Notes under the pieces: model-generated
What the model was told of the DNA's origin: nothing
The model's input: the letters and a program-made list of their open reading frames with translations, nothing else
Database searches by the model: none
Program-made: the position numbers and the translations under genes
From: Escherichia phage vB_Eco_slurp01
Length of the DNA: 64,000 nt
Strand: one strand, 5' to 3'
Sequence record: LT603033
Shown: one piece after another, positions 1 through 64,000 of the stretch
How the letters are laid out: each line of letters opens with the position of its first letter
How positions within the stretch are numbered: position 1 is the first letter of the stretch

Positions 1-9343: not shown

Positions 9344-10015
9344 ATGAAACTTAATGCACACAGCAAACAATACCTTAAGCACTTTAAGTACCTCAATAGT
9401 ATTCAGGCAGAATCAGTTACATCTGCATATACGTATCACCCGAATGTACTAAAGAAACGAAATAAAAAGGAAAAATCCAGTACAAATGGAGTTAACGTAT
9501 CAAAGAACCTTGAATTGTACATGAAGAAAAATAATATAGCTGTTCATTATATGAATATCTATAATACTGATTTAAAAGTATTGAGTACTAATACGAGCAC
9601 AAAGGTACTAAAGAACGCATCCTTCATCATCAATATGCAGTTGGATAATACCCCGTGCACTTTAATGCTATACTTCGGGAATACATACTTCTTCGGGAAT
9701 TGTAACACCTCCCACGATGTCAATACAGCACAATTCCAAATGGGTGGCATATACTCTACTGATGCAGAAAAAGTACACGAGAATATGCACTTCTGGCAAG
9801 CACAACGTACAGAAGAAACTGATACAGTACTGCAATTCCTCAAAGAACTAGAACACAAAGAACTACAGGAAGAAGAACTATTCATGTACAGTACTGTAAT
9901 CGATAATCCAGTACTCTATAAAAACGCGTACAATCTGACAAAACATGTACAGGAAATTATCAGTACTAATAAGAAAATGCATCACCTCATTACGTATATT
10001 ACAAACTATGTATAA
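9344..10015 (+). CDS. Hypothetical protein (223 aa) embedded in family A array
   Basis: ORF track; AAAGGAAA RBS. Confidence 0.55.
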   Translation: MKLNAHSKQYLKHFKYLNSIQAESVTSAYTYHPNVLKKRNKKEKSSTNGVNVSKNLELYMKKNNIAVHYMNIYNTDLKVLSTNTSTKVLKNASFIINMQLDNTPCTLMLYFGNTYFFGNCNTSHDVNTAQFQMGGIYSTDAEKVHENMHFWQAQRTEETDTVLQFLKELEHKELQEEELFMYSTVIDNPVLYKNAYNLTKHVQEIISTNKKMHHLITYITNYV

Positions 10016-10190
10016 AGAATACTACCAAGAACATCTCCCAATGCATCTCCAACACCTTGTACCCAAAGAACCAATAGGAATAAAAGATCACGCAAAAATA
10101 ATGTTCCAACAATGTACTAAGTACACGCTCATATACGATGATAATCCATATATGCTGTACTACGTAGTAATGCTAACATTCAGGTACTAA
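10008..10190 (+). CDS. Small protein, family A (MYKEYYQEHLP...LTFRY)
   Basis: ORF 9945..10190 trimmed to family-type start. Confidence 0.55.
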   Translation: MYKEYYQEHLPMHLQHLVPKEPIGIKDHAKIMFQQCTKYTLIYDDNPYMLYYVVMLTFRY

Positions 10191-10191
10191 T

Positions 10192-10371
10192 ATGCACAAA
10201 CATAAAGAATTCTACCTCTCGTACCTTAATTCCGATATAGTAACATCCAATACCTTCAGTACTAAAATTATCTATAATGAATTAATAAAAGAATGTATTA
10301 AAGGTGCTATTAACCCTAAAGATACGTATGACTTGTACTATGCAGTACTAACCCTTGTTTTCACGAAATAA
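10192..10371 (+). CDS. Small protein, family A (59 aa, below ORF-track cutoff)
   Basis: Own translation MHKHKEFYLSYLN...LTLVFTK. Confidence 0.5.
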   Translation: MHKHKEFYLSYLNSDIVTSNTFSTKIIYNELIKECIKGAINPKDTYDLYYAVLTLVFTK

Positions 10372-10379
10372 CACATAAT

Positions 10380-10571
10380 ATGAATAACCACAAAGAATAC
10401 TACATAGAGAAACTCCCAATGTATCTCCAACACCTTGTACCAAACGTTGCATTGGGTATAGAAAAAAACTACGAAAAAGACTACTTCATTCAGTGCACTA
10501 AATCCTCGATATATATTGACGACTATAATCGAGTACTGTATCACATCCTTTTACTAATATATAGGTACTAA
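10380..10571 (+). CDS. Small protein, family A
   Basis: ORF track. Confidence 0.6.
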   Translation: MNNHKEYYIEKLPMYLQHLVPNVALGIEKNYEKDYFIQCTKSSIYIDDYNRVLYHILLLIYRY

Positions 10572-10572
10572 T

Positions 10573-10755
10573 ATGCACAAAGAATACTACACACAATTTC
10601 TCCCCAGCATTTTTGAACACTACGCCAGATACAAAGTCCCTATGGATAACGATTTGGCAGTACTGGGATTCAATAACTGCATAGAACGAAGTATAGAAAA
10701 TAGTAGTAGTTATGACCAGCTATATAACACTATCCTACTTATATTCAGGTACTAA
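10573..10755 (+). CDS. Small protein, family A
   Basis: ORF track. Confidence 0.6.
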   Translation: MHKEYYTQFLPSIFEHYARYKVPMDNDLAVLGFNNCIERSIENSSSYDQLYNTILLIFRY

Positions 10756-10756
10756 C

Positions 10757-10945
10757 ATGCATAAAGAATACTACACAAAATATTTCCCAATGTACCTCAG
10801 AACTAATCTATTAGATAAACCTCGCGGTATCAATGCACAAAATGATAAAGTGTACTTTACTATGTGCACTAAAGCATGTATACTAGATTTTGACAGCTAT
10901 CATCGAGTACTGTATCATACCCTGTACCTAGCTTTCGTATTCTAA
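10757..10945 (+). CDS. Small protein, family A
   Basis: ORF 10712..10945 trimmed to MHKEYYTKYF. Confidence 0.55.
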   Translation: MHKEYYTKYFPMYLRTNLLDKPRGINAQNDKVYFTMCTKACILDFDSYHRVLYHTLYLAFVF

Positions 10946-10954
10946 GAGAACAAT

Positions 10955-11140
10955 ATGCATAAAGAATTCTACTTAAGCCATCTCGATCTAAACTCCCAAA
11001 TGCTTATACCACTAATCCCAATAGATATCAAGGATAAGAAAAATACCGAACAATTCATTTACCATACACAGTGTGCGATCACCCCAAATTACATTCCATA
11101 TGAATTGTACTACATTATCGCCCTAATATATAGGTACTAA
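10955..11140 (+). CDS. Small protein, family A
   Basis: ORF track. Confidence 0.6.
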   Translation: MHKEFYLSHLDLNSQMLIPLIPIDIKDKKNTEQFIYHTQCAITPNYIPYELYYIIALIYRY

Positions 11141-11141
11141 T

Positions 11142-11327
11142 ATGCATAGAGAATACTACACACAATTTGTTAAAGGGAACTACAAACATGCCGTACCCAG
11201 AACCCCTTTAAATTCTCATGACCCAAGTACTATATTCTTGTTCCATGACGCAATACGTACAGTACTCAATACTAAAGATGAAGATGTGCAGTACGTATTC
11301 TTACTATTACTTATATACAGACACTAA
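11142..11327 (+). CDS. Small protein, family A
   Basis: ORF track. Confidence 0.6.
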   Translation: MHREYYTQFVKGNYKHAVPRTPLNSHDPSTIFLFHDAIRTVLNTKDEDVQYVFLLLLIYRH

Positions 11328-11332
11328 CTAAT

Positions 11333-11542
11333 ATGAATAAAGAACATAAAGAATTCTACTCCAAATACATAAGCCCCTCAGAACAAATGTTTCTAAGGAC
11401 TACTCCACCTTTAAGTACTAATACATTTTTCGGCAGAGTATGCTACAATAATTGTATTCAAATGACTTTAAACGCAAACGAAGATGGTAACAGTACTAAC
11501 CTGTACTCAGGTATCATAGGTATACTATTCCTGTATGAATAA
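11333..11542 (+). CDS. Small protein, family A
   Basis: ORF track; paralog of 7957..8166. Confidence 0.65.
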   Translation: MNKEHKEFYSKYISPSEQMFLRTTPPLSTNTFFGRVCYNNCIQMTLNANEDGNSTNLYSGIIGILFLYE

Positions 11543-11723
11543 TTACAAAGACTTCTATTTGAATACACTACCTACTGTACTTTCTCTAAGTGCTCAATGT
11601 AAAATCCCCCTGGATAATGCTTACGCCAGATATAGCTATTCCATAACTGTTAATCGATGTATAGAGAATCATTGCAGTACTAACCAGTACTATAACATAA
11701 TCCTACTTATATTCAGGTACTAA
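11535..11723 (+). CDS. Small protein, family A
   Basis: ORF track. Confidence 0.6.
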   Translation: MNNYKDFYLNTLPTVLSLSAQCKIPLDNAYARYSYSITVNRCIENHCSTNQYYNIILLIFRY

Positions 11724-11724
11724 T

Positions 11725-11907
11725 ATGAATAAAGAACATAAAGAATTCTATATACGAAAACTAACATTCGTCCCCGTAAGAATATATAAAGAATGCGACC
11801 CAAGATTATACCTATGGCACTTCAATGAGTGCATAAAAGATTCTATATACCCTAAGAACTATAAAGAACAATTGTGCTCAGTACTAACACTAGTACTATC
11901 ATATTAA
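11725..11907 (+). CDS. Small protein, family A
   Basis: ORF track. Confidence 0.6.
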   Translation: MNKEHKEFYIRKLTFVPVRIYKECDPRLYLWHFNECIKDSIYPKNYKEQLCSVLTLVLSY

Positions 11908-11922
11908 TTAATAGAGAATACT

Positions 11923-12123
11923 ATGTATAAAAACTTCTATATAAGTAAACTAAAAGAAAATGAACAAGTATGGATTAGATCTATAATTCCACTGGCATTT
12001 AATAGATATGCATTTAACAGATGTACCGAGATTGCTATAGACCCTTATAATATTAAAGAGAATGTACAGTATAATCAGTATAATCAGTACTACTATATCT
12101 TAATGATTATATATAGGAAGTAA
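11923..12123 (+). CDS. Small protein, family A (last member)
   Basis: ORF track. Confidence 0.6.
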   Translation: MYKNFYISKLKENEQVWIRSIIPLAFNRYAFNRCTEIAIDPYNIKENVQYNQYNQYYYILMIIYRK

Positions 12124-12303
12124 TATAGCTAGGGGAAGCTCCGTAGTGGAAGCATTATACAGGCTTTAACATATGTTGCATATGTTAAAATTCAGCCTGG
12201 ACAAATGCGATCACTAGGATTCTCCCCAGGCTAAACCCCGTAATCATAGGTAGTCATAAGTAATCATATATAAACATTTATATGAGCACCGTAGAATCAC
12301 AGA

Positions 12304-12512
12304 ATGATTATATATGATTCAGTACTGATTAGTATAGACAAGATTGCTCAAGAATGCACGGAAATGTGTGTGAATGATTCAGTACTGATTAGTATAGACA
12401 AGATTGCTCAAGAATGCACGGAAATGTGTGTGAATGATTCAGTACTGATTAGTATAGACAAGATTGCTCAAGAATGCACGGAAATGTGTGTGAATGATTC
12501 AGTACTGATATG
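12304..12512. repeat. Tandem direct repeat, 60-bp unit x ~3.5
   Basis: Unit GAATGATTCAGTACTGATTAGTATAGACAAGATTGCTCAAGAATGCACGGAAATGTGTGT repeated head-to-tail. Confidence 0.9.
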
Positions 12513-12656
12513 CCACTAAGTAGGCAGAGGAAGTCTGCCGTACTTTGTAGTTTCCAAGCTCCTTTTCCATTTTGCAAATTACATCAAATGTAATCAAAAG
12601 TAATCACGCAATGATTAGTACTGAATTATTACTTTCACCTTAATTACAATTACCCT

Positions 12657-12674
12657 TTTACCCTTCGGGGTAAA
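12657..12674 (+). other. Stable hairpin with UUCG-type tetraloop
   Basis: TTTACCC-TTCG-GGGTAAA perfect 7-bp stem. Confidence 0.5.
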
Positions 12675-12885
12675 ATTCAATTACCCCTTGAGGCTCCAGC
12701 AAAAAGTTGGTTAGTACTCCATCCTAAATCTCGATCCTAAAAATTTTGGAGTACCTATGAAATAAAAGTTGGATCTTCGAAAGTTGAAATTTACGTTGGG
12801 ACGTTTATGATTTGTGGGATATAATGATGTTTGTAGTCGGGTAGTTCTCAAGAATATCAGTACTGAATAATGAAAGAAAGCTATT

Positions 12886-12913
12886 GACATTATGATTCAG
12901 TACTGTATAATGT
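12886..12913 (+). promoter_or_regulatory. Sigma70-like promoter in non-coding hub
   Basis: TTGACA N16 TATAAT; no convincing ORF downstream. Confidence 0.5.
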
Positions 12914-13102
12914 TCTACATAGCTTCAAGGGGTGATGAGTTGCTGCGAACAATTCATTTACTCTACCTCCTGTCGTGAGACAGTACAGAAAAGATAGTTC
13001 CTCCTGTGGTGGTACATCTTTTTGAACCTCATATGAAAATCGTAATAACAGTACTGATATTAACAGAATGGTGTCAGTACTGATTTTAATCTAAAGCATT
13101 AT

Positions 13103-13122
13103 ACCACCAGCTTGTGCTGGTG
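13103..13122. other. Palindromic hairpin made of two inverted Chi octamers (CCACCAGC-TTGT-GCTGGTGG)
   Basis: Read directly; perfect 8-bp stem. Confidence 0.6.
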
Positions 13123-13238
13123 GATTCCCTCTAACAGTATTCAGTACTACATGATGGTCTTCATCCTCCTAGGGTAACATAGTGAGGGCTATGATGGCAG
13201 TACTGAATACTCCCTTTCAAAAGATAGATCTATGGTAT

Positions 13239-13440
13239 AGTACTGACGGATTTTGGGTGTAGTTACCCTGGATGGATTTTGGGCGTAGATATGTCTAGCC
13301 CTCCAGAAGTCTGGAAGTAAAGATGGCTATCCATCTAGACGGCTAAACGGCTAGATTTCTGGATGGCTGGATGGCTAGACGTTTGGACGGCTAAACGGCT
13401 AGATGGTTACACGTCTGGAAGTATAGACGGCTAAATCAAA
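13239..13440. repeat. Iteron-like cluster of short direct repeats
   Basis: GACGGCTAAACGGCTAGAT x2, GGATGGCT x3, TCTGGAAGTA x2, ATTTTGGGCGTA x2-3; AT-rich tract follows at 13441-13460. Confidence 0.6.
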
Positions 13441-14060
13441 ATTTTATTTTGTTTTTCCAATAGTTCCCCTACCGCGTGGGGATAGTTTCCCCGCAGTATC
13501 TGGAGTTAGATTTTTCTGAATCTGGAATCATTATCTTATAAACTGGGGGCAATGTCAACGACCTGGACGGATATTTTTAAAAATTTTTTCAGTACTGAAT
13601 TTTGGGCGTAACTATGCACCCGGTGGGCTTGAGTCTTTCTCGACTTGATGGAACTATTATACAGTACTGGAAAAATAAAGCAATACCCTGGATGAAAAAA
13701 GTTTTAATTAATTTGCTTGCCATCCTGGGCCGGACTATGGTACTATAATTCAGTACTGAGAAAGTGCGTTAACCTGCTAGGGTGCGGGAGTGTATCCTTT
13801 TTTTATATCTTGAATTTTGGACGGATCTTCCCACCCCCTGGGGTATCCGCTTTCTCGCGTCTATGTAGTAATTATACGCTTTTTCAGGATCAAGTCAATA
13901 CCTAAAAACAAAATAATTGAAAATAATTTAACGCGTTTAAACGGCCCGTAAAGCCCTGGAATGATTGGAATGGTGCAAATGTATAGCTTGGGTGTATTAA
14001 TGCGTTAGAATGCGTCTGAGGCCGTTTTACGGGGTGTAGTAGTGATTTGGTGGATTGATT

Positions 14061-14215
14061 CAGTACTGAATAATAGTACTCCTATATAGAAAGATAGTTC
14101 CCCTGGATGGTTGCAGTACTGAATAATAGTACTCCTATATAGAAAGATAGTTCCCCTGGATGGTTGCAGTACTGAATAATAGTTCCCCTATATAGAAAGA
14201 AAACTATTTTAAAAG
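14061..14215. repeat. Tandem direct repeat, 53-bp unit x ~3, immediately upstream of first early promoter
   Basis: CAGTACTGAATAATAGTACTCCTATATAGAAAGATAGTTCCCCTGGATGGTTG repeated. Confidence 0.85.
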
Positions 14216-14231
14216 TATTTGTAGAAAGTAC

Positions 14232-14259
14232 TTGCAAACTATGTTTAACGGCGTATAAT
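14232..14259 (+). promoter_or_regulatory. Early promoter, sigma70-like
   Basis: TTGCAA N16 TATAAT. Confidence 0.7.
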
Positions 14260-14272
14260 GTTTTACATCGAG

Positions 14273-14291
14273 AGCGGGAACACTTCCCGCT
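14273..14291 (+). other. Promoter-proximal hairpin (AGCGGGAA-CAC-TTCCCGCT)
   Basis: 8-bp stem immediately downstream of predicted start site; member of the recurrent hairpin class. Confidence 0.6.
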
Positions 14292-14314
14292 ACATATTAC
14301 GAGAGATTAAAACG

Positions 14315-14677
14315 ATGGCGACTCAAATCACTAAAATTATTGCTAACCTGGTTAACTTTCGCGACGAGATGAAAGATCTTCCGGCAGAAACGGTAAAAAT
14401 TCACATTGCAGCTTATCGGGAACTTATTGCAATGTTACCTCTTAAGCGTGAACAATACGCCGCTACCGTGATGCTTGATGCGATGATCCATAAGATGATC
14501 GCCAGTGATTTAACGATGGTTTATCAGTATATGGGCGAAAATTTCGCGGTGTATAGTAAACCAGTACCAGGAATGGAAAGTACAGAAGTATTACACGGTT
14601 TAAATTTAAAACAAGATGCATGGGATAATATGCCTCGTTTCCTGGTATGGGCTGACAGTGGCAAAATTTACGAATAA
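14315..14677 (+). CDS. Hypothetical early protein (120 aa)
   Basis: ORF 14258..14677 trimmed: upstream ATG lies inside the -10 element; GAGAGA RBS before MATQITK. Confidence 0.7.
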   Translation: MATQITKIIANLVNFRDEMKDLPAETVKIHIAAYRELIAMLPLKREQYAATVMLDAMIHKMIASDLTMVYQYMGENFAVYSKPVPGMESTEVLHGLNLKQDAWDNMPRFLVWADSGKIYE

Positions 14678-14691
14678 GTTTAATAAAGTAC

Positions 14692-14719
14692 TTGCAAACT
14701 ATGTTTAATGGCGTATAAT
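14692..14719 (+). promoter_or_regulatory. Early promoter
   Basis: TTGCAA N16 TATAAT; hairpin GTGGGGAA-TAG-TTCCCCAC at 14732-14750. Confidence 0.7.
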
Positions 14720-14770
14720 GTTTTACATCAGGTGGGGAATAGTTCCCCACTATATAAGAGGATTAAAAAA

Positions 14771-15010
14771 ATGGCTAAATCAAAAATGTTCTTAGGTCAC
14801 AAAAACAAAACTCATTGGAATGTAAGCCTTTGGATTAATAACGATGAATCATTATACCGGTTGGCCCTGGACTTTATTGCCGCCAATACTAATCGCAATG
14901 ATGCGGCCCGTCATATGATGTTATTTTTAGAACAGACTGGACAAGATAAAACACCGGACGGATTCAAATATAGCACTACTGCGATCCGTGCGGCAATGGT
15001 TGGAATGTAA
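14771..15010 (+). CDS. Hypothetical early protein (79 aa)
   Basis: ORF 14708..15010 trimmed to ATG after AAGAGGA RBS. Confidence 0.7.
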   Translation: MAKSKMFLGHKNKTHWNVSLWINNDESLYRLALDFIAANTNRNDAARHMMLFLEQTGQDKTPDGFKYSTTAIRAAMVGM

Positions 15011-15032
15011 TAGAATAGAATTTATTTAAAGT

Positions 15033-15061
15033 ACTATTGCACGGGGATAGTACTTTATAAT
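15033..15061 (+). promoter_or_regulatory. Degenerate early promoter (TATAAT present, -35 region shortened)
   Basis: Aligns with the promoter at 26483-26511 but has a deletion in the spacer. Confidence 0.4.
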
Positions 15062-15098
15062 AGTGTTTTATTCATACACCAACGATAAGGGCAACAGC

Positions 15099-15365
15099 AT
15101 GAATATTAAGTATTTTGCGACGCGTGAACAAGCTCGGATCGCCGCACGCCAGGACGGGGCAACGTTTAAAGATATGGGCGTACAATCGGAACGTGGTAAA
15201 CGTTGGGCCATTGTAAAGCGTAGTACCGCCAGATCATTACAGTACTGGTTAGCGGCCTTAAAAAGACCCGATAGTGTATCGCGACGAGTGGTAGAAATAA
15301 AGCTCGACCGAAAGGGCAACCGCGTGACCGTGTACCGTACTAAAAAGATTGCAGTACTTGAATAA
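15099..15365 (+). CDS. Hypothetical early protein (88 aa); paralog of 26556..26951
   Basis: Trimmed ORF; shared KYFATREQARIAAR...FKDMG...RKGNRVTVY. Confidence 0.7.
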   Translation: MNIKYFATREQARIAARQDGATFKDMGVQSERGKRWAIVKRSTARSLQYWLAALKRPDSVSRRVVEIKLDRKGNRVTVYRTKKIAVLE

Positions 15366-15373
15366 AAAGTACT

Positions 15374-15400
15374 TGCAAACTATGTTTAAAGGCGTATAAT
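15374..15400 (+). promoter_or_regulatory. Early promoter
   Basis: TTGCAA N15 TATAAT; hairpin GCGGGAA-CTC-TTCCCGC at 15415-15431. Confidence 0.7.
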
Positions 15401-15452
15401 GTTTTACATCGAGAGCGGGAACTCTTCCCGCCTATAACCTGGAGTAATAAAA

Positions 15453-15683
15453 ATGACTAATATGTATATGACTGAAGTTAAAACCGTAAAAGATACTACC
15501 ACGAATAAAACTACTTACTTACAGCGGATCTGTGGTGTATGGCAACGTATCAGCAAATCAAAGTACTTTAAATTAACATCATATGCAAACCGTTCGGATT
15601 CATTCAGTACTGAAATAAAAGGTAATAAAGTACACCAATACGGCACTTATTATTATTATAGCCTGGACGCGATTGCAGTATAA
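15453..15683 (+). CDS. Hypothetical early protein (76 aa)
   Basis: ORF track; GGAG RBS. Confidence 0.65.
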   Translation: MTNMYMTEVKTVKDTTTNKTTYLQRICGVWQRISKSKYFKLTSYANRSDSFSTEIKGNKVHQYGTYYYYSLDAIAV

Positions 15684-15713
15684 GCAGTTTACAAATCTTT
15701 ACAATTGCCGGTA

Positions 15714-15742
15714 TTGACTTATTTTGTCAGTACTGGCATAAT
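15714..15742 (+). promoter_or_regulatory. Promoter driving a non-coding stretch
   Basis: TTGACT N17 CATAAT; no ORF over 25 aa follows. Confidence 0.5.
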
Positions 15743-15744
15743 GT

Positions 15745-15925
15745 ATTCATTGGCAGATAAGCCGTAGCCCATAGGGTGCGGGAGTGTATCTATAGAAAAA
15801 GTAGTTTATTACAGTTACAATTGTGCACCCGGTGGGTTAGCTGTTGTCATGGGGTATATTATGCCAGTACTGGATAGTGCTGTCAATACCTTTTTACTAT
15901 TCAGTACTGAAAACTATTTTTAAAA
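15745..15925 (+). ncRNA. Candidate small non-coding RNA
   Basis: Promoter-driven, no ORF; contains inverted copies of the CCCAYNGGGTGC motif that could pair. Confidence 0.3.
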
Positions 15926-15930
15926 AGTAC

Positions 15931-15958
15931 TTGCAAACTATGTTTAAAGGCGTATAAT
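15931..15958 (+). promoter_or_regulatory. Early promoter (upstream member of a tandem pair)
   Basis: TTGCAA N16 TATAAT. Confidence 0.7.
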
Positions 15959-15965
15959 GTTTTAC

Positions 15966-16040
15966 ATCAGGACGGGGAACGAAATAAGTAACTCCCCATT
16001 AAGTAGCCCAGGAGTAAGGCACACGAAAAACTCCCCTGAT
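15966..16040 (+). other. Conserved ~75-nt structured leader element (copy 1 of 3)
   Basis: ATCAGG...CCTGAT closing helix plus internal GGGGA/TCCCC stem-loop; near-identical copy at 25361-25433, related copy at 18275-18385. Confidence 0.5.
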
Positions 16041-16047
16041 AAAATAG

Positions 16048-16076
16048 TTTGAAAATTGTTTTTAAAAGCGTATAAT
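16048..16076 (+). promoter_or_regulatory. Second promoter of tandem pair
   Basis: TTTGAA N17 TATAAT. Confidence 0.5.
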
Positions 16077-16108
16077 ACTTACATCAACTACTGAATGAGG
16101 GTTACAAA

Positions 16109-16720
16109 ATGAAAACTATCACTACTACTACTTTCGTTATGGATTTTTCTGAATTGAACGCAGAACAAAAAACGTCAGCTATCGAACTGGTTCGGGAACG
16201 TGAAAAAAACTCAAACGACAATTATTTTTCTGAAAGTGAAATTGAATACTATAAAGAAACAGTACTACCGGAATATGGCATTAATGACGCTGAAATACAA
16301 TTCAGTGGTTTTTGGTCCCAGGGTGACGGTGCATCAATCAGTACTGACCACGTTGACGCAGTGAAGTTTTTACGCAAGGTAAGAGCATTAACTAAGTATC
16401 GCTCAATCCGTCACCTGCTGAATGAAGATGATTTGGCGATGAGTGTAAAGCGTTCTCACTCTCACTACTCGCATGAGAACACTGTAAGCGGGTACATTGA
16501 ATCGGCTTACACTGATTTAACCGCAAAACAAGAAACGTTAGTTAATGAGCTTGAGGAACTACTCACTGAAACTATTCGTGAATTGTCACGCAAGTTGTAC
16601 CGTGATTTAGAGAATGCATATGAGGATCAATTCACTACTGAAAACATCGTAGCACTGATTGAGGGTAACGAGTATCAATTCAATGTTATTGATGGCGTAG
16701 TAGAATCAATCGAATATTAA
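16109..16720 (+). CDS. Hypothetical acidic protein (203 aa)
   Basis: ORF track; GAGGG RBS. Confidence 0.75.
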   Translation: MKTITTTTFVMDFSELNAEQKTSAIELVREREKNSNDNYFSESEIEYYKETVLPEYGINDAEIQFSGFWSQGDGASISTDHVDAVKFLRKVRALTKYRSIRHLLNEDDLAMSVKRSHSHYSHENTVSGYIESAYTDLTAKQETLVNELEELLTETIRELSRKLYRDLENAYEDQFTTENIVALIEGNEYQFNVIDGVVESIEY

Positions 16721-16732
16721 TTCAAAAAGTAC

Positions 16733-16760
16733 TGGACACTAAGCAATAAAGGCGTATAAT
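16733..16760 (+). promoter_or_regulatory. Early promoter
   Basis: TGGACA N16 TATAAT; hairpin AGCGGGAA-TAG-TTCCCGCT at 16774-16792. Confidence 0.6.
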
Positions 16761-16812
16761 ACTTTATATCGAGAGCGGGAATAGTTCCCGCTACTAATGA
16801 GGAATACTACAA

Positions 16813-16977
16813 ATGAATACTTTTACCTTCGCTCAATTGAACGCCCTGGATGTATTGTCTGATGCTTTGCGGGATGCAACTGAAAGCGGTTTATTTGACA
16901 ATGTTGACATTCACCCTGATGTAATTAATAATTTTTGTGATGCTATCGCAGAAGTACTGGAAGATCTAAAAAAATAA
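16813..16977 (+). CDS. Hypothetical small protein (54 aa, below ORF-track cutoff)
   Basis: Own translation MNTFTFAQLNALDVLSDALRDATESGLFDN...; GAGGAA RBS; promoter upstream. Confidence 0.5.
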   Translation: MNTFTFAQLNALDVLSDALRDATESGLFDNVDIHPDVINNFCDAIAEVLEDLKK

Positions 16978-16987
16978 TAGAAAGTAC

Positions 16988-17015
16988 TTGCAATTAGTTT
17001 TTAGTACTGTATAAT
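16988..17015 (+). promoter_or_regulatory. Early promoter
   Basis: TTGCAA N16 TATAAT; hairpin 17028-17047. Confidence 0.7.
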
Positions 17016-17065
17016 AGTTTACATAGAGGGGAGAAATGGTTCTCCCTGGTAATGAGGAAAATAAA

Positions 17066-17287
17066 ATGGCTAATATCACTACTCTTTCTCAACTGGAAGC
17101 ACTGGTTAAATCTATGCGGGAACATGCAGACAATATCGGCGTAAAAGATCCAGCCGTTTGCTTCTGCGACGAAATGAATGATGATACACTGGTAATAGCA
17201 GAAGTACAAGATATTTCTAACTATTCATCGCGTTACACTGGCGGCGTAGCAAATAAAGGTGACTTCTGTTTATACCTTACCAAATAA
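17066..17287 (+). CDS. Hypothetical early protein (73 aa)
   Basis: ORF 17036..17287 trimmed to MANITTLS after GAGGAAAA RBS. Confidence 0.65.
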   Translation: MANITTLSQLEALVKSMREHADNIGVKDPAVCFCDEMNDDTLVIAEVQDISNYSSRYTGGVANKGDFCLYLTK

Positions 17288-17292
17288 CAACG

Positions 17293-17322
17293 CGGGGAGA
17301 TAATAACTCCCCGTTACTTTTT
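17293..17322 (+). terminator. Intrinsic terminator
   Basis: CGGGGAG-ATAATAA-CTCCCCG then TTACTTTTTC. Confidence 0.7.
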
Positions 17323-17455
17323 CAGTACTGAATCATTTAATAGACGGATCTCGGCACCCTGTGGGTTAGTGACTGTATCGTCTTTATGTAGTAATTATGC
17401 CAGTACTGGATGCACTTGTCAACAACTATTTTTCAAATACTTTTTATTAAAATAC

Positions 17456-17483
17456 TTGCTAATAGTTTTTAAACGCGTATAAT
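17456..17483 (+). promoter_or_regulatory. Early promoter
   Basis: TTGCTA N16 TATAAT; hairpin GGGGAG-CGG-TTCCCC at 17494-17508. Confidence 0.6.
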
Positions 17484-17529
17484 GTTTTGCATAGGGGAGC
17501 GGTTCCCCTGGTAACTAAGGAATAAGAAA

Positions 17530-17766
17530 ATGCTTGAACAAATCAAATCAACGTCTGCTAATGTAACGGGAACGGTATCACACTTTATTGGTGATGAATC
17601 GCGGGGCGTTCCCTATTGTGCTGTACATGTAAACACTGAGGGTAACTACTGGTTTACGGTTTACGGATCATATTCATTTGGACGGCCAGGGCATCAAAAA
17701 ATTCTGGATAAAGTACAACCAACGGGTAAAAATATCACTGCCGAAATGTTTTATAAAAAATCATAA
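17530..17766 (+). CDS. Hypothetical early protein (78 aa)
   Basis: ORF track; TAAGGAATAAG RBS. Confidence 0.7.
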   Translation: MLEQIKSTSANVTGTVSHFIGDESRGVPYCAVHVNTEGNYWFTVYGSYSFGRPGHQKILDKVQPTGKNITAEMFYKKS

Positions 17767-17771
17767 AGTAC

Positions 17772-17799
17772 TTGATAATAGTTTTTAGTACTGTACAAT
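17772..17799 (+). promoter_or_regulatory. Early promoter
   Basis: TTGATA N16 TACAAT; hairpin GGGGGAG-CGG-TTCCCCC at 17814-17830. Confidence 0.6.
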
Positions 17800-17850
17800 A
17801 TTTTACATCGCACGGGGGAGCGGTTCCCCCTGGTAACTAAGGATAATCAA

Positions 17851-18150
17851 ATGAAAATTGCAATCATCGCCCTGGCTTTATCTGTTTCCTCTTTCGCTGT
17901 TAACGCGTCGTTAGATGTACCTAGTGAAAAATTCATTCAGTGTACTGTTGCGATGACAGATGAAAGTACTGGCGAGATTGTTTTAAAGGATTTAGAGATC
18001 CAGTCAGAAGCATTTAAAAGCGGCCCGTTCCATGAAGAAGACGAAAAAGGTAGCACGACAATTTATTACGATGTAAGTACTAAGCGTGGATCGGTCACGG
18101 TTATGGATACTGAGAAAGTAACGCACACCGGAGTAATTAACTGTTTATAA
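17851..18150 (+). CDS. Putative secreted/periplasmic small protein (99 aa)
   Basis: N-terminus MKIAIIALALSVSSFAVNA|S has signal-peptide character (basic n-region, hydrophobic core, AxA site). Confidence 0.7.
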   Translation: MKIAIIALALSVSSFAVNASLDVPSEKFIQCTVAMTDESTGEIVLKDLEIQSEAFKSGPFHEEDEKGSTTIYYDVSTKRGSVTVMDTEKVTHTGVINCL

Positions 18151-18167
18151 TATAGTACTGAATCACT

Positions 18168-18196
18168 AGCCCACCTTAAACAGTGGGCTTTTTTGT
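18168..18196 (+). terminator. Intrinsic terminator
   Basis: AGCCCAC-CTTAAACA-GTGGGCT + TTTTTT; identical copy at 18894. Confidence 0.8.
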
Positions 18197-18238
18197 TTTG
18201 TAGTACTGCATACTTTAAAAATAGTTTTAAAAAAGTAG

Positions 18239-18266
18239 TTGACATTACCACAAAAAGGCGTAGAAT
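18239..18266 (+). promoter_or_regulatory. Early promoter with long structured leader
   Basis: TTGACA N16 TAGAAT; ~110-nt leader 18275-18385 related to 15966 element. Confidence 0.65.
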
Positions 18267-18389
18267 GTATTACATCAAGACGGGGAGCACTAAGTAGACC
18301 GCCAGTAAGTCGAACGAAAAACTGGACACGTCGATAAAACTTTGATACACTAATAAACGTAAACTAAACTTTAATTGAGGATTTATAAA

Positions 18390-18872
18390 ATGGCTAATGT
18401 AAAATCATTCCTGAAAGCACTGATTTCAAACGATACTGTTATTGCTGCTGAATTGCTGGCTGAACTGGATAACGATACAATGAAAGCGGTACGCAACAAT
18501 TTTAACATTGCGTACAGTGAAGCTAAAGAACTGCAAGCCAAAAAGGTAGCAGAACTGGAAGAACAGAAAAAAGCCCGTGAAGCAGAACTACAAGCAACAA
18601 TTGAAAGTATTCAGGCGGCAGTGTCTGGATTGGATCTGGAAGTGGTTGTAGAAATGGCACATAAAGCCCTGGCGGTTAAGTACGGTGAAGATAAGCCGGA
18701 ATCTAAACCTAAAAAATGGATTCAAGAACGTGTTACTGTAGTACTTGATAACGGTGAAGAACATTTGATTCCTGTACGCGGTAACTGCATTGCGGTAGTA
18801 CTGGACGCTATCAAAGAAAGCGGTATGACTCGCGAGGAATGGATCGAAGCTCATCGCAAAGTTGAAGCATAA
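18390..18872 (+). CDS. Hypothetical protein with predicted coiled-coil N-terminal half (160 aa)
   Basis: ORF 18375..18872 trimmed to MANVKSF after GAGGA RBS. Confidence 0.7.
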   Translation: MANVKSFLKALISNDTVIAAELLAELDNDTMKAVRNNFNIAYSEAKELQAKKVAELEEQKKAREAELQATIESIQAAVSGLDLEVVVEMAHKALAVKYGEDKPESKPKKWIQERVTVVLDNGEEHLIPVRGNCIAVVLDAIKESGMTREEWIEAHRKVEA

Positions 18873-18893
18873 CAATTAAAGTACTGAATCAAT

Positions 18894-18921
18894 AGCCCAC
18901 CTTAAACAGTGGGCTTTTTTG
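18894..18921 (+). terminator. Intrinsic terminator (duplicate of 18168)
   Basis: Same hairpin + T-run. Confidence 0.8.
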
Positions 18922-19074
18922 TGTCTATAGTATTCCAGTCCACTAGCACCGCCTAGAATCGATTCTAACGCATTAAACTGATTATCTGATACATCGCCCT
19001 AGCTGGTGGCGTTAAGGTCGTTAGAAAGCGATTGAGAGTGTTTAAAGTATTTTGCAAAAAGTAATAAAAAGTAC

Positions 19075-19102
19075 TTGCATGATTAAGAGATTAGCGTATA
19101 AT
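19075..19102 (+). promoter_or_regulatory. Early promoter
   Basis: TTGCAT N16 TATAAT; hairpin ~19115-19132. Confidence 0.65.
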
Positions 19103-19156
19103 GTTTTACATCGAAAGGGGAAACGGTTCTCCTTCCAAATCAAAGGAATCAAAACA

Positions 19157-19384
19157 ATGGCTATTATCATTACTCGCGTATCTGGTACTACTGGCAATTC
19201 TTCTACTGTTGCAGTCATTACTAACAAGGCAGGTGCGGAATTGCAAAATGCAATGAATACCTGGGCCGTTAATGAGTTCGGTCAGTGGGCAAGTGTAGCA
19301 TACATTGAAACCTATCAAGTGCCGACCATTAGTTTAACGGATCTTGGTGTGGAACGTATCCTTTGCTTGGATGAATTAAATTAA
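19157..19384 (+). CDS. Hypothetical early protein (75 aa)
   Basis: ORF 19052..19384 trimmed to MAIIITRV after AAAGGAAT RBS. Confidence 0.65.
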   Translation: MAIIITRVSGTTGNSSTVAVITNKAGAELQNAMNTWAVNEFGQWASVAYIETYQVPTISLTDLGVERILCLDELN

Positions 19385-19392
19385 AAAAGTAC

Positions 19393-19420
19393 TTGCAAAG
19401 TAAATCGAATAAAGTATAAT
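19393..19420 (+). promoter_or_regulatory. Early promoter
   Basis: TTGCAA N16 TATAAT; hairpin GGGGAGAA-ATGA-TTCTCCCC at 19433-19452. Confidence 0.7.
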
Positions 19421-19469
19421 ACATTACATCAAGGGGAGAAATGATTCTCCCCACTACAAGGAAACTAAT

Positions 19470-19613
19470 ATGAAAACTTGTCAATGTGGTAAAAAATCTA
19501 TTACTGGTTTAAAGCGGGGCGTTGCTCTTTGCCAGTACCATTATAATTTACAAGTATGGGGTAAAGAATGGGCCGACCAGGTGGAAGCAATTAAGAAAGC
19601 AAAAAGTAAGTAA
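19470..19613 (+). CDS. Small Cys/His-containing protein (47 aa), possible zinc ribbon
   Basis: Own translation MKTCQCGKKSITGLKRGVALCQYHYNLQVWGKEW...; below ORF-track cutoff. Confidence 0.45.
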   Translation: MKTCQCGKKSITGLKRGVALCQYHYNLQVWGKEWADQVEAIKKAKSK

Positions 19614-19632
19614 AAATATTATCACAGTACTA

Positions 19633-19661
19633 TTGACATAGTTTGATAGTACTGGCATAAT
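19633..19661 (+). promoter_or_regulatory. Early promoter (class without downstream hairpin)
   Basis: TTGACA N17 CATAAT. Confidence 0.7.
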
Positions 19662-19702
19662 AGATTTTATCAAGACAACATATTAATTTAAGGAATACTA
19701 AA

Positions 19703-20026
19703 ATGGCTAAAACTATCATTAACACCGTTTCCCTGGCTGCAATCCGTGCAATCAATGTTGACGGTAAACGTTGGACTGATTCATATGGCAATACTTATCA
19801 TTCTTGTCATGTAAGCGTCGAACTGGATAACGGTTTGAATGTTCTGGCGGTTGAATCATTTACTTATGGCTATGAAGATGCATATCAACAAACGGCGTTA
19901 GATCTATTAAAGGAATCAGTAGACGGGCTTAATACTGATGAAACCTCCCTTACTCGTTTGTGCAATGATCTTAATATCCCGTTGCATTGTACTGTACAGA
20001 ATGTTAAACGCAAAAAAGATCTTTAA
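19703..20026 (+). CDS. Hypothetical early protein (107 aa); paralog of 26137..26460
   Basis: ORF track; shared RWTDSxGNTYHSC...FTYGY...VKRKKD. Confidence 0.75.
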   Translation: MAKTIINTVSLAAIRAINVDGKRWTDSYGNTYHSCHVSVELDNGLNVLAVESFTYGYEDAYQQTALDLLKESVDGLNTDETSLTRLCNDLNIPLHCTVQNVKRKKDL

Positions 20027-20106
20027 TTAGCTTTACTTTATGCAGATACTTTGATATAGTGTCTGCATAGGGGAAAGAAATTAAATTAACTTAAGAGGAT
20101 CGTATA

Positions 20107-20376
20107 ATGAAAAATATCAGTACTTTAATCGATGCAGGTACACATGTTCGGCGGTCTATGGTTGCAACCAGTACTACAAAACAAGTAGCAAGCGGTTATC
20201 TTGTATTTGTGCACGATGGTAAACTCCTGGAACGTTCAATCAATTTTGATGTTAAAAACAATTGCCGTTTTATTATCTTTAAGCGTGAACAATATAAAAT
20301 TGATTTGCCAGCGAAGCCCATTAGCGGGGCGTACAACGTGCAATCATTGTTTGAGCGTCAACCATACACCTATTGA
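20107..20376 (+). CDS. Hypothetical protein (89 aa)
   Basis: ORF track; AAGAGGA RBS. Confidence 0.65.
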   Translation: MKNISTLIDAGTHVRRSMVATSTTKQVASGYLVFVHDGKLLERSINFDVKNNCRFIIFKREQYKIDLPAKPISGAYNVQSLFERQPYTY

Positions 20377-20427
20377 TCAAATCATCGTTAGTGGTCGATT
20401 TAGGCCGCTTATATTGGGGATTATACC

Positions 20428-20700
20428 ATGAACGTTAATCAAGTACTAAATGAAGTTGAAAGCATCATTAAACCAATGAAACGTATTGATGCAATGCTAA
20501 CACCGGAAGAATGCCGCCTTTATGAGCGTTACAGCGTCGAACAAGTCCAGGCGATGGCTATGGCTACCCCTGCCGTTAAACAGCCTGAGAATGCGTTACA
20601 GGACGTTACAGGGGATTATATCATTAATCCAGTACTAGGGAAGATTACACCAATCACCGAAGAAGAAAAAGACTACTTAAGCCAGTACTTAAAAGGTTAA
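20428..20700 (+). CDS. Hypothetical protein (90 aa)
   Basis: ORF track. Confidence 0.6.
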   Translation: MNVNQVLNEVESIIKPMKRIDAMLTPEECRLYERYSVEQVQAMAMATPAVKQPENALQDVTGDYIINPVLGKITPITEEEKDYLSQYLKG

Positions 20701-20705
20701 TTAAT

Positions 20706-20915
20706 ATGCTTACTGTACAGGATAAGATCGACATCTTAAAGGTTAATATGTATGTGATTGATGCAGATCCTGAAAAAGTATTTGCATACGATGATTCTAA
20801 TCGTAGTCCTTTTTATTGTAGTCATGTAGTTGGATACGTGCCGTTAGCGTATGTTATCGAAAGAGTGGTTGATTCAGCATACAAACATTTTTTAGAAAAT
20901 AATACTTGCAATTAG
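20706..20915 (+). CDS. Hypothetical protein (69 aa)
   Basis: ORF track; stop lies inside the next promoter. Confidence 0.55.
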   Translation: MLTVQDKIDILKVNMYVIDADPEKVFAYDDSNRSPFYCSHVVGYVPLAYVIERVVDSAYKHFLENNTCN

Positions 20916-20933
20916 TTTTTAGTACTGTATAAT
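20906..20933 (+). promoter_or_regulatory. Early promoter
   Basis: TTGCAA N16 TATAAT; hairpin ~20946-20967. Confidence 0.7.
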
Positions 20934-20984
20934 AGTTTACATGAAGTGGAGAAATAGTTCTCCCCACTAATTAAGGAATATGAA

Positions 20985-21131
20985 ATGAAAGCATCAAAAA
21001 AGAGTACTAATAAGAAAGCACGTTCAACTTTAGATGGGGTATTCCCTTTGCGTTTTGTGGATGAAGTGGTTTCCTACCCGCTGGGGCTTACTCCTGAGAT
21101 GGTAGAAAGTTTACGTAAATCTAAAAAATAA
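20985..21131 (+). CDS. Hypothetical small basic protein (48 aa)
   Basis: Own translation MKASKKSTNKKARSTLDGVFPLRF...; below ORF-track cutoff. Confidence 0.45.
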   Translation: MKASKKSTNKKARSTLDGVFPLRFVDEVVSYPLGLTPEMVESLRKSKK

Positions 21132-21134
21132 TAC

Positions 21135-21162
21135 TTGCAATTAGTTTTTAGTACTGTATAAT
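21135..21162 (+). promoter_or_regulatory. Early promoter
   Basis: TTGCAA N16 TATAAT; hairpin 21175-21194. Confidence 0.7.
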
Positions 21163-21212
21163 AGTTTACATGAAGGGGAGAAATGATTCTCCCCAAGAAC
21201 AGGAGAAATAAA

Positions 21213-21365
21213 ATGAAACAATATAATGCTCGGTTTGATGTTACTATCGGTAACGGTAAAGGTCAATTTTCTTTCAGTACTCGACGCAGTTATACAGAAA
21301 ACTTCCTGCGTAATTGTGCACTGACCGCCGCTCAAATTAAACATTATTTTCAGGCTAAAAAATGA
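21213..21365 (+). CDS. Hypothetical small protein (50 aa)
   Basis: ORF 21183..21365 trimmed to MKQYNARF after AGGAGAAA RBS. Confidence 0.55.
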   Translation: MKQYNARFDVTIGNGKGQFSFSTRRSYTENFLRNCALTAAQIKHYFQAKK

Positions 21366-21451
21366 AATCATTAGCTTATTACAGTTCGGCCCTGGTCGTT
21401 GCATTGATCGCGGCGTTGTTAGTAACCTATCTATTCTTTATGGTGATTTAA
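21362..21451 (+). CDS. Tiny hydrophobic peptide (29 aa), predicted single transmembrane helix
   Basis: Own translation MKSLAYYSSALVVALIAALLVTYLFFMVI; ATGA coupling. Confidence 0.35.
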   Translation: MKSLAYYSSALVVALIAALLVTYLFFMVI

Positions 21452-21589
21452 ATGAATCCTAACGGTATAATTTACAGTACTCCTAAAACGAAAGCAGACA
21501 AGGTAAACGCTAAAAAAGCGAAAGTAAAGGAGTACATCAAGCAAGGCATGACGCGAAAGGCGGCGATTCTAAAAGCTAAAAATAAATGA
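21452..21589 (+). CDS. Small basic protein (45 aa)
   Basis: Own translation MNPNGIIYSTPKTKADKVNAKKAKVKEYIKQGMTRKAAILKAKNK. Confidence 0.4.
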   Translation: MNPNGIIYSTPKTKADKVNAKKAKVKEYIKQGMTRKAAILKAKNK

Positions 21590-21595
21590 AAAAAG

Positions 21596-21720
21596 TGGTT
21601 GACTTCGGTCAGCCATTTTGCTATTATATATTCATTGAGAGATAGCTCACTAGCCCACAGGGTGCAGGAGTGTATCTATTGTATAATGTTTGAGTACTGA
21701 AAACTATTTTTAAAAAAGTA
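21596..21720 (+). repeat. Repeated intergenic module (hairpin overlapping TTGACT-N17-TATTAT promoter + CCCACAGGGTGC motif), copy 1
   Basis: Other copies at 25196-25320, 28463-28600, 30726-30870. Confidence 0.7.
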
Positions 21721-21721
21721 C

Positions 21722-21749
21722 TTGAAAACTATCTCAATTGGCGTATAAT
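21722..21749 (+). promoter_or_regulatory. Early promoter
   Basis: TTGAAA N16 TATAAT; hairpin 21764-21780. Confidence 0.65.
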
Positions 21750-21800
21750 GTTTTACATCGCAAGGGGAAACGGTTTCCCCTGGTAATAAGGAAACGAATC

Positions 21801-22142
21801 ATGACTATCTCAATTGCTCAATCTAACTTTGAAAATGAAATCATCGCCCAGGTACTGCGTTTAAATGATGGTCGGGCCGAAATTAATTACGGTTTCAATT
21901 CAGGCGGTTGTGAAAACTATCAGTACTTTGTAACGGCTGATGGCGGTGTCCTGGGCATCAATACAGTTATTGTAAACATCCAAAAAATTAATTTCAATGA
22001 TCCAGACGATAGCCAGTTTTACATCACTGGCGTAGACGTGAACTATGAGGATGACTCACTAACTGATGATTACACTGGTGAGCGGTTAGAAAGTGCTTAT
22101 GGTGAAGATGATTATCAGTCAGTACCGGAAGATTTCGAATAA
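21801..22142 (+). CDS. Hypothetical early protein (113 aa)
   Basis: ORF 21738..22142 trimmed to MTISIAQ after AAGGAAAC RBS. Confidence 0.7.
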   Translation: MTISIAQSNFENEIIAQVLRLNDGRAEINYGFNSGGCENYQYFVTADGGVLGINTVIVNIQKINFNDPDDSQFYITGVDVNYEDDSLTDDYTGERLESAYGEDDYQSVPEDFE

Positions 22143-22155
22143 TATAAAAAATAGT

Positions 22156-22183
22156 TTGACAATAGATTATAGTACTGTATAAT
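22156..22183 (+). promoter_or_regulatory. Early promoter
   Basis: TTGACA N16 TATAAT; hairpin GGGGAGAA-TAG-TTCTCCCC at 22196-22214. Confidence 0.7.
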
Positions 22184-22234
22184 AGTTTACATCAAGGGGA
22201 GAATAGTTCTCCCCACTAACAGAGAAAAAACAAA

Positions 22235-22447
22235 ATGGCTAATATCCGCACTGTACTGAAAAATGCAAAACAAGTTTTATTTTCTGATCATGATACTTTC
22301 AACAAGGATATTACTGGCGTTCGGAATATCAAAGATGTAAAAAGTGTTATGGGTATCTATTGCAATATGAAACGTGTTGGAACGTTCGGCGACAAAGTAC
22401 TATACCAGGCAGGGGATTACAATTTTACACTGACTATCATTAACTAA
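22235..22447 (+). CDS. Hypothetical early protein (70 aa)
   Basis: ORF track. Confidence 0.7.
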   Translation: MANIRTVLKNAKQVLFSDHDTFNKDITGVRNIKDVKSVMGIYCNMKRVGTFGDKVLYQAGDYNFTLTIIN

Positions 22448-22466
22448 AAATATTATCACAGTACTA

Positions 22467-22495
22467 TTGACATAGTTTGATAGTACTGACATAAT
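22467..22495 (+). promoter_or_regulatory. Early promoter (no-hairpin class)
   Basis: TTGACA N17 CATAAT. Confidence 0.7.
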
Positions 22496-22530
22496 AAGTT
22501 TTATCAACTACACTACTAAGGAATTAAAAA

Positions 22531-22710
22531 ATGGCTATCATCGCAAAAACTGAAATCATCGGCCTGGATTCTATCATCATGACGTTTGAAGATCAAAAAG
22601 GTATGTATGTGGTTTCCTATGGTGATTATGTTCGGGAGTATGAAACGGTAGACGAAGCCTTTGAAAGTTACATTCGCCAGGTGAATAAAGCATACGACGA
22701 CTACCGCTAA
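22531..22710 (+). CDS. Hypothetical small protein (59 aa)
   Basis: Own translation MAIIAKTEIIGLDSIIMTFEDQKG...; AAGGAATT RBS. Confidence 0.5.
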   Translation: MAIIAKTEIIGLDSIIMTFEDQKGMYVVSYGDYVREYETVDEAFESYIRQVNKAYDDYR

Positions 22711-22737
22711 AATATATTACCAGTACTATTAAAGATA

Positions 22738-22765
22738 TTGACAACGTTTGATAGTACTGTATAAT
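22738..22765 (+). promoter_or_regulatory. Early promoter
   Basis: TTGACA N16 TATAAT. Confidence 0.7.
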
Positions 22766-22808
22766 AAGTTTTATCAACAGTAGTTAACTTAACCTAAGAG
22801 AGAAACAA

Positions 22809-22913
22809 AATGATCGCACTGGATTCATTCATCGACGCAGTACTGGCAAAAACTGGCGAGGATCTGACCGCAGAACAATACGCAATGATCGAGCAATGCC
22901 AGCAAGACGGTAA
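22809..22913 (+). CDS. Short ORF (34 aa) with a more protein-like continuation in the +1 frame to 22953; possible frameshifted gene
   Basis: ATG after AAGAGAGA RBS; GGG run at 22859-22861 shifts frame. Confidence 0.3.
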   Translation, partial: NDRTGFIHRRSTGKNWRGSDRRTIRNDRAMPARR

Positions 22914-22959
22914 ATCGGTGAAAGATACTGTTAAGATTATCCGCAAGATGTAAGATTAT

Positions 22960-22990
22960 AGCCCACTGGTTAACGCTGGTGGGCTTTAAT
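22960..22990 (+). terminator. Putative terminator
   Basis: AGCCCAC...GTGGGCT stem then T-rich; stem includes a Chi octamer. Confidence 0.5.
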
Positions 22991-23058
22991 TCATTACCCT
23001 ATACAATGCCAGTACTAAACCGTTTATCTCCTTAGAATGCGTTACAGGACGTTTGACA

Positions 23059-23256
23059 ATGATTAGCATGAAATCAGTACAAAAACAAATAGAAACATTA
23101 TCAAAAATTAAACGTAAACAGTACTCGTTAGAATATACAATCAATGGTAACTATCATCTAATGAAAGAGAATAATTTCATTGTCATTGATGAATCATTGC
23201 AAATCATTAGTATAGTACTGAAAGCATTAATCAATGACAGAAAAAAATTAAAATAA
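23059..23256 (+). CDS. Hypothetical protein (66 aa)
   Basis: ORF track (TTG start at 23053) trimmed to first ATG; no clear promoter. Confidence 0.45.
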   Translation: MISMKSVQKQIETLSKIKRKQYSLEYTINGNYHLMKENNFIVIDESLQIISIVLKALINDRKKLK

Positions 23257-23260
23257 TATA

Positions 23261-23289
23261 TTGACAATATCCTCCAGTACTGGCATAAT
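23261..23289 (+). promoter_or_regulatory. Promoter followed by ~290-bp non-coding leader
   Basis: TTGACA N17 CATAAT. Confidence 0.65.
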
Positions 23290-23587
23290 ACTTACATCAA
23301 GACGAGAACGTCACTAACCCATAGGGTGCACAAATGTAACTGTATAATATTGATCAAAAAATGATCTGATCAATACTTGATCAATTTGCGTAAAGTAGTA
23401 TAATTCTATGCAGTTGGTTAGACGAAAGGTTATGATTAGTAGTGCAAGTGTATAAAAATTTTCATGGTGTATCGTTTCGCACATATGGGGATGAATATGT
23501 GGTATCATGTGGATTGGAAAAAGTAAGAACAAGTAATATTATTGTCGCATTACAGTACTATAGTATTTTTATAATGAGGTTAAAATA
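23290..23587 (+). ncRNA. Candidate non-coding RNA or long leader with clustered TGATCA/GATC
   Basis: No plus-strand ORF; TTGATCAA x3 + GATCTGATCAA within 23340-23395. Confidence 0.3.
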
Positions 23588-23845
23588 ATGGCTGTAGGAT
23601 TCGCGAAAGATGGGGCCGAACAAGACGAGATTAACGCAGTGATTCAGGCCGCCGTTAACCACGCTAGAAAGCAAATTAACGCACAAATAGAATCACTGAT
23701 ACATTGCCTCGACTGCGGCGATATAATCCCTGAGAAACGACGCCAGGCCGTTAAGGGGTGTAAGTACTGCATAACTTGCCAGGAGGATCATGATAGTACT
23801 TTTAAACGTCCCCCGCGTAATTGTTGGCATAGATCTATGAGATAA
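23588..23845 (+). CDS. TraR/DksA-family C4 zinc-finger protein (85 aa)
   Basis: CLDCGDIIPEKRRQAVKGCKYC fits C-x2-C-x3-I-P-x2-R...C-x2-C signature. Confidence 0.6.
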   Translation: MAVGFAKDGAEQDEINAVIQAAVNHARKQINAQIESLIHCLDCGDIIPEKRRQAVKGCKYCITCQEDHDSTFKRPPRNCWHRSMR

Positions 23846-23851
23846 AAAGTA

Positions 23852-23880
23852 TTGACAGTACTATCCAGTAGTGTTATAGT
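23852..23880 (+). promoter_or_regulatory. Early promoter
   Basis: TTGACA N17 TATAGT; hairpin GGGGAA-ACATC-TTCCCC at 23892-23908. Confidence 0.65.
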
Positions 23881-23926
23881 ACTTACATCAAGGGGAAACA
23901 TCTTCCCCTACTAAGAGGAAATGAAA

Positions 23927-24115
23927 ATGGAAAACTTATCAAGTATTTTAGTACAAGATGATTTCGGTAATCCTGGAAGTGCTATCATTGTTCGGGGTAA
24001 TAAAGCAACATTTGTTATTGCTGGTGGACCTGTACAGCGTAGCATTAAAAATAATGCTGTTACCATTAATAATGTACGCTATCGCTTAGATAAAGAATTG
24101 ATTCATAAACTGTAA
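23927..24115 (+). CDS. Hypothetical early protein (62 aa)
   Basis: ORF 23921..24115; second ATG has better RBS spacing. Confidence 0.6.
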   Translation: MENLSSILVQDDFGNPGSAIIVRGNKATFVIAGGPVQRSIKNNAVTINNVRYRLDKELIHKL

Positions 24116-24142
24116 TATTAATTTAATAGAGGATAACAATAA

Positions 24143-24466
24143 ATGTACATTCATACTACTATCACAAAGGAAGTCCGTTGCCAGTTCGAAAGTATTCCGG
24201 GCGTATGTTTCATCACTGGTACGTTTTCCCCTGGTGATCGTGATAATCCAGTACTGTTACAATTACGCCATCCATCATGGGATAAAGCATTTGATCTACC
24301 GTTGAATGAATTCGCAACTACTGCTGAAAAGTACATTAAAAATATTCGCGAGAATGATCGACTATTCATTAATGCTTTTAGTGATTCCGCGTTAAGCGAG
24401 ATCCACGGCGTATTGGTTGCAATCATGGAATCAATGGAGAAAACTAAATTCAAACAAGGTGAATAA
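24143..24466 (+). CDS. Hypothetical protein (107 aa)
   Basis: ORF track; GAGGATAA RBS. Confidence 0.65.
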   Translation: MYIHTTITKEVRCQFESIPGVCFITGTFSPGDRDNPVLLQLRHPSWDKAFDLPLNEFATTAEKYIKNIRENDRLFINAFSDSALSEIHGVLVAIMESMEKTKFKQGE

Positions 24467-24472
24467 AAACTA

Positions 24473-24500
24473 TTGACAAGATAATCTAGTACTGTATAAT
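24473..24500 (+). promoter_or_regulatory. Early promoter
   Basis: TTGACA N16 TATAAT; hairpin 24513-24532. Confidence 0.7.
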
Positions 24501-24549
24501 AAGTTACATGAAGGGGAGAAATGATTCTCCCCACTAAGAGGAAAGAAAA

Positions 24550-24762
24550 ATGCAAGGTCAACTAATCGTTCGTAAATGGTCTGATACTAACGAAAAACCG
24601 TGGGATGTACAATACATCGGACCGGATGGGGTATCACGTTATCAGCCAGGCGTAACGCATAGTACTGAGCAATATGCCGCCGCTCACCGCGAACGCCTGT
24701 TAGAATCCATGAAACAGGGATTCTGTGAAAAATTCATTCAAGATCATTGGCTGAAAGATTAA
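24550..24762 (+). CDS. Hypothetical early protein (70 aa)
   Basis: ORF track; AAGAGGAAAG RBS. Confidence 0.7.
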   Translation: MQGQLIVRKWSDTNEKPWDVQYIGPDGVSRYQPGVTHSTEQYAAAHRERLLESMKQGFCEKFIQDHWLKD

Positions 24763-24779
24763 TAGAAGGAGTACAGCTT

Positions 24780-24872
24780 ATGCAAATGAATCCGATGATT
24801 ATTGTTTTAGCTGTACTTATGATCATTCATGCAATAGTAGAAGTATTAACGCAATCAGGAGTAATAAAATGA
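24780..24872 (+). CDS. Tiny hydrophobic peptide (30 aa), predicted transmembrane
   Basis: Own translation MQMNPMIIVLAVLMIIHAIVEVLTQSGVIK; GAAGGAG RBS. Confidence 0.45.
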   Translation: MQMNPMIIVLAVLMIIHAIVEVLTQSGVIK

Positions 24873-25051
24873 TTCAAGTAGAATTATCAGTACTAAAAGA
24901 TCTGTTTTATCGGATTGGTACTACTGGCGAATATCCGAAGGGTGATAATGCAAAACTTTACGTATCACTCGACTTATGGCAACGCGAACAATTAGCAACG
25001 GCCTGGCGTAAAGGCAAAGCAGATAGCGAGGTGAAAGCATGAAAGAATTCT
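24869..25051 (+). CDS. Hypothetical small protein (60 aa)
   Basis: Own translation MIQVELSVLKDLFYRIGTTGEYPKG...; ATGA overlap. Confidence 0.45.
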
Positions 25052-32092: not shown

Positions 32093-32157
32093 AGAAAAAA
32101 GTCAAGGCGTTTTTAAAATTATGCGTTAAAAAAATGCATAGGTAATCCCTTGACTTT
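32093..32157. repeat. 13-bp perfect inverted repeat AAAAAAGTCAAGG...CCTTGACTTTTTT flanking a ~40-bp spacer
   Basis: Read directly; sits at the boundary between early region and family B array. Confidence 0.6.
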
Positions 32158-32257
32158 TTTGAAATAAAAGGGATTGGACTATGGCAAAATGCGTAGGGGG
32201 CTAAAGGGCGGGTAACCTTAGCGACTTCGATAAAGGGGTATTACGAATAAAATGTTA

Positions 32258-32285
32258 TTGACTTTTTATATGAATCGTATAAAAT
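32258..32285 (+). promoter_or_regulatory. Promoter at head of family B array
   Basis: TTGACT N16 TAAAAT. Confidence 0.5.
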
Positions 32286-32315
32286 ATGATTGATATTAAT
32301 TTTAAGGGAGTCCCT

Positions 32316-32513
32316 ATGCGTATTTTAACTAAAGAACAGCACCACGAAAGACTTATCAATAACATGGCTATGATAATGTATAAGTCCCATGACCGTGGTA
32401 TTGCCTATAAGCGTGAATTAATTATGGCACTATTCATTGGAACTAACTTTCAGGAAAGGTATGTCAACGATTGGATTTGGTATTTAATTGAAGATATAAC
32501 GAGTAAACTATGA
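32316..32513 (+). CDS. Small protein, tandem paralog family B (C-terminal LGTNYQ-type motif)
   Basis: ORF 32286..32513 trimmed to MRILTKEQ after AAGGGAG; motif FIGTNFQERYV. Confidence 0.6.
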   Translation: MRILTKEQHHERLINNMAMIMYKSHDRGIAYKRELIMALFIGTNFQERYVNDWIWYLIEDITSKL

Positions 32514-32710
32514 AAATGCGTATTTTAAATAAAGAAGAATATCAATCACTGTTACGTAAAAACTACGTAAAGATTTACAACACAGACACACATGTAGAAC
32601 GAATGGAGTTATACCTTTTGATTACATTGGGAACAAACTATCAGGGTAGATGGGTGTGGCAATATATGGATACATTGAAAAATAAAATATTGTCCACGAG
32701 GAAACAATGA
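32510..32710 (+). CDS. Family B small protein
   Basis: ORF track; ATGA overlap; LGTNYQGRWV. Confidence 0.6.
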   Translation: MKMRILNKEEYQSLLRKNYVKIYNTDTHVERMELYLLITLGTNYQGRWVWQYMDTLKNKILSTRKQ

Positions 32711-32916
32711 AAACTATAACACGAACCCAATCATACGGTCTTATCTTGAAATACATGGACTTAATGGTGGATATCAGCAAAGACCTGCCTAAAACTGAAA
32801 TTGAAGTTGCAAGAGCAGAGATCCGCATGTTGGCTGTACTGAACACAAACCATCAGGAAGATTATGTTGAAGAATGGATTCGATTTTTAATAGAAGATAT
32901 TAAGAGTAAAATATGA
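32707..32916 (+). CDS. Family B small protein
   Basis: ORF track; LNTNHQEDYV. Confidence 0.6.
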   Translation: MKTITRTQSYGLILKYMDLMVDISKDLPKTEIEVARAEIRMLAVLNTNHQEDYVEEWIRFLIEDIKSKI

Positions 32917-33128
32917 TTATTATAGAAAACTCATATCAATATACTGAACGCATCGCTGCCAGACAACTTGAAATCCTCATAATATACGAAGAGACGTCTG
33001 ATTTAAACTTAGCCGAGGTATTGGAAAATGAAATACTTTTGGGTGCATTCTTGGGAACAGACTATCAGGAGTATTATGAGGAAAAGTATTTGTCATCTCT
33101 TGAGAAATACATCAGGAGCAAATTATGA
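32913..33128 (+). CDS. Family B small protein
   Basis: ORF track; LGTDYQEYYE. Confidence 0.6.
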   Translation: MIIIENSYQYTERIAARQLEILIIYEETSDLNLAEVLENEILLGAFLGTDYQEYYEEKYLSSLEKYIRSKL

Positions 33129-33337
33129 TTATATTAACACCTGAAGAATATAAGAAACGTTTTAATTCTGTCCAGACTGAAATATTACTTATATACCTTT
33201 CAAATGCAGACCTTAACTTATCAAGGGCAATGGAGAAGGATTTACTTATGGGTGCATTTTTGGATACAGACTTTCAGGAGTATTATGTAGGGAAATACTT
33301 AATTGAACTTCAGAACTACATTAAGAGTAAACTATGA
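33125..33337 (+). CDS. Family B small protein
   Basis: ORF track; LDTDFQEYYV. Confidence 0.6.
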   Translation: MIILTPEEYKKRFNSVQTEILLIYLSNADLNLSRAMEKDLLMGAFLDTDFQEYYVGKYLIELQNYIKSKL

Positions 33338-33561
33338 AACATTTAAGTAATATTGAGAAGATGAGAATTATCATTGATGCATTAAACAAATACGATACCC
33401 TTTTACAAATAAAAGGTTTAACTCGATTGGAACACAAGATAAACACCACCGATGTACGCATGTTGGCTGTACTGGGGACGAACTTCCAGGAAGAGTATGT
33501 TATTGCACACATAGTTGCACTCAAGAATTACATTATGGACAAATGTAATGAACATCATTAA
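33334..33561 (+). CDS. Family B small protein
   Basis: ORF track; LGTNFQEEYV. Confidence 0.6.
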   Translation: MKHLSNIEKMRIIIDALNKYDTLLQIKGLTRLEHKINTTDVRMLAVLGTNFQEEYVIAHIVALKNYIMDKCNEHH

Positions 33562-33772
33562 TAACTTTGAATACGAGGCCCGTGCTAAGAGTGCCAGAAA
33601 AAAAGAGAACACCATTTACTTCACTATGATGTACTTACAATGGACTGAAATTGAAGAAAAGGTTGCTGAAGTATGGATGTTGGAATTCATGGGGACGCAG
33701 TATCAGAATAGGTTTGCGGGTGAGTATATCGATGTTCTTATGAAACAAATAGAAAGAAAGGAAAAGAACTAA
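33548..33772 (+). CDS. Family B small protein
   Basis: ORF 33515..33772 trimmed; MGTQYQNRFA. Confidence 0.5.
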   Translation: MNIINNFEYEARAKSARKKENTIYFTMMYLQWTEIEEKVAEVWMLEFMGTQYQNRFAGEYIDVLMKQIERKEKN

Positions 33773-33930
33773 TGGTTTTCATTAACATATCTGACCAACT
33801 CGATACTAAACTAGAAGTCGAGCAGAGTGAGGGATGGATGCTGTACTTTCTTGGAACTTCTCATCAAAATTTTTATATCCATGAACACATAGTTGCACTC
33901 ACAAATCTAATAAGGGATAAATGTAAATGA
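33772..33930 (+). CDS. Family B small protein (52 aa, below ORF-track cutoff)
   Basis: Own translation MVFINISDQLDTKLEVEQSEGWMLYFLGTSHQNFYIHEHIVAL... Confidence 0.5.
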   Translation: MVFINISDQLDTKLEVEQSEGWMLYFLGTSHQNFYIHEHIVALTNLIRDKCK

Positions 33931-34184
33931 AACACTTGACGGACGATGAATATTCACTTAGAATTCGAAAGCTCACCCCAGAAGCAAGAGTAATCTACGA
34001 TGACGATGCACTTTCATGGAACGAGATGAAAGTTAAAGTTCATGAGCTATGGTTGCTGTACTTTGTGGGAACCCAATATCAAGAGAAATATTGTACCGAT
34101 TATCTTGAACAACTAATGGATTTTATACAGATAAAACTAAATGAACGAATTGTGGAAAAATATGAAAACTTTATCAAGCACTGA
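33927..34184 (+). CDS. Family B small protein
   Basis: ORF track; VGTQYQEKYC. Confidence 0.6.
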   Translation: MKHLTDDEYSLRIRKLTPEARVIYDDDALSWNEMKVKVHELWLLYFVGTQYQEKYCTDYLEQLMDFIQIKLNERIVEKYENFIKH

Positions 34185-34413
34185 GTATCAGACTGCCCTC
34201 TTCTCTCTTCTAAACACCCTTCGCACTAACAATAAACTTTATAATTCCCGTGAAGCTGATATCGTCAACGCTGATGTATATCTTAATAAATTCATAGGGA
34301 CTAACTATCAAGAACTGTTCACTCTACGATATATCTCTGCATTGAGAAACGAAATATCAGATAAAACCCGCCAAGCCAGAAGAGAATGGAATAAACAATG
34401 CGACAAAGACTAA
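34162..34413 (+). CDS. Family B small protein
   Basis: ORF 34141..34413, start ambiguous (34141 or 34162); IGTNYQELF. Confidence 0.5.
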   Translation: MKTLSSTEYQTALFSLLNTLRTNNKLYNSREADIVNADVYLNKFIGTNYQELFTLRYISALRNEISDKTRQARREWNKQCDKD

Positions 34414-34646
34414 ATCACAAAATGTATTGTAAACTATTGCAGACACTGGCACAGAAACACTATGACACGGTATCTGAAATATTACCCTATGATATCATGC
34501 GTTTACTTCACTGTGAAGCCGAGATGCTTGTACTGATGACAGGCACTGATAAAACAGCAATCGCCAGATCGATAGAGCAATATATTGATGCACACTACCA
34601 ACACATGAGAACCGAAATCTGGAGGAAAGAGAATGATAATTCTTAA
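34398..34646 (+). CDS. Family B-related small protein
   Basis: ORF track; divergent motif MTGTDKTAIARSIEQYI. Confidence 0.55.
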   Translation: MRQRLNHKMYCKLLQTLAQKHYDTVSEILPYDIMRLLHCEAEMLVLMTGTDKTAIARSIEQYIDAHYQHMRTEIWRKENDNS

Positions 34647-34848
34647 TGAGTATCAGTATCATTGGAGGTTACAAACTATCAAATCAAAAGTGTATAGTAT
34701 TGTGTTAAACAAATCTATTGCACAAGAGGACAAATGTGTTATAATAGCTGAAATGAAGTTGGGTGTATTCGTAGGGACAAACTATCAAAACATCTACACT
34801 GACGTATTATTAAGTTCCTTACGTAACAAGGTGGTATCCAAAATATGA
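34633..34848 (+). CDS. Family B small protein
   Basis: ORF track; VGTNYQNIYT. Confidence 0.6.
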   Translation: MIILNEYQYHWRLQTIKSKVYSIVLNKSIAQEDKCVIIAEMKLGVFVGTNYQNIYTDVLLSSLRNKVVSKI

Positions 34849-35063
34849 GAAATTTACAAGGCTTTGAATACATCAGACTCCTGAAAACATGTGGAAGCAG
34901 AAGGAGAATGATATCAAGCGATAAGAGCATCCAAGCTAACCTTAAGCACGCACTAGTAACTGAACTCTATGTAGGTGCACTCTTAGGCACAAACTATCAA
35001 CAAATGTATGTAGATCTATGGATTGACGCTCTACAGAAAGAGGTTAAAAGTAAATGCAAATGA
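34845..35063 (+). CDS. Family B small protein
   Basis: ORF track; LGTNYQQMYV. Confidence 0.6.
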   Translation: MRNLQGFEYIRLLKTCGSRRRMISSDKSIQANLKHALVTELYVGALLGTNYQQMYVDLWIDALQKEVKSKCK

Positions 35064-35272
35064 TTAATTTAAGTAAAGACGAATTTTATGTTATACTGGC
35101 GAAAACTTATCCAGCACGTAAGGCCGTTTATGATAGTCACATTATTGAACCCTCAAAGAAGTTGATTTTAGTAAATGAGATAAAGATGCTTTCAGTCTTA
35201 GGAACAAACTATCAAGAGAATGCTGTACTGATGTTAATTGATGCCCTCCAGCGAGAGGTTAAACGTAAATGA
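35054..35272 (+). CDS. Family B small protein
   Basis: ORF track; LGTNYQENAV. Confidence 0.6.
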   Translation: MQMINLSKDEFYVILAKTYPARKAVYDSHIIEPSKKLILVNEIKMLSVLGTNYQENAVLMLIDALQREVKRK

Positions 35273-35499
35273 AAATGATTCATTTAACTTACCATGAATA
35301 TCAAAAACGTTTAAATGCATCCAGAGATATAAGGATTCAAATATTCAATAACAAAAGATTGAAGCCTGATATCAGAAAAATCAAAATTATAGAAGCAGAG
35401 TTATGCAACTTTCTAGGGACCAACTATCAGGCAGGTAAGGTAAAAAACTATCTTAGAGAACTAATGAATAGTATTGAAAATAAATGTAAGGGTAATTAA
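35269..35499 (+). CDS. Family B small protein
   Basis: ORF track; LGTNYQAGKV. Confidence 0.6.
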   Translation: MKMIHLTYHEYQKRLNASRDIRIQIFNNKRLKPDIRKIKIIEAELCNFLGTNYQAGKVKNYLRELMNSIENKCKGN

Positions 35500-35500
35500 C

Positions 35501-35740
35501 ATGAAAATGATTAAATTATCTCAAGCAAAATATAAAGAACGCCTGGTAAAAATTGCACCTGGACTTAATGAAATCCATCACGGAGAAGTCATTAAACACG
35601 GAAATAAGATGATTATGAAACTTGAGTTAAAGGTGGGTGCATTCATAGGAACAAACTATCAGGAGTATTATGTAGATGAATACATAATCGCACTTAAGAG
35701 ATATATTGGAAGAAAACTATATCTACAAACTAAAGAATAG
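35501..35740 (+). CDS. Family B small protein
   Basis: ORF 35474..35740 (TTG) trimmed to ATG; IGTNYQEYYV. Confidence 0.55.
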   Translation: MKMIKLSQAKYKERLVKIAPGLNEIHHGEVIKHGNKMIMKLELKVGAFIGTNYQEYYVDEYIIALKRYIGRKLYLQTKE

Positions 35741-35769
35741 TATTGAAAATAAATGTGAGGTTGATGAAC

Positions 35770-36033
35770 ATGCAAATGATCAATTTAAGTAAAGATGAAT
35801 ATACCGAGCGTATGACAAAAATTACGCACAAACGTAATACAATCTATCACAACCCAGAAATTCAACACAGTAAGAAAATGATTATGATGCGTGAGTTAAA
35901 GATGGGTGTATTCTTAGGAACAAACTATCAAGATACAGAAGTAAATCGCTTAATCGCGGAGTTACTACTGGAAATCAGAGGTAAGCTGTACTTTCATCAA
36001 ATGACCCAACCACTGAGGTGTACTAAGAAATGA
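35770..36033 (+). CDS. Family B small protein
   Basis: Trimmed to MQMINLSKDEY; upstream 35716-35762 duplicates 35458-35503. Confidence 0.55.
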   Translation: MQMINLSKDEYTERMTKITHKRNTIYHNPEIQHSKKMIMMRELKMGVFLGTNYQDTEVNRLIAELLLEIRGKLYFHQMTQPLRCTKK

Positions 36034-36245
36034 TCAACATCACATTGCAAGAAAGATTCATCCGAATCAACTATGCAATTACCAAATTAGATGCTACTAT
36101 AGGATTCCAAAGTCTACCATACAAAACCAGATTGTTATTAGAGTGTGAAGCTAAGTTGGGTGTACTGTTAGGGACGCAACACCAACAACGATATGTGGAA
36201 ATCTGGATTGACCTTTTAACCCAAAATATATATGAGAGAATGTAA
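36030..36245 (+). CDS. Family B small protein
   Basis: ORF track; LGTQHQQRYV. Confidence 0.6.
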   Translation: MINITLQERFIRINYAITKLDATIGFQSLPYKTRLLLECEAKLGVLLGTQHQQRYVEIWIDLLTQNIYERM

Positions 36246-36476
36246 ATGCAAAATGAAATGATATACTTAACGAATGAAGAATTTCAAGAGAAGATGTTAA
36301 AAACCAAAAACATTACTCTTAAGTTCGGTCCAAATCAATCAATATCTGAAGTATCTGCAAATGTATTGTTTCAGAAGCTACCATACGTTCTTGGAACTGA
36401 TAAACAAGAATTTATGGTTCAAAATATGATTGAACATCTTATGATGAGTATTAAGGAAAAAGTAAATGCAAAATGA
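36246..36476 (+). CDS. Family B-related small protein
   Basis: ORF track; LGTDKQEFMV. Confidence 0.6.
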   Translation: MQNEMIYLTNEEFQEKMLKTKNITLKFGPNQSISEVSANVLFQKLPYVLGTDKQEFMVQNMIEHLMMSIKEKVNAK

Positions 36477-36720
36477 AATGATATACTTAACCTATAATGA
36501 ATACGTCGAGAGATTAGTTCGTGCCAAGAGATATACCAATAAACGTCCAATTGACCTAAACCAAACCCCAGCAGAAAGGAGTGCAGAAGTATTATTCCAA
36601 TCACTACCATACCTTCTTGGAACTGATAGACAAGAGGAATATGTTGCACGTATGATTAGATATCTTAAAATCACTATTAAGGAAAAAGTAAATGCAAATG
36701 AAATACTTAACAGACGATGA
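36466..36720 (+). CDS. Family B-related small protein
   Basis: ORF track; LGTDRQEEYV; same first 9 codons as 36246. Confidence 0.6.
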   Translation: MQNEMIYLTYNEYVERLVRAKRYTNKRPIDLNQTPAERSAEVLFQSLPYLLGTDRQEEYVARMIRYLKITIKEKVNANEILNRR

Positions 36721-36943
36721 GTTAAAAGAACGACTAATTAAATCAAGAAAACATACAAATCAACTTCCAAACGACACAAACAAGTCTCCAGCGGAAAGGA
36801 GTGCAGAAGTTTTATACATTCAACTCATGTACTTTCTTGGCACTGACAGACAAGAGTATTACATTGAAAGTATGCTTCGATATCTTAAATTCTCTATAAA
36901 GGAAAAGATACATGATCAAGTATTTAAAAATCCTAACAGTTAA
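36692..36943 (+). CDS. Family B-related small protein
   Basis: ORF track; LGTDRQEYYI. Confidence 0.6.
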   Translation: MQMKYLTDDELKERLIKSRKHTNQLPNDTNKSPAERSAEVLYIQLMYFLGTDRQEYYIESMLRYLKFSIKEKIHDQVFKNPNS

Positions 36944-37154
36944 TGAATATCATAAGATTGTAATGAAAACTAATAGTGATTACGCTAAAAAATCAAACCC
37001 AAAGTACATACTGGAACACACATTTGAAGAACGTCAATTAGCTTTAGTTGAAGCAAAACTTCTTGCACTCCTAGGAACAAACTATCAGGAAGAATACATC
37101 AGAAAACTAATATACCTTTTAACTAAACATATAAGAAAAAGAAAAAATGCATGA
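36912..37154 (+). CDS. Family B small protein
   Basis: ORF track; LGTNYQEEYI. Confidence 0.6.
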   Translation: MIKYLKILTVNEYHKIVMKTNSDYAKKSNPKYILEHTFEERQLALVEAKLLALLGTNYQEEYIRKLIYLLTKHIRKRKNA

Positions 37155-37381
37155 AACACTTGACAGATGATGAACATGGACTTATAGTAATGGATGTAAT
37201 CAACATCGAATACAAAAAGTTGATACGCTACCGTTGTTATGAAGATAAGCAACTCGTTCTAGCAGAACAGAAGTTGTTTCGACTCTTAAACACAAACTTC
37301 CAAGCACAATACGAAGAATCGTATATGTACCTTTTGGCGAGGAAAGCAAAAAGAGATTATGAAAATTTTAAGCAAAGGTGA
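37151..37381 (+). CDS. Family B small protein
   Basis: ORF track; LNTNFQAQYE. Confidence 0.6.
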   Translation: MKHLTDDEHGLIVMDVINIEYKKLIRYRCYEDKQLVLAEQKLFRLLNTNFQAQYEESYMYLLARKAKRDYENFKQR

Positions 37382-37580
37382 TTCAGTAATATTACTTATA
37401 GAGAGTTCAAGTAAATTCTTAAACATAACACTGTCTGATATAGATGAAGATGACAAAGAAGTACTGAGAGCAGATTTAAGAGTACTGTTACATATCGGAA
37501 CAAACCTACAAGAAGAATATGTAGAGTGCTACATTAATGAACTTAAAGAATCAGTACTGAGAAAATGCAAATGCAAATGA
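37359..37580 (+). CDS. Family B small protein
   Basis: ORF track; IGTNLQEEYV. Confidence 0.55.
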   Translation: MKILSKGDSVILLIESSSKFLNITLSDIDEDDKEVLRADLRVLLHIGTNLQEEYVECYINELKESVLRKCKCK

Positions 37581-37804
37581 AAATCATTTCACCCACAGAA
37601 TACAACCAACTATTAAGTAGTTTAATTCTAAAGCTGTTTATAACAAAAAGCATGAAATTACCAGATGATGAAATAAGTATTCTAGTAAGTGAAATCTATG
37701 TTCAAGCTACACTAGGGACTAACTATCAAGAATGCAATATTAATGATTACATCAATGAACTAAAAAGGTTTATCCAATGCAAATGCGAATCATTACCGAA
37801 GTAG
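37565..37804 (+). CDS. Family B small protein
   Basis: ORF track; LGTNYQECNI. Confidence 0.6.
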   Translation: MQMQMKIISPTEYNQLLSSLILKLFITKSMKLPDDEISILVSEIYVQATLGTNYQECNINDYINELKRFIQCKCESLPK

Positions 37805-38019
37805 AATACCTAACAATCATAAATGGACTGTTTTCGAAGTTATTTGCCATTAACACATCAAAACTTCCAGATTCTGATAAAATTATTAAGTTAAATGAAA
37901 TCTACGTTCAAGCTACTCTAGGAACAAACTATCAAGAAGCCAATGTGTATAATTACATTAATACACTCAAAAGGGTAATACAATTAAAATGCACAGACAG
38001 CACACACACAAACCCCTAG
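37777..38019 (+). CDS. Family B small protein
   Basis: ORF track; LGTNYQEANV; close paralog of 37565. Confidence 0.6.
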   Translation: MQMRIITEVEYLTIINGLFSKLFAINTSKLPDSDKIIKLNEIYVQATLGTNYQEANVYNYINTLKRVIQLKCTDSTHTNP

Positions 38020-38219
38020 GAACAGCAGAATACATTGAACTAATGGCTGCAAACTTCTCATCCTTTAAGAAACTGATGCAAGAATCAAAGAATGATTTAG
38101 AATATCACATCAAAAGTTCAGATTTAAGATTGCTACTCACTCTAGGAACAGATTCCCAAGAGCGATTTGTCAATGAGCATATTAGAGCACTTTTAAATGG
38201 CATCAGGAATAAACTATGA
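37989..38219 (+). CDS. Family B small protein
   Basis: ORF track; LGTDSQERFV. Confidence 0.6.
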   Translation: MHRQHTHKPLGTAEYIELMAANFSSFKKLMQESKNDLEYHIKSSDLRLLLTLGTDSQERFVNEHIRALLNGIRNKL

Positions 38220-38431
38220 AGGAAATATCAAATCAAGAGTACTTGGCACTATTCAGGAAGAATAATCACAAATATATGGCACTTGATTCAAGAACTGATA
38301 TAAGTGAACTTGAAAAAAATCTTTTGCGTTCAGAGATGATAGTACTGACACTCTTAGGAACACAGCATCAAGAGAGAACTGTTAATTCACACATAGGGAT
38401 TCTTATGCAGATAGTTCAGGAAAAGATATGA
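38216..38431 (+). CDS. Family B small protein
   Basis: ORF track; LGTQHQERTV. Confidence 0.6.
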   Translation: MKEISNQEYLALFRKNNHKYMALDSRTDISELEKNLLRSEMIVLTLLGTQHQERTVNSHIGILMQIVQEKI

Positions 38432-38649
38432 GAATCATAACACAACAAGATATTCTTAAGTTCACAAGGGTTCATGCATCTGAATTTGATGCTATATTAT
38501 CAAAAAGTTACAACAACCCTTATACACAAGATGTACATTACAGTGAATTATGGATGTATATACTTTTAGGTACAAATAAGCAAGAGCAAGCCGTACAGAA
38601 GTATTTGACAGCTTTACGTGATGCTACTGCTAATGGAGTATGTGTTTAA
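38428..38649 (+). CDS. Family B small protein
   Basis: ORF track; LGTNKQEQAV. Confidence 0.6.
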   Translation: MRIITQQDILKFTRVHASEFDAILSKSYNNPYTQDVHYSELWMYILLGTNKQEQAVQKYLTALRDATANGVCV

Positions 38650-38650
38650 T

Positions 38651-38893
38651 ATGAAAGTACTGACAGAACTAGAAATGTATCATAGATTTAATAAGTACTA
38701 TCATTTACTTAAGCCTATACAGAGGATTAAATGTCCATTTGAAGAGAAACAGGTTTTAATCTATGAGCACAAGTTCTTTGTATCATTAGGTACAGATCAA
38801 CAAGAGTACTATTTGACGTTGTACTTGATTACATTAATAGATTTAATTCACTATAAAACCAAACAAGCTAATAAAGAGAAATATGAAAACTAA
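38651..38893 (+). CDS. Family B small protein
   Basis: ORF 38618..38893 trimmed; LGTDQQEYYL. Confidence 0.55.
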   Translation: MKVLTELEMYHRFNKYYHLLKPIQRIKCPFEEKQVLIYEHKFFVSLGTDQQEYYLTLYLITLIDLIHYKTKQANKEKYEN

Positions 38894-39227
38894 TATACAA
38901 CTCAAGGTATATAAATCATTTGAACATACATATATCAAAAGTAGTCTATGTAGAGATGTAATGGATTACAAGGGTAAGCCATTCACAATTACCTATGATT
39001 CTTATGTTAGTGATTTATATATATCATTTGTTAATTACGAAAATAAAATATACAAGCACGTTGATATTAAAGATTTAAGTACTTTATCACCAGAGGAATA
39101 CTTTCAGGAATCATTAGTATGGGATTTAGAGTTTCCTATGCCATTAGTACATAAGATGATAGTACTAATGAAAGAATCTAAACAGGAGCCTAATGGTGAT
39201 TATGAAGAACACACAGTTGAGTACTGA
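38883..39227 (+). CDS. Family C protein (E-E-x-[YF]-F-Q-x-S-L-V motif)
   Basis: ORF track; SPEEYFQESLVWD. Confidence 0.65.
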   Translation: MKTNIQLKVYKSFEHTYIKSSLCRDVMDYKGKPFTITYDSYVSDLYISFVNYENKIYKHVDIKDLSTLSPEEYFQESLVWDLEFPMPLVHKMIVLMKESKQEPNGDYEEHTVEY

Positions 39228-39588
39228 TAATATTAAGAGTTATACAAGCTCAAGTACTGTGACAATCGAAGTGAATTCTATTAATGCTGGTAATGCAGTA
39301 GATAAGTTCTTTATTGCTCAAGGGTACAGGAAAGATATTCATCAATATTGTTCAGTATATGGGGAGTACAATAGTACTGAAGATATAATTTATTGGTCAA
39401 CACATCAAGATTATCTAACTAAAATTGGCGTTCCAGATGTTAGTACTTTATCTGAAGAAGAATACTTTCAGTACAGCTTAGTACATGATGTACCTATACC
39501 TTTAGGGTTAATCAAGGGTATACAGGAAGAGGTTCATAAGCTTAAATCCATGAGTAAAGGTACTTTCATTAGAACAGTGCAATACTAG
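39193..39588 (+). CDS. Family C protein
   Basis: ORF track; SEEEYFQYSLVHD; start 39193 or 39202. Confidence 0.6.
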   Translation: MVIMKNTQLSTDNIKSYTSSSTVTIEVNSINAGNAVDKFFIAQGYRKDIHQYCSVYGEYNSTEDIIYWSTHQDYLTKIGVPDVSTLSEEEYFQYSLVHDVPIPLGLIKGIQEEVHKLKSMSKGTFIRTVQY

Positions 39589-39589
39589 C

Positions 39590-39618
39590 TTGACAGTACT
39601 TTTCATTACTGATATAGT
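39590..39618 (+). promoter_or_regulatory. Internal promoter within family C array
   Basis: TTGACA N17 TATAGT. Confidence 0.55.
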
Positions 39619-39649
39619 ACCTGTACGTTAATCATTAGGGTAGAAAATT

Positions 39650-39895
39650 ATGTTAAATTTTTTAAATTTCCTTATCGTCTTGTGTATTGTTCTTGGGATT
39701 GCACCATTTGTATTATATTTCATGGATTCAGATGAAATGCAGAAGATGAATTGCACAAGGACAGGACAGAGTAGAGTAGAGACGATTCTTATGCCTGTTA
39801 CGGTTATTGTTAACAACATGCCCATTACGAACATGGTCCCTACCCTAACGACAACGTACCAGTACTCTTGTGCTGACGGAGAGAGGTGGAGATGA
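39650..39895 (+). CDS. Small putative membrane/secreted protein (81 aa)
   Basis: ORF track; hydrophobic N-terminus MLNFLNFLIVLCIVLGIAPFVLYF; own promoter. Confidence 0.6.
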   Translation: MLNFLNFLIVLCIVLGIAPFVLYFMDSDEMQKMNCTRTGQSRVETILMPVTVIVNNMPITNMVPTLTTTYQYSCADGERWR

Positions 39896-40203
39896 AATTT
39901 AATATAGCAAAAACATCTAATATATGTATATTTGGTTATGCCGAAGAGTTGGGTGATATTGACATTCTTTTGTACAAAAAGGATGGTGTTATGCATTTCA
40001 AGTACCAGGATGAAGAGGCAGACAATTATCTTTTACCTAATTTAGTACAAATGCAGGAAGATGAATTATTCCAGTACAGCTTAGTATACGACATTGATAT
40101 TTGCACGATGCCAGTACTAATTAGTATTCAAAAAGTGATGCTCGATATGTATGATAAGCTAATACAAGGTATGTCAGGGAGGATCATTGAAATTGACATA
40201 TAA
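39886..40203 (+). CDS. Family C protein
   Basis: ORF track; EDELFQYSLVYD. Confidence 0.65.
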   Translation: MEMKFNIAKTSNICIFGYAEELGDIDILLYKKDGVMHFKYQDEEADNYLLPNLVQMQEDELFQYSLVYDIDICTMPVLISIQKVMLDMYDKLIQGMSGRIIEIDI

Positions 40204-40399
40204 GAATATACCTAATGCATATGAAATGAAGTACAGGGAGTTTATTAAAAATGTACACACCGATCCTTTTAATATCAAAATATCAGATTTTGATGTATTA
40301 TTTTATCTAGGGACAATAGCACAGGATCAATGCGTTGATAAGCTCATATGGTCCTTGAAAATGGAGATACAATGCAGACCCAAATATATAAAAAGGTAG
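40187..40399 (+). CDS. Family B-like small protein inside family C array (TTG start)
   Basis: ORF track; GGGAGG RBS 4 nt before TTG; YLGTIAQDQCV. Confidence 0.45.
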   Translation: MKLTYKNIPNAYEMKYREFIKNVHTDPFNIKISDFDVLFYLGTIAQDQCVDKLIWSLKMEIQCRPKYIKR

Positions 40400-40635
40400 A
40401 TTCTTTATTGTACGCTTCAAAGTACAGGGATTTTTGTTTACGAGGGGGAGAGGAAGATTTCTCTCTGAGATTATCTGAATTTAATATGTTATTTTATCTT
40501 GGTACAAAAGATCAAGAAGATACAGTACAGAAATTTATCAAGCACCTTGAACAAAAAATTCATATGCAAATTTTTATGCTTAAGGTACATAATGAGATAA
40601 ACAAATATGAACCCAACAATAGTACAGGATCTTAA
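40372..40635 (+). CDS. Family B-like small protein inside family C array
   Basis: ORF 40348..40635 trimmed; YLGTKDQEDTV. Confidence 0.5.
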   Translation: MQTQIYKKVDSLLYASKYRDFCLRGGEEDFSLRLSEFNMLFYLGTKDQEDTVQKFIKHLEQKIHMQIFMLKVHNEINKYEPNNSTGS

Positions 40636-40993
40636 AAAAGTAATATTTCTTTTGAATACCAGAAGTGAATTGTATACAGAGTTAAAAGAGATTAATGCAT
40701 TTTATCAGAATTTTGTAATCCAAGAGATCAGTGATTTAATTACAGATGCATTATTTGAATTATCGGAGAAATACAAAGGTTCAGAGTTCAGTGTTAAGAA
40801 TGTTATTCGTCCAAGTGCAAGGAAAATTATATTATCACATTTTACATTTGACAATAAAGATTTATTCAGTCATAATCCAAGTACAGCTTTATATTTTATT
40901 CCTGATTCAGACAAAAATCATCCTATTCATTACGGATGGATTTTGTCATATATAGTACAAGGAAAGGAGTATCCTATTAAATGGAAAGATTAG
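40607..40993 (+). CDS. Family C-related protein (divergent motif)
   Basis: ORF track. Confidence 0.55.
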   Translation: MNPTIVQDLKKVIFLLNTRSELYTELKEINAFYQNFVIQEISDLITDALFELSEKYKGSEFSVKNVIRPSARKIILSHFTFDNKDLFSHNPSTALYFIPDSDKNHPIHYGWILSYIVQGKEYPIKWKD

Positions 40994-41141
40994 GGCGATT
41001 AGATTATTACACAATTAATACAAATTATTTGTTGCGTAATATAAAATCCGATTACAAAATATGGATAAAGAACAGAGATAGCATGTGTTATGAATTTTAT
41101 TTAGATTATGCTATCAAACGATTTTTAAGAGAAGAACATTA

Positions 41142-41345
41142 ATGCAAAAGATTAATACGATAACATTAAATGCATTACAGGATTCATTATTAGATAGTAT
41201 TAAGATGTATTACAATATACATTTGAAGGGTGGTATTGATAATTACGATTATTATTTGAGTTTAATTACATTTGAGCACCTTTCAGTACAGGACAGGATT
41301 TTACATCCTACAAATCCTAGGTATCCATCGATAGGTAAATTATGA
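41142..41345 (+). CDS. Hypothetical small protein in family C array
   Basis: ORF track. Confidence 0.5.
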   Translation: MQKINTITLNALQDSLLDSIKMYYNIHLKGGIDNYDYYLSLITFEHLSVQDRILHPTNPRYPSIGKL

Positions 41346-41890
41346 ATGAGATAGAGTTATTAGCACACAAGATAAGTACAATAATGCTTATCCTCAATAA
41401 CAACCATCCTATATCGCATATAGATGGAATCCTGAGTCAGAGGACAGGTGGTAGTTTATATTTGTCCATAAACGCAGATATCGCAAGGAAATACATTGAT
41501 ATTGATGTTGAAATCGAATATGATACAACGGGGATTGTTGATGTAGGTGCATTAATCAGTTCAAATCCAGTATCAGCATCCCCATTGACCAAAGATGTTA
41601 GTACAGGATTCGAAGGATATTTGTGGTACAATACCAATGATGATTATTTTATATATCAGCATTCCAATACAAATTATGATGAAGACAAATTTCAGTTCAT
41701 AGACCCTTATGATGAAGCTGAAGTATTTCAAAAATCATTAATCACAAAACCGCATGAGATGATGTATCTAATGTTATTCAGTACAATGCATTTGAATCCA
41801 TTAATTAAAGGTTTAAAATTTTATATTCAATTAAATTTAGTCCATGTAGTTTATGATTTATTAATGCAAGGATATAGTTATGAAGTATAA
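41342..41890 (+). CDS. Family C protein
   Basis: ORF track; DEAEVFQKSLI; N-terminus MNEIELLAHKIST shared with 41962. Confidence 0.65.
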   Translation: MNEIELLAHKISTIMLILNNNHPISHIDGILSQRTGGSLYLSINADIARKYIDIDVEIEYDTTGIVDVGALISSNPVSASPLTKDVSTGFEGYLWYNTNDDYFIYQHSNTNYDEDKFQFIDPYDEAEVFQKSLITKPHEMMYLMLFSTMHLNPLIKGLKFYIQLNLVHVVYDLLMQGYSYEV

Positions 41891-41961
41891 AATGATGTAT
41901 ACCCCAAGATATGATTTATGTTGAATTAGAAGATGATGCATCCATCAATAGGTAATAATAT
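41869..41961 (+). pseudogene. Frameshifted remnant of the start of a 42458-type gene
   Basis: ATGAAGTATAAAATGATGTATACCCCAAGATATGA... matches 42458 start with one extra A. Confidence 0.5.
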
Positions 41962-42468
41962 ATGAATGAGATAGAATTATTAGCACACAAGATTAGTACA
42001 GTAATGCTTATGCTCAAGAATAATCATTCTATGCATAAGTACATTTATATAGGTGATTTACGCATAGAAGATAGATATGATAAATTATCGTTTTTGTTTA
42101 AAGATGAAAGTAATGCAAAAGTTTGTTTTGCAGCATTTGCCCAAGGCAATCCAGAACAAGCATCTCCTGTTATATACGAAAATAGTGAAGGGTATTTGTG
42201 GGTCAACACAAACGATTATTTCTTTTATGATTTGAAACAAAATGATGAAGTAGAAGCACGAATTGATTTAATTGATATTAGTTCAGATTGTAGTTCTGAA
42301 TTATTTCAGAAATCGTTATTATACAGTCCTCGTCAAATACATTATCTAAAGTTATTCAGTTCATTGTACGCGAATCCTTTAATTAAGGGTTTTAAATTTT
42401 ATATCAAAATTCCGTACCTTTCAAACGTTTATGATATTTTGATGCAAGGATATAGTTATGAAGTATAA
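41962..42468 (+). CDS. Family C protein
   Basis: ORF track; SSELFQKSLLY. Confidence 0.65.
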   Translation: MNEIELLAHKISTVMLMLKNNHSMHKYIYIGDLRIEDRYDKLSFLFKDESNAKVCFAAFAQGNPEQASPVIYENSEGYLWVNTNDYFFYDLKQNDEVEARIDLIDISSDCSSELFQKSLLYSPRQIHYLKLFSSLYANPLIKGFKFYIKIPYLSNVYDILMQGYSYEV

Positions 42469-42769
42469 AATGATGTATACCCCAGATATGATTTATGTTG
42501 AATTAGAAGATGATGACGATGGGTGGAATTTGATTTATTCAAGAAGTTCAGGTTGGTACATGGCACATTTAAATGATTCGATAGTTACAGATTATTTTGT
42601 AGATTTCAATACATTATCCGATGAAGAATTGTTCCAACAGCAATTAGTGATTGACACGGGTGGTTATGATGTCTTATTATTAAAAAAGATACAGAAAGCT
42701 GTTATTGATTTTAAGCCCATGATATGGCAAAGGAAATATTATGACCTCGAAGTACCGTACCAGCAATGA
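42458..42769 (+). CDS. Family C protein
   Basis: ORF track; DEELFQQQLVID. Confidence 0.65.
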   Translation: MKYKMMYTPDMIYVELEDDDDGWNLIYSRSSGWYMAHLNDSIVTDYFVDFNTLSDEELFQQQLVIDTGGYDVLLLKKIQKAVIDFKPMIWQRKYYDLEVPYQQ

Positions 42770-43307
42770 AATTCAGTACACCTACGCTAATGCAATCCTT
42801 ATGGGACAAAAGTTAGCTTGTATTGTTGCAGCCTTATATAATGCACAGAAATATCACAAGCGTCATTTCCACAAATGTATTGGTATTATTCCATCGAAGT
42901 ACAATACATATATTGCGTGCACGAGTCATTTTGATAAACGATTCAATACACCTGATACCCCAAATTCCCGTAGTGTTATTGGTCTTTTGGATTTCGCACC
43001 TGGTGCTGTTATTGGAAAGAATGATTTAGAGTACGCATGGTATAATAAAAATGCCCCGTTAGTAATGGTAAAATATGATACAGAAACGAACAAAACAATA
43101 GAGTACAATACATATAAATCAGAGGAAGAATTTTTCCAAGGTTCATTGCTTGTGCCAGTGCGTTTGTTGTTTTATAATGTCCTTATTAGTACAGTACACA
43201 ATAGTCCATTACACAAGAATCACAAAATTAATTTCAATTTTTGTGCTTATGCAATTGATGGTGTGTATGAGTGTTTAATGGAGGTATTGAGTTATGAAGC
43301 TGAATAA
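42741..43307 (+). CDS. Family C protein
   Basis: ORF track; EEEFFQGSLLV. Confidence 0.65.
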   Translation: MTSKYRTSNEIQYTYANAILMGQKLACIVAALYNAQKYHKRHFHKCIGIIPSKYNTYIACTSHFDKRFNTPDTPNSRSVIGLLDFAPGAVIGKNDLEYAWYNKNAPLVMVKYDTETNKTIEYNTYKSEEEFFQGSLLVPVRLLFYNVLISTVHNSPLHKNHKINFNFCAYAIDGVYECLMEVLSYEAE

Positions 43308-43635
43308 TACATTTGATATTAATAAGTTAAGAGAATGGTTTTATAGTATTGAAATTGAAGCCATCCCGTATCATAGATATGAACAATATAATTTAACCAG
43401 TATTGATATCAGTGAGTTGTACGCGTATTATCAAAGTGCATTAGAGATGCATAAGTTATTTTTGAGTACAGATTTTGTTCTAAATTACAATTTTGAGGAA
43501 TTTAATAATTATAATTTAGTACAGAAATATGTAGTAGCAAAGTATATGTACCTTCAAGGAATTACAAGTAATTTGGAATTCAATACAGTCCTTGCTTTAG
43601 TTGAGGTAATTTTATGCAGTACATGTATGATTTAG
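43294..43635 (+). CDS. Family C-related protein (divergent motif)
   Basis: ORF track. Confidence 0.55.
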   Translation: MKLNNTFDINKLREWFYSIEIEAIPYHRYEQYNLTSIDISELYAYYQSALEMHKLFLSTDFVLNYNFEEFNNYNLVQKYVVAKYMYLQGITSNLEFNTVLALVEVILCSTCMI

Positions 43636-44120
43636 AGTTTAGTTTAGATGCTGCATTTAAATATGTTCACAAGATAGAAACAATATACAGTACATTATGT
43701 GCAATACAATCAGTATCATCTGAGTTTGATGTTGGTGAAAAATATCAGGTATGGAATAATACATTTCTAAACAAAGAACGTTGCTCTACGGGGTTTAATA
43801 TTTTAACATTTAATCCCAGCAATTGTTACCCAGAGAAGCATGAACGTTATCCGAATGACGACATGTGGTTTGATTACACAAAAGATGGTGATATGTCATC
43901 CCTTGTAGTTCCTGATGATTTTAATGCCGAAGATTTAACGGAAGAGTGGTGGTTTCAACAGAATTTAGTACACGATGATATTGATTTATTTTTTTATGTA
44001 GTATTTAAAATGCTTTACCACAACAATATATTAAAAGATAGTGTGTTTTTTTCATGTCTATATATTGATGATTTGTACAATGAAATCCAAATCAACATTC
44101 CCAGCACGCCTGTATCGTAA
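43614..44120 (+). CDS. Family C protein
   Basis: ORF track; EEWWFQQNLVHD. Confidence 0.65.
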   Translation: MQYMYDLEFSLDAAFKYVHKIETIYSTLCAIQSVSSEFDVGEKYQVWNNTFLNKERCSTGFNILTFNPSNCYPEKHERYPNDDMWFDYTKDGDMSSLVVPDDFNAEDLTEEWWFQQNLVHDDIDLFFYVVFKMLYHNNILKDSVFFSCLYIDDLYNEIQINIPSTPVS

Positions 44121-44145
44121 GATATGGGCTTTTTTCGTTTTGGTA

Positions 44146-44174
44146 TTGACAAAGAAGTGCAAAGCTGTTATCAT
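44146..44174 (+). promoter_or_regulatory. Internal promoter within family C array
   Basis: TTGACA N17 TATCAT. Confidence 0.55.
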
Positions 44175-44202
44175 GTGTAATCATTTTAAAGGAGAACATA
44201 TA

Positions 44203-44715
44203 GTGAGTTTCATAATCCCAAGTACATACGAAGATGCATCAAGTGCAGTTCATAAGATTCATTATATTTTTAATTTAATTATTAGATCTGCAAAAAATAA
44301 AATGTATGCACCTCTTGTGGAATACGATAAAAATGAGGAAATTTTTGTTAGCACAGACCAAATTATTTTTCCATATTTCAATGAAGATAGATTGTGGTTC
44401 ATGCATTTAGCTGCATTACAAAAATATAAAATGTCAATTCGTAATAATTTGGATATACCGTTATATCATCCTGATATTGGAGAGGATGAATATTTTCAGT
44501 ACAGTACAGTACACCGCCATGAAGATATCTTTGTTGCTATGCTTATTGCTAAATTGAATACCGTTGATTTGGAGCAGTACAAATACAATAATAAATCATG
44601 TAAGATCATAATCCCTGCATTCATAGCTCTTTATGATTATGTGGTGCATAACAAAAAAGATGATACATATGCTTTCAATGAAGAGTATTTGAATTTTTTT
44701 AAGGAGAACATATGA
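44203..44715 (+). CDS. Family C protein (GTG start)
   Basis: ORF 44041..44715 trimmed to GTG after AAAGGAGA RBS; EDEYFQYSTVH. Confidence 0.55.
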   Translation: MSFIIPSTYEDASSAVHKIHYIFNLIIRSAKNKMYAPLVEYDKNEEIFVSTDQIIFPYFNEDRLWFMHLAALQKYKMSIRNNLDIPLYHPDIGEDEYFQYSTVHRHEDIFVAMLIAKLNTVDLEQYKYNNKSCKIIIPAFIALYDYVVHNKKDDTYAFNEEYLNFFKENI

Positions 44716-45239
44716 GCAGTGACGTGCAGAAATCAATGACATTCAATGAAATTGGTGCATTTAAAGATAAGATCATTGATTGTCTTGAATACATGATTTG
44801 TAGTAATATCGAAAGTATCGAGATATTTAACAAGACAAATCGCTCTTACCATATGATGTACATTGCAAACAATAATGGTATCATTCCATTTATTTCGGAT
44901 AGTACAATATGGTACGCATGTGATACGAAAAAAACCACAATAGGTTTACATTTATTTGAGACACATTATGATCTAATTATTCCTGAACATTGTATGCAAG
45001 AAGAAGAATATTTTCAAATGCAATGTATACATTCACCATTAGTGTTGTTTAGTTTATATATTATACCTTATATCACCAAATGTGTTCATGAGAATAAAGC
45101 TCCGTGGAATCATGAATTTGTATCGTTGAAGTTATTGTATAATGTATTAGTAGAATATTATGATTACAGGCACAATGGTACAATCAGTGATGTATGGGAT
45201 TTTGAATCGCTAAGGGTGAAAACATACACAGGTGAATGA
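44712..45239 (+). CDS. Family C protein
   Basis: ORF track; QEEEYFQMQCIH. Confidence 0.65.
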   Translation: MSSDVQKSMTFNEIGAFKDKIIDCLEYMICSNIESIEIFNKTNRSYHMMYIANNNGIIPFISDSTIWYACDTKKTTIGLHLFETHYDLIIPEHCMQEEEYFQMQCIHSPLVLFSLYIIPYITKCVHENKAPWNHEFVSLKLLYNVLVEYYDYRHNGTISDVWDFESLRVKTYTGE

Positions 45240-45240
45240 T

Positions 45241-45855
45241 ATGACCAGAATTAAAATGTATGATTTGATGCAGTACAGTAAAATTGCCATTCCGGTGCTT
45301 AATAAAGTGCTGGATGCATTCATTGCCAAATACCCTGAGAATTCAGTGTTATGTATTCCATTTAGTGTTCCAGATAAAGATGATATATTTCAAGTGAATG
45401 TCAGTACACGTGGTATTACATTGCAGCAGAAATACATGGATACGGAATATTATGGAATAAAGTTGGATTCAGTACAGGGTTCTAAATCAGCCTATGATTT
45501 TTTTGTTCCTAATAACATCGAGTCATGGGAAACAAACATTTCAAAGAAAGATGAAAATGATGTTCCTATTAGTGGTGTGTTCAACAATAAAGTTTTTTAT
45601 TATTACGAAACCGACAAATTCCCTGAAGAGTTATATTACAATTCAGAAATGAATGAAGATGTAGATGCATTCATGTTTCAATTATCTTTAGTACATGATA
45701 TCATTGATGTTCAAGAGTTAAGAGCAGAAATCAATTTAGCTAAAGAGTTATCGGACATGCTGCCACCGTTTAGTATGCTTTTTTGTGAAGGTGGTTATTT
45801 TTCAAAAGAAGTGTTTGAACATTTCGTAGATGTTGTAAAAGGGTTGGATATATAG
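45241..45855 (+). CDS. Family C protein
   Basis: ORF 45232..45855 (GTG) trimmed to ATG after AGGTGA; FMFQLSLVHD. Confidence 0.6.
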   Translation: MTRIKMYDLMQYSKIAIPVLNKVLDAFIAKYPENSVLCIPFSVPDKDDIFQVNVSTRGITLQQKYMDTEYYGIKLDSVQGSKSAYDFFVPNNIESWETNISKKDENDVPISGVFNNKVFYYYETDKFPEELYYNSEMNEDVDAFMFQLSLVHDIIDVQELRAEINLAKELSDMLPPFSMLFCEGGYFSKEVFEHFVDVVKGLDI

Positions 45856-45856
45856 T

Positions 45857-46051
45857 ATGCTTACAGTTGATGTTAAACAAAAATACCGTAAGTTTGATTG
45901 GTTCACCGATAGTTTCCAGCTTGAATTATTACATATGAATATCAGTGAAACATTATGTGCAGAAACACAAGATGAATTTGATGATAGAGTGATGAACATA
46001 GTAATGCTTTCTTGCTTTAAACATTTTGGTTATTTTTTCGGACAGAATTGA
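45857..46051 (+). CDS. Hypothetical small protein in family C array
   Basis: ORF track. Confidence 0.5.
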   Translation: MLTVDVKQKYRKFDWFTDSFQLELLHMNISETLCAETQDEFDDRVMNIVMLSCFKHFGYFFGQN

Positions 46052-46059
46052 GGTAAAAA

Positions 46060-46575
46060 ATGCATCAACACAAGCATCATTCATATGATTTTGCAATTAA
46101 CATTATGAAGTTCATTCGAGCGTTGGAGGATGGGAAGCTTAGTCATAAGTACAGGAAAGAGGGTAACAATTGGTTCAGAAATGATTCCGAGTTCAGTTGT
46201 CATAAAATCGTGTATAGTAATCAGTACAGTGCCAATTACCTACAAGATGTAGTGATGTGTTTTGAATACGTGTTGCAGTTCAGGGGTTCAATCCAAGATG
46301 AGTTGATGGAGAACATGTACATCAGATACCTTCCAATGCTCAAAGATGAAAATGTATTATTAAATTCAATATACCAACGAGTTCGTGAAATTGAGTGCAG
46401 GGATATATTAGATACAGAAGAATCGTATTTCCAGCAATCCCTGATTTATTCACCTGATTTATTACAGGTACATAATTTGTTTAATACATTACGTCAGAAC
46501 ATCAGTACAGACATATTTTTGTCATTATCGGATTATGATACATTTGTCAAAGATTTAGAGGAAATAGGATTATGA
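46060..46575 (+). CDS. Family C protein
   Basis: ORF track; EESYFQQSLIY. Confidence 0.65.
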   Translation: MHQHKHHSYDFAINIMKFIRALEDGKLSHKYRKEGNNWFRNDSEFSCHKIVYSNQYSANYLQDVVMCFEYVLQFRGSIQDELMENMYIRYLPMLKDENVLLNSIYQRVREIECRDILDTEESYFQQSLIYSPDLLQVHNLFNTLRQNISTDIFLSLSDYDTFVKDLEEIGL

Positions 46576-46916
46576 GTAGATTTTCAGTTTATATAGTAAA
46601 CGTCAGTAAAGATGGTAGTTTAATTGAATTTGATGTAGTTGATAACAATGATAATTCATATGGTATTAAGGTACAGGACAATGTAGTGCAGTTCAGTACA
46701 AGGACAAATTTTGAGAATCCAGTCCAAGTTCCGAATTTCATAGAAGATGAAGCTGCACGATTCCAATACGAAACGGCCTTTGATAATATGCATATGCATA
46801 TTATTATGCAACAAAGTTTAGTTCAATTGCTTCAGGTATTCAGACAAAATATATATGTACATGAAGTGTCGATTAATGGCATTCAAAGTTCCGTATTGTT
46901 CGGTACAAATATGTAA
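46572..46916 (+). CDS. Family C-related protein
   Basis: ORF track; EAARFQYETAFD. Confidence 0.6.
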   Translation: MSRFSVYIVNVSKDGSLIEFDVVDNNDNSYGIKVQDNVVQFSTRTNFENPVQVPNFIEDEAARFQYETAFDNMHMHIIMQQSLVQLLQVFRQNIYVHEVSINGIQSSVLFGTNM

Positions 46917-46926
46917 GGAAAGTACA

Positions 46927-47478
46927 ATGAGTTCAATGAGTTTATTAGATACATTAGAAAAAGACAGAAGTGCAATTAAGCGTTTAAAAGAGCAAGTACA
47001 AAAGATTGTATACAACGTTGATAAGTTTGAAGTCCCAGGAAGATTTGGTGATATTTCCCATACGGAGATCAAATCCCTTAAGTCAGATTTGTTGATTAAA
47101 AATAAAAATGGGTTGATTTTAGTTTTGAGTTCAGATATGATGGGGGCAACACATAGTTATAATGCAGTATCGGTGCGTTCAGAGTGTGAAGGTATATATC
47201 TATCACAGGGTTTCAATAGCGAGACACAGGTTTGTTTTTGTGATGCAGTACATGACCCTATGAAGTTCACGAGAAGTGAAGCCCAAGCGTTATTAGAGCT
47301 ATCAGACGAGAGTTTGTTTCAGTACAGTACAATGTATGACAATGATAAGCTTCGTTGTATGTACGCTGTAAAGCATTATACACAGGAGTTCTCTGGATTT
47401 GCATACCTTTTAGTTAGAACCAATACCAGATATATTGATATGTTAGAAGATTACATCGATAAAGTTGTTAATGTATGA
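46927..47478 (+). CDS. Family C protein
   Basis: ORF 46855..47478 trimmed to MSSMSLL after AAGGAAAG; DESLFQYSTMYD. Confidence 0.6.
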   Translation: MSSMSLLDTLEKDRSAIKRLKEQVQKIVYNVDKFEVPGRFGDISHTEIKSLKSDLLIKNKNGLILVLSSDMMGATHSYNAVSVRSECEGIYLSQGFNSETQVCFCDAVHDPMKFTRSEAQALLELSDESLFQYSTMYDNDKLRCMYAVKHYTQEFSGFAYLLVRTNTRYIDMLEDYIDKVVNV

Positions 47479-47653
47479 TTATGTGATGGGATAATGCTGA
47501 TGAAAGAGTTATTTGAAGATCAGTTCAATACATATGTGGATAATATTCTTTATTCCAGCCGTGCTAGTCAACGAGGAAATCGTGCTTACAATATAGATTA
47601 CCTATTAGTGGTGCTGAGTTCACAGTACACCAATGCGGTACAAAGGGTTTATT

Positions 47654-47863
47654 ATGAAAAGTGCAAGTAATAGTGATATTGCAAAGGAGAAGTTGGAGTG
47701 CAGTTTAGATTACGGTTTAAATGATTTTCTTACATGCACAATGTACAGGAATGATGATTATGAGCAATCCGTAATTTCGTTGCACAGATATTTCGAAATA
47801 ATTTACGCAAGATATCTTAGAAGGTTAGAGGGAATAGGGGATTGGAATTATGATTACGTTTGA
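47654..47863 (+). CDS. Hypothetical small protein (start uncertain)
   Basis: ORF 47633..47863; competing 57-aa ORF at 47495..47668. Confidence 0.4.
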   Translation: MKSASNSDIAKEKLECSLDYGLNDFLTCTMYRNDDYEQSVISLHRYFEIIYARYLRRLEGIGDWNYDYV

Positions 47864-48074
47864 AGAGCCGGAAGTGGTATATTGCTATAGTGTGAAAGGT
47901 TTTGAATACATGATGGATTCTATTTTGAAGGATACATATTTGGTTCAGATTGCAGTTGCAGATAATACAGATAATGCATTACAGCGAGTATTGAATATAT
48001 ACGAGAAGACGAGTCGAAGGCTTTGTGCAATGAAAAGGATTGAAGAAATCAAGCTTTCTAGGCTGAATAAATAG
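47850..48074 (+). CDS. Hypothetical small protein (74 aa)
   Basis: ORF track. Confidence 0.55.
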   Translation: MITFEEPEVVYCYSVKGFEYMMDSILKDTYLVQIAVADNTDNALQRVLNIYEKTSRRLCAMKRIEEIKLSRLNK

Positions 48075-48276
48075 AGACGTTTCATTTTGACAGGCCGCAG
48101 GGGGTCAAAAAAATTTCCGCTGAAAAACATGCTAAGGTATATGTTTAATATAAAGTTTTATATTGTGTTTTTCAGAGTACAGTTCATGTTTCCTGAAACA
48201 AAAAATACCCCGCCCCCGCAACGTGCTCCTTATATTGGAGTTTACCTTATTAATTACAGTAGAGATTACAATTGAA
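48075..48276. other. Non-coding island inside family C array with atypical GC-rich tracts
   Basis: CCCCGCCCCCGC and GGCCGCAGGGGG; TTGAC/GTCAA and GTTTC/GAAAC hairpins. Confidence 0.5.
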
Positions 48277-48660
48277 ATGAAGATGCAAATAAAATATAAT
48301 GAATTTTGTGCAAGGACATGGATGTACACTGGTGAGTTAGTTACGCACTGTAACTTATACAAGGGTGATTTAAACTACGCCAGGGACAAGATTTTAAAGT
48401 ACTGGAATGCTGACTTTTATTTGATGGATTTTAGTACTGGGTTTCATGGGATATCTATCGAGATGCCGGACTATACAGTACTTGATGATGCTGCACTGTT
48501 TCAGGAGGCATTAGTATTTGATAAGAAGTACATCTGTACATTAGAAGAGATGATTGAATTACAGCGTAGAATTAAATGTATTCACAGGGAATGTATAGAT
48601 ATCTGGTGCAGTACTGGTGAGGCCGATTTATGGAAATTTTTTAATCTAGGAGAAGAGTGA
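48277..48660 (+). CDS. Family C protein
   Basis: ORF 48163..48660 trimmed to MKMQIKY; DAALFQEALVFD. Confidence 0.6.
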   Translation: MKMQIKYNEFCARTWMYTGELVTHCNLYKGDLNYARDKILKYWNADFYLMDFSTGFHGISIEMPDYTVLDDAALFQEALVFDKKYICTLEEMIELQRRIKCIHRECIDIWCSTGEADLWKFFNLGEE

Positions 48661-48821
48661 TGGAATTTGATTTTTTAATATCAGTACATTCTTTTAAGCA
48701 CAGTTATCAGTACTTTTGTAATTTAAACAAAGGTGATTTGATTATGGATACAGATACAGAGGCTGTATACAGTTCTAATATTCTGTACAAATTCAGTACT
48801 AATCTGAAGGAGATTTTATGA
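48660..48821 (+). pseudogene. Truncated N-terminal copy (53 codons) of the 49186 paralog
   Basis: First ~85 nt near-identical to 49186 start, then diverges to early stop. Confidence 0.5.
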
Positions 48822-49186
48822 AAAAAGAAATTAGAATTCAATTCGGTATGAGGAAAAAAGAGGTCATCTGTACACTGAATCATGCGGACGTGGAAATGGG
48901 TGGTGCATTACAAAAATTCTCACATTTTGTTCTTGTACTATATGAAAATGGGTCTTTTAAAATCTTCACATATGATGATTCAAAAAATTACCGTAATGAT
49001 TTTGTAAATCTTACAGTACTGTCAGAAGAGGAATTCTTTCAGGAAAGTACTGTCTGGAATTTACCAGGAGCACCAATTGAATACGTCCGTGCTACACAGG
49101 TAGAGATGATCAAAACAATGCAGAACTATCCAGAAGATTATATGACTAAGTTTCCTGAATCTTTTAATGTAGAGGTTGAGTACTGA
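48818..49186 (+). CDS. Family C protein
   Basis: ORF track; SEEEFFQESTVWN. Confidence 0.65.
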   Translation: MKKEIRIQFGMRKKEVICTLNHADVEMGGALQKFSHFVLVLYENGSFKIFTYDDSKNYRNDFVNLTVLSEEEFFQESTVWNLPGAPIEYVRATQVEMIKTMQNYPEDYMTKFPESFNVEVEY

Positions 49187-49542
49187 TGGAATTTGATTTT
49201 TTAATATCAGTACATACTTTCAAGCACAGTTATCAGTACTTTTGTAATTTAAACAAAGGTGATTTAATGCACAGTGCGAATGAGTATATTCATTACACTC
49301 AGGGTAAATTTACATTCATTGATTACAGTTCATTACAGTATCCACACCAAGATATGCCGGACTATACATTAATGGATACCGCAGAACTATTCCAAGAATC
49401 ATTAGTATTTGATAAGAAGTACTTGTGTACATTTGAAGAAGTTATTGCAATACAAAATGAAATGAAAGAGTATGCTGCTTTGCATAAACCCAATGCAAGT
49501 ATTAATCAAGAATACAAATTCAATTTAGGAATTCAAGAATGA
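49186..49542 (+). CDS. Family C protein
   Basis: ORF track; TAELFQESLVFD. Confidence 0.65.
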   Translation: MEFDFLISVHTFKHSYQYFCNLNKGDLMHSANEYIHYTQGKFTFIDYSSLQYPHQDMPDYTLMDTAELFQESLVFDKKYLCTFEEVIAIQNEMKEYAALHKPNASINQEYKFNLGIQE

Positions 49543-49898
49543 CATATGATTATTCTATGTACTATTATAAGTTACCTAAAGGATGGGACTTGTGCTGTAA
49601 TCTTATTAAGGGCGACTCGGAACATGAGTTGAGTTTATATATGCATTACAAAGATTCTTGTTTTAAATTTATTCATGTATTACATGATGGCTATGACTAT
49701 GAATCTGAGAGTCTTATAGATTATACAGTACTGGACGATGGTGAACTATTTCAGGAAGCATTAGTGTTTGATAAGAATAAGTACTCCTGTACATTTGAAG
49801 AAATGGTTTCTTTGCAAAATGAAATGAAGAGATTTGAAAAAGAAAACGTATTTAATCCATCCCCATCAAGAACGAATAATTATTATTTCAATATATGA
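49539..49898 (+). CDS. Family C protein
   Basis: ORF track; DGELFQEALVFD. Confidence 0.65.
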   Translation: MTYDYSMYYYKLPKGWDLCCNLIKGDSEHELSLYMHYKDSCFKFIHVLHDGYDYESESLIDYTVLDDGELFQEALVFDKNKYSCTFEEMVSLQNEMKRFEKENVFNPSPSRTNNYYFNI

Positions 49899-49907
49899 GA
49901 TTATAAA

Positions 49908-50402
49908 ATGACATTACAGAGTTCATTGGAAAAAGCAAAGAAGATTCATGAGTACATGAATATGGCAAAAGAAGGTTCAGTTTACGGTGTTTTCAAAGAC
50001 ACAAGTACTCAATATTATGTGCCGGATAACCTCCTTTATAATGACTGCTCAGATACAGAAACGTGCGTACTGGATACAGAAACATGCATACTAGATACCG
50101 ACCCTAATGATTATGAATGTTTCATTGATATGCATAATGAGTACATGGTCTATATTAATGATGCAGATATTACCATATACAGTACTGACAGCGATTCCGA
50201 TGACATTATAATTCCGAGTGAAGTACTAGAAGGTCAGTGGGATAGTGAAGAGTATTACTTCCAACAAAGTACTGTTTACGATGATGAAGTACTTGATGTT
50301 ATTATAATTATGTGGTACTTTAAAAGTATTGGTTCTGGGAACTTCTATTTCGATTACAAATACGTAAAGAAAACAGTAGATAACGGTATTAACAGGGGTT
50401 GA
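49908..50402 (+). CDS. Family C protein (MSLQS subgroup)
   Basis: ORF track; SEEYYFQQSTVYDDEVLDVIIIMWYFKSI. Confidence 0.7.
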   Translation: MTLQSSLEKAKKIHEYMNMAKEGSVYGVFKDTSTQYYVPDNLLYNDCSDTETCVLDTETCILDTDPNDYECFIDMHNEYMVYINDADITIYSTDSDSDDIIIPSEVLEGQWDSEEYYFQQSTVYDDEVLDVIIIMWYFKSIGSGNFYFDYKYVKKTVDNGINRG

Positions 50403-50403
50403 A

Positions 50404-50874
50404 ATGAGTTTAGAAAGAGCATTAGAGATTGCGAAGTTAATTGATTTATGCAGCAAAGAAATTGTAGCAAATTGTCTCAATGGATATCTATTCAAGGAAG
50501 GTAAATCTTATTGTCGAATGAGATACGATGACAGTAGTGAGTACATTCACATGTACGATGAAAACTTAGATTCTTCTGAAACAACACTCAATGGGTGTGA
50601 TGTTAATTTGGAAGATAATTACATGTACTTCTGTCGTGATGCTGATATTTTAATACAAGATTCTGACATTCTAACTGGTGGTGAAGAGAAACATCTTCCG
50701 TATTCAGTACTGGATAATAACTGGGGTAGTGAAGATTACTATTTCCAGCAGAGTACTATATATAATGAAGATATACTTGACAAACTTGTTATTTCTTGGT
50801 ACTTTCATAACACGGATTATAGTAGCTTCTACATAGACTTGGATCTACTAAGAGTACTTAAAGAGGATATATGA
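50404..50874 (+). CDS. Family C protein (MSLE subgroup)
   Basis: ORF track; SEDYYFQQSTIYN. Confidence 0.7.
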   Translation: MSLERALEIAKLIDLCSKEIVANCLNGYLFKEGKSYCRMRYDDSSEYIHMYDENLDSSETTLNGCDVNLEDNYMYFCRDADILIQDSDILTGGEEKHLPYSVLDNNWGSEDYYFQQSTIYNEDILDKLVISWYFHNTDYSSFYIDLDLLRVLKEDI

Positions 50875-51311
50875 GTTTAGAAAAAGCACTAGAACTAGCC
50901 AACAAAATACATCAGTACCATGATAAAATAAAAAGTGGGTTCTATGCTGATAAAGTACATGCATATGGGAATGAATATTACCTCACTGGAGTAAAGAGAT
51001 ACTCTAATGATATTTTACTTATGGGTCATGATAAAGACAATAATATACAGTACTCTTCATGTAGTCAATATACTAGTTTTATGGTATATATTCCTGGTAC
51101 TAAGATTACTTTTGACACATCAAATACACCTGTTGACTTCGGAGTACTTGATGGCCCGTGGGGTACTGAAGAGTATTACTTCCAACAGAGTCTCATTTTT
51201 AACCAAGAAATGCTTGATTCCTTGGTTGTGTTGTGGTACTTTAAGGAATTGAATTTTGAACCATTCTTTCTTGACTGGGGATCATGTGAGTATTTAATTT
51301 CAGGGGAATAA
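50871..51311 (+). CDS. Family C protein (MSLE subgroup)
   Basis: ORF track; TEEYYFQQSLIFN. Confidence 0.7.
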   Translation: MSLEKALELANKIHQYHDKIKSGFYADKVHAYGNEYYLTGVKRYSNDILLMGHDKDNNIQYSSCSQYTSFMVYIPGTKITFDTSNTPVDFGVLDGPWGTEEYYFQQSLIFNQEMLDSLVVLWYFKELNFEPFFLDWGSCEYLISGE

Positions 51312-51313
51312 TA

Positions 51314-51802
51314 ATGTCATTACAAAGTGCGTTGAAAGAAGCAAAGAAGATTCATGAGTACATGATTATGGTACAGGAAGGTTCAGTACCAGGTGTATAC
51401 AAAACATCAGATACGGAATTCTTCGTTAAGGATAGAGATGATTATGACGATTCAGAGGTATGTGCAGAAACATTAGTACTGCACACTGATACTGGTGACA
51501 GTGATAACTGTGAATATCATATGTACAACCAGTACATTAGTTATTGCCGTAATGAAGATATTACCATCTACAACACAGATAGTGATGCTGATGACACTAT
51601 CATTCCTTATTCAGTACTGGAAGGTCAGTGGGATAGTGAAGAATATTACTTCCAGAATAGTACTATCTACAATGAAGAAGAACTGGATGTTATTGTGATT
51701 ATGTGGTATTTCAAAAGTATTGACTCCAGTAGTTTCTATTTTGATTATGAATATGTAGAGAATACAGTAGGAGAAGGTAATGTCATTACAAAGTGCTCTT
51801 GA
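51314..51802 (+). CDS. Family C protein (MSLQS subgroup)
   Basis: ORF track; SEEYYFQNSTIYN. Confidence 0.7.
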   Translation: MSLQSALKEAKKIHEYMIMVQEGSVPGVYKTSDTEFFVKDRDDYDDSEVCAETLVLHTDTGDSDNCEYHMYNQYISYCRNEDITIYNTDSDADDTIIPYSVLEGQWDSEEYYFQNSTIYNEEELDVIVIMWYFKSIDSSSFYFDYEYVENTVGEGNVITKCS

Positions 51803-52232
51803 AAAAGCAAAAGAACTACATGGATACTTTGAAGATATAAAGGCCGGAAAGTTCAAAGAAGTGTACAAAGCCGAGAACGGTAACTACTACAAAGATGAAA
51901 TGTATAATAACTCCGTTGGTGTAAGGGTTATTCTTGGGTTGAATTCCAATAGTCCTATATCGTTTTCTGAATACAATAGAGATGCAGAATTTATTAGTTA
52001 TGTTGAAAATGGTAGCATTCGTTTTATTAATAGACAAAAACCATTAATTTTGAATTATGAAGTACTGGATGGTCAGTGGGATAGTGAAGAGTATTACTTC
52101 CAAAACAGTACTGTATATGATGATGAAGTACTTGAAGCATTAGTTATTATGTGGTACTTCAAGAGTATTAGCTTCCCTCGATTTTATTTGGATTTCGAAG
52201 ATCTTCGTAAAGATCCAGAAGGTATAGAATGA
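51780..52232 (+). CDS. Family C protein (MSLQS subgroup)
   Basis: ORF track; SEEYYFQNSTVYD. Confidence 0.7.
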   Translation: MSLQSALEKAKELHGYFEDIKAGKFKEVYKAENGNYYKDEMYNNSVGVRVILGLNSNSPISFSEYNRDAEFISYVENGSIRFINRQKPLILNYEVLDGQWDSEEYYFQNSTVYDDEVLEALVIMWYFKSISFPRFYLDFEDLRKDPEGIE

Positions 52233-52543
52233 AAAACTTATTCAGTGTTCAGTACGTTCCTGGTGAAATTGGTTTATTGTATCTATTTGACCATGATAAT
52301 TCATTATTACTAGTAGTGAAGAAATGCCAAGCTAGTTCGTTTGTTGAATACATTCACGATAGTGAATACATTCCTGATTTCCTAGAGTGTGATTATCACG
52401 ATGAACATGAATCATTTATTTTTCAGGAATCACTAGTATGGGATAAATCGATCAACTTCTTTACGTTAATTGAATTACAAAAGCAGGTGAAGTATTATTG
52501 GGATTACTTAATTACACAGGATTACATTGAGATTGAAACATAA
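52229..52543 (+). CDS. Family C protein
   Basis: ORF track; ESFIFQESLVWD. Confidence 0.65.
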   Translation: MKNLFSVQYVPGEIGLLYLFDHDNSLLLVVKKCQASSFVEYIHDSEYIPDFLECDYHDEHESFIFQESLVWDKSINFFTLIELQKQVKYYWDYLITQDYIEIET

Positions 52544-52851
52544 TGACAAAAAATGAATTTGATTCACTTTGTACGGTTTATAATTCATTGACAGAAATAC
52601 CTGACTTTATTAATTACGTTTCAGCTTTAAATCAAATTATGAATAGTTTTGAACAATCGTTTGAAGAGAAATATGCAGGTAGAAAAGTTCTATGTCATAT
52701 GTCAATGTACTTGGGAGATGGTGAGCCTTACACTACCAGTACTACATGTGAAATAAAAAAATATAATATATTATTGGGCACGATAGAATTCACAGTATCC
52801 AATGGTGGTAGTTATATGTACTTTAGAGATGGAGTGGTTGAATTATTATGA
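52543..52851 (+). CDS. Hypothetical protein in family C array (no clear motif)
   Basis: ORF track. Confidence 0.55.
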   Translation: MTKNEFDSLCTVYNSLTEIPDFINYVSALNQIMNSFEQSFEEKYAGRKVLCHMSMYLGDGEPYTTSTTCEIKKYNILLGTIEFTVSNGGSYMYFRDGVVELL

Positions 52852-53297
52852 GTTACGAAAGTGCAATCAAGAAAGCAAATGATATTCTAAAAGTTGTTCA
52901 GTTCTTCAAAGAAAATCCTGAATACTTAGCTGATGAAAACCATGATCACGATGAGAGATTGAGACGAAAAATTGTCGCTTTATTTGACACTAATGCGGAT
53001 AATTATAGTCTAATTGAGTTAGCATACGATTATATTTCATTGAACCGAAACGGACATTTAGTTAATATAGAAAGACATGCGAGTGAAGAATCTTTTAAAA
53101 TTTCAGACATTTTATCCCTGAGTACTGAAGAAGGGTACTTCCAGGGTAGTACTGTTTATGAACAAGGAACACTTGACAATCTATGCACATTCAGTGTAAT
53201 ATATCAGAAATCAGTACTGGATGTATTTTATCTTGACACTGCTGAACTGGATACACTAATCAATTTTGTTACTACTGAAGAGGCCACATTTGAGTGA
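52848..53297 (+). CDS. Family C protein
   Basis: ORF track; TEEGYFQGSTVYE. Confidence 0.65.
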   Translation: MSYESAIKKANDILKVVQFFKENPEYLADENHDHDERLRRKIVALFDTNADNYSLIELAYDYISLNRNGHLVNIERHASEESFKISDILSLSTEEGYFQGSTVYEQGTLDNLCTFSVIYQKSVLDVFYLDTAELDTLINFVTTEEATFE

Positions 53298-53830
53298 TGA
53301 AAGTTAACATCAATGACTTTGATGCATTACAAGATTTATCAAAAAAGATTCGTATCATCGTACCAGTACTCAAAAAATGTAGTACTGGTTTAATTGATCC
53401 TAGTACTGTTGTTAATGAGAAGTACAATTTTCATCGTGTATTACAGGGTACAGGTGCATTTCAGAAGTGTGATGTACGTGAGAAACACGTAATTGATACA
53501 TCATTGTTTTCTATTGGTGCACCTGTGTCGAATAATTCTATTTTCCTGGATAACGCAGGAAATATTCAACAATTAACATTTAAGAAAAGGAAAAAGAACA
53601 ATAACATTGGTGTATACGCGATGAAGTGGGGTCAACCTGATTTGAAGCGTGAAATTCACATCCCTAAGTACAATTACAATGCATTTGACGAACAGTGTTT
53701 TCAACTATCGTGTACTGACCCTGACTATGCAATCATTCAGTTCTATATGGAATTGCAGATAGCATTTAACAGTAATTTATATATTAACTTGTTGGCGATG
53801 AACATCGATGAAGTATTCAAAAACATTTAA
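53294..53830 (+). CDS. Family C-related protein
   Basis: ORF track; DEQCFQLSCTD. Confidence 0.6.
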   Translation: MMKVNINDFDALQDLSKKIRIIVPVLKKCSTGLIDPSTVVNEKYNFHRVLQGTGAFQKCDVREKHVIDTSLFSIGAPVSNNSIFLDNAGNIQQLTFKKRKKNNNIGVYAMKWGQPDLKREIHIPKYNYNAFDEQCFQLSCTDPDYAIIQFYMELQIAFNSNLYINLLAMNIDEVFKNI

Positions 53831-54026
53831 TCGAATTGAATACATGAGAACTGTGAGTGCAGTGTGGGACATATGGTTCACTACTAAACCAAAAATGGAT
53901 TACCATGACTTTAAGCTCTTGTTCTTCGTTGGCTCTAACAAACAGGATGTTGCAATGAAGGGTTATATTCAGCACTTACAGGAACTAATCCAGAAGAGAA
54001 TATATGAAAATAATAGACCAAAATGA
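53808..54026 (+). CDS. Family B-like small protein inside family C array
   Basis: ORF track; FFVGSNKQDVAMKGYIQHLQ; start uncertain. Confidence 0.5.
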   Translation: MKYSKTFNRIEYMRTVSAVWDIWFTTKPKMDYHDFKLLFFVGSNKQDVAMKGYIQHLQELIQKRIYENNRPK

Positions 54027-54195
54027 CATTGCTAAACTATTCAATATATATTCTACTAGAATGATGCAAACAGACTCATATAGTACTGAATTCAAAGAGT
54101 TGAAAGTCCTGATGTACTTGGGAACCCAATATCAGGAACAAGTTATTTTGGAATATATTAATTCGCTGAAGAAGGATATCCGTTATGTACGATGA
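54004..54195 (+). CDS. Family B-like small protein inside family C array
   Basis: ORF track; MYLGTQYQEQVILEYINSL. Confidence 0.55.
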   Translation: MKIIDQNDIAKLFNIYSTRMMQTDSYSTEFKELKVLMYLGTQYQEQVILEYINSLKKDIRYVR

Positions 54196-54745
54196 TTTAG
54201 ATATTGCGTTTGAACGTATGGTAATTTTAATGCAATGTGCAGAAATGCATGAAACAATCCGTCGCACCAAAGGGATTGAATATACAAGTAAACTATTCTC
54301 ATACGAAAGTCGTCGAGGGATGGATCATTTTTACTGCACTGATTGTTCAAAGTTTTCAGTACTGAAATATTATCATCCTACTGTTTCCAATAATAGTTTA
54401 ATATCCACATATGACGGTGATCTGTTTAGTGTAATGTATGACACATTACATCCATCAATTTCAATCTATAAAGATTGCGATAGTAGTTTATCGTATATAA
54501 TTGAAGATTACTTATCTCCTAATACTGAAGAGAATATTTTTCAGAACAGTGTGTTGCATGATGAATTAAGTATAAAATGCATCTATATGTTCAATAAGTT
54601 AAAAGAGTACGCCGATAATAATTACTTAATTGATAAGTTAGCAGTATTGTCTGTTTCCGTTTTTAATACAAATGACATTGATATGAAATACTATAATGAG
54701 ATTTGTAAAGTACATCATATGTATAAGGAATTACTATGTTATTAA
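54185..54745 (+). CDS. Family C protein
   Basis: ORF track; EENIFQNSVLHD. Confidence 0.65.
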   Translation: MYDDLDIAFERMVILMQCAEMHETIRRTKGIEYTSKLFSYESRRGMDHFYCTDCSKFSVLKYYHPTVSNNSLISTYDGDLFSVMYDTLHPSISIYKDCDSSLSYIIEDYLSPNTEENIFQNSVLHDELSIKCIYMFNKLKEYADNNYLIDKLAVLSVSVFNTNDIDMKYYNEICKVHHMYKELLCY

Positions 54746-55338
54746 ATGCAAATAAATGTTGTAGTGCAGATGTGCATTTGTTTTTTAAGAAATTAGCAAA
54801 TGATATTATATATATGCAGGAAATGATTTATCACAAACGAGCGGATTTAGAAAAAGCATTAGTACAGTTCTCATTTATGCTTGATGGTGATATATTTCTA
54901 GAGAGTGATGCATTGCGAATAGTATTAGACAAAAATGCTAAAAGATTTTTATTTCATATAGATAATAAATTATGTTCCTCCGTATGTCGTACTTTTTATA
55001 ATCGTGATTCGGACTTATATCAATTCCTTTATTCTAAAGGTGCAGTAGAAGCATCATATGGTGATGGTTATGCCCTAGGAAAGAGTATTCCATTTATGAA
55101 ATCATTTAAAATAGAACACATCAGTACTGATGAAGATGCAATGTTCACAAATGATATAACTATGGGACGTGAAGATGCAATGCGATATATTACAAATTCT
55201 ATGCATACATTCTTTCAACGAACAGAATTTGATAATGTATATATATCAAATGTAAATATTTTCAATGACCTGTGTCAGTACTTGAGAAGTGTTTGTGATT
55301 TTGATGAAAGCTATTGTAAGCTTTATACTGAGGTATAA
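54736..55338 (+). CDS. Family C-related protein (divergent)
   Basis: ORF track. Confidence 0.55.
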   Translation: MLLNANKCCSADVHLFFKKLANDIIYMQEMIYHKRADLEKALVQFSFMLDGDIFLESDALRIVLDKNAKRFLFHIDNKLCSSVCRTFYNRDSDLYQFLYSKGAVEASYGDGYALGKSIPFMKSFKIEHISTDEDAMFTNDITMGREDAMRYITNSMHTFFQRTEFDNVYISNVNIFNDLCQYLRSVCDFDESYCKLYTEV

Positions 55339-55343
55339 AACAA

Positions 55344-55706
55344 ATGAACACATTAAGTATTACATACTATACAACTAAAAAATTAGTTACTTGTTTAATA
55401 TCATTGAAGACAAACCATGATGATATGTTTGATATGGCTGCATATGAATTAGAATTATCAGAAGATGGCTTCAAGAGCTATGAAGTATATAGCTATGTTC
55501 GTGAAGATGTAATTGACACTACACTAATGCAAGAGGATGAGTTATTCCAAGAAAGTTTAGTATGGGATAATAAGTACGATTGTAACTTTGATTTCTTATG
55601 TTTAATCCAGAAAGAAATGAAAAGAATCTTTGATAATTATCCAGTGAAGAGATTGAGTACTGGACCGGAGCAGTACAGGAGAATTTTATTCCGTTATGAA
55701 GACTGA
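55344..55706 (+). CDS. Family C protein
   Basis: ORF track; EDELFQESLVWD. Confidence 0.65.
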   Translation: MNTLSITYYTTKKLVTCLISLKTNHDDMFDMAAYELELSEDGFKSYEVYSYVREDVIDTTLMQEDELFQESLVWDNKYDCNFDFLCLIQKEMKRIFDNYPVKRLSTGPEQYRRILFRYED

Positions 55707-56031
55707 ATTAGTGAAAGTAATGTACGCTACTCATATTAAACTACTACTTGTGAAATTTGATTATAATAAAAAACATAATGATTTCTATACTTTAATTCGT
55801 GATGAAAATACATTCTCCTTGCGATGCAACAATATACCGTTGAAGATAAATGATTTTACTTCACTTGACGAGGGTGAATTATTTCAAGAATCATTAGTTT
55901 TTAATAGTAATATAAAAATTGATATAGAAGTTATTAAAAAATACCAGATTTTATTGAACAAAATTATGAATTGTTATCCATGTGAAATAGGAGGTCATAT
56001 GCAGTTCAAATCAAAAATGTATGAATTATGA
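55696..56031 (+). CDS. Family C protein
   Basis: ORF track; EGELFQESLVFN. Confidence 0.65.
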   Translation: MKTELVKVMYATHIKLLLVKFDYNKKHNDFYTLIRDENTFSLRCNNIPLKINDFTSLDEGELFQESLVFNSNIKIDIEVIKKYQILLNKIMNCYPCEIGGHMQFKSKMYEL

Positions 56032-56038
56032 GGTTTAT

Positions 56039-56575
56039 ATGTTAGATGAAAAAATGAACAATGGAACACAATATAATCATCTTAAGTTGGATACATTCGA
56101 ATCAGCTATCAGTACAGCACAAGATATAATTGATATTATCAAGTTCATTAAAGAAGATAAGTTCAAATGTTTGAAAATACTAAATCGTTCAATGTACCGT
56201 GATAACAATATTCATGTATCAGTACGTAGACCGAAAGATAAAGAAAGTGGGAGAGATTTCTATAACAACAGTGAGCAGTTCGAATGTGAATATGATCCAG
56301 AATTCAGAGGCGGTTTCATGTGTTACAGTATAAAGGATACCTCACACATTGAGATACGTTCATCGAAAGGTGGCATACGTACATTAGAGTTCATTGATAT
56401 AGTTTTAAATCAGGAATACTACTTTCAACTATCATTATTGTTTCCTGCATACGATTTAGGAGTTCTATTCATGTATAAGTACTTTCATGAGCACTGGAAT
56501 GAAGACTTCTATCTGGACTTAGAAGATTACCAATTAGTTTGGAAAGAAATGGTAGAACTTCGCAATCCCTCTTGA
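56039..56575 (+). CDS. Family C protein
   Basis: ORF 56021..56575 trimmed to ATG 5 nt after GAGG; QEYYFQLSLLF. Confidence 0.6.
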   Translation: MLDEKMNNGTQYNHLKLDTFESAISTAQDIIDIIKFIKEDKFKCLKILNRSMYRDNNIHVSVRRPKDKESGRDFYNNSEQFECEYDPEFRGGFMCYSIKDTSHIEIRSSKGGIRTLEFIDIVLNQEYYFQLSLLFPAYDLGVLFMYKYFHEHWNEDFYLDLEDYQLVWKEMVELRNPS

Positions 56576-56601
56576 CACCCACCGATTCTTTGTGATATAA
56601 T
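56572..56601 (+). promoter_or_regulatory. Internal promoter within family C array
   Basis: TTGACA N18 TATAAT with TGATATAAT extended -10. Confidence 0.55.
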
Positions 56602-56634
56602 CCCTTTATATTAATTGTAAAGGGTTATAACACA

Positions 56635-57111
56635 ATGTCCAACGAACTCACATTCACCAATGCACAAAAAATAGCAAAAGACATTATCAGGGTTTATAAA
56701 TTCCTTGCGAATGTTACTGAAGATTTTTCCGTGGGGGAACATAAAGTTATTAAACGAAATGGATACCTTTCATTTATGGATGGGTTACTCTATAGTTCAG
56801 ATGAATCAACTTGTAGCATTAGAGTTCTTGATGAAGTACCAAGTGGTGATTTTATTTCATACCATTTTCCAAGTTCAGATAATTTCAAATACTACAATCA
56901 TCTTCTTATAAATGAAGCATTTAATACGATTGTAATTAACACTGAAGAAGAGTTCTTCCAGTACAGTACTGTGTATCCAGAGAGGATTGTTTTCAGTTCA
57001 GTGATTTACACTGCCCTTAAAAATGAACTAAATTCCGATAGTGATCATTTCTACTTGGACCTGAACAATGTCGATTGTATTATTGAGTACATGGAGAAAA
57101 ATGGTTTATGA
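56635..57111 (+). CDS. Family C protein
   Basis: ORF track; TEEEFFQYSTVYP. Confidence 0.65.
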   Translation: MSNELTFTNAQKIAKDIIRVYKFLANVTEDFSVGEHKVIKRNGYLSFMDGLLYSSDESTCSIRVLDEVPSGDFISYHFPSSDNFKYYNHLLINEAFNTIVINTEEEFFQYSTVYPERIVFSSVIYTALKNELNSDSDHFYLDLNNVDCIIEYMEKNGL

Positions 57112-57602
57112 TTACTACAGAATATGATTACTATGGTGTTTTAGAATTTACAGAAAATATCTATCGCATTGCAAAGGAGTTCAGAAGTCCTAAGCCTTTT
57201 GGTGGTATGTTTCAATACGATGAGTTCAGTTCATCTAAAGGAAGACTTGCATTTACTAATGTTAGAGGTAATCAAATCTACGCGGAGTACTTTGATGATA
57301 ATGACTTTCATTACAAAACCGAATACATTTCATATTGCCCTGGGTCTGATTTGAAGATTAATATTGATACCTTTAGAGATTCAGTGCTTGTCCCTTATAG
57401 TGAGTTAGTTTTCATGACAGAAGAAATGTACTTTCAAGAGTCTTGTATTCATGATGTAAAAGTACTTAATGCTATGTTATTTTATGGTGCACTACTTCAT
57501 CATTACAAATACAATCAACGATTCTTTTTAGATTTAGTAGTATACTATAAATGTGTGGATTATTTGAATGCAAAATACGACAACAATTCAGTACATGACT
57601 GA
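57108..57602 (+). CDS. Family C protein
   Basis: ORF track; TEEMYFQESCIHD. Confidence 0.65.
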   Translation: MITTEYDYYGVLEFTENIYRIAKEFRSPKPFGGMFQYDEFSSSKGRLAFTNVRGNQIYAEYFDDNDFHYKTEYISYCPGSDLKINIDTFRDSVLVPYSELVFMTEEMYFQESCIHDVKVLNAMLFYGALLHHYKYNQRFFLDLVVYYKCVDYLNAKYDNNSVHD

Positions 57603-57930
57603 TGGTTCTGAATACTTTGTTTCAAGATATGTAATCACACACAACCATTATGTAACCTATATTCCAGAGTACAATCAATTTTATATTCAGATTTATCAAA
57701 ATAATGGAAAGATAAATGATATATATTCAGAAATAAAAATCCCTGATTATAGTACTTTATCAGAAGAGGAATTGTTTCAGGAGAACACTATAAGTACTGA
57801 AGATGTGTACGAAATAATGGAATACCAGAAGGTACTTAAACATTTTCATGAAACAAATGATATACAAATAGATATTGTTAAACCGTGGTGTTACAATACA
57901 TATGAGGTAAATTATGTTAGAAATGATTAA
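57568..57930 (+). CDS. Family C protein
   Basis: ORF track; SEEELFQENTIS; start 57568 or 57595. Confidence 0.55.
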   Translation: MQNTTTIQYMTDGSEYFVSRYVITHNHYVTYIPEYNQFYIQIYQNNGKINDIYSEIKIPDYSTLSEEELFQENTISTEDVYEIMEYQKVLKHFHETNDIQIDIVKPWCYNTYEVNYVRND

Positions 57931-58327
57931 AATTATGCAACGCTGTCTTGTTGATCAACACGGGGTATATGGATATCGTTTAAGTGCTCCTATTGACAAA
58001 AATAAAACAACCTATGTAAGCTATAATGCTGTACAAGGATTTGATATATTCATTAGTACTAATTATCAAATCAAACAAGCTAAAGATGTGTCTATAATGA
58101 CCCCTGATGAGTTATTTCAGTACAGCTTAGTCTTTCCTACATGTATCGATTTACAACGTCTAGGAGCGATACAGAAGGTTTTACGCGAACATAAAGTACA
58201 ACCCAATAAAGTCACACACATTCCAGAAACAATCTTCAAAACCATAGAAGTAGAAACTCCTGATTATATGTTAAGTGATGATGAGTACTACGAGAAACAC
58301 TTCCCTGGTAAAGTTTGGAGAGACTAA
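57914..58327 (+). CDS. Family C protein
   Basis: ORF track; TPDELFQYSLVFP. Confidence 0.65.
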   Translation: MLEMIKIMQRCLVDQHGVYGYRLSAPIDKNKTTYVSYNAVQGFDIFISTNYQIKQAKDVSIMTPDELFQYSLVFPTCIDLQRLGAIQKVLREHKVQPNKVTHIPETIFKTIEVETPDYMLSDDEYYEKHFPGKVWRD

Positions 58328-58818
58328 TGAACCGAAAGTACAGAGAAACTATGAAGTTCGCTAGGGAGTGTTTAGAAGTGTTTGAGTTCATCAATGCTCA
58401 TAAAGATTTACTCCATAGATACATTGCAATCAGTGAGACAGATGACCATAGGTACATATGTTCTCGAATTCAAGATAAGATATATAAGATTGTGTTCTCG
58501 GAAACATACACAGATACATCTAATTCACTATATGATTTTGCACGTACTGATTACGTTTCATACAAATCTTGGTCTGATAGTATTAAAATTGTGCACAAGC
58601 AAAATACATTTTATTCTTTTCTTACGGACATTTCCGAAGAAAGTTACTTTCAAAACAGTTTAATTTATACAGAAAAAGAACTCAAAATGTTATATATTAT
58701 GTCGTACTTTAAAAAGTACTGCAAATTTAATACATTATCTTTTGAGATTTCTGCAATGAAAGTATTCATTAAAAATGTAAAAGAACTAAAGAGGGCTTTT
58801 AATGTACATAGAAAATGA
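58327..58818 (+). CDS. Family C protein
   Basis: ORF 58315..58818 (TTG) trimmed to ATG after GGAGAGA; SEESYFQNSLIYT. Confidence 0.6.
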   Translation: MNRKYRETMKFARECLEVFEFINAHKDLLHRYIAISETDDHRYICSRIQDKIYKIVFSETYTDTSNSLYDFARTDYVSYKSWSDSIKIVHKQNTFYSFLTDISEESYFQNSLIYTEKELKMLYIMSYFKKYCKFNTLSFEISAMKVFIKNVKELKRAFNVHRK

Positions 58819-59344
58819 GAATGTAAAATGCATTACTGAAATTTGTATAAAATTAATGAAAATTTTCATTAACCCAAAATACAAAAAACGTTCATTACAT
58901 CATAATATTGATGAGCATTGTACCATTAATATACTAGGTAGTATTCTTGATGTAAAATATGATGGTAGAATGTTATTTGGCATAAGAGAAGAGAAAATAG
59001 ATGATGCATTCTTTTCCTGTAAAGATAAATTTGAACCTTCTGATTATAAAGTAATTATTCGTGATGATAGCATCTACATTAGTAGTGATTATTCAAATTA
59101 CTTCGATAAAATATACAATGAAAACGTTGACTACCATTATGAAATGATAGATTTACCAGTAACAGACATTGATATGGAGAGAATCAAATTTTCATTATCA
59201 GATAATGAGTACTTAGGTATACAAACATATTATTCACTACAAGGAAAGATTCCACCTGCTATGTATATAAGGATTGAGATTGGTAATGTATTCAATGATA
59301 AGGTTATATCTATTGCTGATAAAATATTGAGGGTTGAATTATGA
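58802..59344 (+). CDS. Hypothetical protein in family C array (no clear motif)
   Basis: ORF track. Confidence 0.55.
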   Translation: MYIENENVKCITEICIKLMKIFINPKYKKRSLHHNIDEHCTINILGSILDVKYDGRMLFGIREEKIDDAFFSCKDKFEPSDYKVIIRDDSIYISSDYSNYFDKIYNENVDYHYEMIDLPVTDIDMERIKFSLSDNEYLGIQTYYSLQGKIPPAMYIRIEIGNVFNDKVISIADKILRVEL

Positions 59345-59904
59345 ATATCAATGATTACCAATTTCATAGGCTTGAATTTCGTCATTGTGTTGCATTTGCA
59401 AAAACATTGATGTGCATCATTGACACTCTTTCATCCAAACAATTTCGTAAGGATAATGATTTATTTCTGAAAAAAGGTCGTGTAACATCAACCGATATCG
59501 GTATTGAACTATTTGTTGATATCAGTGTTGATACCGGAGACAGTACAAGGGTTGGTTGTATAGGTCATATTGGTACACATTGCTTCACATGGAATCCAAA
59601 TACAAGTCAAGTACGAGTTGATTATAGAAATTCACGTTGGGTTGATCTTAGTACTGAATCAGATTTAGAATCAGCTATGTTCCAGCTAAGTTTAATTCAC
59701 AATCCTAATGAACTTCTTTACATTATTACTTTCAGTTATCTGTTACAAAACTACGATAATCCATCAGGATTTTTCATAGAATCAGATATAGATGAAATTA
59801 TGGAAGAGATTCCCAGTTTAAAGAATATTCTCGAAGAAAAAGATTTCTATGAAGACTTCAGAGATTTATACGACATGCACTTGGAGTTATTTAAGAATGG
59901 ATAA
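59341..59904 (+). CDS. Family C protein
   Basis: ORF track; LESAMFQLSLIHN. Confidence 0.65.
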   Translation: MNINDYQFHRLEFRHCVAFAKTLMCIIDTLSSKQFRKDNDLFLKKGRVTSTDIGIELFVDISVDTGDSTRVGCIGHIGTHCFTWNPNTSQVRVDYRNSRWVDLSTESDLESAMFQLSLIHNPNELLYIITFSYLLQNYDNPSGFFIESDIDEIMEEIPSLKNILEEKDFYEDFRDLYDMHLELFKNG

Positions 59905-60415
59905 AGATGATATTCTAATTAGACTAATTAATAGTTTAATAAAGTTCTCAAATAATGATGTCGATACATACAAAGTGGGGGATATTGAATTTAAATCATT
60001 TGGTATGTACGGTGAGGATAAAACATATTATGCGTCAATGAAATTTCAAGATTTTCACGAGATGTTAATATCGTTATCATATGAAGATGTTGATCCAAGA
60101 TGGAGTTCCAGTATTTCACTATCGAGAATGGTAATTCGTAGTAAGCATCGTTATATTTCGTCAAAGAATACTCCTAACTTGATTAATATTGTGTTGAATG
60201 AAAATACAAATCCCCTATCTAAACATGATATCGTACCGTTAACCGATGAAGTTCTTTTTCAATTGAGTACCATTTGTGATGAAGATGTGATATCATGTAT
60301 GAAAATTTATGAGAAGGTTGGGAGTGATATTCCCATGAACTATTACCTAACTATAGATGGAACGTACCTTCGAGATGAGGTTCTAGCGTACATTGACAGT
60401 GTTTTACCAAAATAA
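59897..60415 (+). CDS. Family C protein
   Basis: ORF 59849..60415 trimmed to MDKDDIL; TDEVLFQLSTICD. Confidence 0.55.
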   Translation: MDKDDILIRLINSLIKFSNNDVDTYKVGDIEFKSFGMYGEDKTYYASMKFQDFHEMLISLSYEDVDPRWSSSISLSRMVIRSKHRYISSKNTPNLINIVLNENTNPLSKHDIVPLTDEVLFQLSTICDEDVISCMKIYEKVGSDIPMNYYLTIDGTYLRDEVLAYIDSVLPK

Positions 60416-60436
60416 AGACCCGTATGGGTCTTTTTG
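60416..60436 (+). terminator. Intrinsic terminator
   Basis: AGACCC-GTAT-GGGTCT + TTTTTGTG. Confidence 0.75.
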
Positions 60437-60446
60437 TGTTTATGGC

Positions 60447-60475
60447 TTTACAAGAGCATTCAGGTGTGTTATACT
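60447..60475 (+). promoter_or_regulatory. Internal promoter
   Basis: TTTACA N17 TATACT. Confidence 0.5.
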
Positions 60476-60502
60476 TGATTTTAAATAGAGTTGGAGGAAT
60501 CT

Positions 60503-61069
60503 ATGAGTACTGAATTAATTAAAGAAGTCACATTACTTCTGAAGCATTGTTTTAAGTTCATTCCTGATACTGGCTCACGCCAGTACATTAAAGTTAATGA
60601 GAAATATAACATCAATATCCTTGTATCTGAAACTGCGAGCAGTTATGCTAACATTGAGTTGGATTCTGAAGAAAAATATACAGTATTACAAATCATAGCA
60701 GATGTACAACGTAAACAAGATTATCGTTCTTCATTTTACAACGATTATCTGTGTGTTTGCTCAAACTTCAGTGAGAATAAAATTGTGTATAAGAATTTAT
60801 ACACACATGAAGTGATTGATACATATAATTATAAAATTTCATCTGATGAATACAATGTTCTAATGTTCAACGCAAACCTTTTGTATGATGCCAGTACTGT
60901 ACGCTGTTTAGAGTTAGCATATAAAATTCCAAAGATCATGGAAAGAAAAGATTTGATTCACTTTAAAACTATTTTAAAATACAGTACAAAAGAATTAGAG
61001 GATTTAGTACAGGCTCTTAAGAATTTCATTAATGAACATGTACCTGTTAAATTCGAGGATGCACAATGA
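60503..61069 (+). CDS. Family C-related protein
   Basis: ORF 60491..61069 (TTG) trimmed to ATG after GGAGG. Confidence 0.6.
   Translation: MSTELIKEVTLLLKHCFKFIPDTGSRQYIKVNEKYNINILVSETASSYANIELDSEEKYTVLQIIADVQRKQDYRSSFYNDYLCVCSNFSENKIVYKNLYTHEVIDTYNYKISSDEYNVLMFNANLLYDASTVRCLELAYKIPKIMERKDLIHFKTILKYSTKELEDLVQALKNFINEHVPVKFEDAQ

Positions 61070-64000: not shown

Follow-up and report, generated by a model that had tools for sequence, protein, structure and literature searches.

The window analysed here is a stretch of 64,000 nucleotides from Escherichia phage vB_Eco_slurp01 (LT603033), in which a 60-bp tandem repeat lies within a non-coding hub of about 2 kb that matches 35 database records and also contains other repeat families. 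A 4-kb query around the repeat had 89-96% identity to Asteriusvirus jumbo coliphages (such as 121Q, PBECO4, G17, E9.1 and SD-2_S15), and on this comparison the source phage is an Asteriusvirus, a 121Q/PBECO4-like jumbo coliphage. Hand-curated records (G17, PBECO4 and 121Q) leave approximately 1.9 kb unannotated here, automatic annotation pipelines place tiny ORFs across the same 1.9 kb in relatives, and the genes around the hub encode small hypothetical proteins in all annotated relatives. Genes upstream of the repeat array read towards it, and plus-strand genes restart downstream at 14258.

Further upstream, six paralogous genes of about 370-430 aa occupy 258-7443 on the minus strand and form the sole large minus-strand block near the genome end; in fEgEco12, the syntenic block at this position belongs to an array of 14 genes that carry the annotation chromosome condensation regulator (RCC1-like) or DNA condensation protein. 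Approximately 20 tandem paralogous ORFs of roughly 60 aa each lie on the plus strand at 7957-12123; their gene content differs between relatives, their GC skew is negative (-0.14 to -0.25) despite the plus strand, and their C-terminal codons repeatedly spell AGTACT (…SVLT…). A strong stem-loop (12130-12240, about -48 kcal/mol over 130 nt) separates the last small ORF from the decamer array described below. Its right arm, TGTTAAAATTCAGCCTGG, is invariant, its left arm varies among relatives with pairing kept (CATATG with CATATG, CAATT with AATTG, CATCT with AGATG), and it has no Rfam match; possible roles are those of a terminator or of a structural element in the DNA.

The repeat proper is a perfect tandem direct repeat at 12314-12509, for which Tandem Repeats Finder reported a head-to-tail period of 60 bp, 3.3 copies, 100% matches, 0 indels and a score of 392, and an identity check at period 60 returned identical limits. 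Three full units (12314-12373, 12374-12433 and 12434-12493) are closed by a partial unit of 16 bp (12494-12509), which gives a copy number of 3.27 as represented in one assembly only. The unit is ATGATTCAGTACTGATTAGTATAGACAAGATTGCTCAAGAATGCACGGAAATGTGTGTGA, its three copies have zero differences at any position, and a perfect period-60 repeat of 196 bp is far beyond chance. The single-strand folding of the unit was no better than that of shuffled sequences (z = +0.77). A preliminary description of this DNA had recognised the perfect head-to-tail unit, which is fully borne out; its estimate of about 3.5 copies is to be lowered to the 3.27 measured, and the limits it gave (12304-12512) are coordinates belonging to an ORF.

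This 71-aa ORF (12304-12519, plus strand) is the repeat read in frame from an ATG. No Shine-Dalgarno-like sequence was present in the sequence upstream of the ATG, no Pfam match above cut-off was obtained for this ORF or for two adjacent small ORFs, and the counterpart in relatives is shortened to about 31 aa, or replaced or absent. The ORF is an artefact of the repeat, as had been proposed in the preliminary description on account of its missing ribosome-binding site, and the array is non-coding; a coding role is excluded for practical purposes. Neither a tRNA nor an Rfam family reaching the gathering score was found on scanning of the whole window.

Copy number of the repeat in related phages

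The copy number of the unit was compared in 17 relatives read as DNA and in 35 matching records judged by match length, and the 3.27-copy array was found in none of the 17 and none of the 35. In the relatives that were read, no more than one unit is present, with its first 16 bp (ATGATTCAGTACTGAT) repeated after it. The nearest to the array are E9.1 and SD-2_S15 with 1.27 copies; the unit copy is shorter by 10 bp in G17 and PBECO4 and only partial in WPEC3, fEgEco12 and SHEFM2K, and unrelated sequence takes its place in 121Q, BF17, TH47, UE-S1 and ph0011. Match lengths in the 35 records fit these classes and reached the full query length in none. Exact-pattern scans for a second full 60-bp unit in IMG/VR had no matches, and those for the cut-site core (see below) retrieved 121Q only from IMG/VR and nothing from JGI metagenomes and GTDB genomes, so these nearly empty scans provided no further material on copy-number variation.

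The phage analysed here corresponds to the E9.1 type plus two units, and the flanks of its array differ by 3-5% from the nearest relatives. As judged by this comparison, the array is a strain-specific expansion, with two extra copies of a segment that is single in close relatives. Because the array is bounded by the 16-bp direct repeat ATGATTCAGTACTGAT, it arose by replication slippage or unequal recombination between the flanks, and the zero differences between copies point to either a recent event or homogenisation. The protein-binding array suggested in the preliminary description, along with a check of copy number in related genomes, is on that check not a conserved, evolved one: the array is unique to this genome, and relatives have at most 1.27 copies, fragments or nothing.

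Genome ends and the direct terminal repeat

Long direct terminal repeats (DTRs) have been reported for several related phages. The linear genome of fEgEco12 (374,733 bp) has DTRs of 20,993 bp according to PhageTerm and restriction digests (PMC13070987), the DTR of Sharanji is 20,668 bp by PhageTerm (PMC11895373), and G17 has approximately 20 kb of terminal redundancy by coverage (PMC6563267). Position 1 of fEgEco12 recurs at 353,741 of its own record and aligns to window position 12519. Altogether, five DTR-bearing records from different laboratories define this end, since all of them start or end with AGTAGGCAGAGGAAGTCTGCC and map to 12519: it is position 1 in fEgEco12, E9.1 and vB_Ec-M-J (the last with an annotated DTR at 1-21,525), and the record end in G17 and WPEC3, both in reverse complement. 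The right DTR end maps to 32218 in fEgEco12, G17 and E9.1.

One copy of a 19,700-bp DTR (12519-32218, plus strand), with ends mapped from relatives, is thus contained in the window, preceded by the right unique end of the genome (1-12518) and followed by the left unique region. Its first 1.7 kb are non-coding, and it carries early genes driven by sigma-70 promoters. The left cut-site core is GATATGCCACTA/AGTAGGCAGAGGAAGTCTGCC (12507-12539, plus strand, five DTR records; a slash marks the cut throughout), with base 12519 as the left physical end, and the right cut site is GGGCGGGTAACCT/TAGCGACTTCG (32206-32229, plus strand; fEgEco12, G17 and E9.1), with 32218 as the right physical end. By alignment to these records, the virion DNA is shown to have a DTR of about 20 kb with fixed ends, left at 12519 and right at 32218, and each physical genome end can be assigned to a single base. 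Outside the left cut, 9 bp separate it from the end of the array (...TCAGTACTGATATGCCACTA/AGTAGGCAG...).

The right cut is kept across genera in the phages Kae01 and CBB (...AAGGSCRGTNAYSCT/TAGCSA). When both sites are read from outside to inside, left and right are alike (sRCTA/AG) and in inverted orientation, the left and right sites being CCACTA/AG and TCGCTA/AG in Asteriusvirus, CCGCTA/TA and GGCTA/AG in Kae01, and CCGCTA/TA and TCGCTA/AG in CBB. In the classical T7 model, opposite-strand nicks at both boundaries are followed by strand-displacement synthesis through the repeat. The inverted pair of cuts suggests nicks on opposite strands, as in that model of terminal-repeat duplication, a likeness that concerns two independent sites only and has modest statistical weight.

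In the CMSTMSU record (MH494197.1), which is of low quality with many 1-bp deletions, the sequence turns unrelated at about 2790, exactly at the left-terminus base, as expected at a physical end; this break is probably an assembly join there. The terminal 26 nt of the DTR (12519-12544, plus strand) can form a snap-back hairpin from nucleotide 1 (dG -6.9 kcal/mol, z = -4.6), which is weakened by single changes in TH47 and not kept in A4 and is therefore not relied upon.

Other repeats of the hub lie inside the DTR. Approximately 13 tandem octamers (GGCTAGAC, GGCTAAAC, GGCTGGAT and others) at 13335-13433, or 815-915 bp inside the left end, are iteron-like and 90-94% conserved in relatives. A 53-bp tandem repeat (14061-14200, 2.6 copies, 97% matches) with copies beginning CAGTACTGAATAATAGTACT lies just upstream of the first DTR gene (14258), and in several relatives the start of its unit is found again at intervals of about 53 bp. 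The segment AGTACTCCATCCTAAATC...TTTTGGAGTACC (about 12713-12757) recurs in the Klebsiella phage fENko-Kae01, and CBB has only TTTTGGAGTACC.

Decamer register and palindrome outside the left cut

Conservation steps exactly at the left cut although both sides are non-coding. In 15 relatives, the 250 bp outside the cut have 20-60% identity to the window, and the first 1.4 kb inside it (12519-13918) have 95-99%, which is above neighbouring coding DNA. The hypervariable stretch outside, composed of degenerate decamers, extends from a conserved anchor, GGACAAATGCGATCACTAGGATTCT at 12199, to the cut (12199-12518, 320 bp here), and its length was determined in 17 genomes. The distance is 190 bp in G17, PBECO4, 121Q and JNE01; 200 bp in E9.1, SD-2_S15 and A4; 210 bp in ph0011; 220 bp in WPEC3, SHEFM2K, fEgEco12 and Turkey5; 240 bp in UE-S1; 260 bp in TH47; and 320 bp in the phage analysed here, and one extra A at the cut makes it 191 bp in vB_Ec-M-J and 221 bp in BF17. 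The length outside the cut therefore changes only in 10-bp steps between 190 and 320 bp (+1 in two genomes), and at least five or six separate indels lie behind the length classes: several measure 10 bp, two 30 bp and one 120 bp. In one of the two 30-bp cases a hairpin with no relation to the local repeats was inserted, and even there the 10-bp step is kept. Length differences in the inside flank (-31, -1, +10, +22 and +31 bp) have no such quantisation.

The same period is visible in the sequence itself. Self-similarity at lag 10 over the 200 bp outside the cut reaches z = 4.3-6.8 in seven relatives and is absent inside the cut in six of the seven, A4 alone having z = 3.7. When it is split into rows of ten nucleotides, starting at the cut and moving outwards, the sequence resolves into degenerate decamers (CGTAATCATA, ACAGAATGAT, TCAGTACTGA, CAAGAATGCA and others), the row at the cut being TATGCCACTA, and the register stops exactly at the cut. 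The 60-bp unit represents six such rows, and all relatives whose junction is intact have an array of this 10-bp period filling the 190-320 bp beyond the cut. As a proxy for intrinsic bending, AA/TT phasing was assessed at periods of 10.0 and 10.5 bp and was not significant outside the cut.

One decamer in each unit is the 10-bp palindrome TCAGTACTGA, whose four copies (12319-12328, 12379-12388, 12439-12448 and 12499-12508) start at -200, -140, -80 and -20 from the cut, in exact 10-bp register. Within one mismatch, the window has 51 such sites versus 2.1 expected, 12 of them in 12-14 kb, and the hub is the densest palindrome cluster of the window; free-standing copies are also found in the non-coding leader of the DTR. 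The cut-proximal copy (12499-12508) is the conserved one in the comparison with relatives: 17 of 18 Asteriusvirus genomes, this phage included, have CAGTACTG at a distance of 19-29 bp ahead of the cut, and CCRCTA/ occurs at the cut in 17 of 18 as well as in fENko-Kae01 and CBB. The junction of CMSTMSU is rearranged and has neither a cut-proximal CAGTACTG nor CCRCTA/.

The DTR of the Pectobacterium phage CBB has been mapped by coverage (PMC5259590), and that of fENko-Kae01 by PhageTerm. The junction reads TTCAGTACTT-ACCCCCTTCCGCTA/TATC in fENko-Kae01 and TTCAGTACTG-TTGACCCCTTCCGCTA/TATC in CBB, so that TTCAGTACT followed by G or T stands at about -22 and -24, respectively, with CCGCTA/TATC 8-10 nt later, and two or three further AGTACT sites lie within 125 bp outside the cut in both phages. 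By alignment, the palindrome is shown to adjoin the left cut (at approximately 20-30 bp) in three genera. A full-text literature search for the palindrome returned incidental primer or motif strings only.

The core of the palindrome is also a component of early promoters. The plus strand of the DTR has ten perfect sigma-70 consensus sites (12/12); these promoters, at least ten in all, lie at 12884-30911 (e.g., 12884, 22156, 22738, 24473, 25782, 26052 and 28913), with the consensus TTGACA-N9-AGTACTG-TATAAT, which continues downstream as ...TTACATCAAGG. Of 28 promoter-like sites inspected, 20 have AGTACT within the -35/spacer region or immediately next to it, the spacer being the usual place, and AGTACTG directly adjoins the -10 box in the majority of strong early promoters, where it may serve as an operator or an extended -10-like contact. 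No promoter-like site with at least nine of 12 matches was present in 12304-12512. The 60-bp unit contains the AGTACTG spacer element, and its hexamers at early-promoter spacing match only two and three of six consensus positions (by eye); it lacks a usable -35 or -10 box and is therefore not a promoter.

Many CAGTACTG sites were also observed at 48600-57000 within a paralogous plus-strand gene family, where they appear to encode a recurring Y-S-V-L-(D/E) peptide (by eye, with the frame presumed). If so, the surplus of the palindrome across the genome would be due in part to coding and not to regulation.

Possible roles of the array

Taken as a functional element, the array points to a packaging or cutting signal rather than a replication origin. 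The preliminary description had suggested an origin, a partition site or a packaging signal; of these, a packaging signal agrees with the setting, with the array 9 bp outside the left end and its units repeating the palindrome adjacent to the cut, and an origin is poorly supported. The array adjoins a physical genome end, that is, a concatemer junction, and the conserved element beside the cut is CAGTACTG together with CCRCTA/ and not the multi-copy array. In 121Q and ph0011 a single palindrome is present near the cut, which implies that the extra copies are dispensable. The chances appear to be about even that the palindromes are binding sites of a dimeric protein that places the cut, with extra in-register copies being tolerated. 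The small terminase subunit or another junction-binding factor would be the candidate binder; it would position a strand-specific nick at CCACTA/AGTAGG, with a matching opposite-strand nick at the right boundary (TCGCTA/AGGTTA), and strand-displacement synthesis would then regenerate the DTR as in the T7 model. The expansion would add two in-register sites, at -140 and -200, and might be tolerated or mildly modulatory because the 10-bp register is kept.

Several observations complicate this packaging reading. The palindrome is not specific to the terminus, and its occurrence in early-promoter spacers across the DTR means that the protein binding it may be a transcription factor rather than a terminase. 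Genomes also differ in how far the nearest palindrome lies from the cut (-19 in some, -28 in others). In addition, slippage within decamer repeats, and not selection for helical phase, could have produced the 10-bp steps; with 10.5 bp to a turn, a length difference of 130 bp would not hold phase.

Among known systems, the T7/T3 concatemer junction is the closest analogue by layout. T7 has specificity sequences near its termini, and its maturation begins at the concatemer junction (PMC3276506). The junction described here resembles that of T7/T3 in its fixed, non-permuted direct terminal repeat with site-specific cuts at both boundaries, in the short imperfect-repeat arrays flanking the terminal repeat and in a hairpin-forming sequence at one end. 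Dunn and Studier reportedly described in 1983 the SRL and SRR heptamer arrays that flank the T7 terminal repeat. However, the DTR is 160 bp in T7 and 19.7 kb here, heptamers are replaced here by a 10-bp period with a 10-bp palindrome, early transcription relies on the host RNA polymerase, and the replication and packaging genes are T4-like and not T7-like. In SPP1 pac (pacL-pacC-pacR) and lambda cos (cosQ-cosN-cosB), the cut is flanked by repeated binding sites of the small terminase, some of them on the unpackaged side, and the geometry between site and nick matters. Unlike the present junction, these phages use headful or cohesive-end packaging without a long DTR and share no sequence similarity with it; here, terminase binding is putative, and neither an IHF site beside the cut nor A-tract phasing is present, the sole IHF consensus site of the hub being at 13434, far from the array. 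[quoted passage not shown] Its repeats, however, are internal to the terminal repeat and eight DnaA boxes are among them, whereas the array here is outside the DTR and the hub lacks a DnaA box, so that the T5 region resembles the DTR-internal part of the hub and not the 60-bp array.

The main alternative, possible though with clearly less than even probability, is that the array is a neutral minisatellite, in which an unconstrained spacer of old decamers slips freely, the triplication is recent and functionless, and only the last 20-30 bp matter. The restriction of the array to this genome, the position of the region as the most variable of its neighbourhood and the perfect identity of the copies, consistent with a recent origin, all agree with such neutrality, the 16-bp flanking direct repeat offers a simple slippage mechanism, and decamer self-similarity would give 10-bp steps mechanically. 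Nevertheless, the 30-bp hairpin insertion obeys the step without being related to the decamers, the seven length classes leave the register only by +1 in a homopolymer, which is tighter than free drift predicts, and several upstream AGTACT palindromes are shared by three genera outside the cut, where the sequence has otherwise turned over completely.

A rather unlikely explanation is that an early-gene regulator that binds AGTACTG in promoter spacers also coats the junction as an operator array, or as a roadblock which keeps transcription of the small-ORF cluster from running on into the DTR or pauses RNA polymerase, thereby triggering maturation in a T7-like way. The placement of AGTACTG against the -10 box in most strong early promoters, the densest palindrome cluster being in the hub and the upstream genes pointing at the array are in line with it, and pausing of T7 RNA polymerase at the concatemer junction starts packaging, according to work cited in PMC3276506. 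On the other hand, the unit lacks a usable -35 or -10 box, the promoter motif may be an RNA polymerase contact (extended -10-like TG) instead of an operator, and the ending of the register exactly at the cut is left unexplained. Such a role overlaps with the packaging reading rather than excluding it. A joint version, of fairly low probability, is that the decamer-registered TCAGTACTGA array might be the landing pad of a junction-binding protein that also binds AGTACTG of early promoters. This protein would be the small terminase or a new factor common to Rak2-like jumbo phages, and would fix the nick position via helical register, so that length could change only in 10-bp quanta.

A replication origin, with the repeats as initiator-bound iterons and unwinding nearby, is very improbable. 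Tandem direct repeats do occur here in a 2-kb non-coding hub together with other repeat families, and GC skew changes sign at about 12 kb. In T4-like recombination-dependent replication, moreover, genome ends can prime synthesis, which would speak for initiation at the DTR boundaries. However, the array is conserved neither in copy number nor in presence, no DnaA box (TTWTNCACA) was found in 12101-14300, and no initiator gene is annotated adjacent to it in annotated relatives. The skew flip is the edge of a local 22-kb negative block (about 18 kb of minus-strand genes), with positive values again further upstream and no genome-wide V. The iterons of P1 oriR and lambda ori are likewise head-to-tail direct repeats in non-coding DNA, but their units are approximately 19-22 bp (17-22 bp for iterons in general) and not 60 bp, and the present array differs from iteron origins in being perfectly identical, strain-specific and without an initiator gene, DnaA boxes or a genome-wide skew signal. 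A partition site has no support: this is a lytic phage, and no par genes are annotated in the neighbourhoods of the array in the phage records compared. Finally, a genuine 71-aa repeat protein encoded at 12304-12519 can practically be dismissed, since beyond its ATG-initiated ORF and the short ORFs called here by automatic annotators in some relatives, there is neither a ribosome-binding site nor a family match above cut-off, relatives lack the ORF or have a version of about 31 aa, the manually curated records carry no annotation here, and the stop codon of the ORF spans the genome end.

The tandem repeat per se is probably a minor polymorphism, which could act as a natural strain-typing marker; the value of this ordinary recent expansion is that it flags an uncharacterised end-forming region of these jumbo phages. 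No cis-acting packaging or end-forming signal is known to have been described for the Rak2-like jumbo phages (Asteriusvirus, Mimasvirus and relatives). The Asteriusvirus and Rak2-like papers on fEgEco12, Sharanji, G17 and CBB report only DTRs of about 20 kb, and none of the junction repeats, the palindrome and the cut-site consensus is described in them. Here, both cut sites are described with base precision and across genera, together with a conserved palindrome at the left cut and a flank whose length moves in 10-bp steps only. These features should provide a testable handle on the generation of very long terminal repeats, on phage engineering (e.g., safe insertion points and packageable vectors) and on the right genome start and orientation in annotation. 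If the landing-pad version were true, the protein concerned would couple the switching-off of early transcription with the onset of genome maturation.

Follow-up and report, generated by a model that had tools for sequence, protein, structure and literature searches.

In phage operator clusters such as lambda OR/OL, neighboring short palindromes lie beside or overlap core promoter elements and are helically phased; the spacer between the −35 and −10 elements is a classic operator position. The left end of T7 combines a leader of ~0.5-0.9 kb and a 160-bp terminal repeat with short repeats and the tandem host-polymerase promoters A1-A3. In the long terminal repeat of T5, untranslated repeat regions are conserved among T5-like phages, and the neighboring ORFs are not (10.1101/866236). 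The PeSL cassettes of T4-type phages, which consist of an early promoter and a stem-loop, act as recombination substrates (PMC2839356, PMC4122927).

The locus considered here is a tandem array of 53-bp units in a stretch of 64,000 nucleotides from Escherichia phage vB_Eco_slurp01 (LT603033), referred to as the window. The window is that of an Asteriusvirus, a PBECO4/121Q/G17-like jumbo coliphage, and the region is 90-98% identical to Asteriusvirus phages such as PBECO4, 121Q, G17 and fEgEco12. The array is a recent, polymorphic amplification of a promoter-derived module that carries the signature box of this phage group. Quite possibly, judging from sequence comparison, this copy-number-variable box cluster binds a box-recognizing factor and tunes the adjacent promoter, P1.

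By analogy, the closest counterpart of the region as a whole would be found in T5, whose terminal repeat has untranslated repeat regions, among them that of the injection stop signal. Both phages have a long (10-20 kb) direct terminal repeat with σ70-driven small early genes. However, the untranslated region of slurp01 lies at the start of the repeat before the first gene, whereas that of T5 lies at the inner end; the slurp01 leader is without DnaA boxes, its 53-bp array is not a deeply conserved block, and two-step injection is not known for its phage group. For the individual unit, the alignment points to the PeSL cassette as the closest analog. Near-identical cassettes of a σ70 promoter and a stem-loop precede many small ORFs in a plastic region, and the 53-bp unit aligns with the spacer/−10 module of these cassettes and ends in the 3′ half of their stem, TAGTTCCCC. 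By contrast, the units are without a −35 element and the 5′ stem half, flank no ORF, and are arranged head-to-tail. Given that the defining −35 element and stem-loop are missing, the unit was not classified as a PeSL.

Resemblance to two further systems is partial. As in operator clusters of the lambda OR/OL type, the slurp01 palindromes are short, present in several neighboring copies, helically phased and near or overlapping promoters, but their hexamer AGTACT is also ~10-fold enriched inside genes, the number of sites is polymorphic, and the cognate protein is only putative. The left end of slurp01, like that of T7, is the one likely to enter first and has a non-coding leader in which short repeat arrays and strong host-type promoters precede the first gene; it differs in that its repeat is ~20 kb long and the units are not demonstrable promoters.

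The anatomy of the array was established with two programs. Tandem Repeats Finder (TRF) reported a period of 53 at 14061-14200 (2.6 copies, 97% matches, score 266), and a second, independent repeat search returned three in-register copies at 14051-14103, 14104-14156 and 14157-14209, with identities to the reference copy of 100, 94 and 77%, respectively. Three tandem 53-bp repeats, as proposed in a preliminary description of this DNA, were thereby confirmed; the period given there is real, but the unit quoted comprises 50 nucleotides and is missing a TTG. The sequences 14061-14113 and 14114-14166 are identical 53-mers, which excludes chance as their source and implies that the duplication is recent. 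The arrangement is therefore that of a minisatellite, with head-to-tail, in-register copies of one unit, and the second half of unit 3 diverges into an A+T-rich stretch that reaches P1. The coordinates of these and other features are collected in Table 1.

Table 1. Features of the array and its surroundings (window coordinates)
Feature	Position	Strand	Description
Tandem array, three 53-bp units	14051-14209	+	TRF and repeat search
Array in the register of the preliminary description	14061-14113, 14114-14166, from 14167	+	Third copy diverged
Box 1	14059-14070		Perfect 12-bp palindrome TTCAGTACTGAA, 14-bp form ATTCAGTACTGAAT, then AATAATAGT
Box 2	14112-14123		TGCAGTACTGAA, then AATAATAGT
Box 3	14165-14176		TGCAGTACTGAA, then AATAATAGT
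UP-like stretch GAAAACTATTTTAAAAGTATTTGTAGAAAG	14195-14226	+	81% A+T, between unit 3 core and −35
Promoter P1	14227-14259	+	AGTACT flank 14227-14232; −35 TTGCAA 14232-14237; 16-nt spacer; −10 TATAAT 14254-14259
5′-UTR stem-loop AGCGGGAA-CAC-TTCCCGCT	14273-14291	+	Downstream of P1, repeated along with promoter
First early gene	14315-14677	+	120 aa, PHROG 7352, function unknown; 363-nt CDS in relatives
Single-copy unit relative TCAGTACTGAATAAT-GAAAGAAAG	12857-12880	+	Starts 27 bp upstream of −35 of promoter 12884-12911
Direct terminal repeat (DTR)	12519-32218		19,700 bp; homology with G17 and six records starting here
Untranslated repeat-rich leader	12519-14231		1.7 kb, left end to P1; colinear blocks kept across genera
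Perfect 60-bp array, 3.3 copies	12314-12509	+	Just outside DTR
Type A promoter (P1-like)			AAAGTAC-TTGCAA-N16-TATAAT-GTTTTACATC + stem-loop
Type B promoter			AAGTA-TTGACA-N9-AGTACTG-TATAAT-AGTTTACATCAA + GGGGAGAA..TTCTCCCC stem-loop

Each unit contains AGTACTGAATAATAGT and a dyad-symmetric site of operator size, which is ATTCAGTACTGAAT in the first unit and TGCAGTACTGAA in the other two, where CAGTACTGAAT is retained and the left arm is degenerate. The boxes follow one another at 53 bp, or ~5 helical turns. Two AGTACT palindromes per unit had been described; this holds for units 1 and 2 (sites starting at 14062, 14075, 14115 and 14128, the second sites spanning 14075-14080 and 14128-14133), but unit 3 has one (14168), its second site having been lost to AGTTCC. 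The array is not a gene or a structured RNA on the evidence obtained. A − strand ORF at 14082-14237, annotated in some relatives, consists of repeat sequence, and its length tracks copy number, as expected of a spurious call. The + strand RNA of the array folded no more stably than shuffled sequence (z = −0.27), and the value of −2.0 for the − strand is attributable to the palindromes. An Rfam scan of 11500-17500 gave a single noise match (a miRNA family, E = 0.91), and no tRNA was found by ARAGORN.

To compare copy numbers, sixteen Asteriusvirus genomes were examined from a conserved upstream anchor to the first gene, and units were counted in the deposited assemblies. A single unit was counted in G17 and 121Q and two in most genomes; JNE01 and the window each have three. 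Copy number also varies, from 1 to 3 across relatives, for a 13-bp sub-repeat, AGTACTGAATRAT. Within the 15 internal units of 13 genomes, CAGTACTGAA, TATAGAAAGATAGTTCCC and GGAT are invariant; the second AGTACT, often lost, and the unit junction are variable. Since close relatives carry from one to three copies, multiplicity is not essential, and the array is probably an amplified regulatory box that the phage can do without, not an element of a new kind. No tandem array precedes the first AAAGTACTTGCA-type promoter in the leaders of Klebsiella phage fENko-Kae01, Alcyoneusvirus Muenster or Eneladusvirus pEa_SNUABM_12; in fENko-Kae01, one loosely unit-like stretch is found there (AATAAT..AGTACT..TATAT..A-rich..AAAGTACTTGCA).

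These observations bear on the main rival to a factor-binding array, a neutral minisatellite: a functionless product of slippage or unequal recombination of promoter-like (PeSL-type) sequence, tolerated in the leader. The identity of units 1 and 2, the variation of both the unit and the 13-bp sub-repeat among relatives and the lack of an array in other genera all fit such an origin. The window phage also has the largest copy number of a second, 60-bp array, which suggests an expansion-prone lineage, and cassettes of the PeSL type are known recombination substrates (PMC2839356, PMC4122927). Nevertheless, at least one unit is always there, with a box and a TATAGAAAGA core that do not vary between genomes, and boxes of this class are clustered non-randomly at the left end and inside promoters. 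A purely neutral array is thus conceivable but rather unlikely.

The derivation of the unit is apparent from the early promoters. Within the DTR, a strong σ70-type promoter stands ahead of nearly every small gene, and two families dominate (types A and B in Table 1). The spacer/−10 module AGTACTGTATAATAGT is present in seven full σ70-type promoters of the DTR, and the array units are one base away from it. The 16-mer AGTACTG[AT]ATAATAGT occurs 10 times on the + strand, namely in the 3 array units and in 7 type B promoters (17003, 20921, 21150, 22171, 25797, 26067 and 28928), which have their −35 element at 16-nt spacing. In the units, no −35 element is present at 16-18 nt, where CCCCTG or TCCCCT stands instead. 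Given this lack together with the homology to the promoter module, the unit is best described as a degenerate, −35-less copy of an early-promoter cassette. With only the spacer/−10 module and half of the stem kept, the units would be at most degenerate PeSL derivatives.

The same homology could mean that the units are tandem weak promoters or RNA polymerase landing sites, with AGTACTG-AATAAT acting independently of a −35 element or feeding P1, much as A1-A3 are arranged in tandem at the left end of T7. The −11A and −7T of the module are kept, and the array is at the end that probably enters first, a place at which a strong capture of polymerase would be of importance. Against this, AATAAT is accompanied by no −35-like hexamer at the required distance, the TG is out of the extended −10 register, and a consensus promoter scan of 14051-14226 returned no site on either strand. 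We therefore consider it improbable that the units initiate transcription or recruit polymerase.

The position of the array relative to the genome end was deduced through homology with relatives. The G17 record carries an exact DTR of 20,668 bp, whose inner boundary corresponds to window position 12519; position 1 of G17 is the other DTR boundary and corresponds to 32218. Six further records (vB_Ec-M-J, BF17, fEgEco12, ELP-22, E9.1 and CRJP21) open exactly at 12519 (AGTAGGCAGAGG...), so that, G17 included, the left end is fixed to the base by seven related records. The termini of fEgEco12 were obtained with PhageTerm and confirmed by restriction digests (PMC13070987), and the same 20,668-bp repeat was found in Sharanji by PhageTerm (PMC11895373). 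On this homology, 12519 corresponds to the left-hand physical terminus of the packaged DNA, and 12519-32218 to the terminal repeat. Given that both boundaries fall inside it, the window spans the junction and shows the genome with its repeat collapsed. From the left end it is 1,532-1,542 bp to the start of the array and 1,713 bp to the −35 element of P1.

No credible gene was found in the leader (12519-14231) with the crude gene calls used here; annotators of relatives differ on tiny ORFs or call none. From the left end inward, it comprises a terminal hairpin, a conserved inverted repeat (12713-12755), a promoter matching the consensus at 12 of 12 positions (12884-12911), a hairpin made by two CAGTACTG boxes (13049-13082), an inverted Chi pair (13104-13123), an 8-bp-periodic array (13334-13433), convergent promoters around a terminator (13717-13898) and then the 53-bp array, which is on the P1 side of a divergent promoter region. 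Other promoters are present on both strands of the leader. Colinear leader blocks, at similar distances from the annotated left ends, were identified in fENko-Kae01, Muenster and pEa_SNUABM_12; the first of these phages shares only ~29% similarity with Asteriusvirus across the genome (PMC13070987). The cross-genus blocks do not include the 53-bp array.

Just outside the DTR lies the 60-bp array, the last CAGTACTG box of which ends 11 bp before the terminus, the terminase cut position. The sequence TGATTCAGTACTGA...TATAGAnAAGAT is common to its unit and the 53-bp unit, and the alignment of the two scored 38 compared with a mean of 13.6 and a maximum of 28 for shuffled sequences. This array, which is a candidate packaging-recognition element, also varies in copy number, with 0-4 boxes upstream of the terminus among relatives. 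AGTACT is absent at the right DTR boundary, and the box is therefore not a common mark of both boundaries.

A T5-like cis site for genome-end DNA transactions (packaging recognition, an ejection pause or a replication origin) is a very unlikely role for the 53-bp array, even though it lies in the conserved untranslated leader of a long DTR, a related array is next to the terminase cut site, the sign of the GC skew switches at ~12 kb, and in T5 the untranslated regions of the terminal repeat, which are conserved, are presumed to work in cis (10.1101/866236). The array is 1.5 kb from the cut site, its copy number is variable, and it does not belong to the blocks conserved across genera. A scan of the leader for DnaA, IHF, GATC and Chi sites found none within the array. 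Replication-origin iterons in particular were rejected: the leader has no DnaA boxes, its single IHF-like site (13434) is outside the array, and no initiator gene is nearby.

Several other features were observed around the genome end. The inverted repeat at 12713-12755 (AGTACTCCATCCTAAATC...GGAGTACC), ~200 bp from the left end, is 93% conserved in fENko-Kae01 (86-128, with a second partial copy) and partly conserved in pEa_SNUABM_12. The 8-bp-periodic array at 13334-13433 consists of ~12 units of CTGGATGG, CTAGACGG, CTAAACGG and similar sequences; at the DNA level it is matched at 70-86% in jumbo phages of other genera as well as in T5-like phages of Vibrio and Aeromonas, and the matching stretch is close to the record start in PGT2, a T7-like phage, and in several jumbo phages. 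Strong convergent promoters with CAGTACTG in the spacer, ~170 bp apart, occur as a module at 13717-13898, 15714-15886 and ~17277-17422. Two of these modules have in common the 19-mer TAGGGTGCGGGAGTGTATC (13778 and 15772), which forms a terminator hairpin in the 13717-13898 copy. The module, which may encode a pair of small antisense RNAs, is also conserved in RaK2, K64-1, Muenster, fENko-Kae01 and pEa_SNUABM_12.

Chi (GCTGGTGG) has 9 sites on the + strand, all within the DTR, where 0.19 would be expected per strand in the whole window, and only 2 on the − strand. Chi positions are the 13104-13123 pair, 19002, 22975, 24020, 25288, 27636, 29051, 30629 and 30851. The inverted pair forms a hairpin ~0.6 kb from the left end that is annotated as a terminator in G17. 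In fENko-Kae01, 12 sites are on the + strand and 2 on the − strand, the same inverted pair included. This orientation fits a shielding of both genome ends from RecBCD. On the other side of the terminus, 8000-12000 holds sixteen small + strand ORFs with a GC skew of −0.14 to −0.23 and a high AT skew, unlike the + strand genes beyond 12 kb, the sign flipping at the terminus. Five consecutive paralogous ORFs of ~370-430 aa with RCC1-like β-propeller repeats occupy the − strand at 258-7440, against an otherwise + strand gene order.

Promoter P1 is one of four near-identical promoters, P1-P4 (14227, 14687, 15368 and 15926), each flanked by an AGTACT that abuts the −35 element. Their assignment as promoters, and their early timing, follow from consensus matches and from analogy with phage CBB (PMC5259590). 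P1-P4 are σ70-type promoters followed by a stem-loop and repeated ahead of small ORFs, and P1 with its stem-loop is thus a PeSL-like cassette. P1 had been called the first early promoter, and it is indeed the first with a protein gene after it, but the promoter at 12884-12911 lies nearer the genome end. The array is near P1 as described; it does not strictly abut it, because the A+T-rich stretch 14195-14226 and the AGTACT at 14227 intervene. That stretch contains a 13-bp micro-repeat and recurs at other early promoters (15909-15925; from 28576), and in P4 the same segment is directly against the −35 element.

The A+T-rich stretch is close to the UP-element consensus (Estrem et al. 1998, cited in PMC5259590), and it is the only, non-repeated, UP-like part of the region. 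That the repeated units form an UP-element or enhancer array contacted by the α subunits of RNA polymerase, as had also been suggested, is scarcely credible despite this neighbor, given that they are 62% A+T, contain CCCCTGGATGG, and have their boxes centered some 95 to 200 bp before the inferred start of P1 transcription, too far away for an UP element (−40 to −60). As a separate observation, the segment comprising P1, the 5′-UTR stem-loop and the ribosome-binding region (14216-14319) has ~80% DNA matches in unrelated ~145-kb coliphages such as PHB05, ECGD1 and inny, which suggests that promoter cassettes have been exchanged between phage families.

The box itself is not specific to the array. 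AGTACT palindromes characterize the genome as a whole and the wider phage group: 264 sites were counted in the 64 kb of the window compared with 21.6 expected, a 12-fold excess, and the next most enriched palindromic hexamer is 2.7-fold over expectation. Enrichment rises from 3.2-fold for GTAC through 5.7-fold for AGTAC and 12-fold for AGTACT to 86-fold for CAGTACTG; compared with shuffled sequences, CAGTACTG occurs 55 times where 0.69 is expected (~80-fold). GGTACC, CGTACG and GAGTACTC are absent from the window. By a crude ORF call, 170 AGTACT sites are inside ORFs, in all three reading frames, and the remaining 94 are in the non-coding 19% of the window. Density is highest in the leader (9.9 per kb), followed by the rest of the DTR (6.3), the region upstream of the terminus (4.3) and the region beyond the DTR (2.5). 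The 12-bp form TTCAGTACTGAA was found 23 times with at most one mismatch (0.31 expected), 16 times between 12318 and 17332.

In the DTR, ~40% of AGTACT sites occupy two promoter positions, either abutting the −35 element or just before the −10 element. The latter is exemplified by at least six strong promoters with CAGTACTG in the spacer (TTGACA-N8-CAGTACTG-G-CATAAT). Sites of this kind are thus in or next to core promoters. Spacing between AGTACT sites showed a weak 20-22 bp peak only, which is explained by the two promoter positions. Comparable enrichment was found in the fENko-Kae01 record (1-22000), with 17-fold for AGTACT and 53-fold for CAGTACTG; the leaders of Muenster and pEa_SNUABM_12 are likewise rich in the box, and an exact 17-mer, ATTCAGTACTGAATAAT, lies in the leader near the Muenster terminus. 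The published promoter tables of phage CBB do not carry the box. No account of these promoters, the repeats or the AGTACT motif was found in the literature on PBECO4, 121Q, phAPEC6, Sharanji, fEgEco12, RaK2 and PA5oct, and a full-text literature search for CAGTACTG returned only unrelated primer sequences.

Taken together with these distributions, the binding array envisaged in the preliminary description remains the best reading, and a plausible one, once reframed as an amplified, promoter-derived box cluster. The binding-cluster reading is based on the operator-size dyad, the overlap of the box with core promoter elements elsewhere, the 53-bp spacing on one face of the helix and the single-copy unit relative upstream of another leader promoter. 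The array would constitute a tandem amplification of a control sequence just upstream of P1 in the DTR leader, having arisen by slippage or unequal recombination without being essential. Each unit, as a −35-less replica of the early-promoter spacer/−10 module (AGTACTG-AATAAT-AGT), would supply one strong CAGTACTG box, often a second AGTACT and also the CTGGATGG motif, which is otherwise almost confined to the leader.

We infer that the boxes are bound by a protein, presumably the same sequence-specific factor that would read the AGTACT/CAGTACTG boxes in or beside the early promoters; the identity of this factor and the direction of its effect on P1 are likewise put forward as predictions. It would most likely be a phage protein acting as a dimer, by which early transcription is modulated or shut down. 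Stacking at 53 bp on the same DNA face could raise local occupancy next to P1, and this occupancy would tune the first gene of the first-entering end. Given that early promoters must fire on naked incoming DNA, a phage-made regulator acting later is favored, with a virion-borne or host factor as a possible alternative.

Several findings count against a regulatory cluster at P1. Between one and three copies are carried by 16 viable relatives, and the second AGTACT is often lost; selection on multiplicity is therefore weak. Genera with the same leader architecture are without the array. A Pfam search of 30 DTR ORFs and 20 larger ORFs elsewhere in the window detected no helix-turn-helix or other DNA-binding domain. 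Moreover, ~60% of the AGTACT sites of the DTR are outside the promoter positions, which, with the many sites in ORFs, implies that the box may serve something besides transcription. A broader and somewhat doubtful interpretation would make the array the local peak of an “AGTACT-box” system in several Rak2-like jumbo-phage genera, read by a phage- or virion-borne protein to switch early transcription or to mark phage versus host DNA. The traits of such a system are the 12- to 17-fold excess of the palindrome, the ~50- to 85-fold excess of CAGTACTG, placement in promoters at approximately −40 and −17, clustering near the first-entering end and a scatter over genes in all three frames.

The result is real but modest, being a further example of polymorphic repeats in the untranslated terminal region of a long-terminal-repeat phage. 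As a polymorphic amplification in a non-coding leader, the array is of little weight by itself, and the more interesting leads are contextual, namely the AGTACT-box promoter architecture and the side observations. Through it, a phage-specific layout of early promoters comes into view, in which Asteriusvirus and related jumbo phages have AGTACT both beside the −35 element and within the spacer. It also draws attention to the untranslated leader, 1.7 kb long and conserved, with which the ~20-kb terminal repeat begins at the physical left end. The occurrence of 1, 2 or 3 units among relatives provides a natural allelic series for probing the box reader, and should there be a regulator that binds the box, the array would be the most suitable bait with which to identify it.

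The products of the early region were also searched for known domains. By PHROG and Pfam, the first five early proteins are of unknown function. Further along, 23588-23842 encodes a DksA/TraR zinc finger, 27014-27265 a ParE-like toxin domain and 27872-28453 a protein with a weak, below-threshold protein-kinase match; the first and last of these may act on host RNA polymerase.

Follow-up and report, generated by a model that had tools for sequence, protein, structure and literature searches.

What is made from a good promoter that no gene follows? The question is raised by a locus at 15714-15925 of the 64,000-nt stretch of Escherichia phage vB_Eco_slurp01 (LT603033) analysed here as the window, which comes from a jumbo phage of the Asteriusvirus type (PBECO4/121Q-like). 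The locus sits about 3.2 kb into a direct terminal repeat of about 21 kb, which in vB_Ec-M-J spans positions 1-21525 and begins at the equivalent of window position 12519; this repeat is hyper-variable and carries small ORFs of unknown function. A promoter scan recovered the predicted TTGACT / 17 nt / CATAAT at 15714-15742 on the plus strand, with 10 of 12 matches and an extended -10 TG, although a lone match of this kind is non-significant in AT-rich DNA (38 matches in 12-20 kb versus 28.1 ± 5.8 expected). In an alignment of five Asteriusvirus sequences this promoter has a single variable position and its flanks are variable. The accompanying claim that no ORF of more than about 25 aa follows holds on the plus strand, from this promoter to the next one at 15931-15958, for ATG starts, the only such frame being one of 24 aa (15849-15923), and fails for GTG and TTG starts, which open frames of 33 and 37 aa. 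None of the ORFs of the locus is conserved in the relatives: EJP2 and WPEC3 carry a 7-nt insertion here, CMSTMSU has deletions, and the frame annotated as a 62-aa CDS in 121Q is closed in the window by a stop after 8 codons. We therefore rejected a small-protein reading of the locus, as its ORFs are not conserved.

The original prediction was a small RNA with two inverted copies of a recurrent motif, capable of forming an extended hairpin. The motif pair is present, with CCCATAGGGTGC at 15768-15779 on the plus strand and its inverse, which reads CCCACCGGGTGC on the minus strand, at 15825-15836 (57 nt start-to-start), and a plus-strand transcript of 15749-15900 folds at -52.7 kcal/mol (z = -3.5), with none of 200 shuffles as good. 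The motif CCCANNGGGTGC, allowing at most one mismatch, turns up 10 times in the window where 0.63 would be expected, a count that none of 100 shuffles reached, and all 10 are preceded by a promoter. A second promoter, overlooked in the prediction, lies on the minus strand at 15886-15858 (TTGACA / 17 nt / CATAAT with TG, 11 of 12 matches); it is conserved in the relatives, stronger than the plus-strand promoter and convergent with it. The two 12-mers proved to be the cores of two opposed copies of one element, each with its own promoter, in place of one promoter giving one hairpin RNA with two motif copies. Two tiny, predicted non-coding transcription units face each other at this locus, one of them driven by the "promoter with no gene", and the long hairpin arises only when one RNA reads through its partner. 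The plus-strand copy is the sole part of the query that still matches RaK2, GAP32, CBB and Munch, at 83-86% identity, and its counterparts there stand alone without an inverted partner; hence the extended hairpin is not the conserved feature and a 49-nt module is. What stands of the prediction is the kind of explanation offered for the plus strand, namely a non-coding unit with a conserved sigma-70 promoter and a conserved structure beginning at the predicted start, whereas its account of the RNA as a single double-motif hairpin does not.

The anatomy of the pair is as follows. The plus-strand promoter has its predicted start at A15749, the first base of an element copy at 15749-15796 that is supported by our covariance model R1 (43 bits, E = 4e-9), local folds and the BLAST counterparts. 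In the local folds 15751-15754 pairs with 15761-15764 around the loop AGAUAA (hairpin 1), followed by a hairpin 2 of the form G15767-CCC / AUA / GGG-U15777, or alternatively a hairpin 3 in which GGGUGC(G) at 15774-15780 pairs with (U)GUAUCU at 15785-15791. The minus-strand copy, at 15845-15808 with its core CCCACCGGGUGC at 15836-15825, scores 26 bits (E = 2e-4) and has a predicted start near 15850; its hairpin 1 is degenerate in slurp01 through a 7-nt deletion, and the EJP2 and WPEC3 counterpart has an intact hairpin 1, GAC-GAGAAA-GUC. Within the region of the minus-strand promoter the fold of the plus-strand transcript contains a hairpin GGUAU...AUACC followed by U5 (15853-15895), which is likely to be the 3' end of a plus-strand RNA of about 145 nt; the T-run is found in all five relatives, with a length of about T5 to T9. 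Upstream, an imperfect inverted repeat read from the sequence, GCCGGTATTGAC / GTCAGTACTGGC with a 7-nt loop, occupies 15707-15737 on the plus strand as a terminator-like hairpin after the gene at 15453-15683, and the -35 box of the plus-strand promoter lies inside it. This repeat is the 12-pair stem in a spurious IS102 alignment and also appears in the fold of the minus-strand RNA.

Using R1 we recovered 10 copies in the window, all of them within the terminal repeat (13.6-30.8 kb), and 81 copies at E <= 0.01 across the window and 12 related loci. Besides the pair at our locus, the window holds solo copies on the minus strand at 13647-13599 (49.8 bits) and 17385-17337 (promoter 17422-17394) and on the plus strand at 21634-21682 (promoter 21599-21627), 23298-23348 (promoter 23261-23289, upstream of a TraR/DksA-like gene), 25242-25285 (promoter 25207-25235), 28510-28558 (62.8 bits) and 30778-30821 (promoter 30743-30771). 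The tenth copy, at 13862-13814 on the minus strand (23.3 bits), faces a variant plus-strand unit at 13717-13803 that R1 overlooked, in which a promoter TTGCCA-18-TACTAT is followed by CCU-GCUA-GGGUGC and then by hairpin 3 with U7, so that the RNA would be about 50 nt. About ten copies per terminal repeat are conserved across giant enterobacterial phages, whose hosts include Escherichia, Salmonella, Klebsiella, Cronobacter, Pectobacterium and probably Yersinia. A strict pattern run over the whole RaK2, GAP32 and CBB contigs was confined to these terminal-repeat loci and, as far as these sequences go, no member of the family lies outside the direct terminal repeat of ~21 kb, which is the early region of the Rak2-like jumbo phages. 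PA5oct has no copy by R1 (best E in its terminal repeat 0.94) and no shared repeats.

Comparison of the copies shows, at the level of sequence, that in each a near-consensus sigma-70 promoter is coupled to a module of about 49 nt, the first base of which coincides with the predicted start. The promoters have the form TTGAC[A/T], usually a 17-nt spacer, and a -10 box often with TG: a recognisable -35/-10 pair occurs in 75 of the 81 copies, and among these 75 the -35 is TTGAC[A/T] in 68, the spacer 17 nt in 58, the extended -10 TG present in 48, and the end of the -10 box exactly 6 nt before model position 1 in 55. The module runs 5' to 3' through hairpin 1, a short linker, an invariant CCC-N3-GGGUGC and a GYRYCY segment. 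In hairpin 1 the stem (3-5 bp) covaries freely and the purine-rich loop of 6-7 nt ends in AA (AGAUAA, GAGAAA, GCGAAA, AGAACAA); about 16 distinct stems were seen prior to model fitting, 124 cells are altered on both sides versus 45.6 ± 5.1 in shuffles, and the covariation score is 0.432 versus at most 0.062 with the partner slid. GGGUGC can form hairpin 2 with the CCC upstream of it or hairpin 3 with the GYRYCY that follows, which constitutes a two-state fold. Hairpin 3 is 91.5% paired versus 24-63% on sliding, and its 3' strand changes only from Y to Y or R to R, so that G.U/G-C and U-A/U.G pairs are retained; it is the stabler of the two in 57 of 80 copies. Hairpin 2 is nearly devoid of covariation (2 compensatory cases in 79 copies) because it is invariant. 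RNAalifold predicts the same two-hairpin structure for the module, and because many of the pairs are G.U, the fold is specific to the transcribed strand. The pair counts are drawn from model-fitted alignments, which biases them in favour of structure, and neither hairpin 2 nor hairpin 3 is long or stable (about -3 and -4 kcal/mol, respectively); these points count against the explanation that we prefer below. Two further pairings were discarded: a pseudoknot of the hairpin 1 loop (AGAUA) with the 3' UAUCU is, by eye, open to the AGAUAA-loop subtype only and misfits the GAGAAA, GCGAAA and AGAACAA subtypes, and a closing helix of the 5' end with a 3' CUAU is inconsistent between copies. Hairpin 3 does not serve as a general terminator or attenuator either, since at least 6 T in the next 10 nt are found in 15 of 80 copies (mean 4.1), clear exceptions such as the terminator-like site 13779-13798 plus T7 in the variant unit notwithstanding.

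These copies also permit a finer look at coding. A small peptide or bar-like minigene would place an SD-like GGAG or GGGUG before RUG-UAU-CUA-stop, and a three-codon ORF (M/V/L-Y-L-stop) is indeed found in twelve copies, including GUG UAU CUA UAG at 15784-15795 of our locus. We regard this reading as scarcely credible: ATG, GTG or TTG stands at that position in only 41 of 79 copies, the ORFs range from 1 to 45 codons, the frames across hairpin 1 and the core vary between copies, and the larger ORFs of the locus are broken in relatives.

The module matches no Rfam 15 family. Over the entire window nothing reached a gathering threshold, and at E <= 10 the region 13400-17600, with five copies, gave chance-level matches, none on an element. 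ARAGORN found no tRNA or tmRNA gene in the window, which disposes of a tRNA or tmRNA remnant, and a type III antitoxin RNA (ToxI-like) was set aside on the dispersal of the copies and the lack of an Rfam match; a tandem array is absent, with one same-strand neighbour within 300 nt. For a host homologue or an extended antisense target, a blastn search with the plus-strand copy (15745-15800, E <= 10) returned nothing in 5,426 E. coli genomes or plasmids, a search that is blind to a 12-nt seed match, and no complementary target of the element RNA was found in the window. Mimicry of an EcoKI site, AAC(N6)GTGC, was dismissed by eye, as the spacing in UAACCCACAGGGUGC is N7 and the AAC is missing in half of the copies, and that of a CRISPR repeat on the lack of an apparent resemblance to enterobacterial I-E or I-F repeats. 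Pfam scans of 50 ORFs of the repeat detected a TraR/DksA zinc finger, a ParE-like domain and three domains of unknown function, along with weak matches, one of them to a kinase domain; there was no RNA-binding family among them and no partner protein emerged, which weighs against the protein-binding explanation preferred below. Full-text literature searches, with 11-mers and through the papers published on these phages, turned up no account of the element.

The copies fall into three arrangements, namely plus-strand solos at the heads of operons, minus-strand solos running into terminators, and convergent pairs. The pairs, which hold one third of the copies, number 13 convergent against no divergent, with an identical 11-nt gap in six; the pair is thus a conserved design, which argues against a role as an mRNA leader only. 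Face-to-face promoters are familiar from temperate phages (186 pR/pL, P22 Pant/Psar), where they lie ~60-120 bp apart, their RNAs are complementary over the overlap and transcription from one interferes with the other; each of those pairs is a single switch region for protein genes, whereas the pairs described here are copies of one repeat, several per genome. RNAs reading through a pair form perfect, GC-rich stems of 15-19 bp (z = -4.1 to -6.3). These stems and the conserved geometry of the pairs are what would be expected if the copies worked through complementary RNA, with pairs yielding dsRNA or long hairpins cut by RNase III and minus-strand copies acting as antisense to early read-through, setting block boundaries or shutting off early genes; the restriction of minus-strand copies to the left ~14 kb of the repeat, opposing the direction of the genes, points the same way. 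We nevertheless hold this reading to be improbable, as the majority of copies are sense-oriented solos, the conserved features (hairpin 1, and hairpin 3 with its R/Y constraint and G.U pairs) are intramolecular, strand-specific and superfluous for antisense, and the hairpin 2 loops of the two partners at our locus differ (AUA versus ACC).

Convergent pairs would also give two-way starts if the copies were transcription-primed replication origins, in which a strong promoter, a non-template G-cluster and an AT-rich stretch lead to R-loop priming. DNA synthesis primed by R-loops is known at T4 oriF and oriG, and we take these phages to have T4-like replication genes. In the element, AT-rich sequence does come after GGGUGCGGAG(G), and around the left-most pair there is a terminal region of ~1.7 kb that is non-coding and has 8-bp iteron-like repeats (13305-13432) and other repeats. 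Ten or more origins within 20 kb of a 350 kb genome would be odd, and an R-loop would make no use of either the invariant CCC or the covariation of hairpin 1, so that we judge this reading very improbable.

The minus-strand solos have the layout of an ordinary trans-acting sRNA, with promoter, 5' module, AU-rich spacer and terminator with U tail in ~100 nt: at least 6 of 10 have a terminator 17-47 nt downstream, and the copy at 17385-17337 reads into a two-way terminator at 17313-17293, predicting an RNA of ~100 nt. A putative terminator defining a short RNA is present in at least six of these solos and in the plus-strand copy of our pair, through its hairpin with U5. The element differs from ordinary sRNAs in being multi-copy and in that half of the copies are without a terminator, and its core looks like a hairpin with free loop sequence and not like a linear seed. 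The plus-strand solos account for 24 of 50 classified copies, and 22 of these 24 have no terminator before the next gene; for them a leader acting on its own transcript fits at least as well as a free RNA.

This latter observation bears on a reading in which the module acts on its own transcription complex, as a promoter-proximal signal in nascent RNA or non-template DNA that modifies host RNA polymerase, either by itself, as HK022 put does, or together with a phage factor, as in the nut/N, Q and ops/RfaH systems; in the early operons, which are rich in terminators, the modified polymerases would be resistant to pausing, to intrinsic terminators and to Rho. HK022 put acts in cis through the beta' zinc-binding domain, suppressing pausing and termination. 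The put sites (putL/putR) are factor-independent antiterminator RNAs of ~73 nt in which two long stem-loops are found together with a base triplex, present in two copies at the heads of two early operons and working as RNA (PMC9378689). Like put, the module would be an untranslated early phage RNA at or just after a sigma-70 start, with hairpins and more than one copy per genome, and it begins at +1 as does putL (PMC9378689). The module differs in its 49 nt, two 4-bp helices, two-state core and at least 10 copies in each repeat, many of which face a second copy or a terminator, with no sequence similarity to put seen and none of its two long stem-loops and triplex (PMC9378689). In the boxB of a lambda-type nut site an N protein binds a short stem with a GNRA-like purine pentaloop; hairpin 1 has its 3-5 bp stem and a purine-rich loop of a different size, 6-7 nt. 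In addition to the unterminated stretch before the next gene, the cis-acting signal is favoured by the position of plus-strand solos exactly at block boundaries, with the promoter inside the preceding terminator (21592, 25200, 30736), by a gene in the repeat at 23588-23842 for a TraR/DksA-type RNA polymerase-binding protein, and by an invariant GG followed 10-11 nt on by a near-invariant U, with G next in about half to two thirds of the copies. The elemental pause pattern is G-10/Y-1/G+1, to which the GG...U(G) of the module appears to conform. A modified polymerase leaving either member of a face-to-face pair would merely collide with the partner, however, and the minus-strand solos aim at two-way terminators with no gene beyond. 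No sequence like boxA or ops adjoins any copy: GCTCTTTA, representing the CGCUCUUUA-like boxA, has 39 sites with at most one mismatch versus 52 expected, and ops (GGCGGTAGNNTG) 20 with at most two mismatches versus 14 expected, none of them on a copy. Weighing both sides, we think a cis-acting signal unlikely.

The overlap of promoters with terminators invites another comparison. The 12-pair terminator-like stems at 21592-21619, 25200-25227 and 30736-30763 enclose the -35 boxes of the promoters at 21599, 25207 and 30743, as the inverted repeat does at our locus, and the overlap recurs in other genera. The PeSLs of T4-like phages are composite cassettes of terminator and early promoter (PMC2839356, PMC4122927). 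Like our element they recur between genes in the hyper-variable early regions of large myoviruses, as cassettes with a stem-loop terminator fused to a near-consensus sigma-70 promoter (PMC4122927) and signs of exchange between copies. One such sign here is found in 121Q, where a ~30-nt patch comprising hairpin 1, the linker and the hairpin 2 loop is swapped between identical flanks, which looks like exchange between copies. If the copies were equivalents of PeSLs their main role would be at the DNA level, as boundaries or insulators between early units and short homologies for module shuffling, and the transcribed part would owe its conservation solely to promoter escape and to a 5' hairpin that stabilises; their location among small ORFs and the fact that other early promoters of the repeat likewise begin with a 5' hairpin would fit. 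A PeSL runs directly into the Shine-Dalgarno sequence and start codon of a gene, whereas the element is a conserved non-coding module with neither next to it; a gene that follows the module is served by a promoter of its own, and elsewhere no gene follows. Furthermore, selection in the element is on RNA pairing and not on identity (the ~16 stems, the R/Y-constrained hairpin 3), the invariant portion of only ~12 nt is too short for homologous exchange, and the invariant CCC-N3-GGGUGC is left without a role. These differences make a PeSL-like function decidedly unlikely in our view.

We tentatively prefer, as a possibility rather than an established fact, the explanation that the locus is a convergent pair of multi-copy, promoter-coupled structured non-coding RNA elements yielding abundant, protein-binding immediate-early RNAs. 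Here we infer transcription of the copies from their promoters only. Host RNA polymerase would fire these promoters immediately after DNA entry, and ~10 copies in each of two repeats per genome would give abundant short RNAs with a shared 5' module. The module would act as RNA, and its most probable function would be to bind a host or phage protein, as a site for it or as a decoy, with the alternative pairing of CCC, GGGUGC and GYRYCY as the part read or switched by that partner, and the downstream sequence would matter less. Minus-strand solo RNAs would end at two-way terminators after ~100 nt, plus-strand solo RNAs would run on into the next gene, and in the paired units each RNA would be stopped or processed within its partner. 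At our locus the plus-strand RNA would extend from 15749 to the U5 near 15895, long hairpin included, and the minus-strand RNA would start near 15850. A precedent for non-coding RNAs in such a setting is offered by PA5oct, in which RNA-seq detected two highly transcribed, single-copy non-coding RNAs in the terminal repeat, ncRNA001 and ncRNA002, of 236 and 451 nt (PMC7318152). These too lie inside the long terminal repeat of a jumbo phage relying on host RNA polymerase, although PA5oct is distantly related and they show no sequence or structure match to the element. A bolder form of the protein-binding explanation, which we consider speculative and unlikely, is a new phage RNA device made in ~20 copies per genome in the first minutes of infection, whose two-state core captures a conserved enterobacterial protein; this could be RNA polymerase, the module then being a minimal, put-like, protein-free processivity signal, or a host factor of defence or RNA decay that the RNA titrates.

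Small ORFs that lack annotation make up almost the whole of jumbo-phage early regions, and what is non-coding in them has received no attention. The early region studied here bears a conserved, repeated, structured RNA element that is tied base-for-base to strong host-type promoters and, if made as predicted, the RNA would be among the most abundant early products. The covariance model should help annotators to drop spurious "hypothetical protein" calls in these intergenic regions, and the 49-nt module provides a defined handle that could help to find a host factor that these phages must neutralise or recruit. If the reading as a protein-capturing RNA device is true, the terminal repeat would be in part an RNA-based organ of host takeover.

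The promoter proposed at 15714-15742 is of sigma-70 type: TTGACT and CATAAT stand 17 nt apart, and the -10 box is of the extended (TG) kind. The gene before it ends at 15683, the hairpin spanning 15707-15737 encloses the -35 box, and the next promoter lies at 15931-15958. The original prediction that no ORF exceeds ~25 aa behind it holds for ATG starts, the sole plus-strand ORF having 24 codons, and fails for GTG and TTG starts, which open ORFs of 33 and 37 codons. Coding was ruled out for both the locus and the module described below, and that the copies are minigenes we find scarcely credible. The expected recurrent motif and its inverse are present, with CCCATAGGGTGC at 15768-15779 and a near-inverse at 15825-15836; CCCANNGGGTGC is found at 10 window sites (0.63 expected), and the anticipated long hairpin is recovered as a predicted fold of the plus-strand RNA 15749-15900 (-52.7 kcal/mol, z = -3.5). 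A second promoter had been overlooked: on the minus strand at 15886-15858 (TTGACA, 17 nt, CATAAT with TG; 11/12 matches), it is oriented back at the first. Each promoter heads a ~49-nt module, the plus copy at 15749 to 15796 and the minus copy at 15845-15808 (start at ~15850), with 11 nt between them. Read on the plus strand, the minus promoter region is predicted to form a hairpin followed by U5 at 15891-15895, so the plus RNA would be ~145 nt. A search of the window rejected tRNA and tmRNA identities for the locus, no Rfam family matched, neither boxA nor ops was found at the copies, and the module was rejected as a general terminator.

Asteriusvirus jumbo coliphages (e.g. PBECO4, 121Q, G17 and phAPEC6) share 92-99% identity with the region, and both promoters and the core are essentially invariant across these relatives. 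In 121Q a ~30-nt patch swaps the 5' hairpin (hairpin 1) for another (AUUG/CAAU) and alters the loop of hairpin 2, which at the sequence level looks like an exchange with another family copy. Hairpin 1 of the minus copy is intact in EJP2 and WPEC3 (GAC-GAGAAA-GUC), and the window phage has a 7-nt deletion there. Several records (121Q gene 270, at 2552-2737 of its locus record L021, as well as fEgEco12, WPEC3 and the SD-series) annotate 'hypothetical protein' CDSs over this non-coding locus; in the window phage a stop closes the gene 270 ORF after 8 codons, so these calls look spurious.

Each of the ten motif copies in the window follows a TTGAC-N17 promoter, at a distance of 25-35 nt from its -10 box. 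A regular-expression scan recovered 9-11 more copies per early region in RaK2 (Alcyoneusvirus), GAP32 and CBB (Mimasvirus) and Salmonella phage Munch, each preceded by the same promoter type; in BLAST searches with the locus, only the plus element, with or without its promoter, still matches these four phages (83-86% identity). The counterpart of the plus copy is solo, that is, lacks a facing partner, in all four, so pairing at this position is specific to Asteriusvirus. A covariance model (R1) built from 12 copies of equal length detected 50 copies in the window and four further loci, and 81 (E <= 0.01) once IMG/VR loci were included. The strict DNA pattern was found in IMG/VR only in Rak2-like contigs of 345-378 kb and two others (109 kb and 5.8 kb), and within RaK2, GAP32 and CBB every match falls inside the early-region loci already analysed. 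The family probably also reaches Yersinia Eneladusvirus (fHe-Yen9-04). In the terminal repeat of PA5oct, a distant relative, R1 gave no credible match (E = 0.94), and, at the level that blastn can reach, the plus element (15745-15800) had no match in the host, as represented by 5,426 complete E. coli genomes, or in plasmids.

A promoter is recognizable before 75 of the 81 copies. Among these, 68 carry TTGACA or TTGACT, 58 a 17-nt spacer and 48 the extended -10 TG; in 55 the distance from the end of the -10 box to model position 1, an A in a CAT context, is exactly 6 nt, and the module hence begins at the predicted start site. Two unpaired bases precede hairpin 1, whose 3-5 bp stem varies almost copy by copy with complementarity kept (UGGC/GCCG, UGAG/CUCA, GACG/CGUC, AGCA/UGCU, GCCA/UGGC, GGAG/CUCC and others): in the 81-copy alignment both sides change in 124 cells against 45.6 +/- 5.1 in shuffles, and covariation scores 0.432, falling to 0.062 or less with the 3' partner slid. 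Its loop is purine-rich and ends in AA (AGAUAA, GAGAAA, GCGAAA, AGAACAA), and is replaced in a minority of copies by an A-rich, unpaired stretch (GAAACAA). After a 3-5 nt linker come R-CCC, a loop of 3-4 nt (ACA in 41 copies, AUA in 18, others in the rest), GGG-U and GC, forming hairpin 2 (CCC-N3-GGGUGC), in which the CCC/GGG pairs are invariant save for a compensatory CCU/AGG in two cases and the R-U pair is A-U or G.U. RNAalifold agrees on both hairpins. In an alternative fold, hairpin 3, the invariant GGGUGC can pair with GYRYC..Y further downstream (typically GUAUCU, CCGUCU or CUGUCU); pairing in this helix reaches 91.5%, compared with 24-63% for slid controls. The 3' strand of the helix changes only from pyrimidine to pyrimidine or purine to purine, so that G.U/G-C and U-A/U.G pairs are retained. 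Hairpin 3 is predicted to be the more stable in 57 of 80 copies (means -4.1 vs -3.1 kcal/mol), and because of its many G.U pairs this fold is restricted to the strand predicted to be transcribed from the adjacent promoter. Sequence comparison establishes a promoter-coupled, strand-specific, conserved RNA structure with a predicted two-state core, in ~10 copies in the early-gene repeat; that the copies are R-loop origins we consider very improbable.

In vB_Ec-M-J the locus matches 3452-3692, within an annotated direct terminal repeat (1-21525) whose position 1 corresponds to window 12519; the repeat therefore spans roughly 12.5-34 kb of the window, and the locus is about 3.2 kb from the left physical end of the genome. 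A 20,993 bp repeat was confirmed by restriction digests in the close relative fEgEco12 (PMC13070987). All ten R1 copies (13.6-30.8 kb) lie in this repeat, and an eleventh, variant copy lies at 13717-13803. The repeat is dense in small plus-strand ORFs of unassigned function behind sigma-70-like promoters. At least 13 members of a second early promoter cassette family occur at 14219-20942 (e.g. 14232-14259, 15373-15400, 15931-15958), with a 16-nt spacer between AAAAGTACTTGCAA and TATAAT and a start within a CAT context, then a GC-rich 5' hairpin (GGGGAA-N3-TTCCCC type), a Shine-Dalgarno and a small ORF, an arrangement like that of the PeSLs of T4-like phages. The palindrome CAGTACTG occurs 55 times in the whole window (0.69 expected; densest at 12300-17400), within the promoter architecture (AAAAGTACTTGCAA at the -35 box; CCAGTACTGGCATAAT across the spacer and the -10 box), and again 5-8 nt past most family copies; it may be an operator for an unknown regulator of early promoters. 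Chi sites (GCTGGTGG) number 11 at 13104-30858 (0.47 expected), nine on the plus strand (13116 to 30858, all within the repeat), with an inverted pair at 13104-/13116+ and two directly after family copies (25288, 30851); their one-way bias suggests linear genome ends shielded from RecBCD. The non-coding left end (~1.7 kb) and the sequence just outside hold repeats at 12303-12509, 13305-13432 and 14051-14209, comprising a 60-bp unit in ~3.4 tandem copies ending at the boundary (12519), consecutive GGATGGCT-like units with an 8-bp period, and three 53-bp repeats; they could act in packaging or end recognition or as an origin. A terminator hairpin (AGCCCACCTTAAACAGTGGGCT then a T-run) occurs twice in identical form (18168-18189 and 18894-18915, 726 bp apart), each time preceded by AGTACTGAATCA, another repeated intergenic cassette. 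The repeat also encodes an 85-aa protein (23588-23842, plus strand), likely an RNA polymerase secondary-channel factor, in which a C4 zinc finger of DksA/TraR type passes the Pfam cut-off (E = 1.6e-10) and whose gene lies ~240 nt past the family copy at 23298; a protein with a ParE-like toxin domain (27014-27265, plus; E = 6e-11); and a weak protein-kinase-like match (27872-28453, plus; E = 2e-3, below cut-off), the Munch repeat having an annotated putative protein kinase at a comparable distance from the left end. Six minus-strand ORFs in a row, all of comparable length (369-433 aa), occupy 258-7443 just outside and may be paralogues; GAP32_001, also on the minus strand just left of the GAP32 early region, is annotated as similar to RCC1.

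Of the solos in the five annotated loci, 24 are on the plus and 10 on the minus strand; the loci also hold 8 convergent pairs. In plus-strand solos the promoter is embedded in the preceding gene's terminator hairpin (in the window, 12-pair stems at 21592, 25200 and 30736 enclose the -35 box, and the T-tract is the -10 box), and an ordinary early promoter and gene follow 20-60 nt further on with no terminator between. PeSLs share this terminator/promoter fusion and the repetition but end in a gene start (PMC4122927), and we judge it improbable that the copies are PeSL-like DNA cassettes. The operon-head position is very well explained by the main rival, a put/nut-like signal acting on its own polymerase; HK022 put is alike in position and RNA nature but differs in size and architecture (PMC9378689). 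Such a signal poorly explains the pairs and the terminator-facing minus copies, and we hold it to be rather unlikely. Minus-strand solos lie right downstream of a plus-strand gene and point into its two-way terminator, 17-47 nt past the module, in the layout of ordinary sRNA genes; the copy at 17337-17385 (minus strand), facing a terminator at 17313-17293, exemplifies them, and the RNA would be ~100 nt. Among all 81 copies, 13 pairs converge, none diverge, and a single same-strand neighbour lies within 300 nt; exactly 11 nt separate the model ends in six of the pairs, which come from three genera and one IMG/VR contig. Read-through RNAs of the CBB and GAP32 pairs form perfect predicted stems of 15-19 bp (z = -4.3 to -6.3), as antisense or double-stranded RNA might; the invariant stem, free loop and competing 3' partner make a protein-binding or switching hairpin likelier than a linear antisense seed, and we regard an antisense or double-stranded function as quite improbable.

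The 5' 49 nt are the sole constant across these contexts, and we therefore take the module as the functional unit. Host polymerase would make its RNAs at once and in quantity, and the element would head short terminated RNAs, mutually terminating pairs and mRNAs. We tentatively favor an abundant early RNA that binds a protein, titrating it or being switched by it. In the 39-kb terminal repeat of PA5oct, published RNA-seq shows heavy transcription of two non-coding regions (8263-8498 and 21951-22401 of its locus record), with 2-5% of phage reads (PMC7318152); they occupy a like genomic niche, are unrelated in sequence and match the family neither by sequence nor by model. We found no description of the element in the literature on CBB, RaK2, phAPEC6, Sharanji and fEgEco12, nor under the sequence itself. 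It belongs neither to put, the PeSLs, ordinary sRNA genes nor the PA5oct non-coding RNAs. Phage early non-coding or leader RNAs, the kind to which it belongs, are already known; as an RNA motif family the element is new, and its multi-copy, convergent organization is unusual.

Follow-up and report, generated by a model that had tools for sequence, protein, structure and literature searches.

This analysis identifies a widespread, uncatalogued family of leader RNAs, predicted from comparative sequence evidence to be pseudoknotted, within virulent phages of Enterobacterales and Aeromonas. Its members are transcribed from the first nucleotides of immediate-early promoters that are recognized by host RNA polymerase (that is, of sigma-70 promoters). 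The conserved unit is a predicted H-type pseudoknot of ~40 nt, which is closed by a further helix, termed here P0, and the sole thing common to the phages that carry it is the host machinery. The favored explanation of its function, to which a probability of roughly 0.38 is assigned, is a putative co-transcriptional action in cis, like that of the put RNA of phage HK022, on the elongation complex or on the fate of the transcript.

Phage T7 is among the best-studied of all phages, and much work on transcription employs T7 A1 templates; the spacer between its early promoters A1 and A2 harbors a predicted, covarying pseudoknot of this family, which is common to jumbo and rV5-like phages and which is absent from Rfam. 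Synthetic T7 designs may have disturbed this element unknowingly. Whichever functional explanation holds, the family provides a testable handle on immediate-early phage-host conflict.

Three leader copies within an early promoter array

The DNA analyzed here (termed the window) is a stretch of 64,000 nucleotides from Escherichia phage vB_Eco_slurp01 (record LT603033), within which all features described below lie on the plus strand. The Asteriusvirus jumbo coliphages A4, fEgEco12, PBECO4, phAPEC6 and 121Q are 96-99% identical to it over positions 15800-16300 (Megablast). About 27 near-identical sigma-70 promoters (GTATAATnnTTTACATCR), each followed by a small gene, are arrayed over 12.9-31.3 kb; three of these promoters are followed by the leader, and a simple 5' hairpin comes after almost all of the remaining early promoters of the window. 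Phage fEgEco12 has direct terminal repeats of 20,993 bp, as determined experimentally (PMC13070987), and comparison with fEgEco12 places the left physical genome end near position 12.4-12.6 kb of the window. Hence the whole promoter array and all three leader copies would lie inside a terminal repeat of ~21 kb, with copies 1, 2 and 3 at ~3.4, 5.8 and 12.9 kb, respectively, from the DNA end; three copies per terminal repeat amount to six per virion DNA.

Copy 1 lies behind promoter P1 at 15931-15958 (TTGCAA-16-TATAAT; transcription start at ~15964-15966), and its leader RNA spans 15966-16040. From 5' to 3' this consists of strand P0a (AUCAGG, 15966-15971); an optional hairpin, H1 (15974-15978 paired with 15993-15997); a linker, UAAGUAGCCCA (16000-16010), which includes strand S1a (GCC, 16006-16008); strand H2a (GGAG, 16011-16014); a loop (16015-16030), which includes strand S1b (GGC, 16018-16020) and then ACACGAAAAA (16021-16030); strand H2b (CUCC, 16031-16034); and strand P0b (CCUGAU, 16035-16040). 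A second promoter, P2 (16049-16076; TTGAAA-16-TATAAT), and a gene at 16109-16720 (phrog_5162) follow. No ATG, GTG or TTG, and hence no small open reading frame, can be read within 15966-16040.

Copy 3 is organized in the same way: behind P1 (25326-25353; TTGCAT-16-TATAAT), a promoter of the type also found at 28629 and 31326, the leader RNA (25361-25433) runs from P0a (AUCAGG, 25361-25366) through H1 (ACGGGG, 25367-25372, with CCCCGU, 25387-25392), the linker UAAGUAGUCCA (25393-25403; S1a GUC, 25399-25401), H2a (GGAG, 25404-25407), the loop (25408-25423; S1b GAC, 25411-25413) and H2b (CUCC, 25424-25427) to P0b (CCUGAU, 25428-25433), followed by P2 (25442-25469; TTGACA-16-TATAAT) and a gene at 25503-25778 (phrog_14947). 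Copy 2 is a short form of 62 nt without H1 (18274-18335) behind P1 at 18239-18266 (TTGACA-16-TAGAAT). Its P0 is formed by AUC (18274-18276) and GACG (18279-18282) on the 5' side and by CGUC (18329-18332) and GAU (18333-18335) on the 3' side, and between these lie the linker UAAGUAGACCG (18291-18301; S1a GAC, 18297-18299), H2a (CCAG, 18302-18305), the loop (18306-18321; S1b GUC, 18309-18311) and H2b (CUGG, 18322-18325). A degenerate second promoter, read from the sequence (18342-18370; TTGATA-17-TAAACT), precedes the copy-2 gene (18390-18872; phrog_27871). This cassette is bracketed by two identical intrinsic terminators, one upstream at 18168-18197 (AGCCCACCTTAAACAGTGGGCT plus a T run) and one that closes it at 18894-18923.

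In all three copies the motif starts at about +1 of P1, where start sites are inferred from promoter geometry, and AAAAUAG... comes directly after P0b. Within the window, ATCAGGACGGGGAACGAAA occurs twice and TAAGTAGNCCAGGAGTAAG (with at most three mismatches) three times, where shuffled sequences lead one to expect neither. A covariance model of the core has exactly three matches within the 64 kb (52.6, 47.7 and 47.4 bits; next best 7.6 bits), which, inasmuch as the three copies themselves belong to the model, shows only that a fourth copy is absent. A scan of the window for intrinsic terminators found none at the three copies; a terminator or attenuator was rejected as an identity for the leader, there being no GC-rich hairpin with U run at any copy, as was a tRNA or tmRNA (ARAGORN finds 0 genes in the window).

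A first-pass annotation, made from the letters of this DNA by themselves, had described three repeats, each behind a promoter, and their sequences are as it described them. Copies 1 and 3, for which it gave an identity of ~90%, agree in 66 of 75 columns (88%), counting a 2-nt indel within the internal stem; the second promoter that it saw behind these two copies is also present, in degenerate form, behind copy 2; and the downstream genes, which it called unrelated, belong to three different PHROG families. A common start, ATCAGG(A/G)ACGGGG, and a 3' end able to pair with the 5' ATCAGG, both of which it ascribed to every copy, are borne out for copies 1 and 3, where AUCAGG faces CCUGAU, and this pairing has covarying counterparts elsewhere. 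Copy 2, however, begins ATCAAGACGGGG, the variable base is at position 5, and it lacks the terminal CCCCTGAT, closing instead by pairing of AUC..GACG with CGUC-GAU.

A predicted pseudoknot as the conserved unit

An alignment of 60-odd distinct copies has the architecture P0a - (optional insert) - UAAGUAG-N-C-N(G) - H2a - (N)UAAG-N'-C-..-A-Y-G-A-A-n-A-A - H2b - P0b, in which UAAGUAG is an invariant single strand. In terms of an H-type pseudoknot, this corresponds to a stem S1 of 3 bp, a loop L1 of 1-2 nt, a second stem S2 that is identical to H2, a loop L2 of sequence (A)UAA, and a loop L3 of 10 A-rich nucleotides. H2 has 4-6 bp and encloses a 16-17-nt loop containing A-Y-G-A-A-n-A-A, as is found in all three window copies. 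P0, which pairs the 5' end of the transcript with the sequence just 3' of the pseudoknot, is likewise found in all three; in T7-like phages, however, its 5' strand is the loop of the extra hairpin H1, so that this pairing itself makes a pseudoknot.

The first-pass annotation stressed the internal stem-loop, that is H1. The role of conserved unit falls instead to the predicted pseudoknot, which it had not seen and in which GNC of the linker pairs with GN'C of the loop next to a stem of 4-5 bp. H1 is present in copies 1 and 3, but it is an optional insert that is missing from copy 2 and from many relatives, and it resembles the generic 5' hairpins behind the other early promoters of the window.

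Within copies 1 and 3 and within the copies of LIMEzero-like phages, strands P0b and H2b are contiguous, so that helices P0 and H2 can stack. So stacked, the RNA (~75 nt in all) has a likeness to tRNA that is topological only. The invariant AGUA and GAA are reminiscent, as we see it, of loop-E/sarcin-ricin or UAA/GAN modules.

Covariation and strand specificity

Across 43 distinct cores from all lineages, 97.1% of cells are paired. The middle pair of S1 is A:U in 31 of these, C:G in six, U:A in five and something else in one, with each of the variants found in more than one phage lineage; the window copies by themselves display all three, namely GCC/GGC (C:G) in copy 1, GAC/GUC (A:U) in copy 2 and GUC/GAC (U:A) in copy 3. 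Over the same 43 cores, 95.8% of H2 cells are paired and four of its five pairs have changed on both sides, giving rise to variants such as CCUG/CAGG, CCAG/CUGG, GGAG/CUCC, CUUG/CAAG and GCUUG/CAAGC, sometimes with a G-U or A-U at the base. H2 holds 17 G-U cells, which indicates that the fold is read on the sense RNA rather than on the opposite strand or on duplex DNA.

For 39 distinct T7-like copies, a four-helix model pairs 92.5% of cells, as opposed to 77.7% in shuffled alignments (none of 500 shuffles scored as high), and pairing falls to 13-34% when partner strands are slid against each other. Changes on both sides affect 11 of 18 pairs in this set, including five of the six pairs of the T7-like pseudoknot helix, the loop and partner strands of which vary as GUCAA/UUGAC, GUCAU/AUGAC, GUCAC/GUGAC, GUCGGU/ACCGAC and GAUUAG/CUAAUC; the H1 stem of these phages covaries as well. 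Outside the T7-like phages, P0 occurs as UCAGG/CCUGG (Turkey5), AUCAA/UUGAU (EJP2), GACGG/CCGUC (LTH01) and CGGCG/UGCCG (Munch), and in LIMEzero-like phages as ACCGAA(G)/UUUCGGU and CAACGAAG/UUUCGUUG. For 13 non-T7 representatives, the summed matched-flank score of P0 is 176, a value that was reached in 0 of 5000 permutations.

It is this comparison across phages upon which the structural support rests, inasmuch as the folding energies of single sequences are only mildly better than those of shuffled ones (z of -1.8 to -2.7 for copies 1 and 3 and of +0.2 for copy 2). Searches for the best helix within single sequences likewise returned none that is individually significant, and significance therefore derives only from register-consistent covariation and permutation across lineages. 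When applied to eight close 75-nt copies from Asteriusvirus and Justusliebigvirus, RNAalifold returned the fold of the first-pass annotation with zero covariation, and this fold is thus uninformative alone. The broader claim of that annotation, namely that early transcripts begin with a structured RNA encoded between tandem promoters, fares well: it had named in advance the absence of conserved pairing from related genomes as evidence to the contrary, and the pairing is conserved there. Its reading of the element as cis-regulatory is a putative one, and neither a terminator nor an open reading frame nor a switch can be seen.

The unpaired columns of the core are 95% identical across T7-like copies (flanks, 63-71%), which points to a specific tertiary fold or to a binding surface, and ~20 unpaired nucleotides are invariant and common to unrelated phages.

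These patterns also bear upon the view that the motif has no RNA role at all, being instead a feature of the DNA, such as a spacer or UP element of P2 or a recombination scar of promoter cassettes. Such cassettes do recombine between phages; the A-rich loop sits at the position of an UP element in T7-like phages; and in these phages and in Aeromonas phage MJG the 3' strand of the pairing coincides with TTGACA, the -35 element of the next promoter. Nevertheless, the pairing outlives the loss of this -35 element, as CUAAUC in the copy designated L043 and as ACCGAC in L129, and LIMEzero-like phages have no consensus second promoter, which together imply that selection acts on the RNA pairing itself. 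The spacing between the motif and the next -35 element is, moreover, variable (2 to ~45 nt), and compensatory changes together with G-U pairs are strand-specific signatures of RNA. Covariation thus has largely refuted this view already, and it is hardly credible.

Distribution among phages

A blastn search with the 75-nt leader matches 44 phage records. Among these are the Justusliebigvirus phages outra, muut and EmilieFrey, which have genomes of ~145 kb and belong to a different subfamily; their leaders are 89-92% identical and occur in the same order of promoter, leader and second promoter, with downstream genes that differ from those of the window. As judged from this identity, the leader cassette moves horizontally between Asteriusvirus and Justusliebigvirus. 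Copy 2, used as a blastn query, matches the Salmonella jumbo phages Munch and PHA46, the Erwinia jumbo phage Hallingskeid, LTH01 of the Vequintavirinae and, at nt ~553-587, between early promoters A1 and A2, T7-like Yersinia phages.

A query from one of the latter, phiA1122, matches 584 GenBank records, whose hosts are Escherichia, Klebsiella, Salmonella, Enterobacter, Yersinia, Shigella, Citrobacter, Cronobacter, Serratia, Erwinia, Pantoea and Providencia; among the matches listed of these 584, most are podophages of 37-45 kb, including T7, and a few are jumbo phages of ~350 kb. Pattern scans of IMG/VR added the LIMEzero-like podophages. (A first, over-loose IMG/VR pattern gave 26 chance matches, with phage 121Q as the only true one.) Aeromonas phage MJG, which was outside the set from which the covariance model was built, scores 41.8 bits (E 1e-10) and has a P0 of its own, GUCAAG/CUUGAC.

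In T7 itself, the segment between promoters A1 and A2 (nt ~533-600) reads CCGGGGUCAACCGGAUAAGUAGACAGCCUGAUAAGUCGCACGAAAAACAGGUAUUGAC, and this is the same motif, with core UAAGUAG-GAC-AG-CCUG-AUAAGUC..ACGAAAAA-CAGG. As in the window, the first early transcript carries it in its first ~100 nt, ahead of another sigma-70 promoter; unlike in the window, where the transcript 5' end is used, the strand that pairs with the sequence behind H2 sits within a hairpin loop. The segment is unannotated in the records examined, and no published description of the motif as an RNA element was found in the full-text literature, though older T7 papers may mention it.

Outside of phages, blastn searches of 5,426 complete E. 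coli genomes with the window leader and the T7 version, and of PLSDB plasmids with the T7 version, returned no match. A pattern scan of 185,579 bacterial species genomes yielded only chance matches in unrelated metagenome-assembled genomes and one T7-like contaminant contig.

Genomic context

All copies lie at most ~100 nt downstream of a strong sigma-70 promoter, and no copy comes with its own terminator. A further promoter follows in T7-like phages, MJG, the window copies, Munch, Hallingskeid and LTH01.

Podophage copies are associated with a perfect rrn-type boxA, GCTCTTTAACAATCTG, which occurs within 700 nt downstream of 43 of the 57 copies, always in the order pseudoknot and then boxA; measured from the start of the linker, boxA starts at 54-75 nt in LIMEzero-like and Aeromonas phages and at 138-412 nt in T7-like phages. 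T7-like phages have one copy, usually with boxA downstream, whereas the window has three without it: boxA (GCTCTTTAACAA) follows none of the 17 window or myophage copies, and [CT]GCTCTTTA occurs nowhere in the window.

The copy-2 gene, phrog_27871, has homologues downstream of the leader in Munch and Hallingskeid, so that this leader and its gene constitute a conserved module that extends across genera of jumbo phages; an annotated terminator follows the Munch orthologue as well. Transcription units behind the window copies are short. Searches of the downstream genes against Pfam, NCBIfam and PDB sequences yielded nothing usable, and a single-sequence AlphaFold model of the copy-2 gene product was too poor for a fold search.

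That the copy-2 leader and its gene (phrog_27871/20181) are kept together across genera would be expected if the leader served its own mRNA, either as a 5' stabilizer or in translation control--that is, by blocking RppH and the entry or scanning of RNase E, or by binding a repressor, as does the 5'-end pseudoknot of the T4 gene 32 leader. P0 does sequester the initial nucleotides of the mRNA, and the simple hairpins behind most early promoters suggest that 5' structure is general in these mRNAs. Neither 20 invariant unpaired nucleotides nor a covarying tertiary pair is needed for this purpose, however, and the motif of T7-like phages comes only after a separate hairpin at the 5' end, at ~+45 to +100, and is cut off the 0.3 mRNA by RNase III at site R0.3. 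Downstream genes differ, moreover, and no phage protein is common to all carriers that might act as the repressor. Such a role is accordingly rated as improbable.

Relation to known RNA elements

Rfam 15 has no match to the window at gathering score. When the region 15900-16120 is searched at E up to 10, a single match appears, which is at chance level (17.3 bits versus a threshold of 40), and permissive thresholds retrieve nothing for the corresponding regions of T7, phiA1122, Munch and Hallingskeid. The search of Rfam that the first-pass annotation proposed thus leads to no known family. Three kinds of characterized elements provide comparisons. The leaders are a new family, with strong comparative support for its predicted structure, within a known general kind, the early-leader RNAs of phages.

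Compact H-type pseudoknots that have an A-rich loop, that reside at an mRNA 5' end and that bind specifically are exemplified by the T4 gene 32 mRNA leader and by the preQ1-I and SAM-II riboswitches, the latter two being small aptamers of this architecture. It is conceivable, then, that the leader is a riboswitch-like aptamer by which a small molecule reports the state of the host at infection, and the H-type pseudoknot, backed by covariation, with its A-rich third loop and its conserved unpaired positions, is of the requisite form. Against this, and unlike in the elements just named, an expression platform cannot be seen (a terminator is missing, and the downstream Shine-Dalgarno sequence is left unsequestered), the riboswitch families of Rfam give no match even when E is allowed to reach 10, and the downstream genes are mutually unrelated and non-metabolic; an aptamer is therefore very improbable.

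The nut and rrn leaders provide a second comparison. The rrn operons have tandem promoters, as do these phages, and boxB precedes boxA within their leader; the podophage motif occurs upstream of an rrn-type boxA and so occupies the place of boxB. The window and myophage copies differ in having no boxA, so that a nut/rrn leader is rejected for the window, and the motif is not a short GNRA-like hairpin; no N-like protein is known from T7-like phages.

The third is the put RNA of HK022, a leader of ~70 nt that starts at +3 of promoter PL, has a paired 5' end and contains a triplex, and that acts on host RNA polymerase without requiring a phage protein (PMC9378689). Both put and the present family are structured RNAs (~70 nt for put) that come right after a phage early sigma-70 promoter, with a paired 5' end and a tertiary element. 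They differ in architecture: put consists of two long stems in a V shape, with the triplex in stem I, and the present family of a predicted H-type pseudoknot plus closing helix. The hallmark of put is that it binds the zinc-binding domain of the RNA polymerase beta' subunit and suppresses pausing and termination in cis. A put homologue was rejected as an identity for the leader, which has no similarity to putL; likewise, the covariance model (R1) has no significant match within the HK022 PL/PR region.

Possible functions

According to the favored explanation, the RNA would fold while leaving the polymerase and would then act upon the very elongation complex that made it; alternatively, by the logic of HK022 put or of the nut and rrn leaders, its target in cis may be the fate of its own transcript. 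Polymerase from the first promoter would in this way become resistant to pausing, to Rho or to terminators, and would traverse the downstream promoter or promoters together with the AT-rich early region. A contact surface for a component that all these hosts have, either RNA polymerase itself or an elongation factor, would be provided by the ~20 invariant unpaired nucleotides. This explanation is favored on account of the promoter-proximal position, the lack of a 3' end signal belonging to the leader, the association with boxA in podophages and the precedent of put. If the leader does act on RNA polymerase, put would no longer be alone as an RNA-only modifier of transcription elongation in bacteria, and this second example would be far more widespread than the first. 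Several observations argue against it: there is no boxA at the window and myophage copies, transcription units are short, and there is no similarity to put. Moreover, the terminators around the copy-2 cassette and after the Munch orthologue would sit oddly with a leader that renders polymerase terminator-proof. The bypassing of the leader by a second promoter is no less compatible with P1 serving to produce the RNA itself.

The latter idea underlies the principal competing explanation, namely, that P1 chiefly makes a stable, trans-acting RNA of ~60-75 nt, which serves as a decoy or hijacker of a host RNA-binding protein, RNase or defense sensor. Here the RNA would possibly be cut from the AU-rich 3' sequence by RNase E (or, in T7, by RNase III at R0.3), with the mRNA supplied by P2; it might then accumulate and act in the first minutes of infection. 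Pairing of the 5' and 3' ends within P0 would yield a compact module of tRNA size, in which, for copies 1, 3 and those of LIMEzero-like phages, P0 and H2 can stack. Also in keeping with a trans-acting RNA are the six copies per virion DNA, all with strong promoters; the bypassing of the leader by a second promoter in most lineages; the ~20 invariant unpaired nucleotides in phages that share only their host; and the horizontal mobility of the cassette between Asteriusvirus and Justusliebigvirus (89-92% identity). On the other hand, neither a terminator nor another signal that defines a 3' end lies behind any copy, strict placement next to a promoter is unnecessary for action in trans, and LIMEzero-like phages have a single promoter, which puts the leader on every early mRNA there. 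No partner is known either. On balance a trans-acting RNA is unlikely, although not markedly so, and the same doubt attaches to its processing and to its accumulation. A decoy role, if real, would indicate a host factor whose neutralization at time zero is necessary for very different phages.

A more general proposal, which is put forward tentatively and with less than an even chance of being right, is that these leaders constitute a new, protein-independent class of phage RNA whose binding target, within the first seconds of infection, is host RNA polymerase or some other host factor common to Enterobacterales and Aeromonas, and which has been swapped horizontally, along with the strongest promoters, among T7-, LIMEzero-, rV5- and Rak2-like phages. 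If true, this would explain why transcription from T7 A1 matters beyond its share of promoter strength.

A published dCas9 block of T7 early promoters bears on this point, in that sgRNA A1 caused the strongest delay in lysis (+22%) and 3-fold smaller plaques (PMC11863960) but left the output of an A1-A3 array reporter undiminished (PMC11863960). This result is consistent with a special role of the A1 leader and is also open to interpretation in terms of the order of DNA entry, which is the view of the paper's author, or of ejection being blocked by dCas9. The target of sgRNA A1, TCCCAATCGACACCGGGGTC, ends inside H1, just 5' of the motif, so that A1 transcripts would be stopped before the motif is made.

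Organization and 5' ends of the early transcripts

Nearly all early promoters between 14253 and 31400 of the window have a short GC hairpin behind them, at about +1 to +25, as at 14271-14291, 14731-14751 and 21174-21194. These hairpins, with sequences AGAGCGGGAACACTTCCCGCT and AGGGGAGAAATGATTCTCCCC, precede first the SD and then the ATG, and the early mRNAs look as though they share a common design of the 5' end. The initial transcribed sequence of the T7 A1 promoter (ATCGAGAGGGA) is similar to that of the early promoters in the window (ATCGAGAGCGGGA).

A different element, a perfect 28-nt hairpin (AAAGGGATTGACTCCGGTCAGTCCCTTT; variant AAAGTGGTTGACTTCGGTCAGCCATTTT at 21592) followed by GCTATTATAT, occurs at 21592-21629, 25200-25237 and 30736-30773. 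Because it encloses TTGACT-17-TATTAT with a TG extension, it may constitute either a promoter within a hairpin or a terminator-promoter combination.

The cassette of the short leader form

The promoter, leader and gene of copy 2, the short form of the leader RNA, are flanked by two intrinsic terminators of the same sequence (AGCCCACCTTAAACAGTGGGCT with a T run, at 18168-18189 and 18894-18915), as if the cassette had been inserted or duplicated as one unit. In the protein encoded at 18390-18872, the final 66 residues can be aligned with the DNA-binding domain at the C-terminus of E. coli H-NS; this one pairwise comparison gave 27% identity and E 0.001. A single long helix is predicted for the N-terminal half. 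Conservation does not extend to the H-NS loop TWTGQGRTP, and the AlphaFold model, which is a single-sequence model, is of poor quality. The protein may be H-NS-like or may be an H-NS antagonist. The ribosome-binding regions of copy-2-type genes--aaactaaactttaattgaggatttataaaATG in the window (18355-18392) and ttaaactttaagaggaaatatacaATG in the Salmonella jumbo phage Munch (L033 3125-3160)--are similar to TTAACTTTAAGAAGGAGATATACATATG, the 'epsilon' leader of T7 gene 10.

Comparison with related phages

L001 1560-1680 and L003 1560-1700, the latter from phage muut, share early genes (MAKSKMFLGHKNK..., MRILLTANEIEQ...) with 14713-14800 and 25440-25530 of the window, and the promoter-leader combination ahead of these genes differs between Asteriusvirus and Justusliebigvirus; early-gene cassettes appear to be shuffled via recombination within conserved promoter sequences. 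Set against its relatives, the muut leader copy itself (L003 1501-1573) is longer by one G within the GGGG run and by one C in CUCCCCUGAU, a coordinated indel that would fit an alternative, extended pairing of AUCAGG(AC)GGGG with CCCCUGAU, in competition with the internal hairpin H1 and the pseudoknot helix H2. In the Bacteroidales MAGs L085, L103, L118 and L119, tandem TAAGTAGACAGTAGT repeats located immediately upstream of ATG match the search pattern by chance and bear no relation to the phage motif.

Comparison with the Asteriusvirus phage fEgEco12 places the left boundary of the direct terminal repeat of about 21 kb probably at about 12400-12600 of the window, with a hairpin at 12520-12539 and the first strong promoter at 12884-12911.

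Follow-up and report, generated by a model that had tools for sequence, protein, structure and literature searches.

A predicted periplasmic all-beta protein family of jumbo coliphages and enterobacterial prophages

What would a large lytic coliphage gain from a short gene whose product appears to leave the cytoplasm? The question is raised by an open reading frame of Escherichia phage vB_Eco_slurp01 (LT603033), which lies in the 64-kb stretch of DNA analysed here (the window). The frame occupies exactly 17851–18150 on the + strand, starts with ATG, includes its stop codon and encodes 99 amino acids. The protein reads MKIAIIALALSVSSFAVNA followed by SLDVPSEKFIQCTVAMTDESTGEIVLKDLEIQSEAFKSGPFHEEDEKGSTTIYYDVSTKRGSVTVMDTEKVTHTGVINCL, the predicted cleavage site separating the two parts. 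The next in-frame methionine (M35) lacks a Shine-Dalgarno site, and thus the N-terminal leader should be translated.

The DNA around the gene is 97–98% identical over one kilobase to Escherichia phages PBECO4 and JP4. The phage is therefore a PBECO4/121Q-type (Asteriusvirus) jumbo myovirus with a genome of roughly 350 kb, and is not T5-like. An orthologue was found in all 36 matching phage records of this type, and the entire protein matches phrog_31669, a family without an assigned function (E = 3e-61, residues 1–99 against positions 1–99 of a 99-position profile). The coding frame is under purifying selection, as dN/dS (Nei-Gojobori, eight orthologues) lies between 0.05 and 0.24 in all informative pairs, i.e., those with enough divergence; against 121Q and EJP2, dS saturates. 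Proteins engaged in an arms race often show diversifying selection, of which these low values give no hint, and this counts against the function proposed below. Together, the data strongly support that 17851–18150 is a genuine conserved gene of a PBECO4/121Q-like jumbo coliphage.

At the nucleotide level, the 57 nt that encode the leader (17851–17907) are almost invariant among orthologues. Compared with 121Q there are two nucleotide differences in the leader while the mature part is ~30% divergent, and the leader has Sd = 1 where the mature part has a dS of ~2. This invariance could reflect a constraint on the mRNA, a constraint on translation initiation or a recombination boundary.

Table 1. 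Features of the gene and of its flanking transcription signals in the window.
Feature	Coordinates	Strand	Evidence or remarks
Sigma-70-type promoter TTGATA-16 nt-TACAAT, with an A/T-rich stretch 5' of it	17772..17799	+	sequence; repeat families D1, D2, D4
5'-UTR GC hairpin GGGGGA/gcggu/UCCCCC, 6 bp, about -11.8 kcal/mol	17814..17830	+	folding; repeat families D6, D10
Shine-Dalgarno site AAGGA	17839..17843	+	sequence; 7 nt 5' of ATG
Complete CDS including stop	17851..18150	+	phrog_31669 member; dN/dS
Sec signal peptide, aa 1-19 (MKIAIIALALSVSSFAVNA), predicted SPase I cut after Ala19	17851..17907	+	leader anatomy; aa 1-25 pLDDT <50
Mature 80-aa acidic (net -8) domain, predicted all-beta	17908..18147	+	alignments; AlphaFold2 pLDDT 91.3
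Intrinsic terminator AGCCCAC/cuuaaaca/GUGGGCU + U-tract	18168..18197	+	-11.9 kcal/mol, z = -2.26; repeat family D16

The transcription signals are listed in Table 1. The 5'-UTR hairpin leaves both the Shine-Dalgarno site and the AUG unpaired and is a conserved part of a repeated cassette: between 14 and 24 kb there are at least 15 nearly identical copies of the module made up of promoter, hairpin and Shine-Dalgarno site, this one included. A terminator follows the gene, which thus forms a monocistronic unit; the same terminator is annotated in phage G17.

In relatives, the gene is found ~6 kb inside a direct terminal repeat of ~21 kb. The orthologue of vB_Ec-M-J is located at 6067–6366, within a direct terminal repeat that spans 1–21525, and that of fEgEco12 at 5284–5583, within a terminal repeat of 20,993 bp that was identified by PhageTerm and confirmed by restriction digests (PMC13070987). 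The homologue of Klebsiella phage Muenster likewise lies inside the terminal repeat of its genome. RNA-seq of the related phage PA5oct shows that terminal-repeat genes are highly transcribed early (PMC7318152), and in phage CBB, RpoD-like promoters that precede short ORFs and reach into the terminal repeat are suspected to mark early regions (PMC5259590). Given the promoter type, the position in the terminal repeat and the RNA-seq of a distant relative, early expression is likely. As the genome is of the PBECO4/121Q type, the word early in the original prediction stands on a sigma-70-type promoter and a terminal-repeat location, and not on a characterised early region.

The surroundings of the gene are of interest in themselves. 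The array of monocistronic cassettes extends from 14200 to 24000 and contains at least 15 promoter copies. Each cassette is laid out as an A/T-rich stretch, a promoter (AGTACTTGCAA-16-TATAAT), a start region TTTACATC, a GC-rich 5'-UTR hairpin, a Shine-Dalgarno site and a short ORF, often followed by a terminator. The stem sequence of the hairpin differs among copies while its pairing is kept, and the hairpin may stabilise or regulate the mRNA. Just 5' of the first promoter cassette there are three tandem 53-nt repeats (14041–14209; 94% and 77% identity to the first copy; repeat families D7 and D8). A 46-nt segment of family D16, present in two copies that are 96% identical (18151–18196 and 18877–18922), ends two consecutive genes; both copies hold the same terminator (AGCCCACCTTAAACAGTGGGCTTTTTTGT), with the identical second terminator at 18894. 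The gene next after that of the 99-residue protein, starting at about 18390, has a near-consensus promoter (TTGACA-16-TAGAAT, 18239–18266) and an unusually long leader of ~120 nt (18267–18389). Part of this leader (18288–18323) is 78% identical to 15997–16032 (D20), which points to a second type of repeated 5'-UTR.

The content of the array varies between phages. The upstream cassette (17499–17830), including an ORF of 78 amino acids at 17530–17766, is absent from 121Q and TH47. Unrelated genes lie 3' of the position equivalent to 18150 in EJP2 and TH47, and fEgEco12 and vB_Ec-M-J have an extra ORF of 231 nt at the 3' side of the gene. From these comparisons, recombination between the repeated promoter and hairpin elements seems to add and remove cassettes, but that of the predicted secreted protein is always kept. 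In the Muenster terminal repeat (locus L013, 3408–4924), a putative YafQ-like ribonuclease toxin and a putative protein kinase are annotated near the homologue, and these annotations suggest that the early region in the terminal repeat is a host-takeover toolbox.

The original prediction was that the N-terminus, followed by Ser, has signal-peptide character and differs in this from neighbouring early proteins. Both parts agree with what we find. The leader consists of an n-region with a single positive charge (K2), an h-region, IAIIALALSVSSFAV, of 15 uncharged residues with a mean Kyte-Doolittle hydropathy of 2.47, and a c-region V-N-A with small residues at -3 and -1, followed by Ser at +1. 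There is no lipobox in the protein, and no cysteine in or next to the leader. Signal peptides were called here by our own heuristic criteria on the leader sequence rather than by SignalP. The leader shows the marks of the Sec/SPase I class of secretory proteins: a positive n-region, a hydrophobic h-region of 7–15 residues, small residues at -3 and -1 and no proline at +1. Among the 131 ORFs on the + strand of the window that are preceded by a Shine-Dalgarno site, this is the only one with an N-terminal hydrophobic leader, and it is also the clearest match in a crude Sec screen of 258 ATG ORFs.

The same anatomy is found throughout the family. All 22 aligned members keep an n-h-c leader, down to 28–38% identity, even though the leader sequences differ. 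The V-N-A/S site is conserved, or exchanged for an equivalent site of the A-x-A type, in orthologues and distant relatives. In four of the 22 members, a lipobox (LTGC or LSGC) with the cysteine at position 17 and no Asp at +2 is found instead; these are prophage members and some distant relatives only. In E. coli, a lipoprotein without Asp at +2 is sorted to the outer membrane, and thus the four lipobox members are probably tethered there. The number of non-lipidated cysteines is even in every mature family member. Furthermore, the Muenster homologue (CPT_Muenster_039) has independently been annotated as a putative secreted protein from InterPro signal-peptide regions. Since every member carries an export signal, export is a conserved property of the family, whose domain would work either free in the periplasm or tethered.

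Two other readings of the N-terminus can be weighed against these observations. In the first, the N-terminus resembles a leader by chance, and the protein stays in the cytoplasm as its neighbours do. Export signals in 22 of 22 members with otherwise unrelated leader sequences, an invariant cysteine pair with an even cysteine count, and the independent InterPro call on the Muenster homologue make this very improbable. In the second, the hydrophobic segment stays uncleaved and the protein belongs to the inner membrane, as a type II anchored or a signal-anchor-release protein. The h-region is indeed fairly long, with 15 uncharged residues of which three are Ser, and cleavage is a prediction. However, it is shorter than a typical transmembrane helix, the V-N-A/S site is canonical and is either conserved or replaced by A-x-A-type equivalents, and residues 1–25 are unstructured in the AlphaFold2 model. 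In addition, the four relatives with SPase II lipoboxes imply that removal of the leader is the norm in the family, and an uncleaved anchor is improbable. Export of the protein to the periplasm is instead highly probable as judged from its sequence and its relatives; with leader anatomy, family-wide export signals and the invariant cysteine pair all pointing the same way, the small secreted or periplasmic protein first proposed for this locus is strongly supported.

What kind of domain would be delivered to the periplasm? With a shallow alignment of orthologues, AlphaFold2 gives a pLDDT below 50 for residues 1–25 and about 88 for residues 28–99. When the mature domain is modelled with the alignment of 22 sequences, the mean pLDDT is 91.3 and the pTM 0.75. 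Six beta-strands in up-and-down order and a single helix of four residues make up the model, and an all-beta fold of the mature domain is strongly supported by these predictions. C31, C98 and G94 are invariant across the 22 aligned members, and the two cysteines are predicted to form a disulfide. Two further motifs are strongly conserved in the family, a hairpin (Y)HEED-x-x-GSTT and KG-x-I-x-MD, which in the window protein read HEED-x-x-GSTT and KRG-x-x-T-V-MD.

Neither fold nor sequence connects this domain to a solved structure. Foldseek searches of the PDB with two models returned nothing at E <= 0.001. The best matches, to LolA, lipocalins and Cap15 (TM <= 0.57), are beta-barrels of a generic kind, open, closed or half, and are uninformative, and against BFVD only members of the family itself are found, all uncharacterised. 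Searching PDB sequences with the single sequence and with the 22-sequence profile gave no relative, as the match to latexin (E = 0.32) is noise. Nothing significant was obtained for the protein and its distant members in Pfam, NCBIfam and PADLOC, and in Pfam there was no match for the window protein or for 19 family members.

The family is nevertheless larger than close orthologues suggest. An indexed search returned close orthologues only, while an exhaustive HMM profile search returned 16 representative proteins, including members of 96–149 amino acids at 28–39% identity. Four groups of members can be recognised. Asteriusvirus-type phages encode proteins of 99 amino acids. Alcyoneusvirus (Muenster) and other jumbo phages of Klebsiella, Salmonella and Erwinia have versions of about 120–140 amino acids; those of Alcyoneusvirus, Salmonella and Erwinia phages carry an extra N-terminal segment of ~30–40 residues, sometimes with a second cysteine pair. 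The third group is found in rV5-like phages of about 140 kb (e.g., A73, A5-4, UPEC06 and SSBI34), with 99 amino acids in A73. The fourth consists of lipoproteins of 149–153 amino acids in Escherichia, Enterobacter and Citrobacter genomes. In everything examined, members occur only in phages and prophages of Enterobacteriaceae. It is an uncharacterised family, without a detectable homologue or fold match among solved structures, and wider than the databases suggest.

Both chromosomal copies whose context was examined, from E. coli and E. fergusonii, lie in prophages, which have a serine recombinase at one end and genes for the small terminase, large terminase, portal and capsid downstream. There, three exported proteins are encoded consecutively: a lipoprotein of 126 amino acids, a Sec protein of 129 amino acids and the homologue, a lipoprotein of 152–153 amino acids (locus L005, 7049–8459; also L006–L010). 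The trio lies upstream of the terminase, and none of its members belongs to a recognised family. No independent promoter of the prophage copy was found in the flanking DNA. No recognisable holin, endolysin or spanin is present in the neighbourhood, where the neighbours are the two other exported proteins and unassigned genes. The trio may be an envelope-acting moron cluster.

One orthologue carries the name of a characterised protein. The fEgEco12 protein g10 (PP777464.1; XBS49092.1; locus L001, 2954–3253) is labelled "protein spackle" in GenBank, although the fEgEco12 paper neither mentions nor justifies this name. Spackle of phage T4 is an early, periplasmic, disulfide-bonded protein of 75 amino acids, and its binding site on the gp5 lysozyme is a basic patch (PMC7677548). 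If the family were truly homologous to Spackle (T4 gp61.3), it would inhibit gp5-type tail lysozymes by the same mechanism. Besides the GenBank product name of XBS49092.1, the gross architecture is alike (PMC7677548): an early gene, a precursor of about 97–99 amino acids with a cleavable Sec leader of ~20 residues, a predicted periplasmic location, and a small acidic mature protein of ~75–80 amino acids with one cysteine pair (C29–C81 in Spackle, C31/C98 here). However, a targeting signal combined with one disulfide, both of them predictions for the window protein, is a generic feature and insufficient for membership.

All direct comparisons with Spackle fail. There is a weak match to the PHROG spackle family (phrog_1586, E = 0.31), but it covers residues 1–43 only. 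BLASTP against T4 Sp gives no alignment at E <= 100. The Pfam family T4_Spackle (PF25676), which is carried by all true Spackle homologues, is not matched at E <= 10. An hhalign comparison of the two family profiles gives a probability of 6.7%, confined to the leader and a few following residues; beyond the leader there is thus no sequence or profile similarity. Finally, the predicted fold is all-beta while Spackle is an alpha-helical bundle (PMC7677548), and Spackle chains are absent from the top 50 Foldseek matches in the PDB. We therefore reject homology to Spackle on the basis of Pfam, PHROG, BLASTP, hhalign and the predicted fold, and that a true Spackle should be hidden here is hardly credible. 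The label "protein spackle" stems from the resemblance of one leader to another, and "secreted protein, unknown function" should replace it.

Two other systems resemble the family without being related to it. Llp of phage T5 is an early lipoprotein that jams FhuA from the periplasmic side (PMC9586334). Llp and Cor are small, early-expressed, exported phage proteins that have an intramolecular disulfide and act from the periplasmic side (PMC9586334). The present protein is predicted to resemble them in these respects, and the prophage relatives of the family are lipoproteins that are probably tethered to the outer membrane. The window protein differs in that it has no lipobox and is predicted to be soluble. 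It matches no Cor or Llp PHROG (phrog_1119) at E <= 1, and the top Foldseek matches do not include the structure of FhuA with Llp (8A60). A Cor PHROG match was obtained for one prophage member (P0044), but it covers residues 1–36, i.e., the leader only, and has the same artefactual origin as the Spackle label; homology to Cor/Llp was rejected.

The second comparison concerns the lysozyme inhibitors Ivy, PliC/MliC, PliG and PliI, which insert a loop between antiparallel strands into their target (summarised in PMC7677548). These are also small, beta-rich periplasmic proteins, both they and the present family include soluble and lipoprotein versions, and the family has a conserved beta-hairpin, HEED-GSTT, to set beside their loop. 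However, the inhibitors are bacterial while the family is found in phages and prophages only. [quoted passage not shown] In summary, no homology or fold match to the characterised exclusion proteins (Spackle, Llp/Cor, Imm) or to lysozyme inhibitors was detected. The closest described entity is the family itself, phrog_31669 with CPT_Muenster_039, whose Muenster copy is also located in a terminal repeat and also annotated as secreted.

From these observations a mechanism can be proposed. The host sigma-70 RNA polymerase would transcribe the gene as its own short mRNA, probably very early in infection. The 99-residue precursor would pass through Sec, signal peptidase I would cut after Ala19 (VNA/S), and the acidic mature protein of 80 residues would adopt a compact beta fold of six strands in the periplasm, stapled by a C31–C98 disulfide. 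There it would stoichiometrically bind or inhibit an envelope component, most likely via the HEED-GSTT beta-hairpin. The target would be a component required by an incoming phage or dangerous to the infected cell, with a tail-associated or free peptidoglycan hydrolase and the periplasmic face of an outer-membrane receptor as candidates. The outcome would be superinfection exclusion or protection from lysis-from-without, so that the protein would be a functional analogue, but not a homologue, of T4 Spackle or T5 Llp, and the prophage relatives would do the same job as lipoproteins tethered to the outer membrane.

The most economical role would be to protect the newly infected cell, because of the probable immediate-early timing, the distribution over phages and prophages, the alternation between soluble and lipoprotein forms, and the precedents of Spackle and Llp. 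With regard to the partner, Asteriusviruses encode a basic (pI 9.19) GH24 lysozyme of the T4 type (PMC12805682), and it is conceivable that the acidic mature protein binds this enzyme; an outer-membrane receptor is another conceivable partner. Taken as a whole, an early, Sec-exported periplasmic beta-domain binder that gives exclusion or envelope protection is our best explanation, and we give it a little less than an even chance. The function in superinfection exclusion or envelope protection, which is argued from analogy, is put forward tentatively, as a possibility that we would sooner doubt than assert. The candidate roles first suggested for the locus, which besides superinfection exclusion were envelope remodelling and receptor masking, are plausible.

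A periplasmic protein of this kind could instead regulate the timing of lysis. Periplasmic antiholins are known from T4 (RI). In this reading, the protein would serve as an antiholin, or otherwise inhibit lysis, by binding the periplasmic domain of the phage holin, and it would have no part in exclusion. Its small size (about 100 amino acids) and its predicted export suit such a role, and the prophage relatives lie shortly before the terminase, separated from it by a few genes, a common place for lysis cassettes. However, no holin or endolysin is recognisable beside any family member, and the gene in the window is probably immediate-early and monocistronic, and its place in the terminal repeat is remote from lysis genes. 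A cleaved leader, rather than a signal-anchor-release domain, is also favoured by the AXA site and the lipobox variants, and the PHROG scan contains no lysis-inhibition family at E <= 1. A role in lysis timing is thus quite unlikely.

It could also be speculated that the protein acts on the host alone, as a factor for envelope takeover or counter-defence that binds a periplasmic or outer-membrane protein of the host (a protease, a stress sensor or a defence effector) and has no effect on other phages. The gene sits in an early region of short genes of the host-takeover type (PMC5259590), and the restriction of the family to phages of Enterobacteriaceae fits a conserved host target. Bacterial defences that act in the periplasm do exist, e.g., the HXS system, which blocks DNA entry (PMC13128918), and their existence adds to this case. 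Against it, the protein has no homology to a known anti-defence or defence protein, and the prophage form, an outer-membrane lipoprotein, fits protection of the lysogen or exclusion at least as well. We regard an effect on the host alone as unlikely, although it deserves more weight than lysis timing.

The preferred reading, a periplasmic binder that protects the infected cell, can be extended to the family as a whole. Small early exported phage proteins are already known as a kind, and the secreted nature of one homologue is already recorded in a GenBank entry. To our knowledge, the exported phage proteins that act in the periplasm by a known mechanism are only a handful: Spackle, Imm and RI of T4, and Llp and Cor of T5. 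It is possible, but rather doubtful, that the family represents a hitherto unrecognised and structurally new class of phage periplasmic "immunity" proteins. Such a class would be defined by a disulfide-stapled, six-stranded beta domain with a HEED-GSTT hairpin, made as soluble immediate-early proteins in jumbo and rV5-like lytic phages and as outer-membrane lipoproteins in prophages, and it would block the entry of competing phages into Enterobacteriaceae in a manner unlike Spackle, Imm and Llp/Cor.

For annotation, the analysis corrects an unsupported public label ("protein spackle", PP777464.1 g10). It also sets out hallmarks of the family, i.e., the leader, C31/C98, HEED-GSTT and KG-x-I-x-MD, by which its members can consistently be annotated as "secreted protein, unknown function". 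For phage biology, a new exported family present in jumbo phages, rV5-like phages and prophages of E. coli, Salmonella, Klebsiella and Erwinia would offer a practicable way to ask how large therapeutic phages protect the envelope of the infected cell and how they exclude competitors. Both questions bear on the design of phage cocktails.

Follow-up and report, generated by a model that had tools for sequence, protein, structure and literature searches.

Two probable single-helix membrane peptide genes within the terminal repeat of an Asteriusvirus jumbo coliphage

Two mini-operons in the terminal repeat

The window analysed here is a stretch of 64,000 nt (34% GC) from a PBECO4/121Q-like (Asteriusvirus) jumbo coliphage. 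It contains two very short ORFs, peptide 1 (21362..21451, 29 aa, MKSLAYYSSALVVALIAALLVTYLFFMVI) and peptide 2 (24780..24872, 30 aa, MQMNPMIIVLAVLMIIHAIVEVLTQSGVIK), whose coordinates and translations had been given exactly in the original prediction. Both lie inside the direct terminal repeat of ~21 kb (PMC13070987; PMC11895373), and each belongs to an operon with the same layout: a sigma70 promoter, a 5' hairpin, three or four tiny cistrons and a terminator, all of them on the + strand.

The operon of peptide 1 begins with a sigma70-type promoter (21135..21162; TTGCAA, 16 nt, TATAAT; 10/12 match) and a 5'-UTR hairpin (21175..21194, GGGGAGAAatgaTTCTCCCC). This hairpin is a module that recurs after many promoters of the array, with the same or similar copies at 19433, 22196, 24513 and 28953 and variants at 21764, 23892 and 26096. 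The first cistron (21213..21365) codes for a 50-aa protein (phrog_7119, E 7e-28) that is annotated in all relatives examined, and the third (21452..21589) for a lysine-rich protein of 45 aa (phrog_29913, E 2e-29). Peptide 1, an N-terminal Lys followed by an uncharged stretch of 27 residues, fills the gap between these two genes exactly, with an ATGA overlap upstream and its TAA directly before the next ATG. The operon ends at an intrinsic terminator (21592..21619) in which the -35 box of the next promoter, TTGACT, is embedded; at the equivalent site of phage G17 a terminator identified by ARNold is annotated.

The operon of peptide 2 has a consensus promoter (24473..24500; TTGACA, 16 nt, TATAAT; 12/12 match) and the GGGGAGAAatgaTTCTCCCC hairpin at 24513..24532, followed by a gene for a 70-aa protein (24550..24762; phrog_13428, E 6e-35). 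Peptide 2 starts 17 nt past the stop of this gene and has a Shine-Dalgarno sequence of its own (AAGGAG, 24766..24771) 8 nt ahead of the ATG, a spacing also found in the A4-type and Klebsiella versions. Within its final codons lies the Shine-Dalgarno (AGGAG) of the following gene, whose ATG shares an overlap (ATGA) with the stop of peptide 2. The product of this following gene (24869..25042) is a 57-aa protein of phrog_10572 with three predicted helices and no informative structural match. A fourth cistron (25039..25188; 49 aa, phrog_37188) follows with another ATGA overlap, and an intrinsic terminator (25200..25227), also annotated here in G17, closes the operon. Family and structure comparisons of the proteins neighbouring the two peptides gave no functional clue.

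The terminal-repeat pre-early genes of phage T5 are short, mostly without an assigned function, and are transcribed by the host polymerase from strong promoters on the DNA that enters the cell first. The array described here has no homology to them but resembles them in its short genes with strong host-polymerase promoters within a terminal repeat, early entry and early timing being presumed for Asteriusvirus. The original prediction had placed both peptides in early operons, which is plausible, the timing being read from sequence features: given the consensus sigma70 promoters, the terminators and the position of these mini-operons in the terminal repeat, early expression of both is likely, and the host RNA polymerase would probably transcribe both operons straight after DNA entry. 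In the related phage CBB, short ORFs under RpoD-type promoters have been interpreted as early (PMC5259590). We found no transcript, ribosome-profiling or proteomic data for this phage group in the literature. For Klebsiella phage Muenster, a curated annotation includes several proteins of 35-42 aa with one TMD in this same repeat.

Hydrophobicity, annotation and conservation

Peptides 1 and 2 are not related. They had been described as hidden, which holds relative to the ORF cutoff behind the original prediction, but several GenBank records annotate both. Peptide 1 is annotated in SD-15_S21, phAPEC6 (gp520c) and SHEFM2K and unannotated in UB, 121Q, G17 and PBECO4, while peptide 2 is annotated in 121Q (gp298), G17 (G17_00022), SD-15_S21 and SHEFM2K, its Klebsiella version in the RefSeq record of K64-1, and it is unannotated in UB, PBECO4, BF17 and phAPEC6. 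Both are already known to some databases as hypothetical proteins. They are an ordinary kind of phage gene. Searches of Pfam, PHROG, PADLOC and NCBIfam gave no above-threshold family match for either. Weak hits to NCBIfam NF033695 were obtained with peptide 2 (E 0.0025, 17.5 bits) and with its A4 variant (E 0.012, 15.3 bits); the curated cut-off, 35 bits, is far higher, and these scores may reflect composition only. No mention of this family was found in the literature.

Hydrophobicity by itself proves little in a window of 34% GC. A loose screen of both strands returned 26 ATG ORFs of 20-45 aa with a Kyte-Doolittle 17-residue mean of at least 2.2. When we required a mean of at least 2.8 together with a Shine-Dalgarno match, exactly peptides 1 and 2 survived, both on the + strand, and the - strand yielded nothing; the yield over 200 dinucleotide shuffles was 0.03 per strand, and none reached two. 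An open spacer ending exactly at the next ATG is expected by chance in ~0.9% of cases, and in ~5e-6 given such hydrophobicity. The hydrophobic core of peptide 2 (residues 7-23; mean hydropathy over 17 residues, 2.9) has no interruption other than the polar His17 and Glu21, and AlphaFold2 predicts a single continuous helix over residues 5-26 (pLDDT 92). Along with the uncharged run of peptide 1 and operon contexts that favour translation, these data uphold the earlier description of the products as single-helix membrane peptides. Single-pass inner-membrane micro-proteins, as predicted from hydropathy and helix modelling, are the best reading.

For peptide 1, full-length versions were found in 33 phage records (89.7-96.6% identity) and the reading frame is intact in all 12 relatives that were fetched. 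Since these relatives are 94-99% identical in DNA, the intact ORF is only mildly informative. Variable sites are distributed 5/2/8 over the codon positions; 8 of the changes are synonymous and 7 replace the residue, six of these conservatively. The selection signal is weak (P for at least 8 synonymous of 15, 0.017-0.07; conservative replacements, p ~0.13), and the divergence is too low for a strong test. CMSTMSU carries an in-frame deletion of two codons, and the neighbouring reading frame is interrupted by stops. The G13V replacement in the window is unique and abolishes a GxxxA motif present in every relative. The tblastn E-values (0.2-0.8) are not significant. Peptide 1 is probably a real gene, and within the PBECO4/121Q clade it forms one unit with the basic 45-aa protein.

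The case for peptide 2 draws on more distant relatives. Between the window and A4, 33 of 87 nucleotides differ (38%), distributed 12/4/17 over the codon positions, and the reading frame stays open; dN/dS is 0.29 against A4, 0.21 against Turkey5 and 0.05 inside the close clade. Of the two alternative frames, one is riddled with stops, and in the other, which is open, most differences change the amino acid (pS 0.08, pN 0.45). Klebsiella RaK2-like phages (nine records) have a 27-aa counterpart in the same slot upstream of their phrog_10572 homolog, with a similar Shine-Dalgarno and spacer and 13 of 27 residues identical to peptide 2. This similarity goes beyond composition (z 3.7, p 0.004); that of the A4-type peptide alone to the Klebsiella peptide is not significant (p 0.19). 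Gene calls place peptide 2 in this context in dozens of assemblies. Among relatives it is either cleanly present or cleanly absent, a clean absence that marks it as an accessory cassette. The phrog_10572 gene is its linked neighbour in every lineage that has it, i.e., peptide 2 is an optional cassette always joined to this 57-aa gene. Two segments are doubly constrained, LAVL by the hairpin arm described below and the C-terminal SGV/AGV by the Shine-Dalgarno of the next gene, and therefore the conservation is not wholly due to the peptide. Peptide 2 is almost certainly a real gene, and taken together it is very probable that both ORFs are genuine and code for single-helix membrane peptides.

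Start sites and translational coupling

The original prediction also gave both peptides coupled starts. This is borne out for peptide 1 by the ATGA shared with the upstream stop and the TAA abutting the next ATG; ribosomes would terminate and reinitiate at the former and be handed to the next cistron at the latter. For peptide 2 it has to be modified, as the start lies 17 nt off behind its own AAGGAG and it is the stop that overlaps the next start. The only hint of coupling to the upstream gene there is a conserved predicted hairpin over the Shine-Dalgarno and AUG (24769..24818; 5' arm GAGUACAGCU, 24769-24778; 3' arm AGCUGUACUU, 24809-24818). The 3' arm corresponds to codons 10-13 of peptide 2, and an outer helix extends back to the upstream stop codon. 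The fold z is -1.6 (-2.5 in Muenster), 93% of cells are paired as opposed to at most 58% when the structure is slid, and one compensatory change (A-U to U-A) separates the genera. The hairpin is kept wherever peptide 2 follows another gene; in A4 and Turkey5, where the peptide is served by a promoter of its own, the stem is missing. In the RNA phage MS2 a downstream cistron start closed in a hairpin opens only when the upstream cistron is translated. The start site of peptide 2 is similarly shut in, by a hairpin beginning 7 nt past the upstream stop, although here coupling is deduced only from a predicted structure whose conservation includes just one compensatory change. Ribosomes reaching the end of the upstream gene would melt the stem, and synthesis of peptide 2 would in this way be tied to upstream translation. 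Peptide 1 gave no RNA-structure signal (z 0.25), and its spacer has no Rfam match.

Alternative explanations and proposed role

The most sceptical explanation is that one or both ORFs, mainly peptide 1, are chance openings in spacer RNA that is not translated, or in an RNA element with a structure of its own. AT-rich DNA commonly contains hydrophobic mini-ORFs (the 26 of the looser screen), several annotators passed over one or both ORFs, and the tblastn values of peptide 1 are not significant. Against this, the shuffles (0.03 expected, two observed) and the gap-filling estimate (~5e-6), the coding substitution pattern and cross-genus conservation of peptide 2, and, for peptide 1, the 33 full-length records, the stops in the neighbouring frame and the lack of a fold signal or Rfam match make it very improbable. 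The ORFs might also be translated with the peptide itself being irrelevant, any open frame sufficing to carry ribosomes from cistron to cistron. The zero free nucleotides around peptide 1 and its weak selection signal fit this, as does the 3' end of peptide 2 with the Shine-Dalgarno and overlapping start of the next gene. However, many relatives express phrog_10572 without peptide 2, directly behind a promoter and with its own Shine-Dalgarno, a gap-filling ORF of such hydrophobicity would hardly arise by chance, and T at the second codon position and a continuous hydrophobic helix would have been kept needlessly through 38-50% nucleotide divergence. We regard such a relay as improbable.

Somewhat less unlikely, but still doubtful, is that the peptides are membrane-damaging toxins of the type I sort (TisB, ZorO, Ibs, ShoB), which would depolarise or permeabilise the inner membrane for early host shutdown, with an output limited by mRNA structure. 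Both peptides have the size and hydrophobicity of this class (19-50 aa and one hydrophobic helix, Hok included), and toxin-like genes occur elsewhere in the array (a ParE-like protein, and a YafQ-like toxin in Muenster). Sequestration of the ribosome-binding site is typical of toxic small-peptide genes, and the conserved hairpin over the Shine-Dalgarno and AUG is an indirect hint of this kind for peptide 2 only; peptide 1 is without such occlusion. The position inside phage operons also differs from type I toxins, no toxin family model matched in Pfam or NCBIfam, and no Rfam antitoxin RNA was found. No antisense promoter across either ORF was convincing, the only candidate (24982-24955) being a 9/12 match. 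Depolarisation at the onset of the long cycle of a jumbo phage would moreover probably cost the phage energy. A holin-like role, also proposed originally, is unlikely: both genes follow sigma70 promoters, have short hypothetical genes of the terminal repeat around them and are not part of a lysis cassette.

We therefore favour, at a probability of roughly 0.55 for the whole, genuine translated micro-genes in early operons with coupled translation, whose products are membrane helices modulating a larger membrane protein. MgtS, AcrZ, KdpF and PmrR are single-helix proteins of 29-49 aa that pack against a larger membrane protein. The two peptides fall in the single-helix size class of these proteins and of NF033695 ("KPN_01571 family, transporter-adjacent 30-aa protein"), although the members of the latter are transporter-adjacent host genes and not phage genes. 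Phage T4 blocks superinfection by means of two small membrane proteins made early, Imm and Sp; they are larger (83-97 aa) and have no homology to our peptides. The ~30-aa PfsE (PA0721) of the Pseudomonas filamentous phage Pf4, a predicted inner-membrane peptide, binds host PilC and leads to superinfection exclusion, and it is by analogy with cases such as this that a modulator of membrane proteins may be proposed (PMC8764522). Both peptides share its size class and, probably, its mode of action, but they have no sequence relationship to it, lack by inspection its aromatic YxWGW motif and come from a lytic jumbo myovirus rather than a temperate filamentous phage. Each product would form one transmembrane helix, as hydropathy and helix prediction indicate, enter the inner membrane and, most likely, pack against a larger membrane protein, of the host or of the phage, altering the activity of the latter. 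By the same analogy, the most plausible purposes would be early host takeover or the exclusion of competing phages.

Two hydrophobic mini-ORFs in the early array

The two ORFs, peptide 1 (29 aa, 21362-21451, + strand) and peptide 2 (30 aa, 24780-24872, + strand), have exactly the coordinates and translations given in the original prediction. A hydrophobic mini-ORF alone is unremarkable in DNA of 34% GC; both strands together hold 26 ATG-initiated ORFs of 20-45 aa with a 17-residue hydropathy mean of at least 2.2. With the mean raised to at least 2.8 and a Shine-Dalgarno match demanded, only peptides 1 and 2 remain (best means of 2.8-2.9), with none on the minus strand, and 200 dinucleotide shuffles gave an average of 0.03 such ORFs per strand, two being reached in none of the 200. 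The peptides share no significant sequence similarity (p 0.34) and are unrelated. The description of both as single-helix membrane peptides agrees with what we have found, since one hydrophobic helix of bilayer-spanning length is predicted from hydropathy for both and by AlphaFold2 for peptide 2 (a single helix at residues 5-26, pLDDT 92).

The surrounding region (21000-25300) is 90-97% identical to E. coli and Salmonella jumbo phages of the PBECO4/121Q/G17 type (genus Asteriusvirus, ~350 kb). From ~19.5 to 27 kb of the window all genes lie on the + strand and a single module is repeated throughout, consisting of a sigma70 promoter at or close to consensus, a leader hairpin (GGGGAGAA..TTCTCCCC), one to four very short genes and an intrinsic terminator, in this order. 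Several phage records carry two copies of each peptide locus because this region is inside the direct terminal repeat. The repeat of fEgEco12 has 20,993 bp, as confirmed by restriction mapping (PMC13070987), and that of Sharanji 20,668 bp by PhageTerm (PMC11895373); we found peptide 1 at 9255-9341 of fEgEco12. The repeat of Klebsiella phage Muenster has 20,030 bp by PhageTerm. In CBB, a related phage, short ORFs under RpoD-type promoters have been interpreted as early host-takeover genes (PMC5259590). Our literature search turned up no transcript or translation data from this phage group. We infer early expression of both peptide operons, and the terminal-repeat genes of the RaK2/PBECO4 group probably act on the host before any others. 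Scans of IMG/VR with the neighbouring proteins as queries returned a single locus, that of 121Q itself.

Several other features of the array are worth recording. The 5'-leader hairpin (GGGGAGAAatgaTTCTCCCC or GGGGAAAcggTTTCCCC) is nearly identical after most early promoters, just 5' of the first Shine-Dalgarno (19433-19452, 21175-21194, 21764-21780, 22196-22214, 23892-23908, 24513-24532, 26096-26111 and 28953-28971); it is kept in relatives and travels with the promoter as a single module, mRNA stability and translational control being possibilities for its role. A further repeated unit (21592-21700, 23261-23350, 25200-25300, 28470-28570 and 30730-30830) has a TTGAC[TA] -35 element inside the terminator stem, followed by a TATTAT-type -10, ~30 nt, the conserved box CCCA[CT]NGGGTGCA and a second, TATAAT-like element. 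Possible readings of this unit are a tandem or middle-type promoter, a site bound by some factor, or a small RNA. Rfam gave no match within 20500-25800. The palindrome AGTACT appears 264 times in the 64 kb, where dinucleotide shuffles predict 19.7 +/- 4.5 (~13-fold enrichment; examples at 21150, 22171, 24488 and 24889). Nearly all sigma70-type promoters carry it in their spacer (AGTACTGTATAAT). It is frequent within coding sequence too, has no occurrence in 32082-37460, and turns up in promoters of the Klebsiella, Yersinia, Serratia, Cronobacter and Pectobacterium relatives.

As to gene content, the array of the window encodes a DksA/TraR-type C4 zinc-finger protein (23588-23845), that of relatives (loci L024-L033) a GNAT acetyltransferase and a ParE-like protein, and that of Muenster a YafQ-like toxin and a protein kinase, a content that fits a host-takeover gene set. 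The curated annotation of Muenster (locus L016) lists three proteins of 35-42 aa with one transmembrane domain within 10 kb (1697-1810, 3910-4038 and 5753-5860), and Cronobacter phage GAP32 (locus L019) has an unannotated 28-aa ORF of the same kind at 1684-1770, in ATGA overlap with the stop of GAP32_036. Small membrane peptides appear to be a recurring feature of the terminal-repeat region across genera.

Peptide 2 in coliphages and Klebsiella phages

The operon of peptide 2, entirely on the + strand, starts with a promoter (24473-24500, 12/12 match) and a leader hairpin (24513-24532), followed by a 70-aa gene (phrog_13428, 24550-24762), the Shine-Dalgarno AAGGAG of peptide 2 (24766-24771), peptide 2 itself, a 57-aa gene (phrog_10572, 24869-25042) in ATGA overlap with it, a 49-aa gene (phrog_37188, 25039-25188) and a terminator (25200-25227). 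In all three lineages that carry the peptide, AAGGAG, GGGAG or AAGGG is found 8 nt 5' of its ATG. A 41-aa form initiated at a TTG (24747) was considered and discarded, having no Shine-Dalgarno and overlapping the upstream gene, against an ATG whose 8-nt spacing is conserved in the three lineages.

Between the window and phage A4, peptide 2 differs at 33 of 87 nucleotides, distributed 12/4/17 over the codon positions, with a dN/dS of 0.29; with Turkey5 the ratio comes to 0.21, and inside the close clade to 0.05. Of the alternative frames, one is full of stops and the other is open with the opposite pattern (pS 0.08, pN 0.45). A 27-mer, MY[MI]PIIIPLAVLLIAAVICE[QH]YHLLGM, occupies the same slot in Klebsiella phages, with a similar Shine-Dalgarno and spacer (GGAGTACTG[TC]TAATG for GGAGTACAGCTTATG); 13 of its 27 residues are identical to window peptide 2, a similarity above that of composition-matched shuffles (z 3.7, p 0.004). 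A DNA search located it in 9 Klebsiella records; it is annotated only in the RefSeq entry of K64-1. The A4-type peptide alone has no significant similarity to the 27-mer (p 0.19), and therefore the link between genera rests on the window-type sequence and on synteny. Dozens of public assemblies call the exact window peptide, with the same genes around it. Taken together, the sequence comparisons point clearly to at least one 30-codon frame under purifying selection, common to coliphages and Klebsiella phages, and we put the probability that peptide 2 is a real gene at about 0.93.

Three natural architectures exist around peptide 2 and the 57-aa gene. In the window, 121Q, PBECO4, G17, UB and the SD phages a gene is followed by the Shine-Dalgarno, peptide 2 and the 57-aa gene, and Klebsiella phages RaK2, K64-1, Muenster and KP13-7 have the same order behind another upstream gene. 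In A4 and Turkey5 a promoter and leader hairpin stand between the upstream gene and a 29-aa version of peptide 2 (45-48% identity), again followed by the 57-aa gene. In Ecwhy_1, UE-S1 and CMSTMSU the promoter and leader hairpin lead directly into the 57-aa gene and the peptide is missing. Homologs of the 57-aa gene are likewise directly behind a promoter in the relatives from Yersinia, Serratia, Cronobacter and Pectobacterium; the homolog of EJP2 comes after an unrelated upstream gene that leaves no space for peptide 2. Altogether, peptide 2 is detectable in 21 of the 36 Escherichia/Salmonella records holding the 57-aa gene.

The 57-aa gene of the window is 96-98% identical to an allele found mostly in phages devoid of peptide 2 (UE-S1, Ecwhy_1, fEgEco12, JNE01) and only 84-88% identical to the allele of most peptide 2 carriers (PBECO4, G17, UB, SD phages), a mismatch that suggests a recombination junction at or adjoining the boundary between peptide 2 and the 57-aa gene. 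Phage JP4 has the same combination as the window.

A hairpin around the Shine-Dalgarno and AUG is predicted in every version of peptide 2 that is preceded by another gene. In the window, GAGUACAGCU (24769-24778) is predicted to pair with AGCUGUACUU (24809-24818, codons 10-13), and a predicted outer helix extends back to the upstream stop codon. In the Klebsiella phages the AUG falls within the inner stem, which is 13 bp long (z -1.45 for RaK2, -2.5 for Muenster). The stem is missing from A4 and Turkey5, where peptide 2 comes first after a promoter of its own. Across eight distinct aligned sequences the pairing holds in 93% of the cells, versus at most 58% with the partner slid. There is one compensatory change between genera, A-U to U-A, alongside two one-sided changes; with a single covariation event, the support is modest. 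The 5' arm starts 7 nt 3' of the upstream stop codon, so that terminating ribosomes would open the hairpin. We infer a structure-mediated translational coupling, a classical mechanism, in which ribosomes ending the upstream gene would uncover the start of peptide 2. The 3' arm encodes the LAVL of codons 10-13, and the AGGAG that serves the 57-aa gene as Shine-Dalgarno lies within the C-terminal SGV/AGV codons (TCA GGA GTA); two parts of the conservation of peptide 2 are thus doubly constrained.

Peptide 1 and its gene context

Peptide 1 is placed in a shorter operon, also on the + strand, with a promoter (21135-21162), a leader hairpin (21175-21194), an upstream 50-aa gene (phrog_7119, 21213-21365), a downstream 45-aa lysine-rich gene (phrog_29913, 21452-21589) and a terminator (21592-21619). 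Its ATG is in ATGA overlap with the upstream stop, with an AGG 7 nt upstream, and its ORF fills the gap between the genes to the nucleotide, because its TAA directly abuts the next ATG. With the ATGA taken as fixed, 0.9% of random spacers matching the local composition stayed open and stopped at exactly the next ATG, and with the hydrophobicity of peptide 1 as well the figure falls to about 5e-6.

The peptide is found full-length in 33 phage records at 89.7-96.6% identity. Its frame is intact in all 12 relatives fetched, which is weak evidence because these are 94-99% identical in DNA. The 15 variable columns fall 5/2/8 on the codon positions, as 8 synonymous changes and 7 replacements (K2R, S3T, L11V, V12I, L15M, T22A and G13V, the last unique to the window); among relatives this close, the probability of at least 8 synonymous changes out of 15 is 0.017-0.07, depending on the assumed transition bias. 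A test for conservative replacement was not significant (p about 0.13), and the RNA gave no fold signal (z 0.25) and no Rfam match. In CMSTMSU there is an in-frame deletion of two codons, to be treated cautiously because the record is unverified and has frameshifts nearby. Frameshifts and disrupted leader hairpins mark this part of the record (locus L015, MH494197.1, 'UNVERIFIED_ORG'), whose 45-aa gene, for instance, is split over two frames.

After Lys2, peptide 1 runs for 27 uncharged residues to its C terminus. A GxxxA/AxxxA packing motif (G13-A17, A14-A18) is present in all relatives and is broken by the Val13 of the window, where codon 13 (21398-21400) is GTT, compared to GGT (Gly) in the 12 fetched relatives and CMSTMSU. 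None of the 33 records matches the window peptide exactly, and G13V may reflect either a genuine allele or an error in the sequencing. EJP2 is without peptide 1 and has a terminator after its phrog_7119 homolog instead. No convincing counterpart was found in Klebsiella phage Muenster, the 38-aa hydrophobic ORF after its phrog_7119 homolog (L016, 451-567) being rejected for its TTG start, the lack of a clear Shine-Dalgarno and its overlap with a promoter. Peptide 1 is likely, with less assurance than peptide 2, to be a real gene.

Possible roles of the two peptides

The best-supported reading, relying on the predicted helices, is that both would be translated, single-pass inner-membrane micro-proteins made when infection begins. 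Of the interpretation put forward originally (membrane toxins, holin-like modulators or inhibitors of host membrane proteins) the membrane-peptide part is supported, the holin part is unlikely and no toxin family was matched. A holin or antiholin role is unlikely for either peptide because no lysis genes are nearby: the surroundings are consensus sigma70 promoters and short hypothetical genes, with no lysis gene within several kb in the window or in relatives. A toxin-like role is an alternative with which the hairpin gating of peptide 2 is compatible. Searches of both peptides against Pfam (including type I toxin families), PHROGs and PADLOC gave no family, and Hok, Ldr, TisB, Ibs, ShoB and ZorO had no match at E values up to 10 in Pfam or NCBIfam. 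There is no strong minus-strand promoter across either ORF (the best is a 9/12 match at 24982-24955), and Rfam found no RNA family in the region that could be the cognate antisense RNA of a type I toxin; a novel sRNA is conceivable. That the ORFs act purely as relays is improbable for peptide 2 and could hold for peptide 1.

The single-pass membrane micro-protein reading also has to be set beside known families. No NCBIfam model was above threshold for either peptide, and the only lead was NF033695 (KPN_01571 family), 30-aa 'transporter-adjacent' host peptides, to which peptide 2 scores 17.5 bits and the A4 variant 15.3 bits, both below the curated cut-off of 35 bits; the Klebsiella variant gives no match and our literature search found no mention of the family. 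An exhaustive HMMER search with peptide 2 against 1.84 billion representative proteins returned its own cluster only. PfsE of phage Pf4, a 30-aa inner-membrane peptide, binds PilC and blocks superinfection (PMC8764522); its YxWGW motif is, by inspection, absent from both peptides. PfsE, the bacterial small membrane-protein regulators, and T4 Imm and Sp are the closest precedents in function, none of them a homolog.

All the neighbouring proteins belong to PHROGs of unknown function. A PDB sequence search of the neighbours and a Foldseek search of the 57-aa model in PDB and BFVD brought up nothing beyond members of the query's own family and matches short of significance. The AlphaFold2 model of the 57-aa partner is a three-helix bundle, and in peptide 2 His17 (Gln in A4) and Glu21 are one helical turn apart. 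It is conceivable, as a long shot, that peptide 2 and the phrog_10572 protein form a two-part early module conserved between Escherichia and Klebsiella jumbo phages, in which peptide 2, as a membrane anchor gated by the hairpin and coupled in translation, would bring its soluble partner to the inner membrane or activate it there. If so, the module could be aimed at a membrane complex of the host or at a defence effector bound to the membrane, and the natural variants with and without peptide 2 would be switchable versions of the function of the module.

Small hydrophobic early peptides are familiar in large lytic phages, and nothing in our results points to a new principle. Both peptides would be uncharacterised phage small membrane proteins, already called 'hypothetical protein' in some records. 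Below ~30 codons these therapeutically relevant phages are annotated inconsistently, a given gene being called or skipped depending on the record. Jumbo phages of the RaK2/PBECO4 group have hundreds of genes without known function. Among them peptide 2, very small and easy to synthesise, is a concrete candidate for studies of host takeover or exclusion, for which the natural phages with and without it offer a ready-made comparison.
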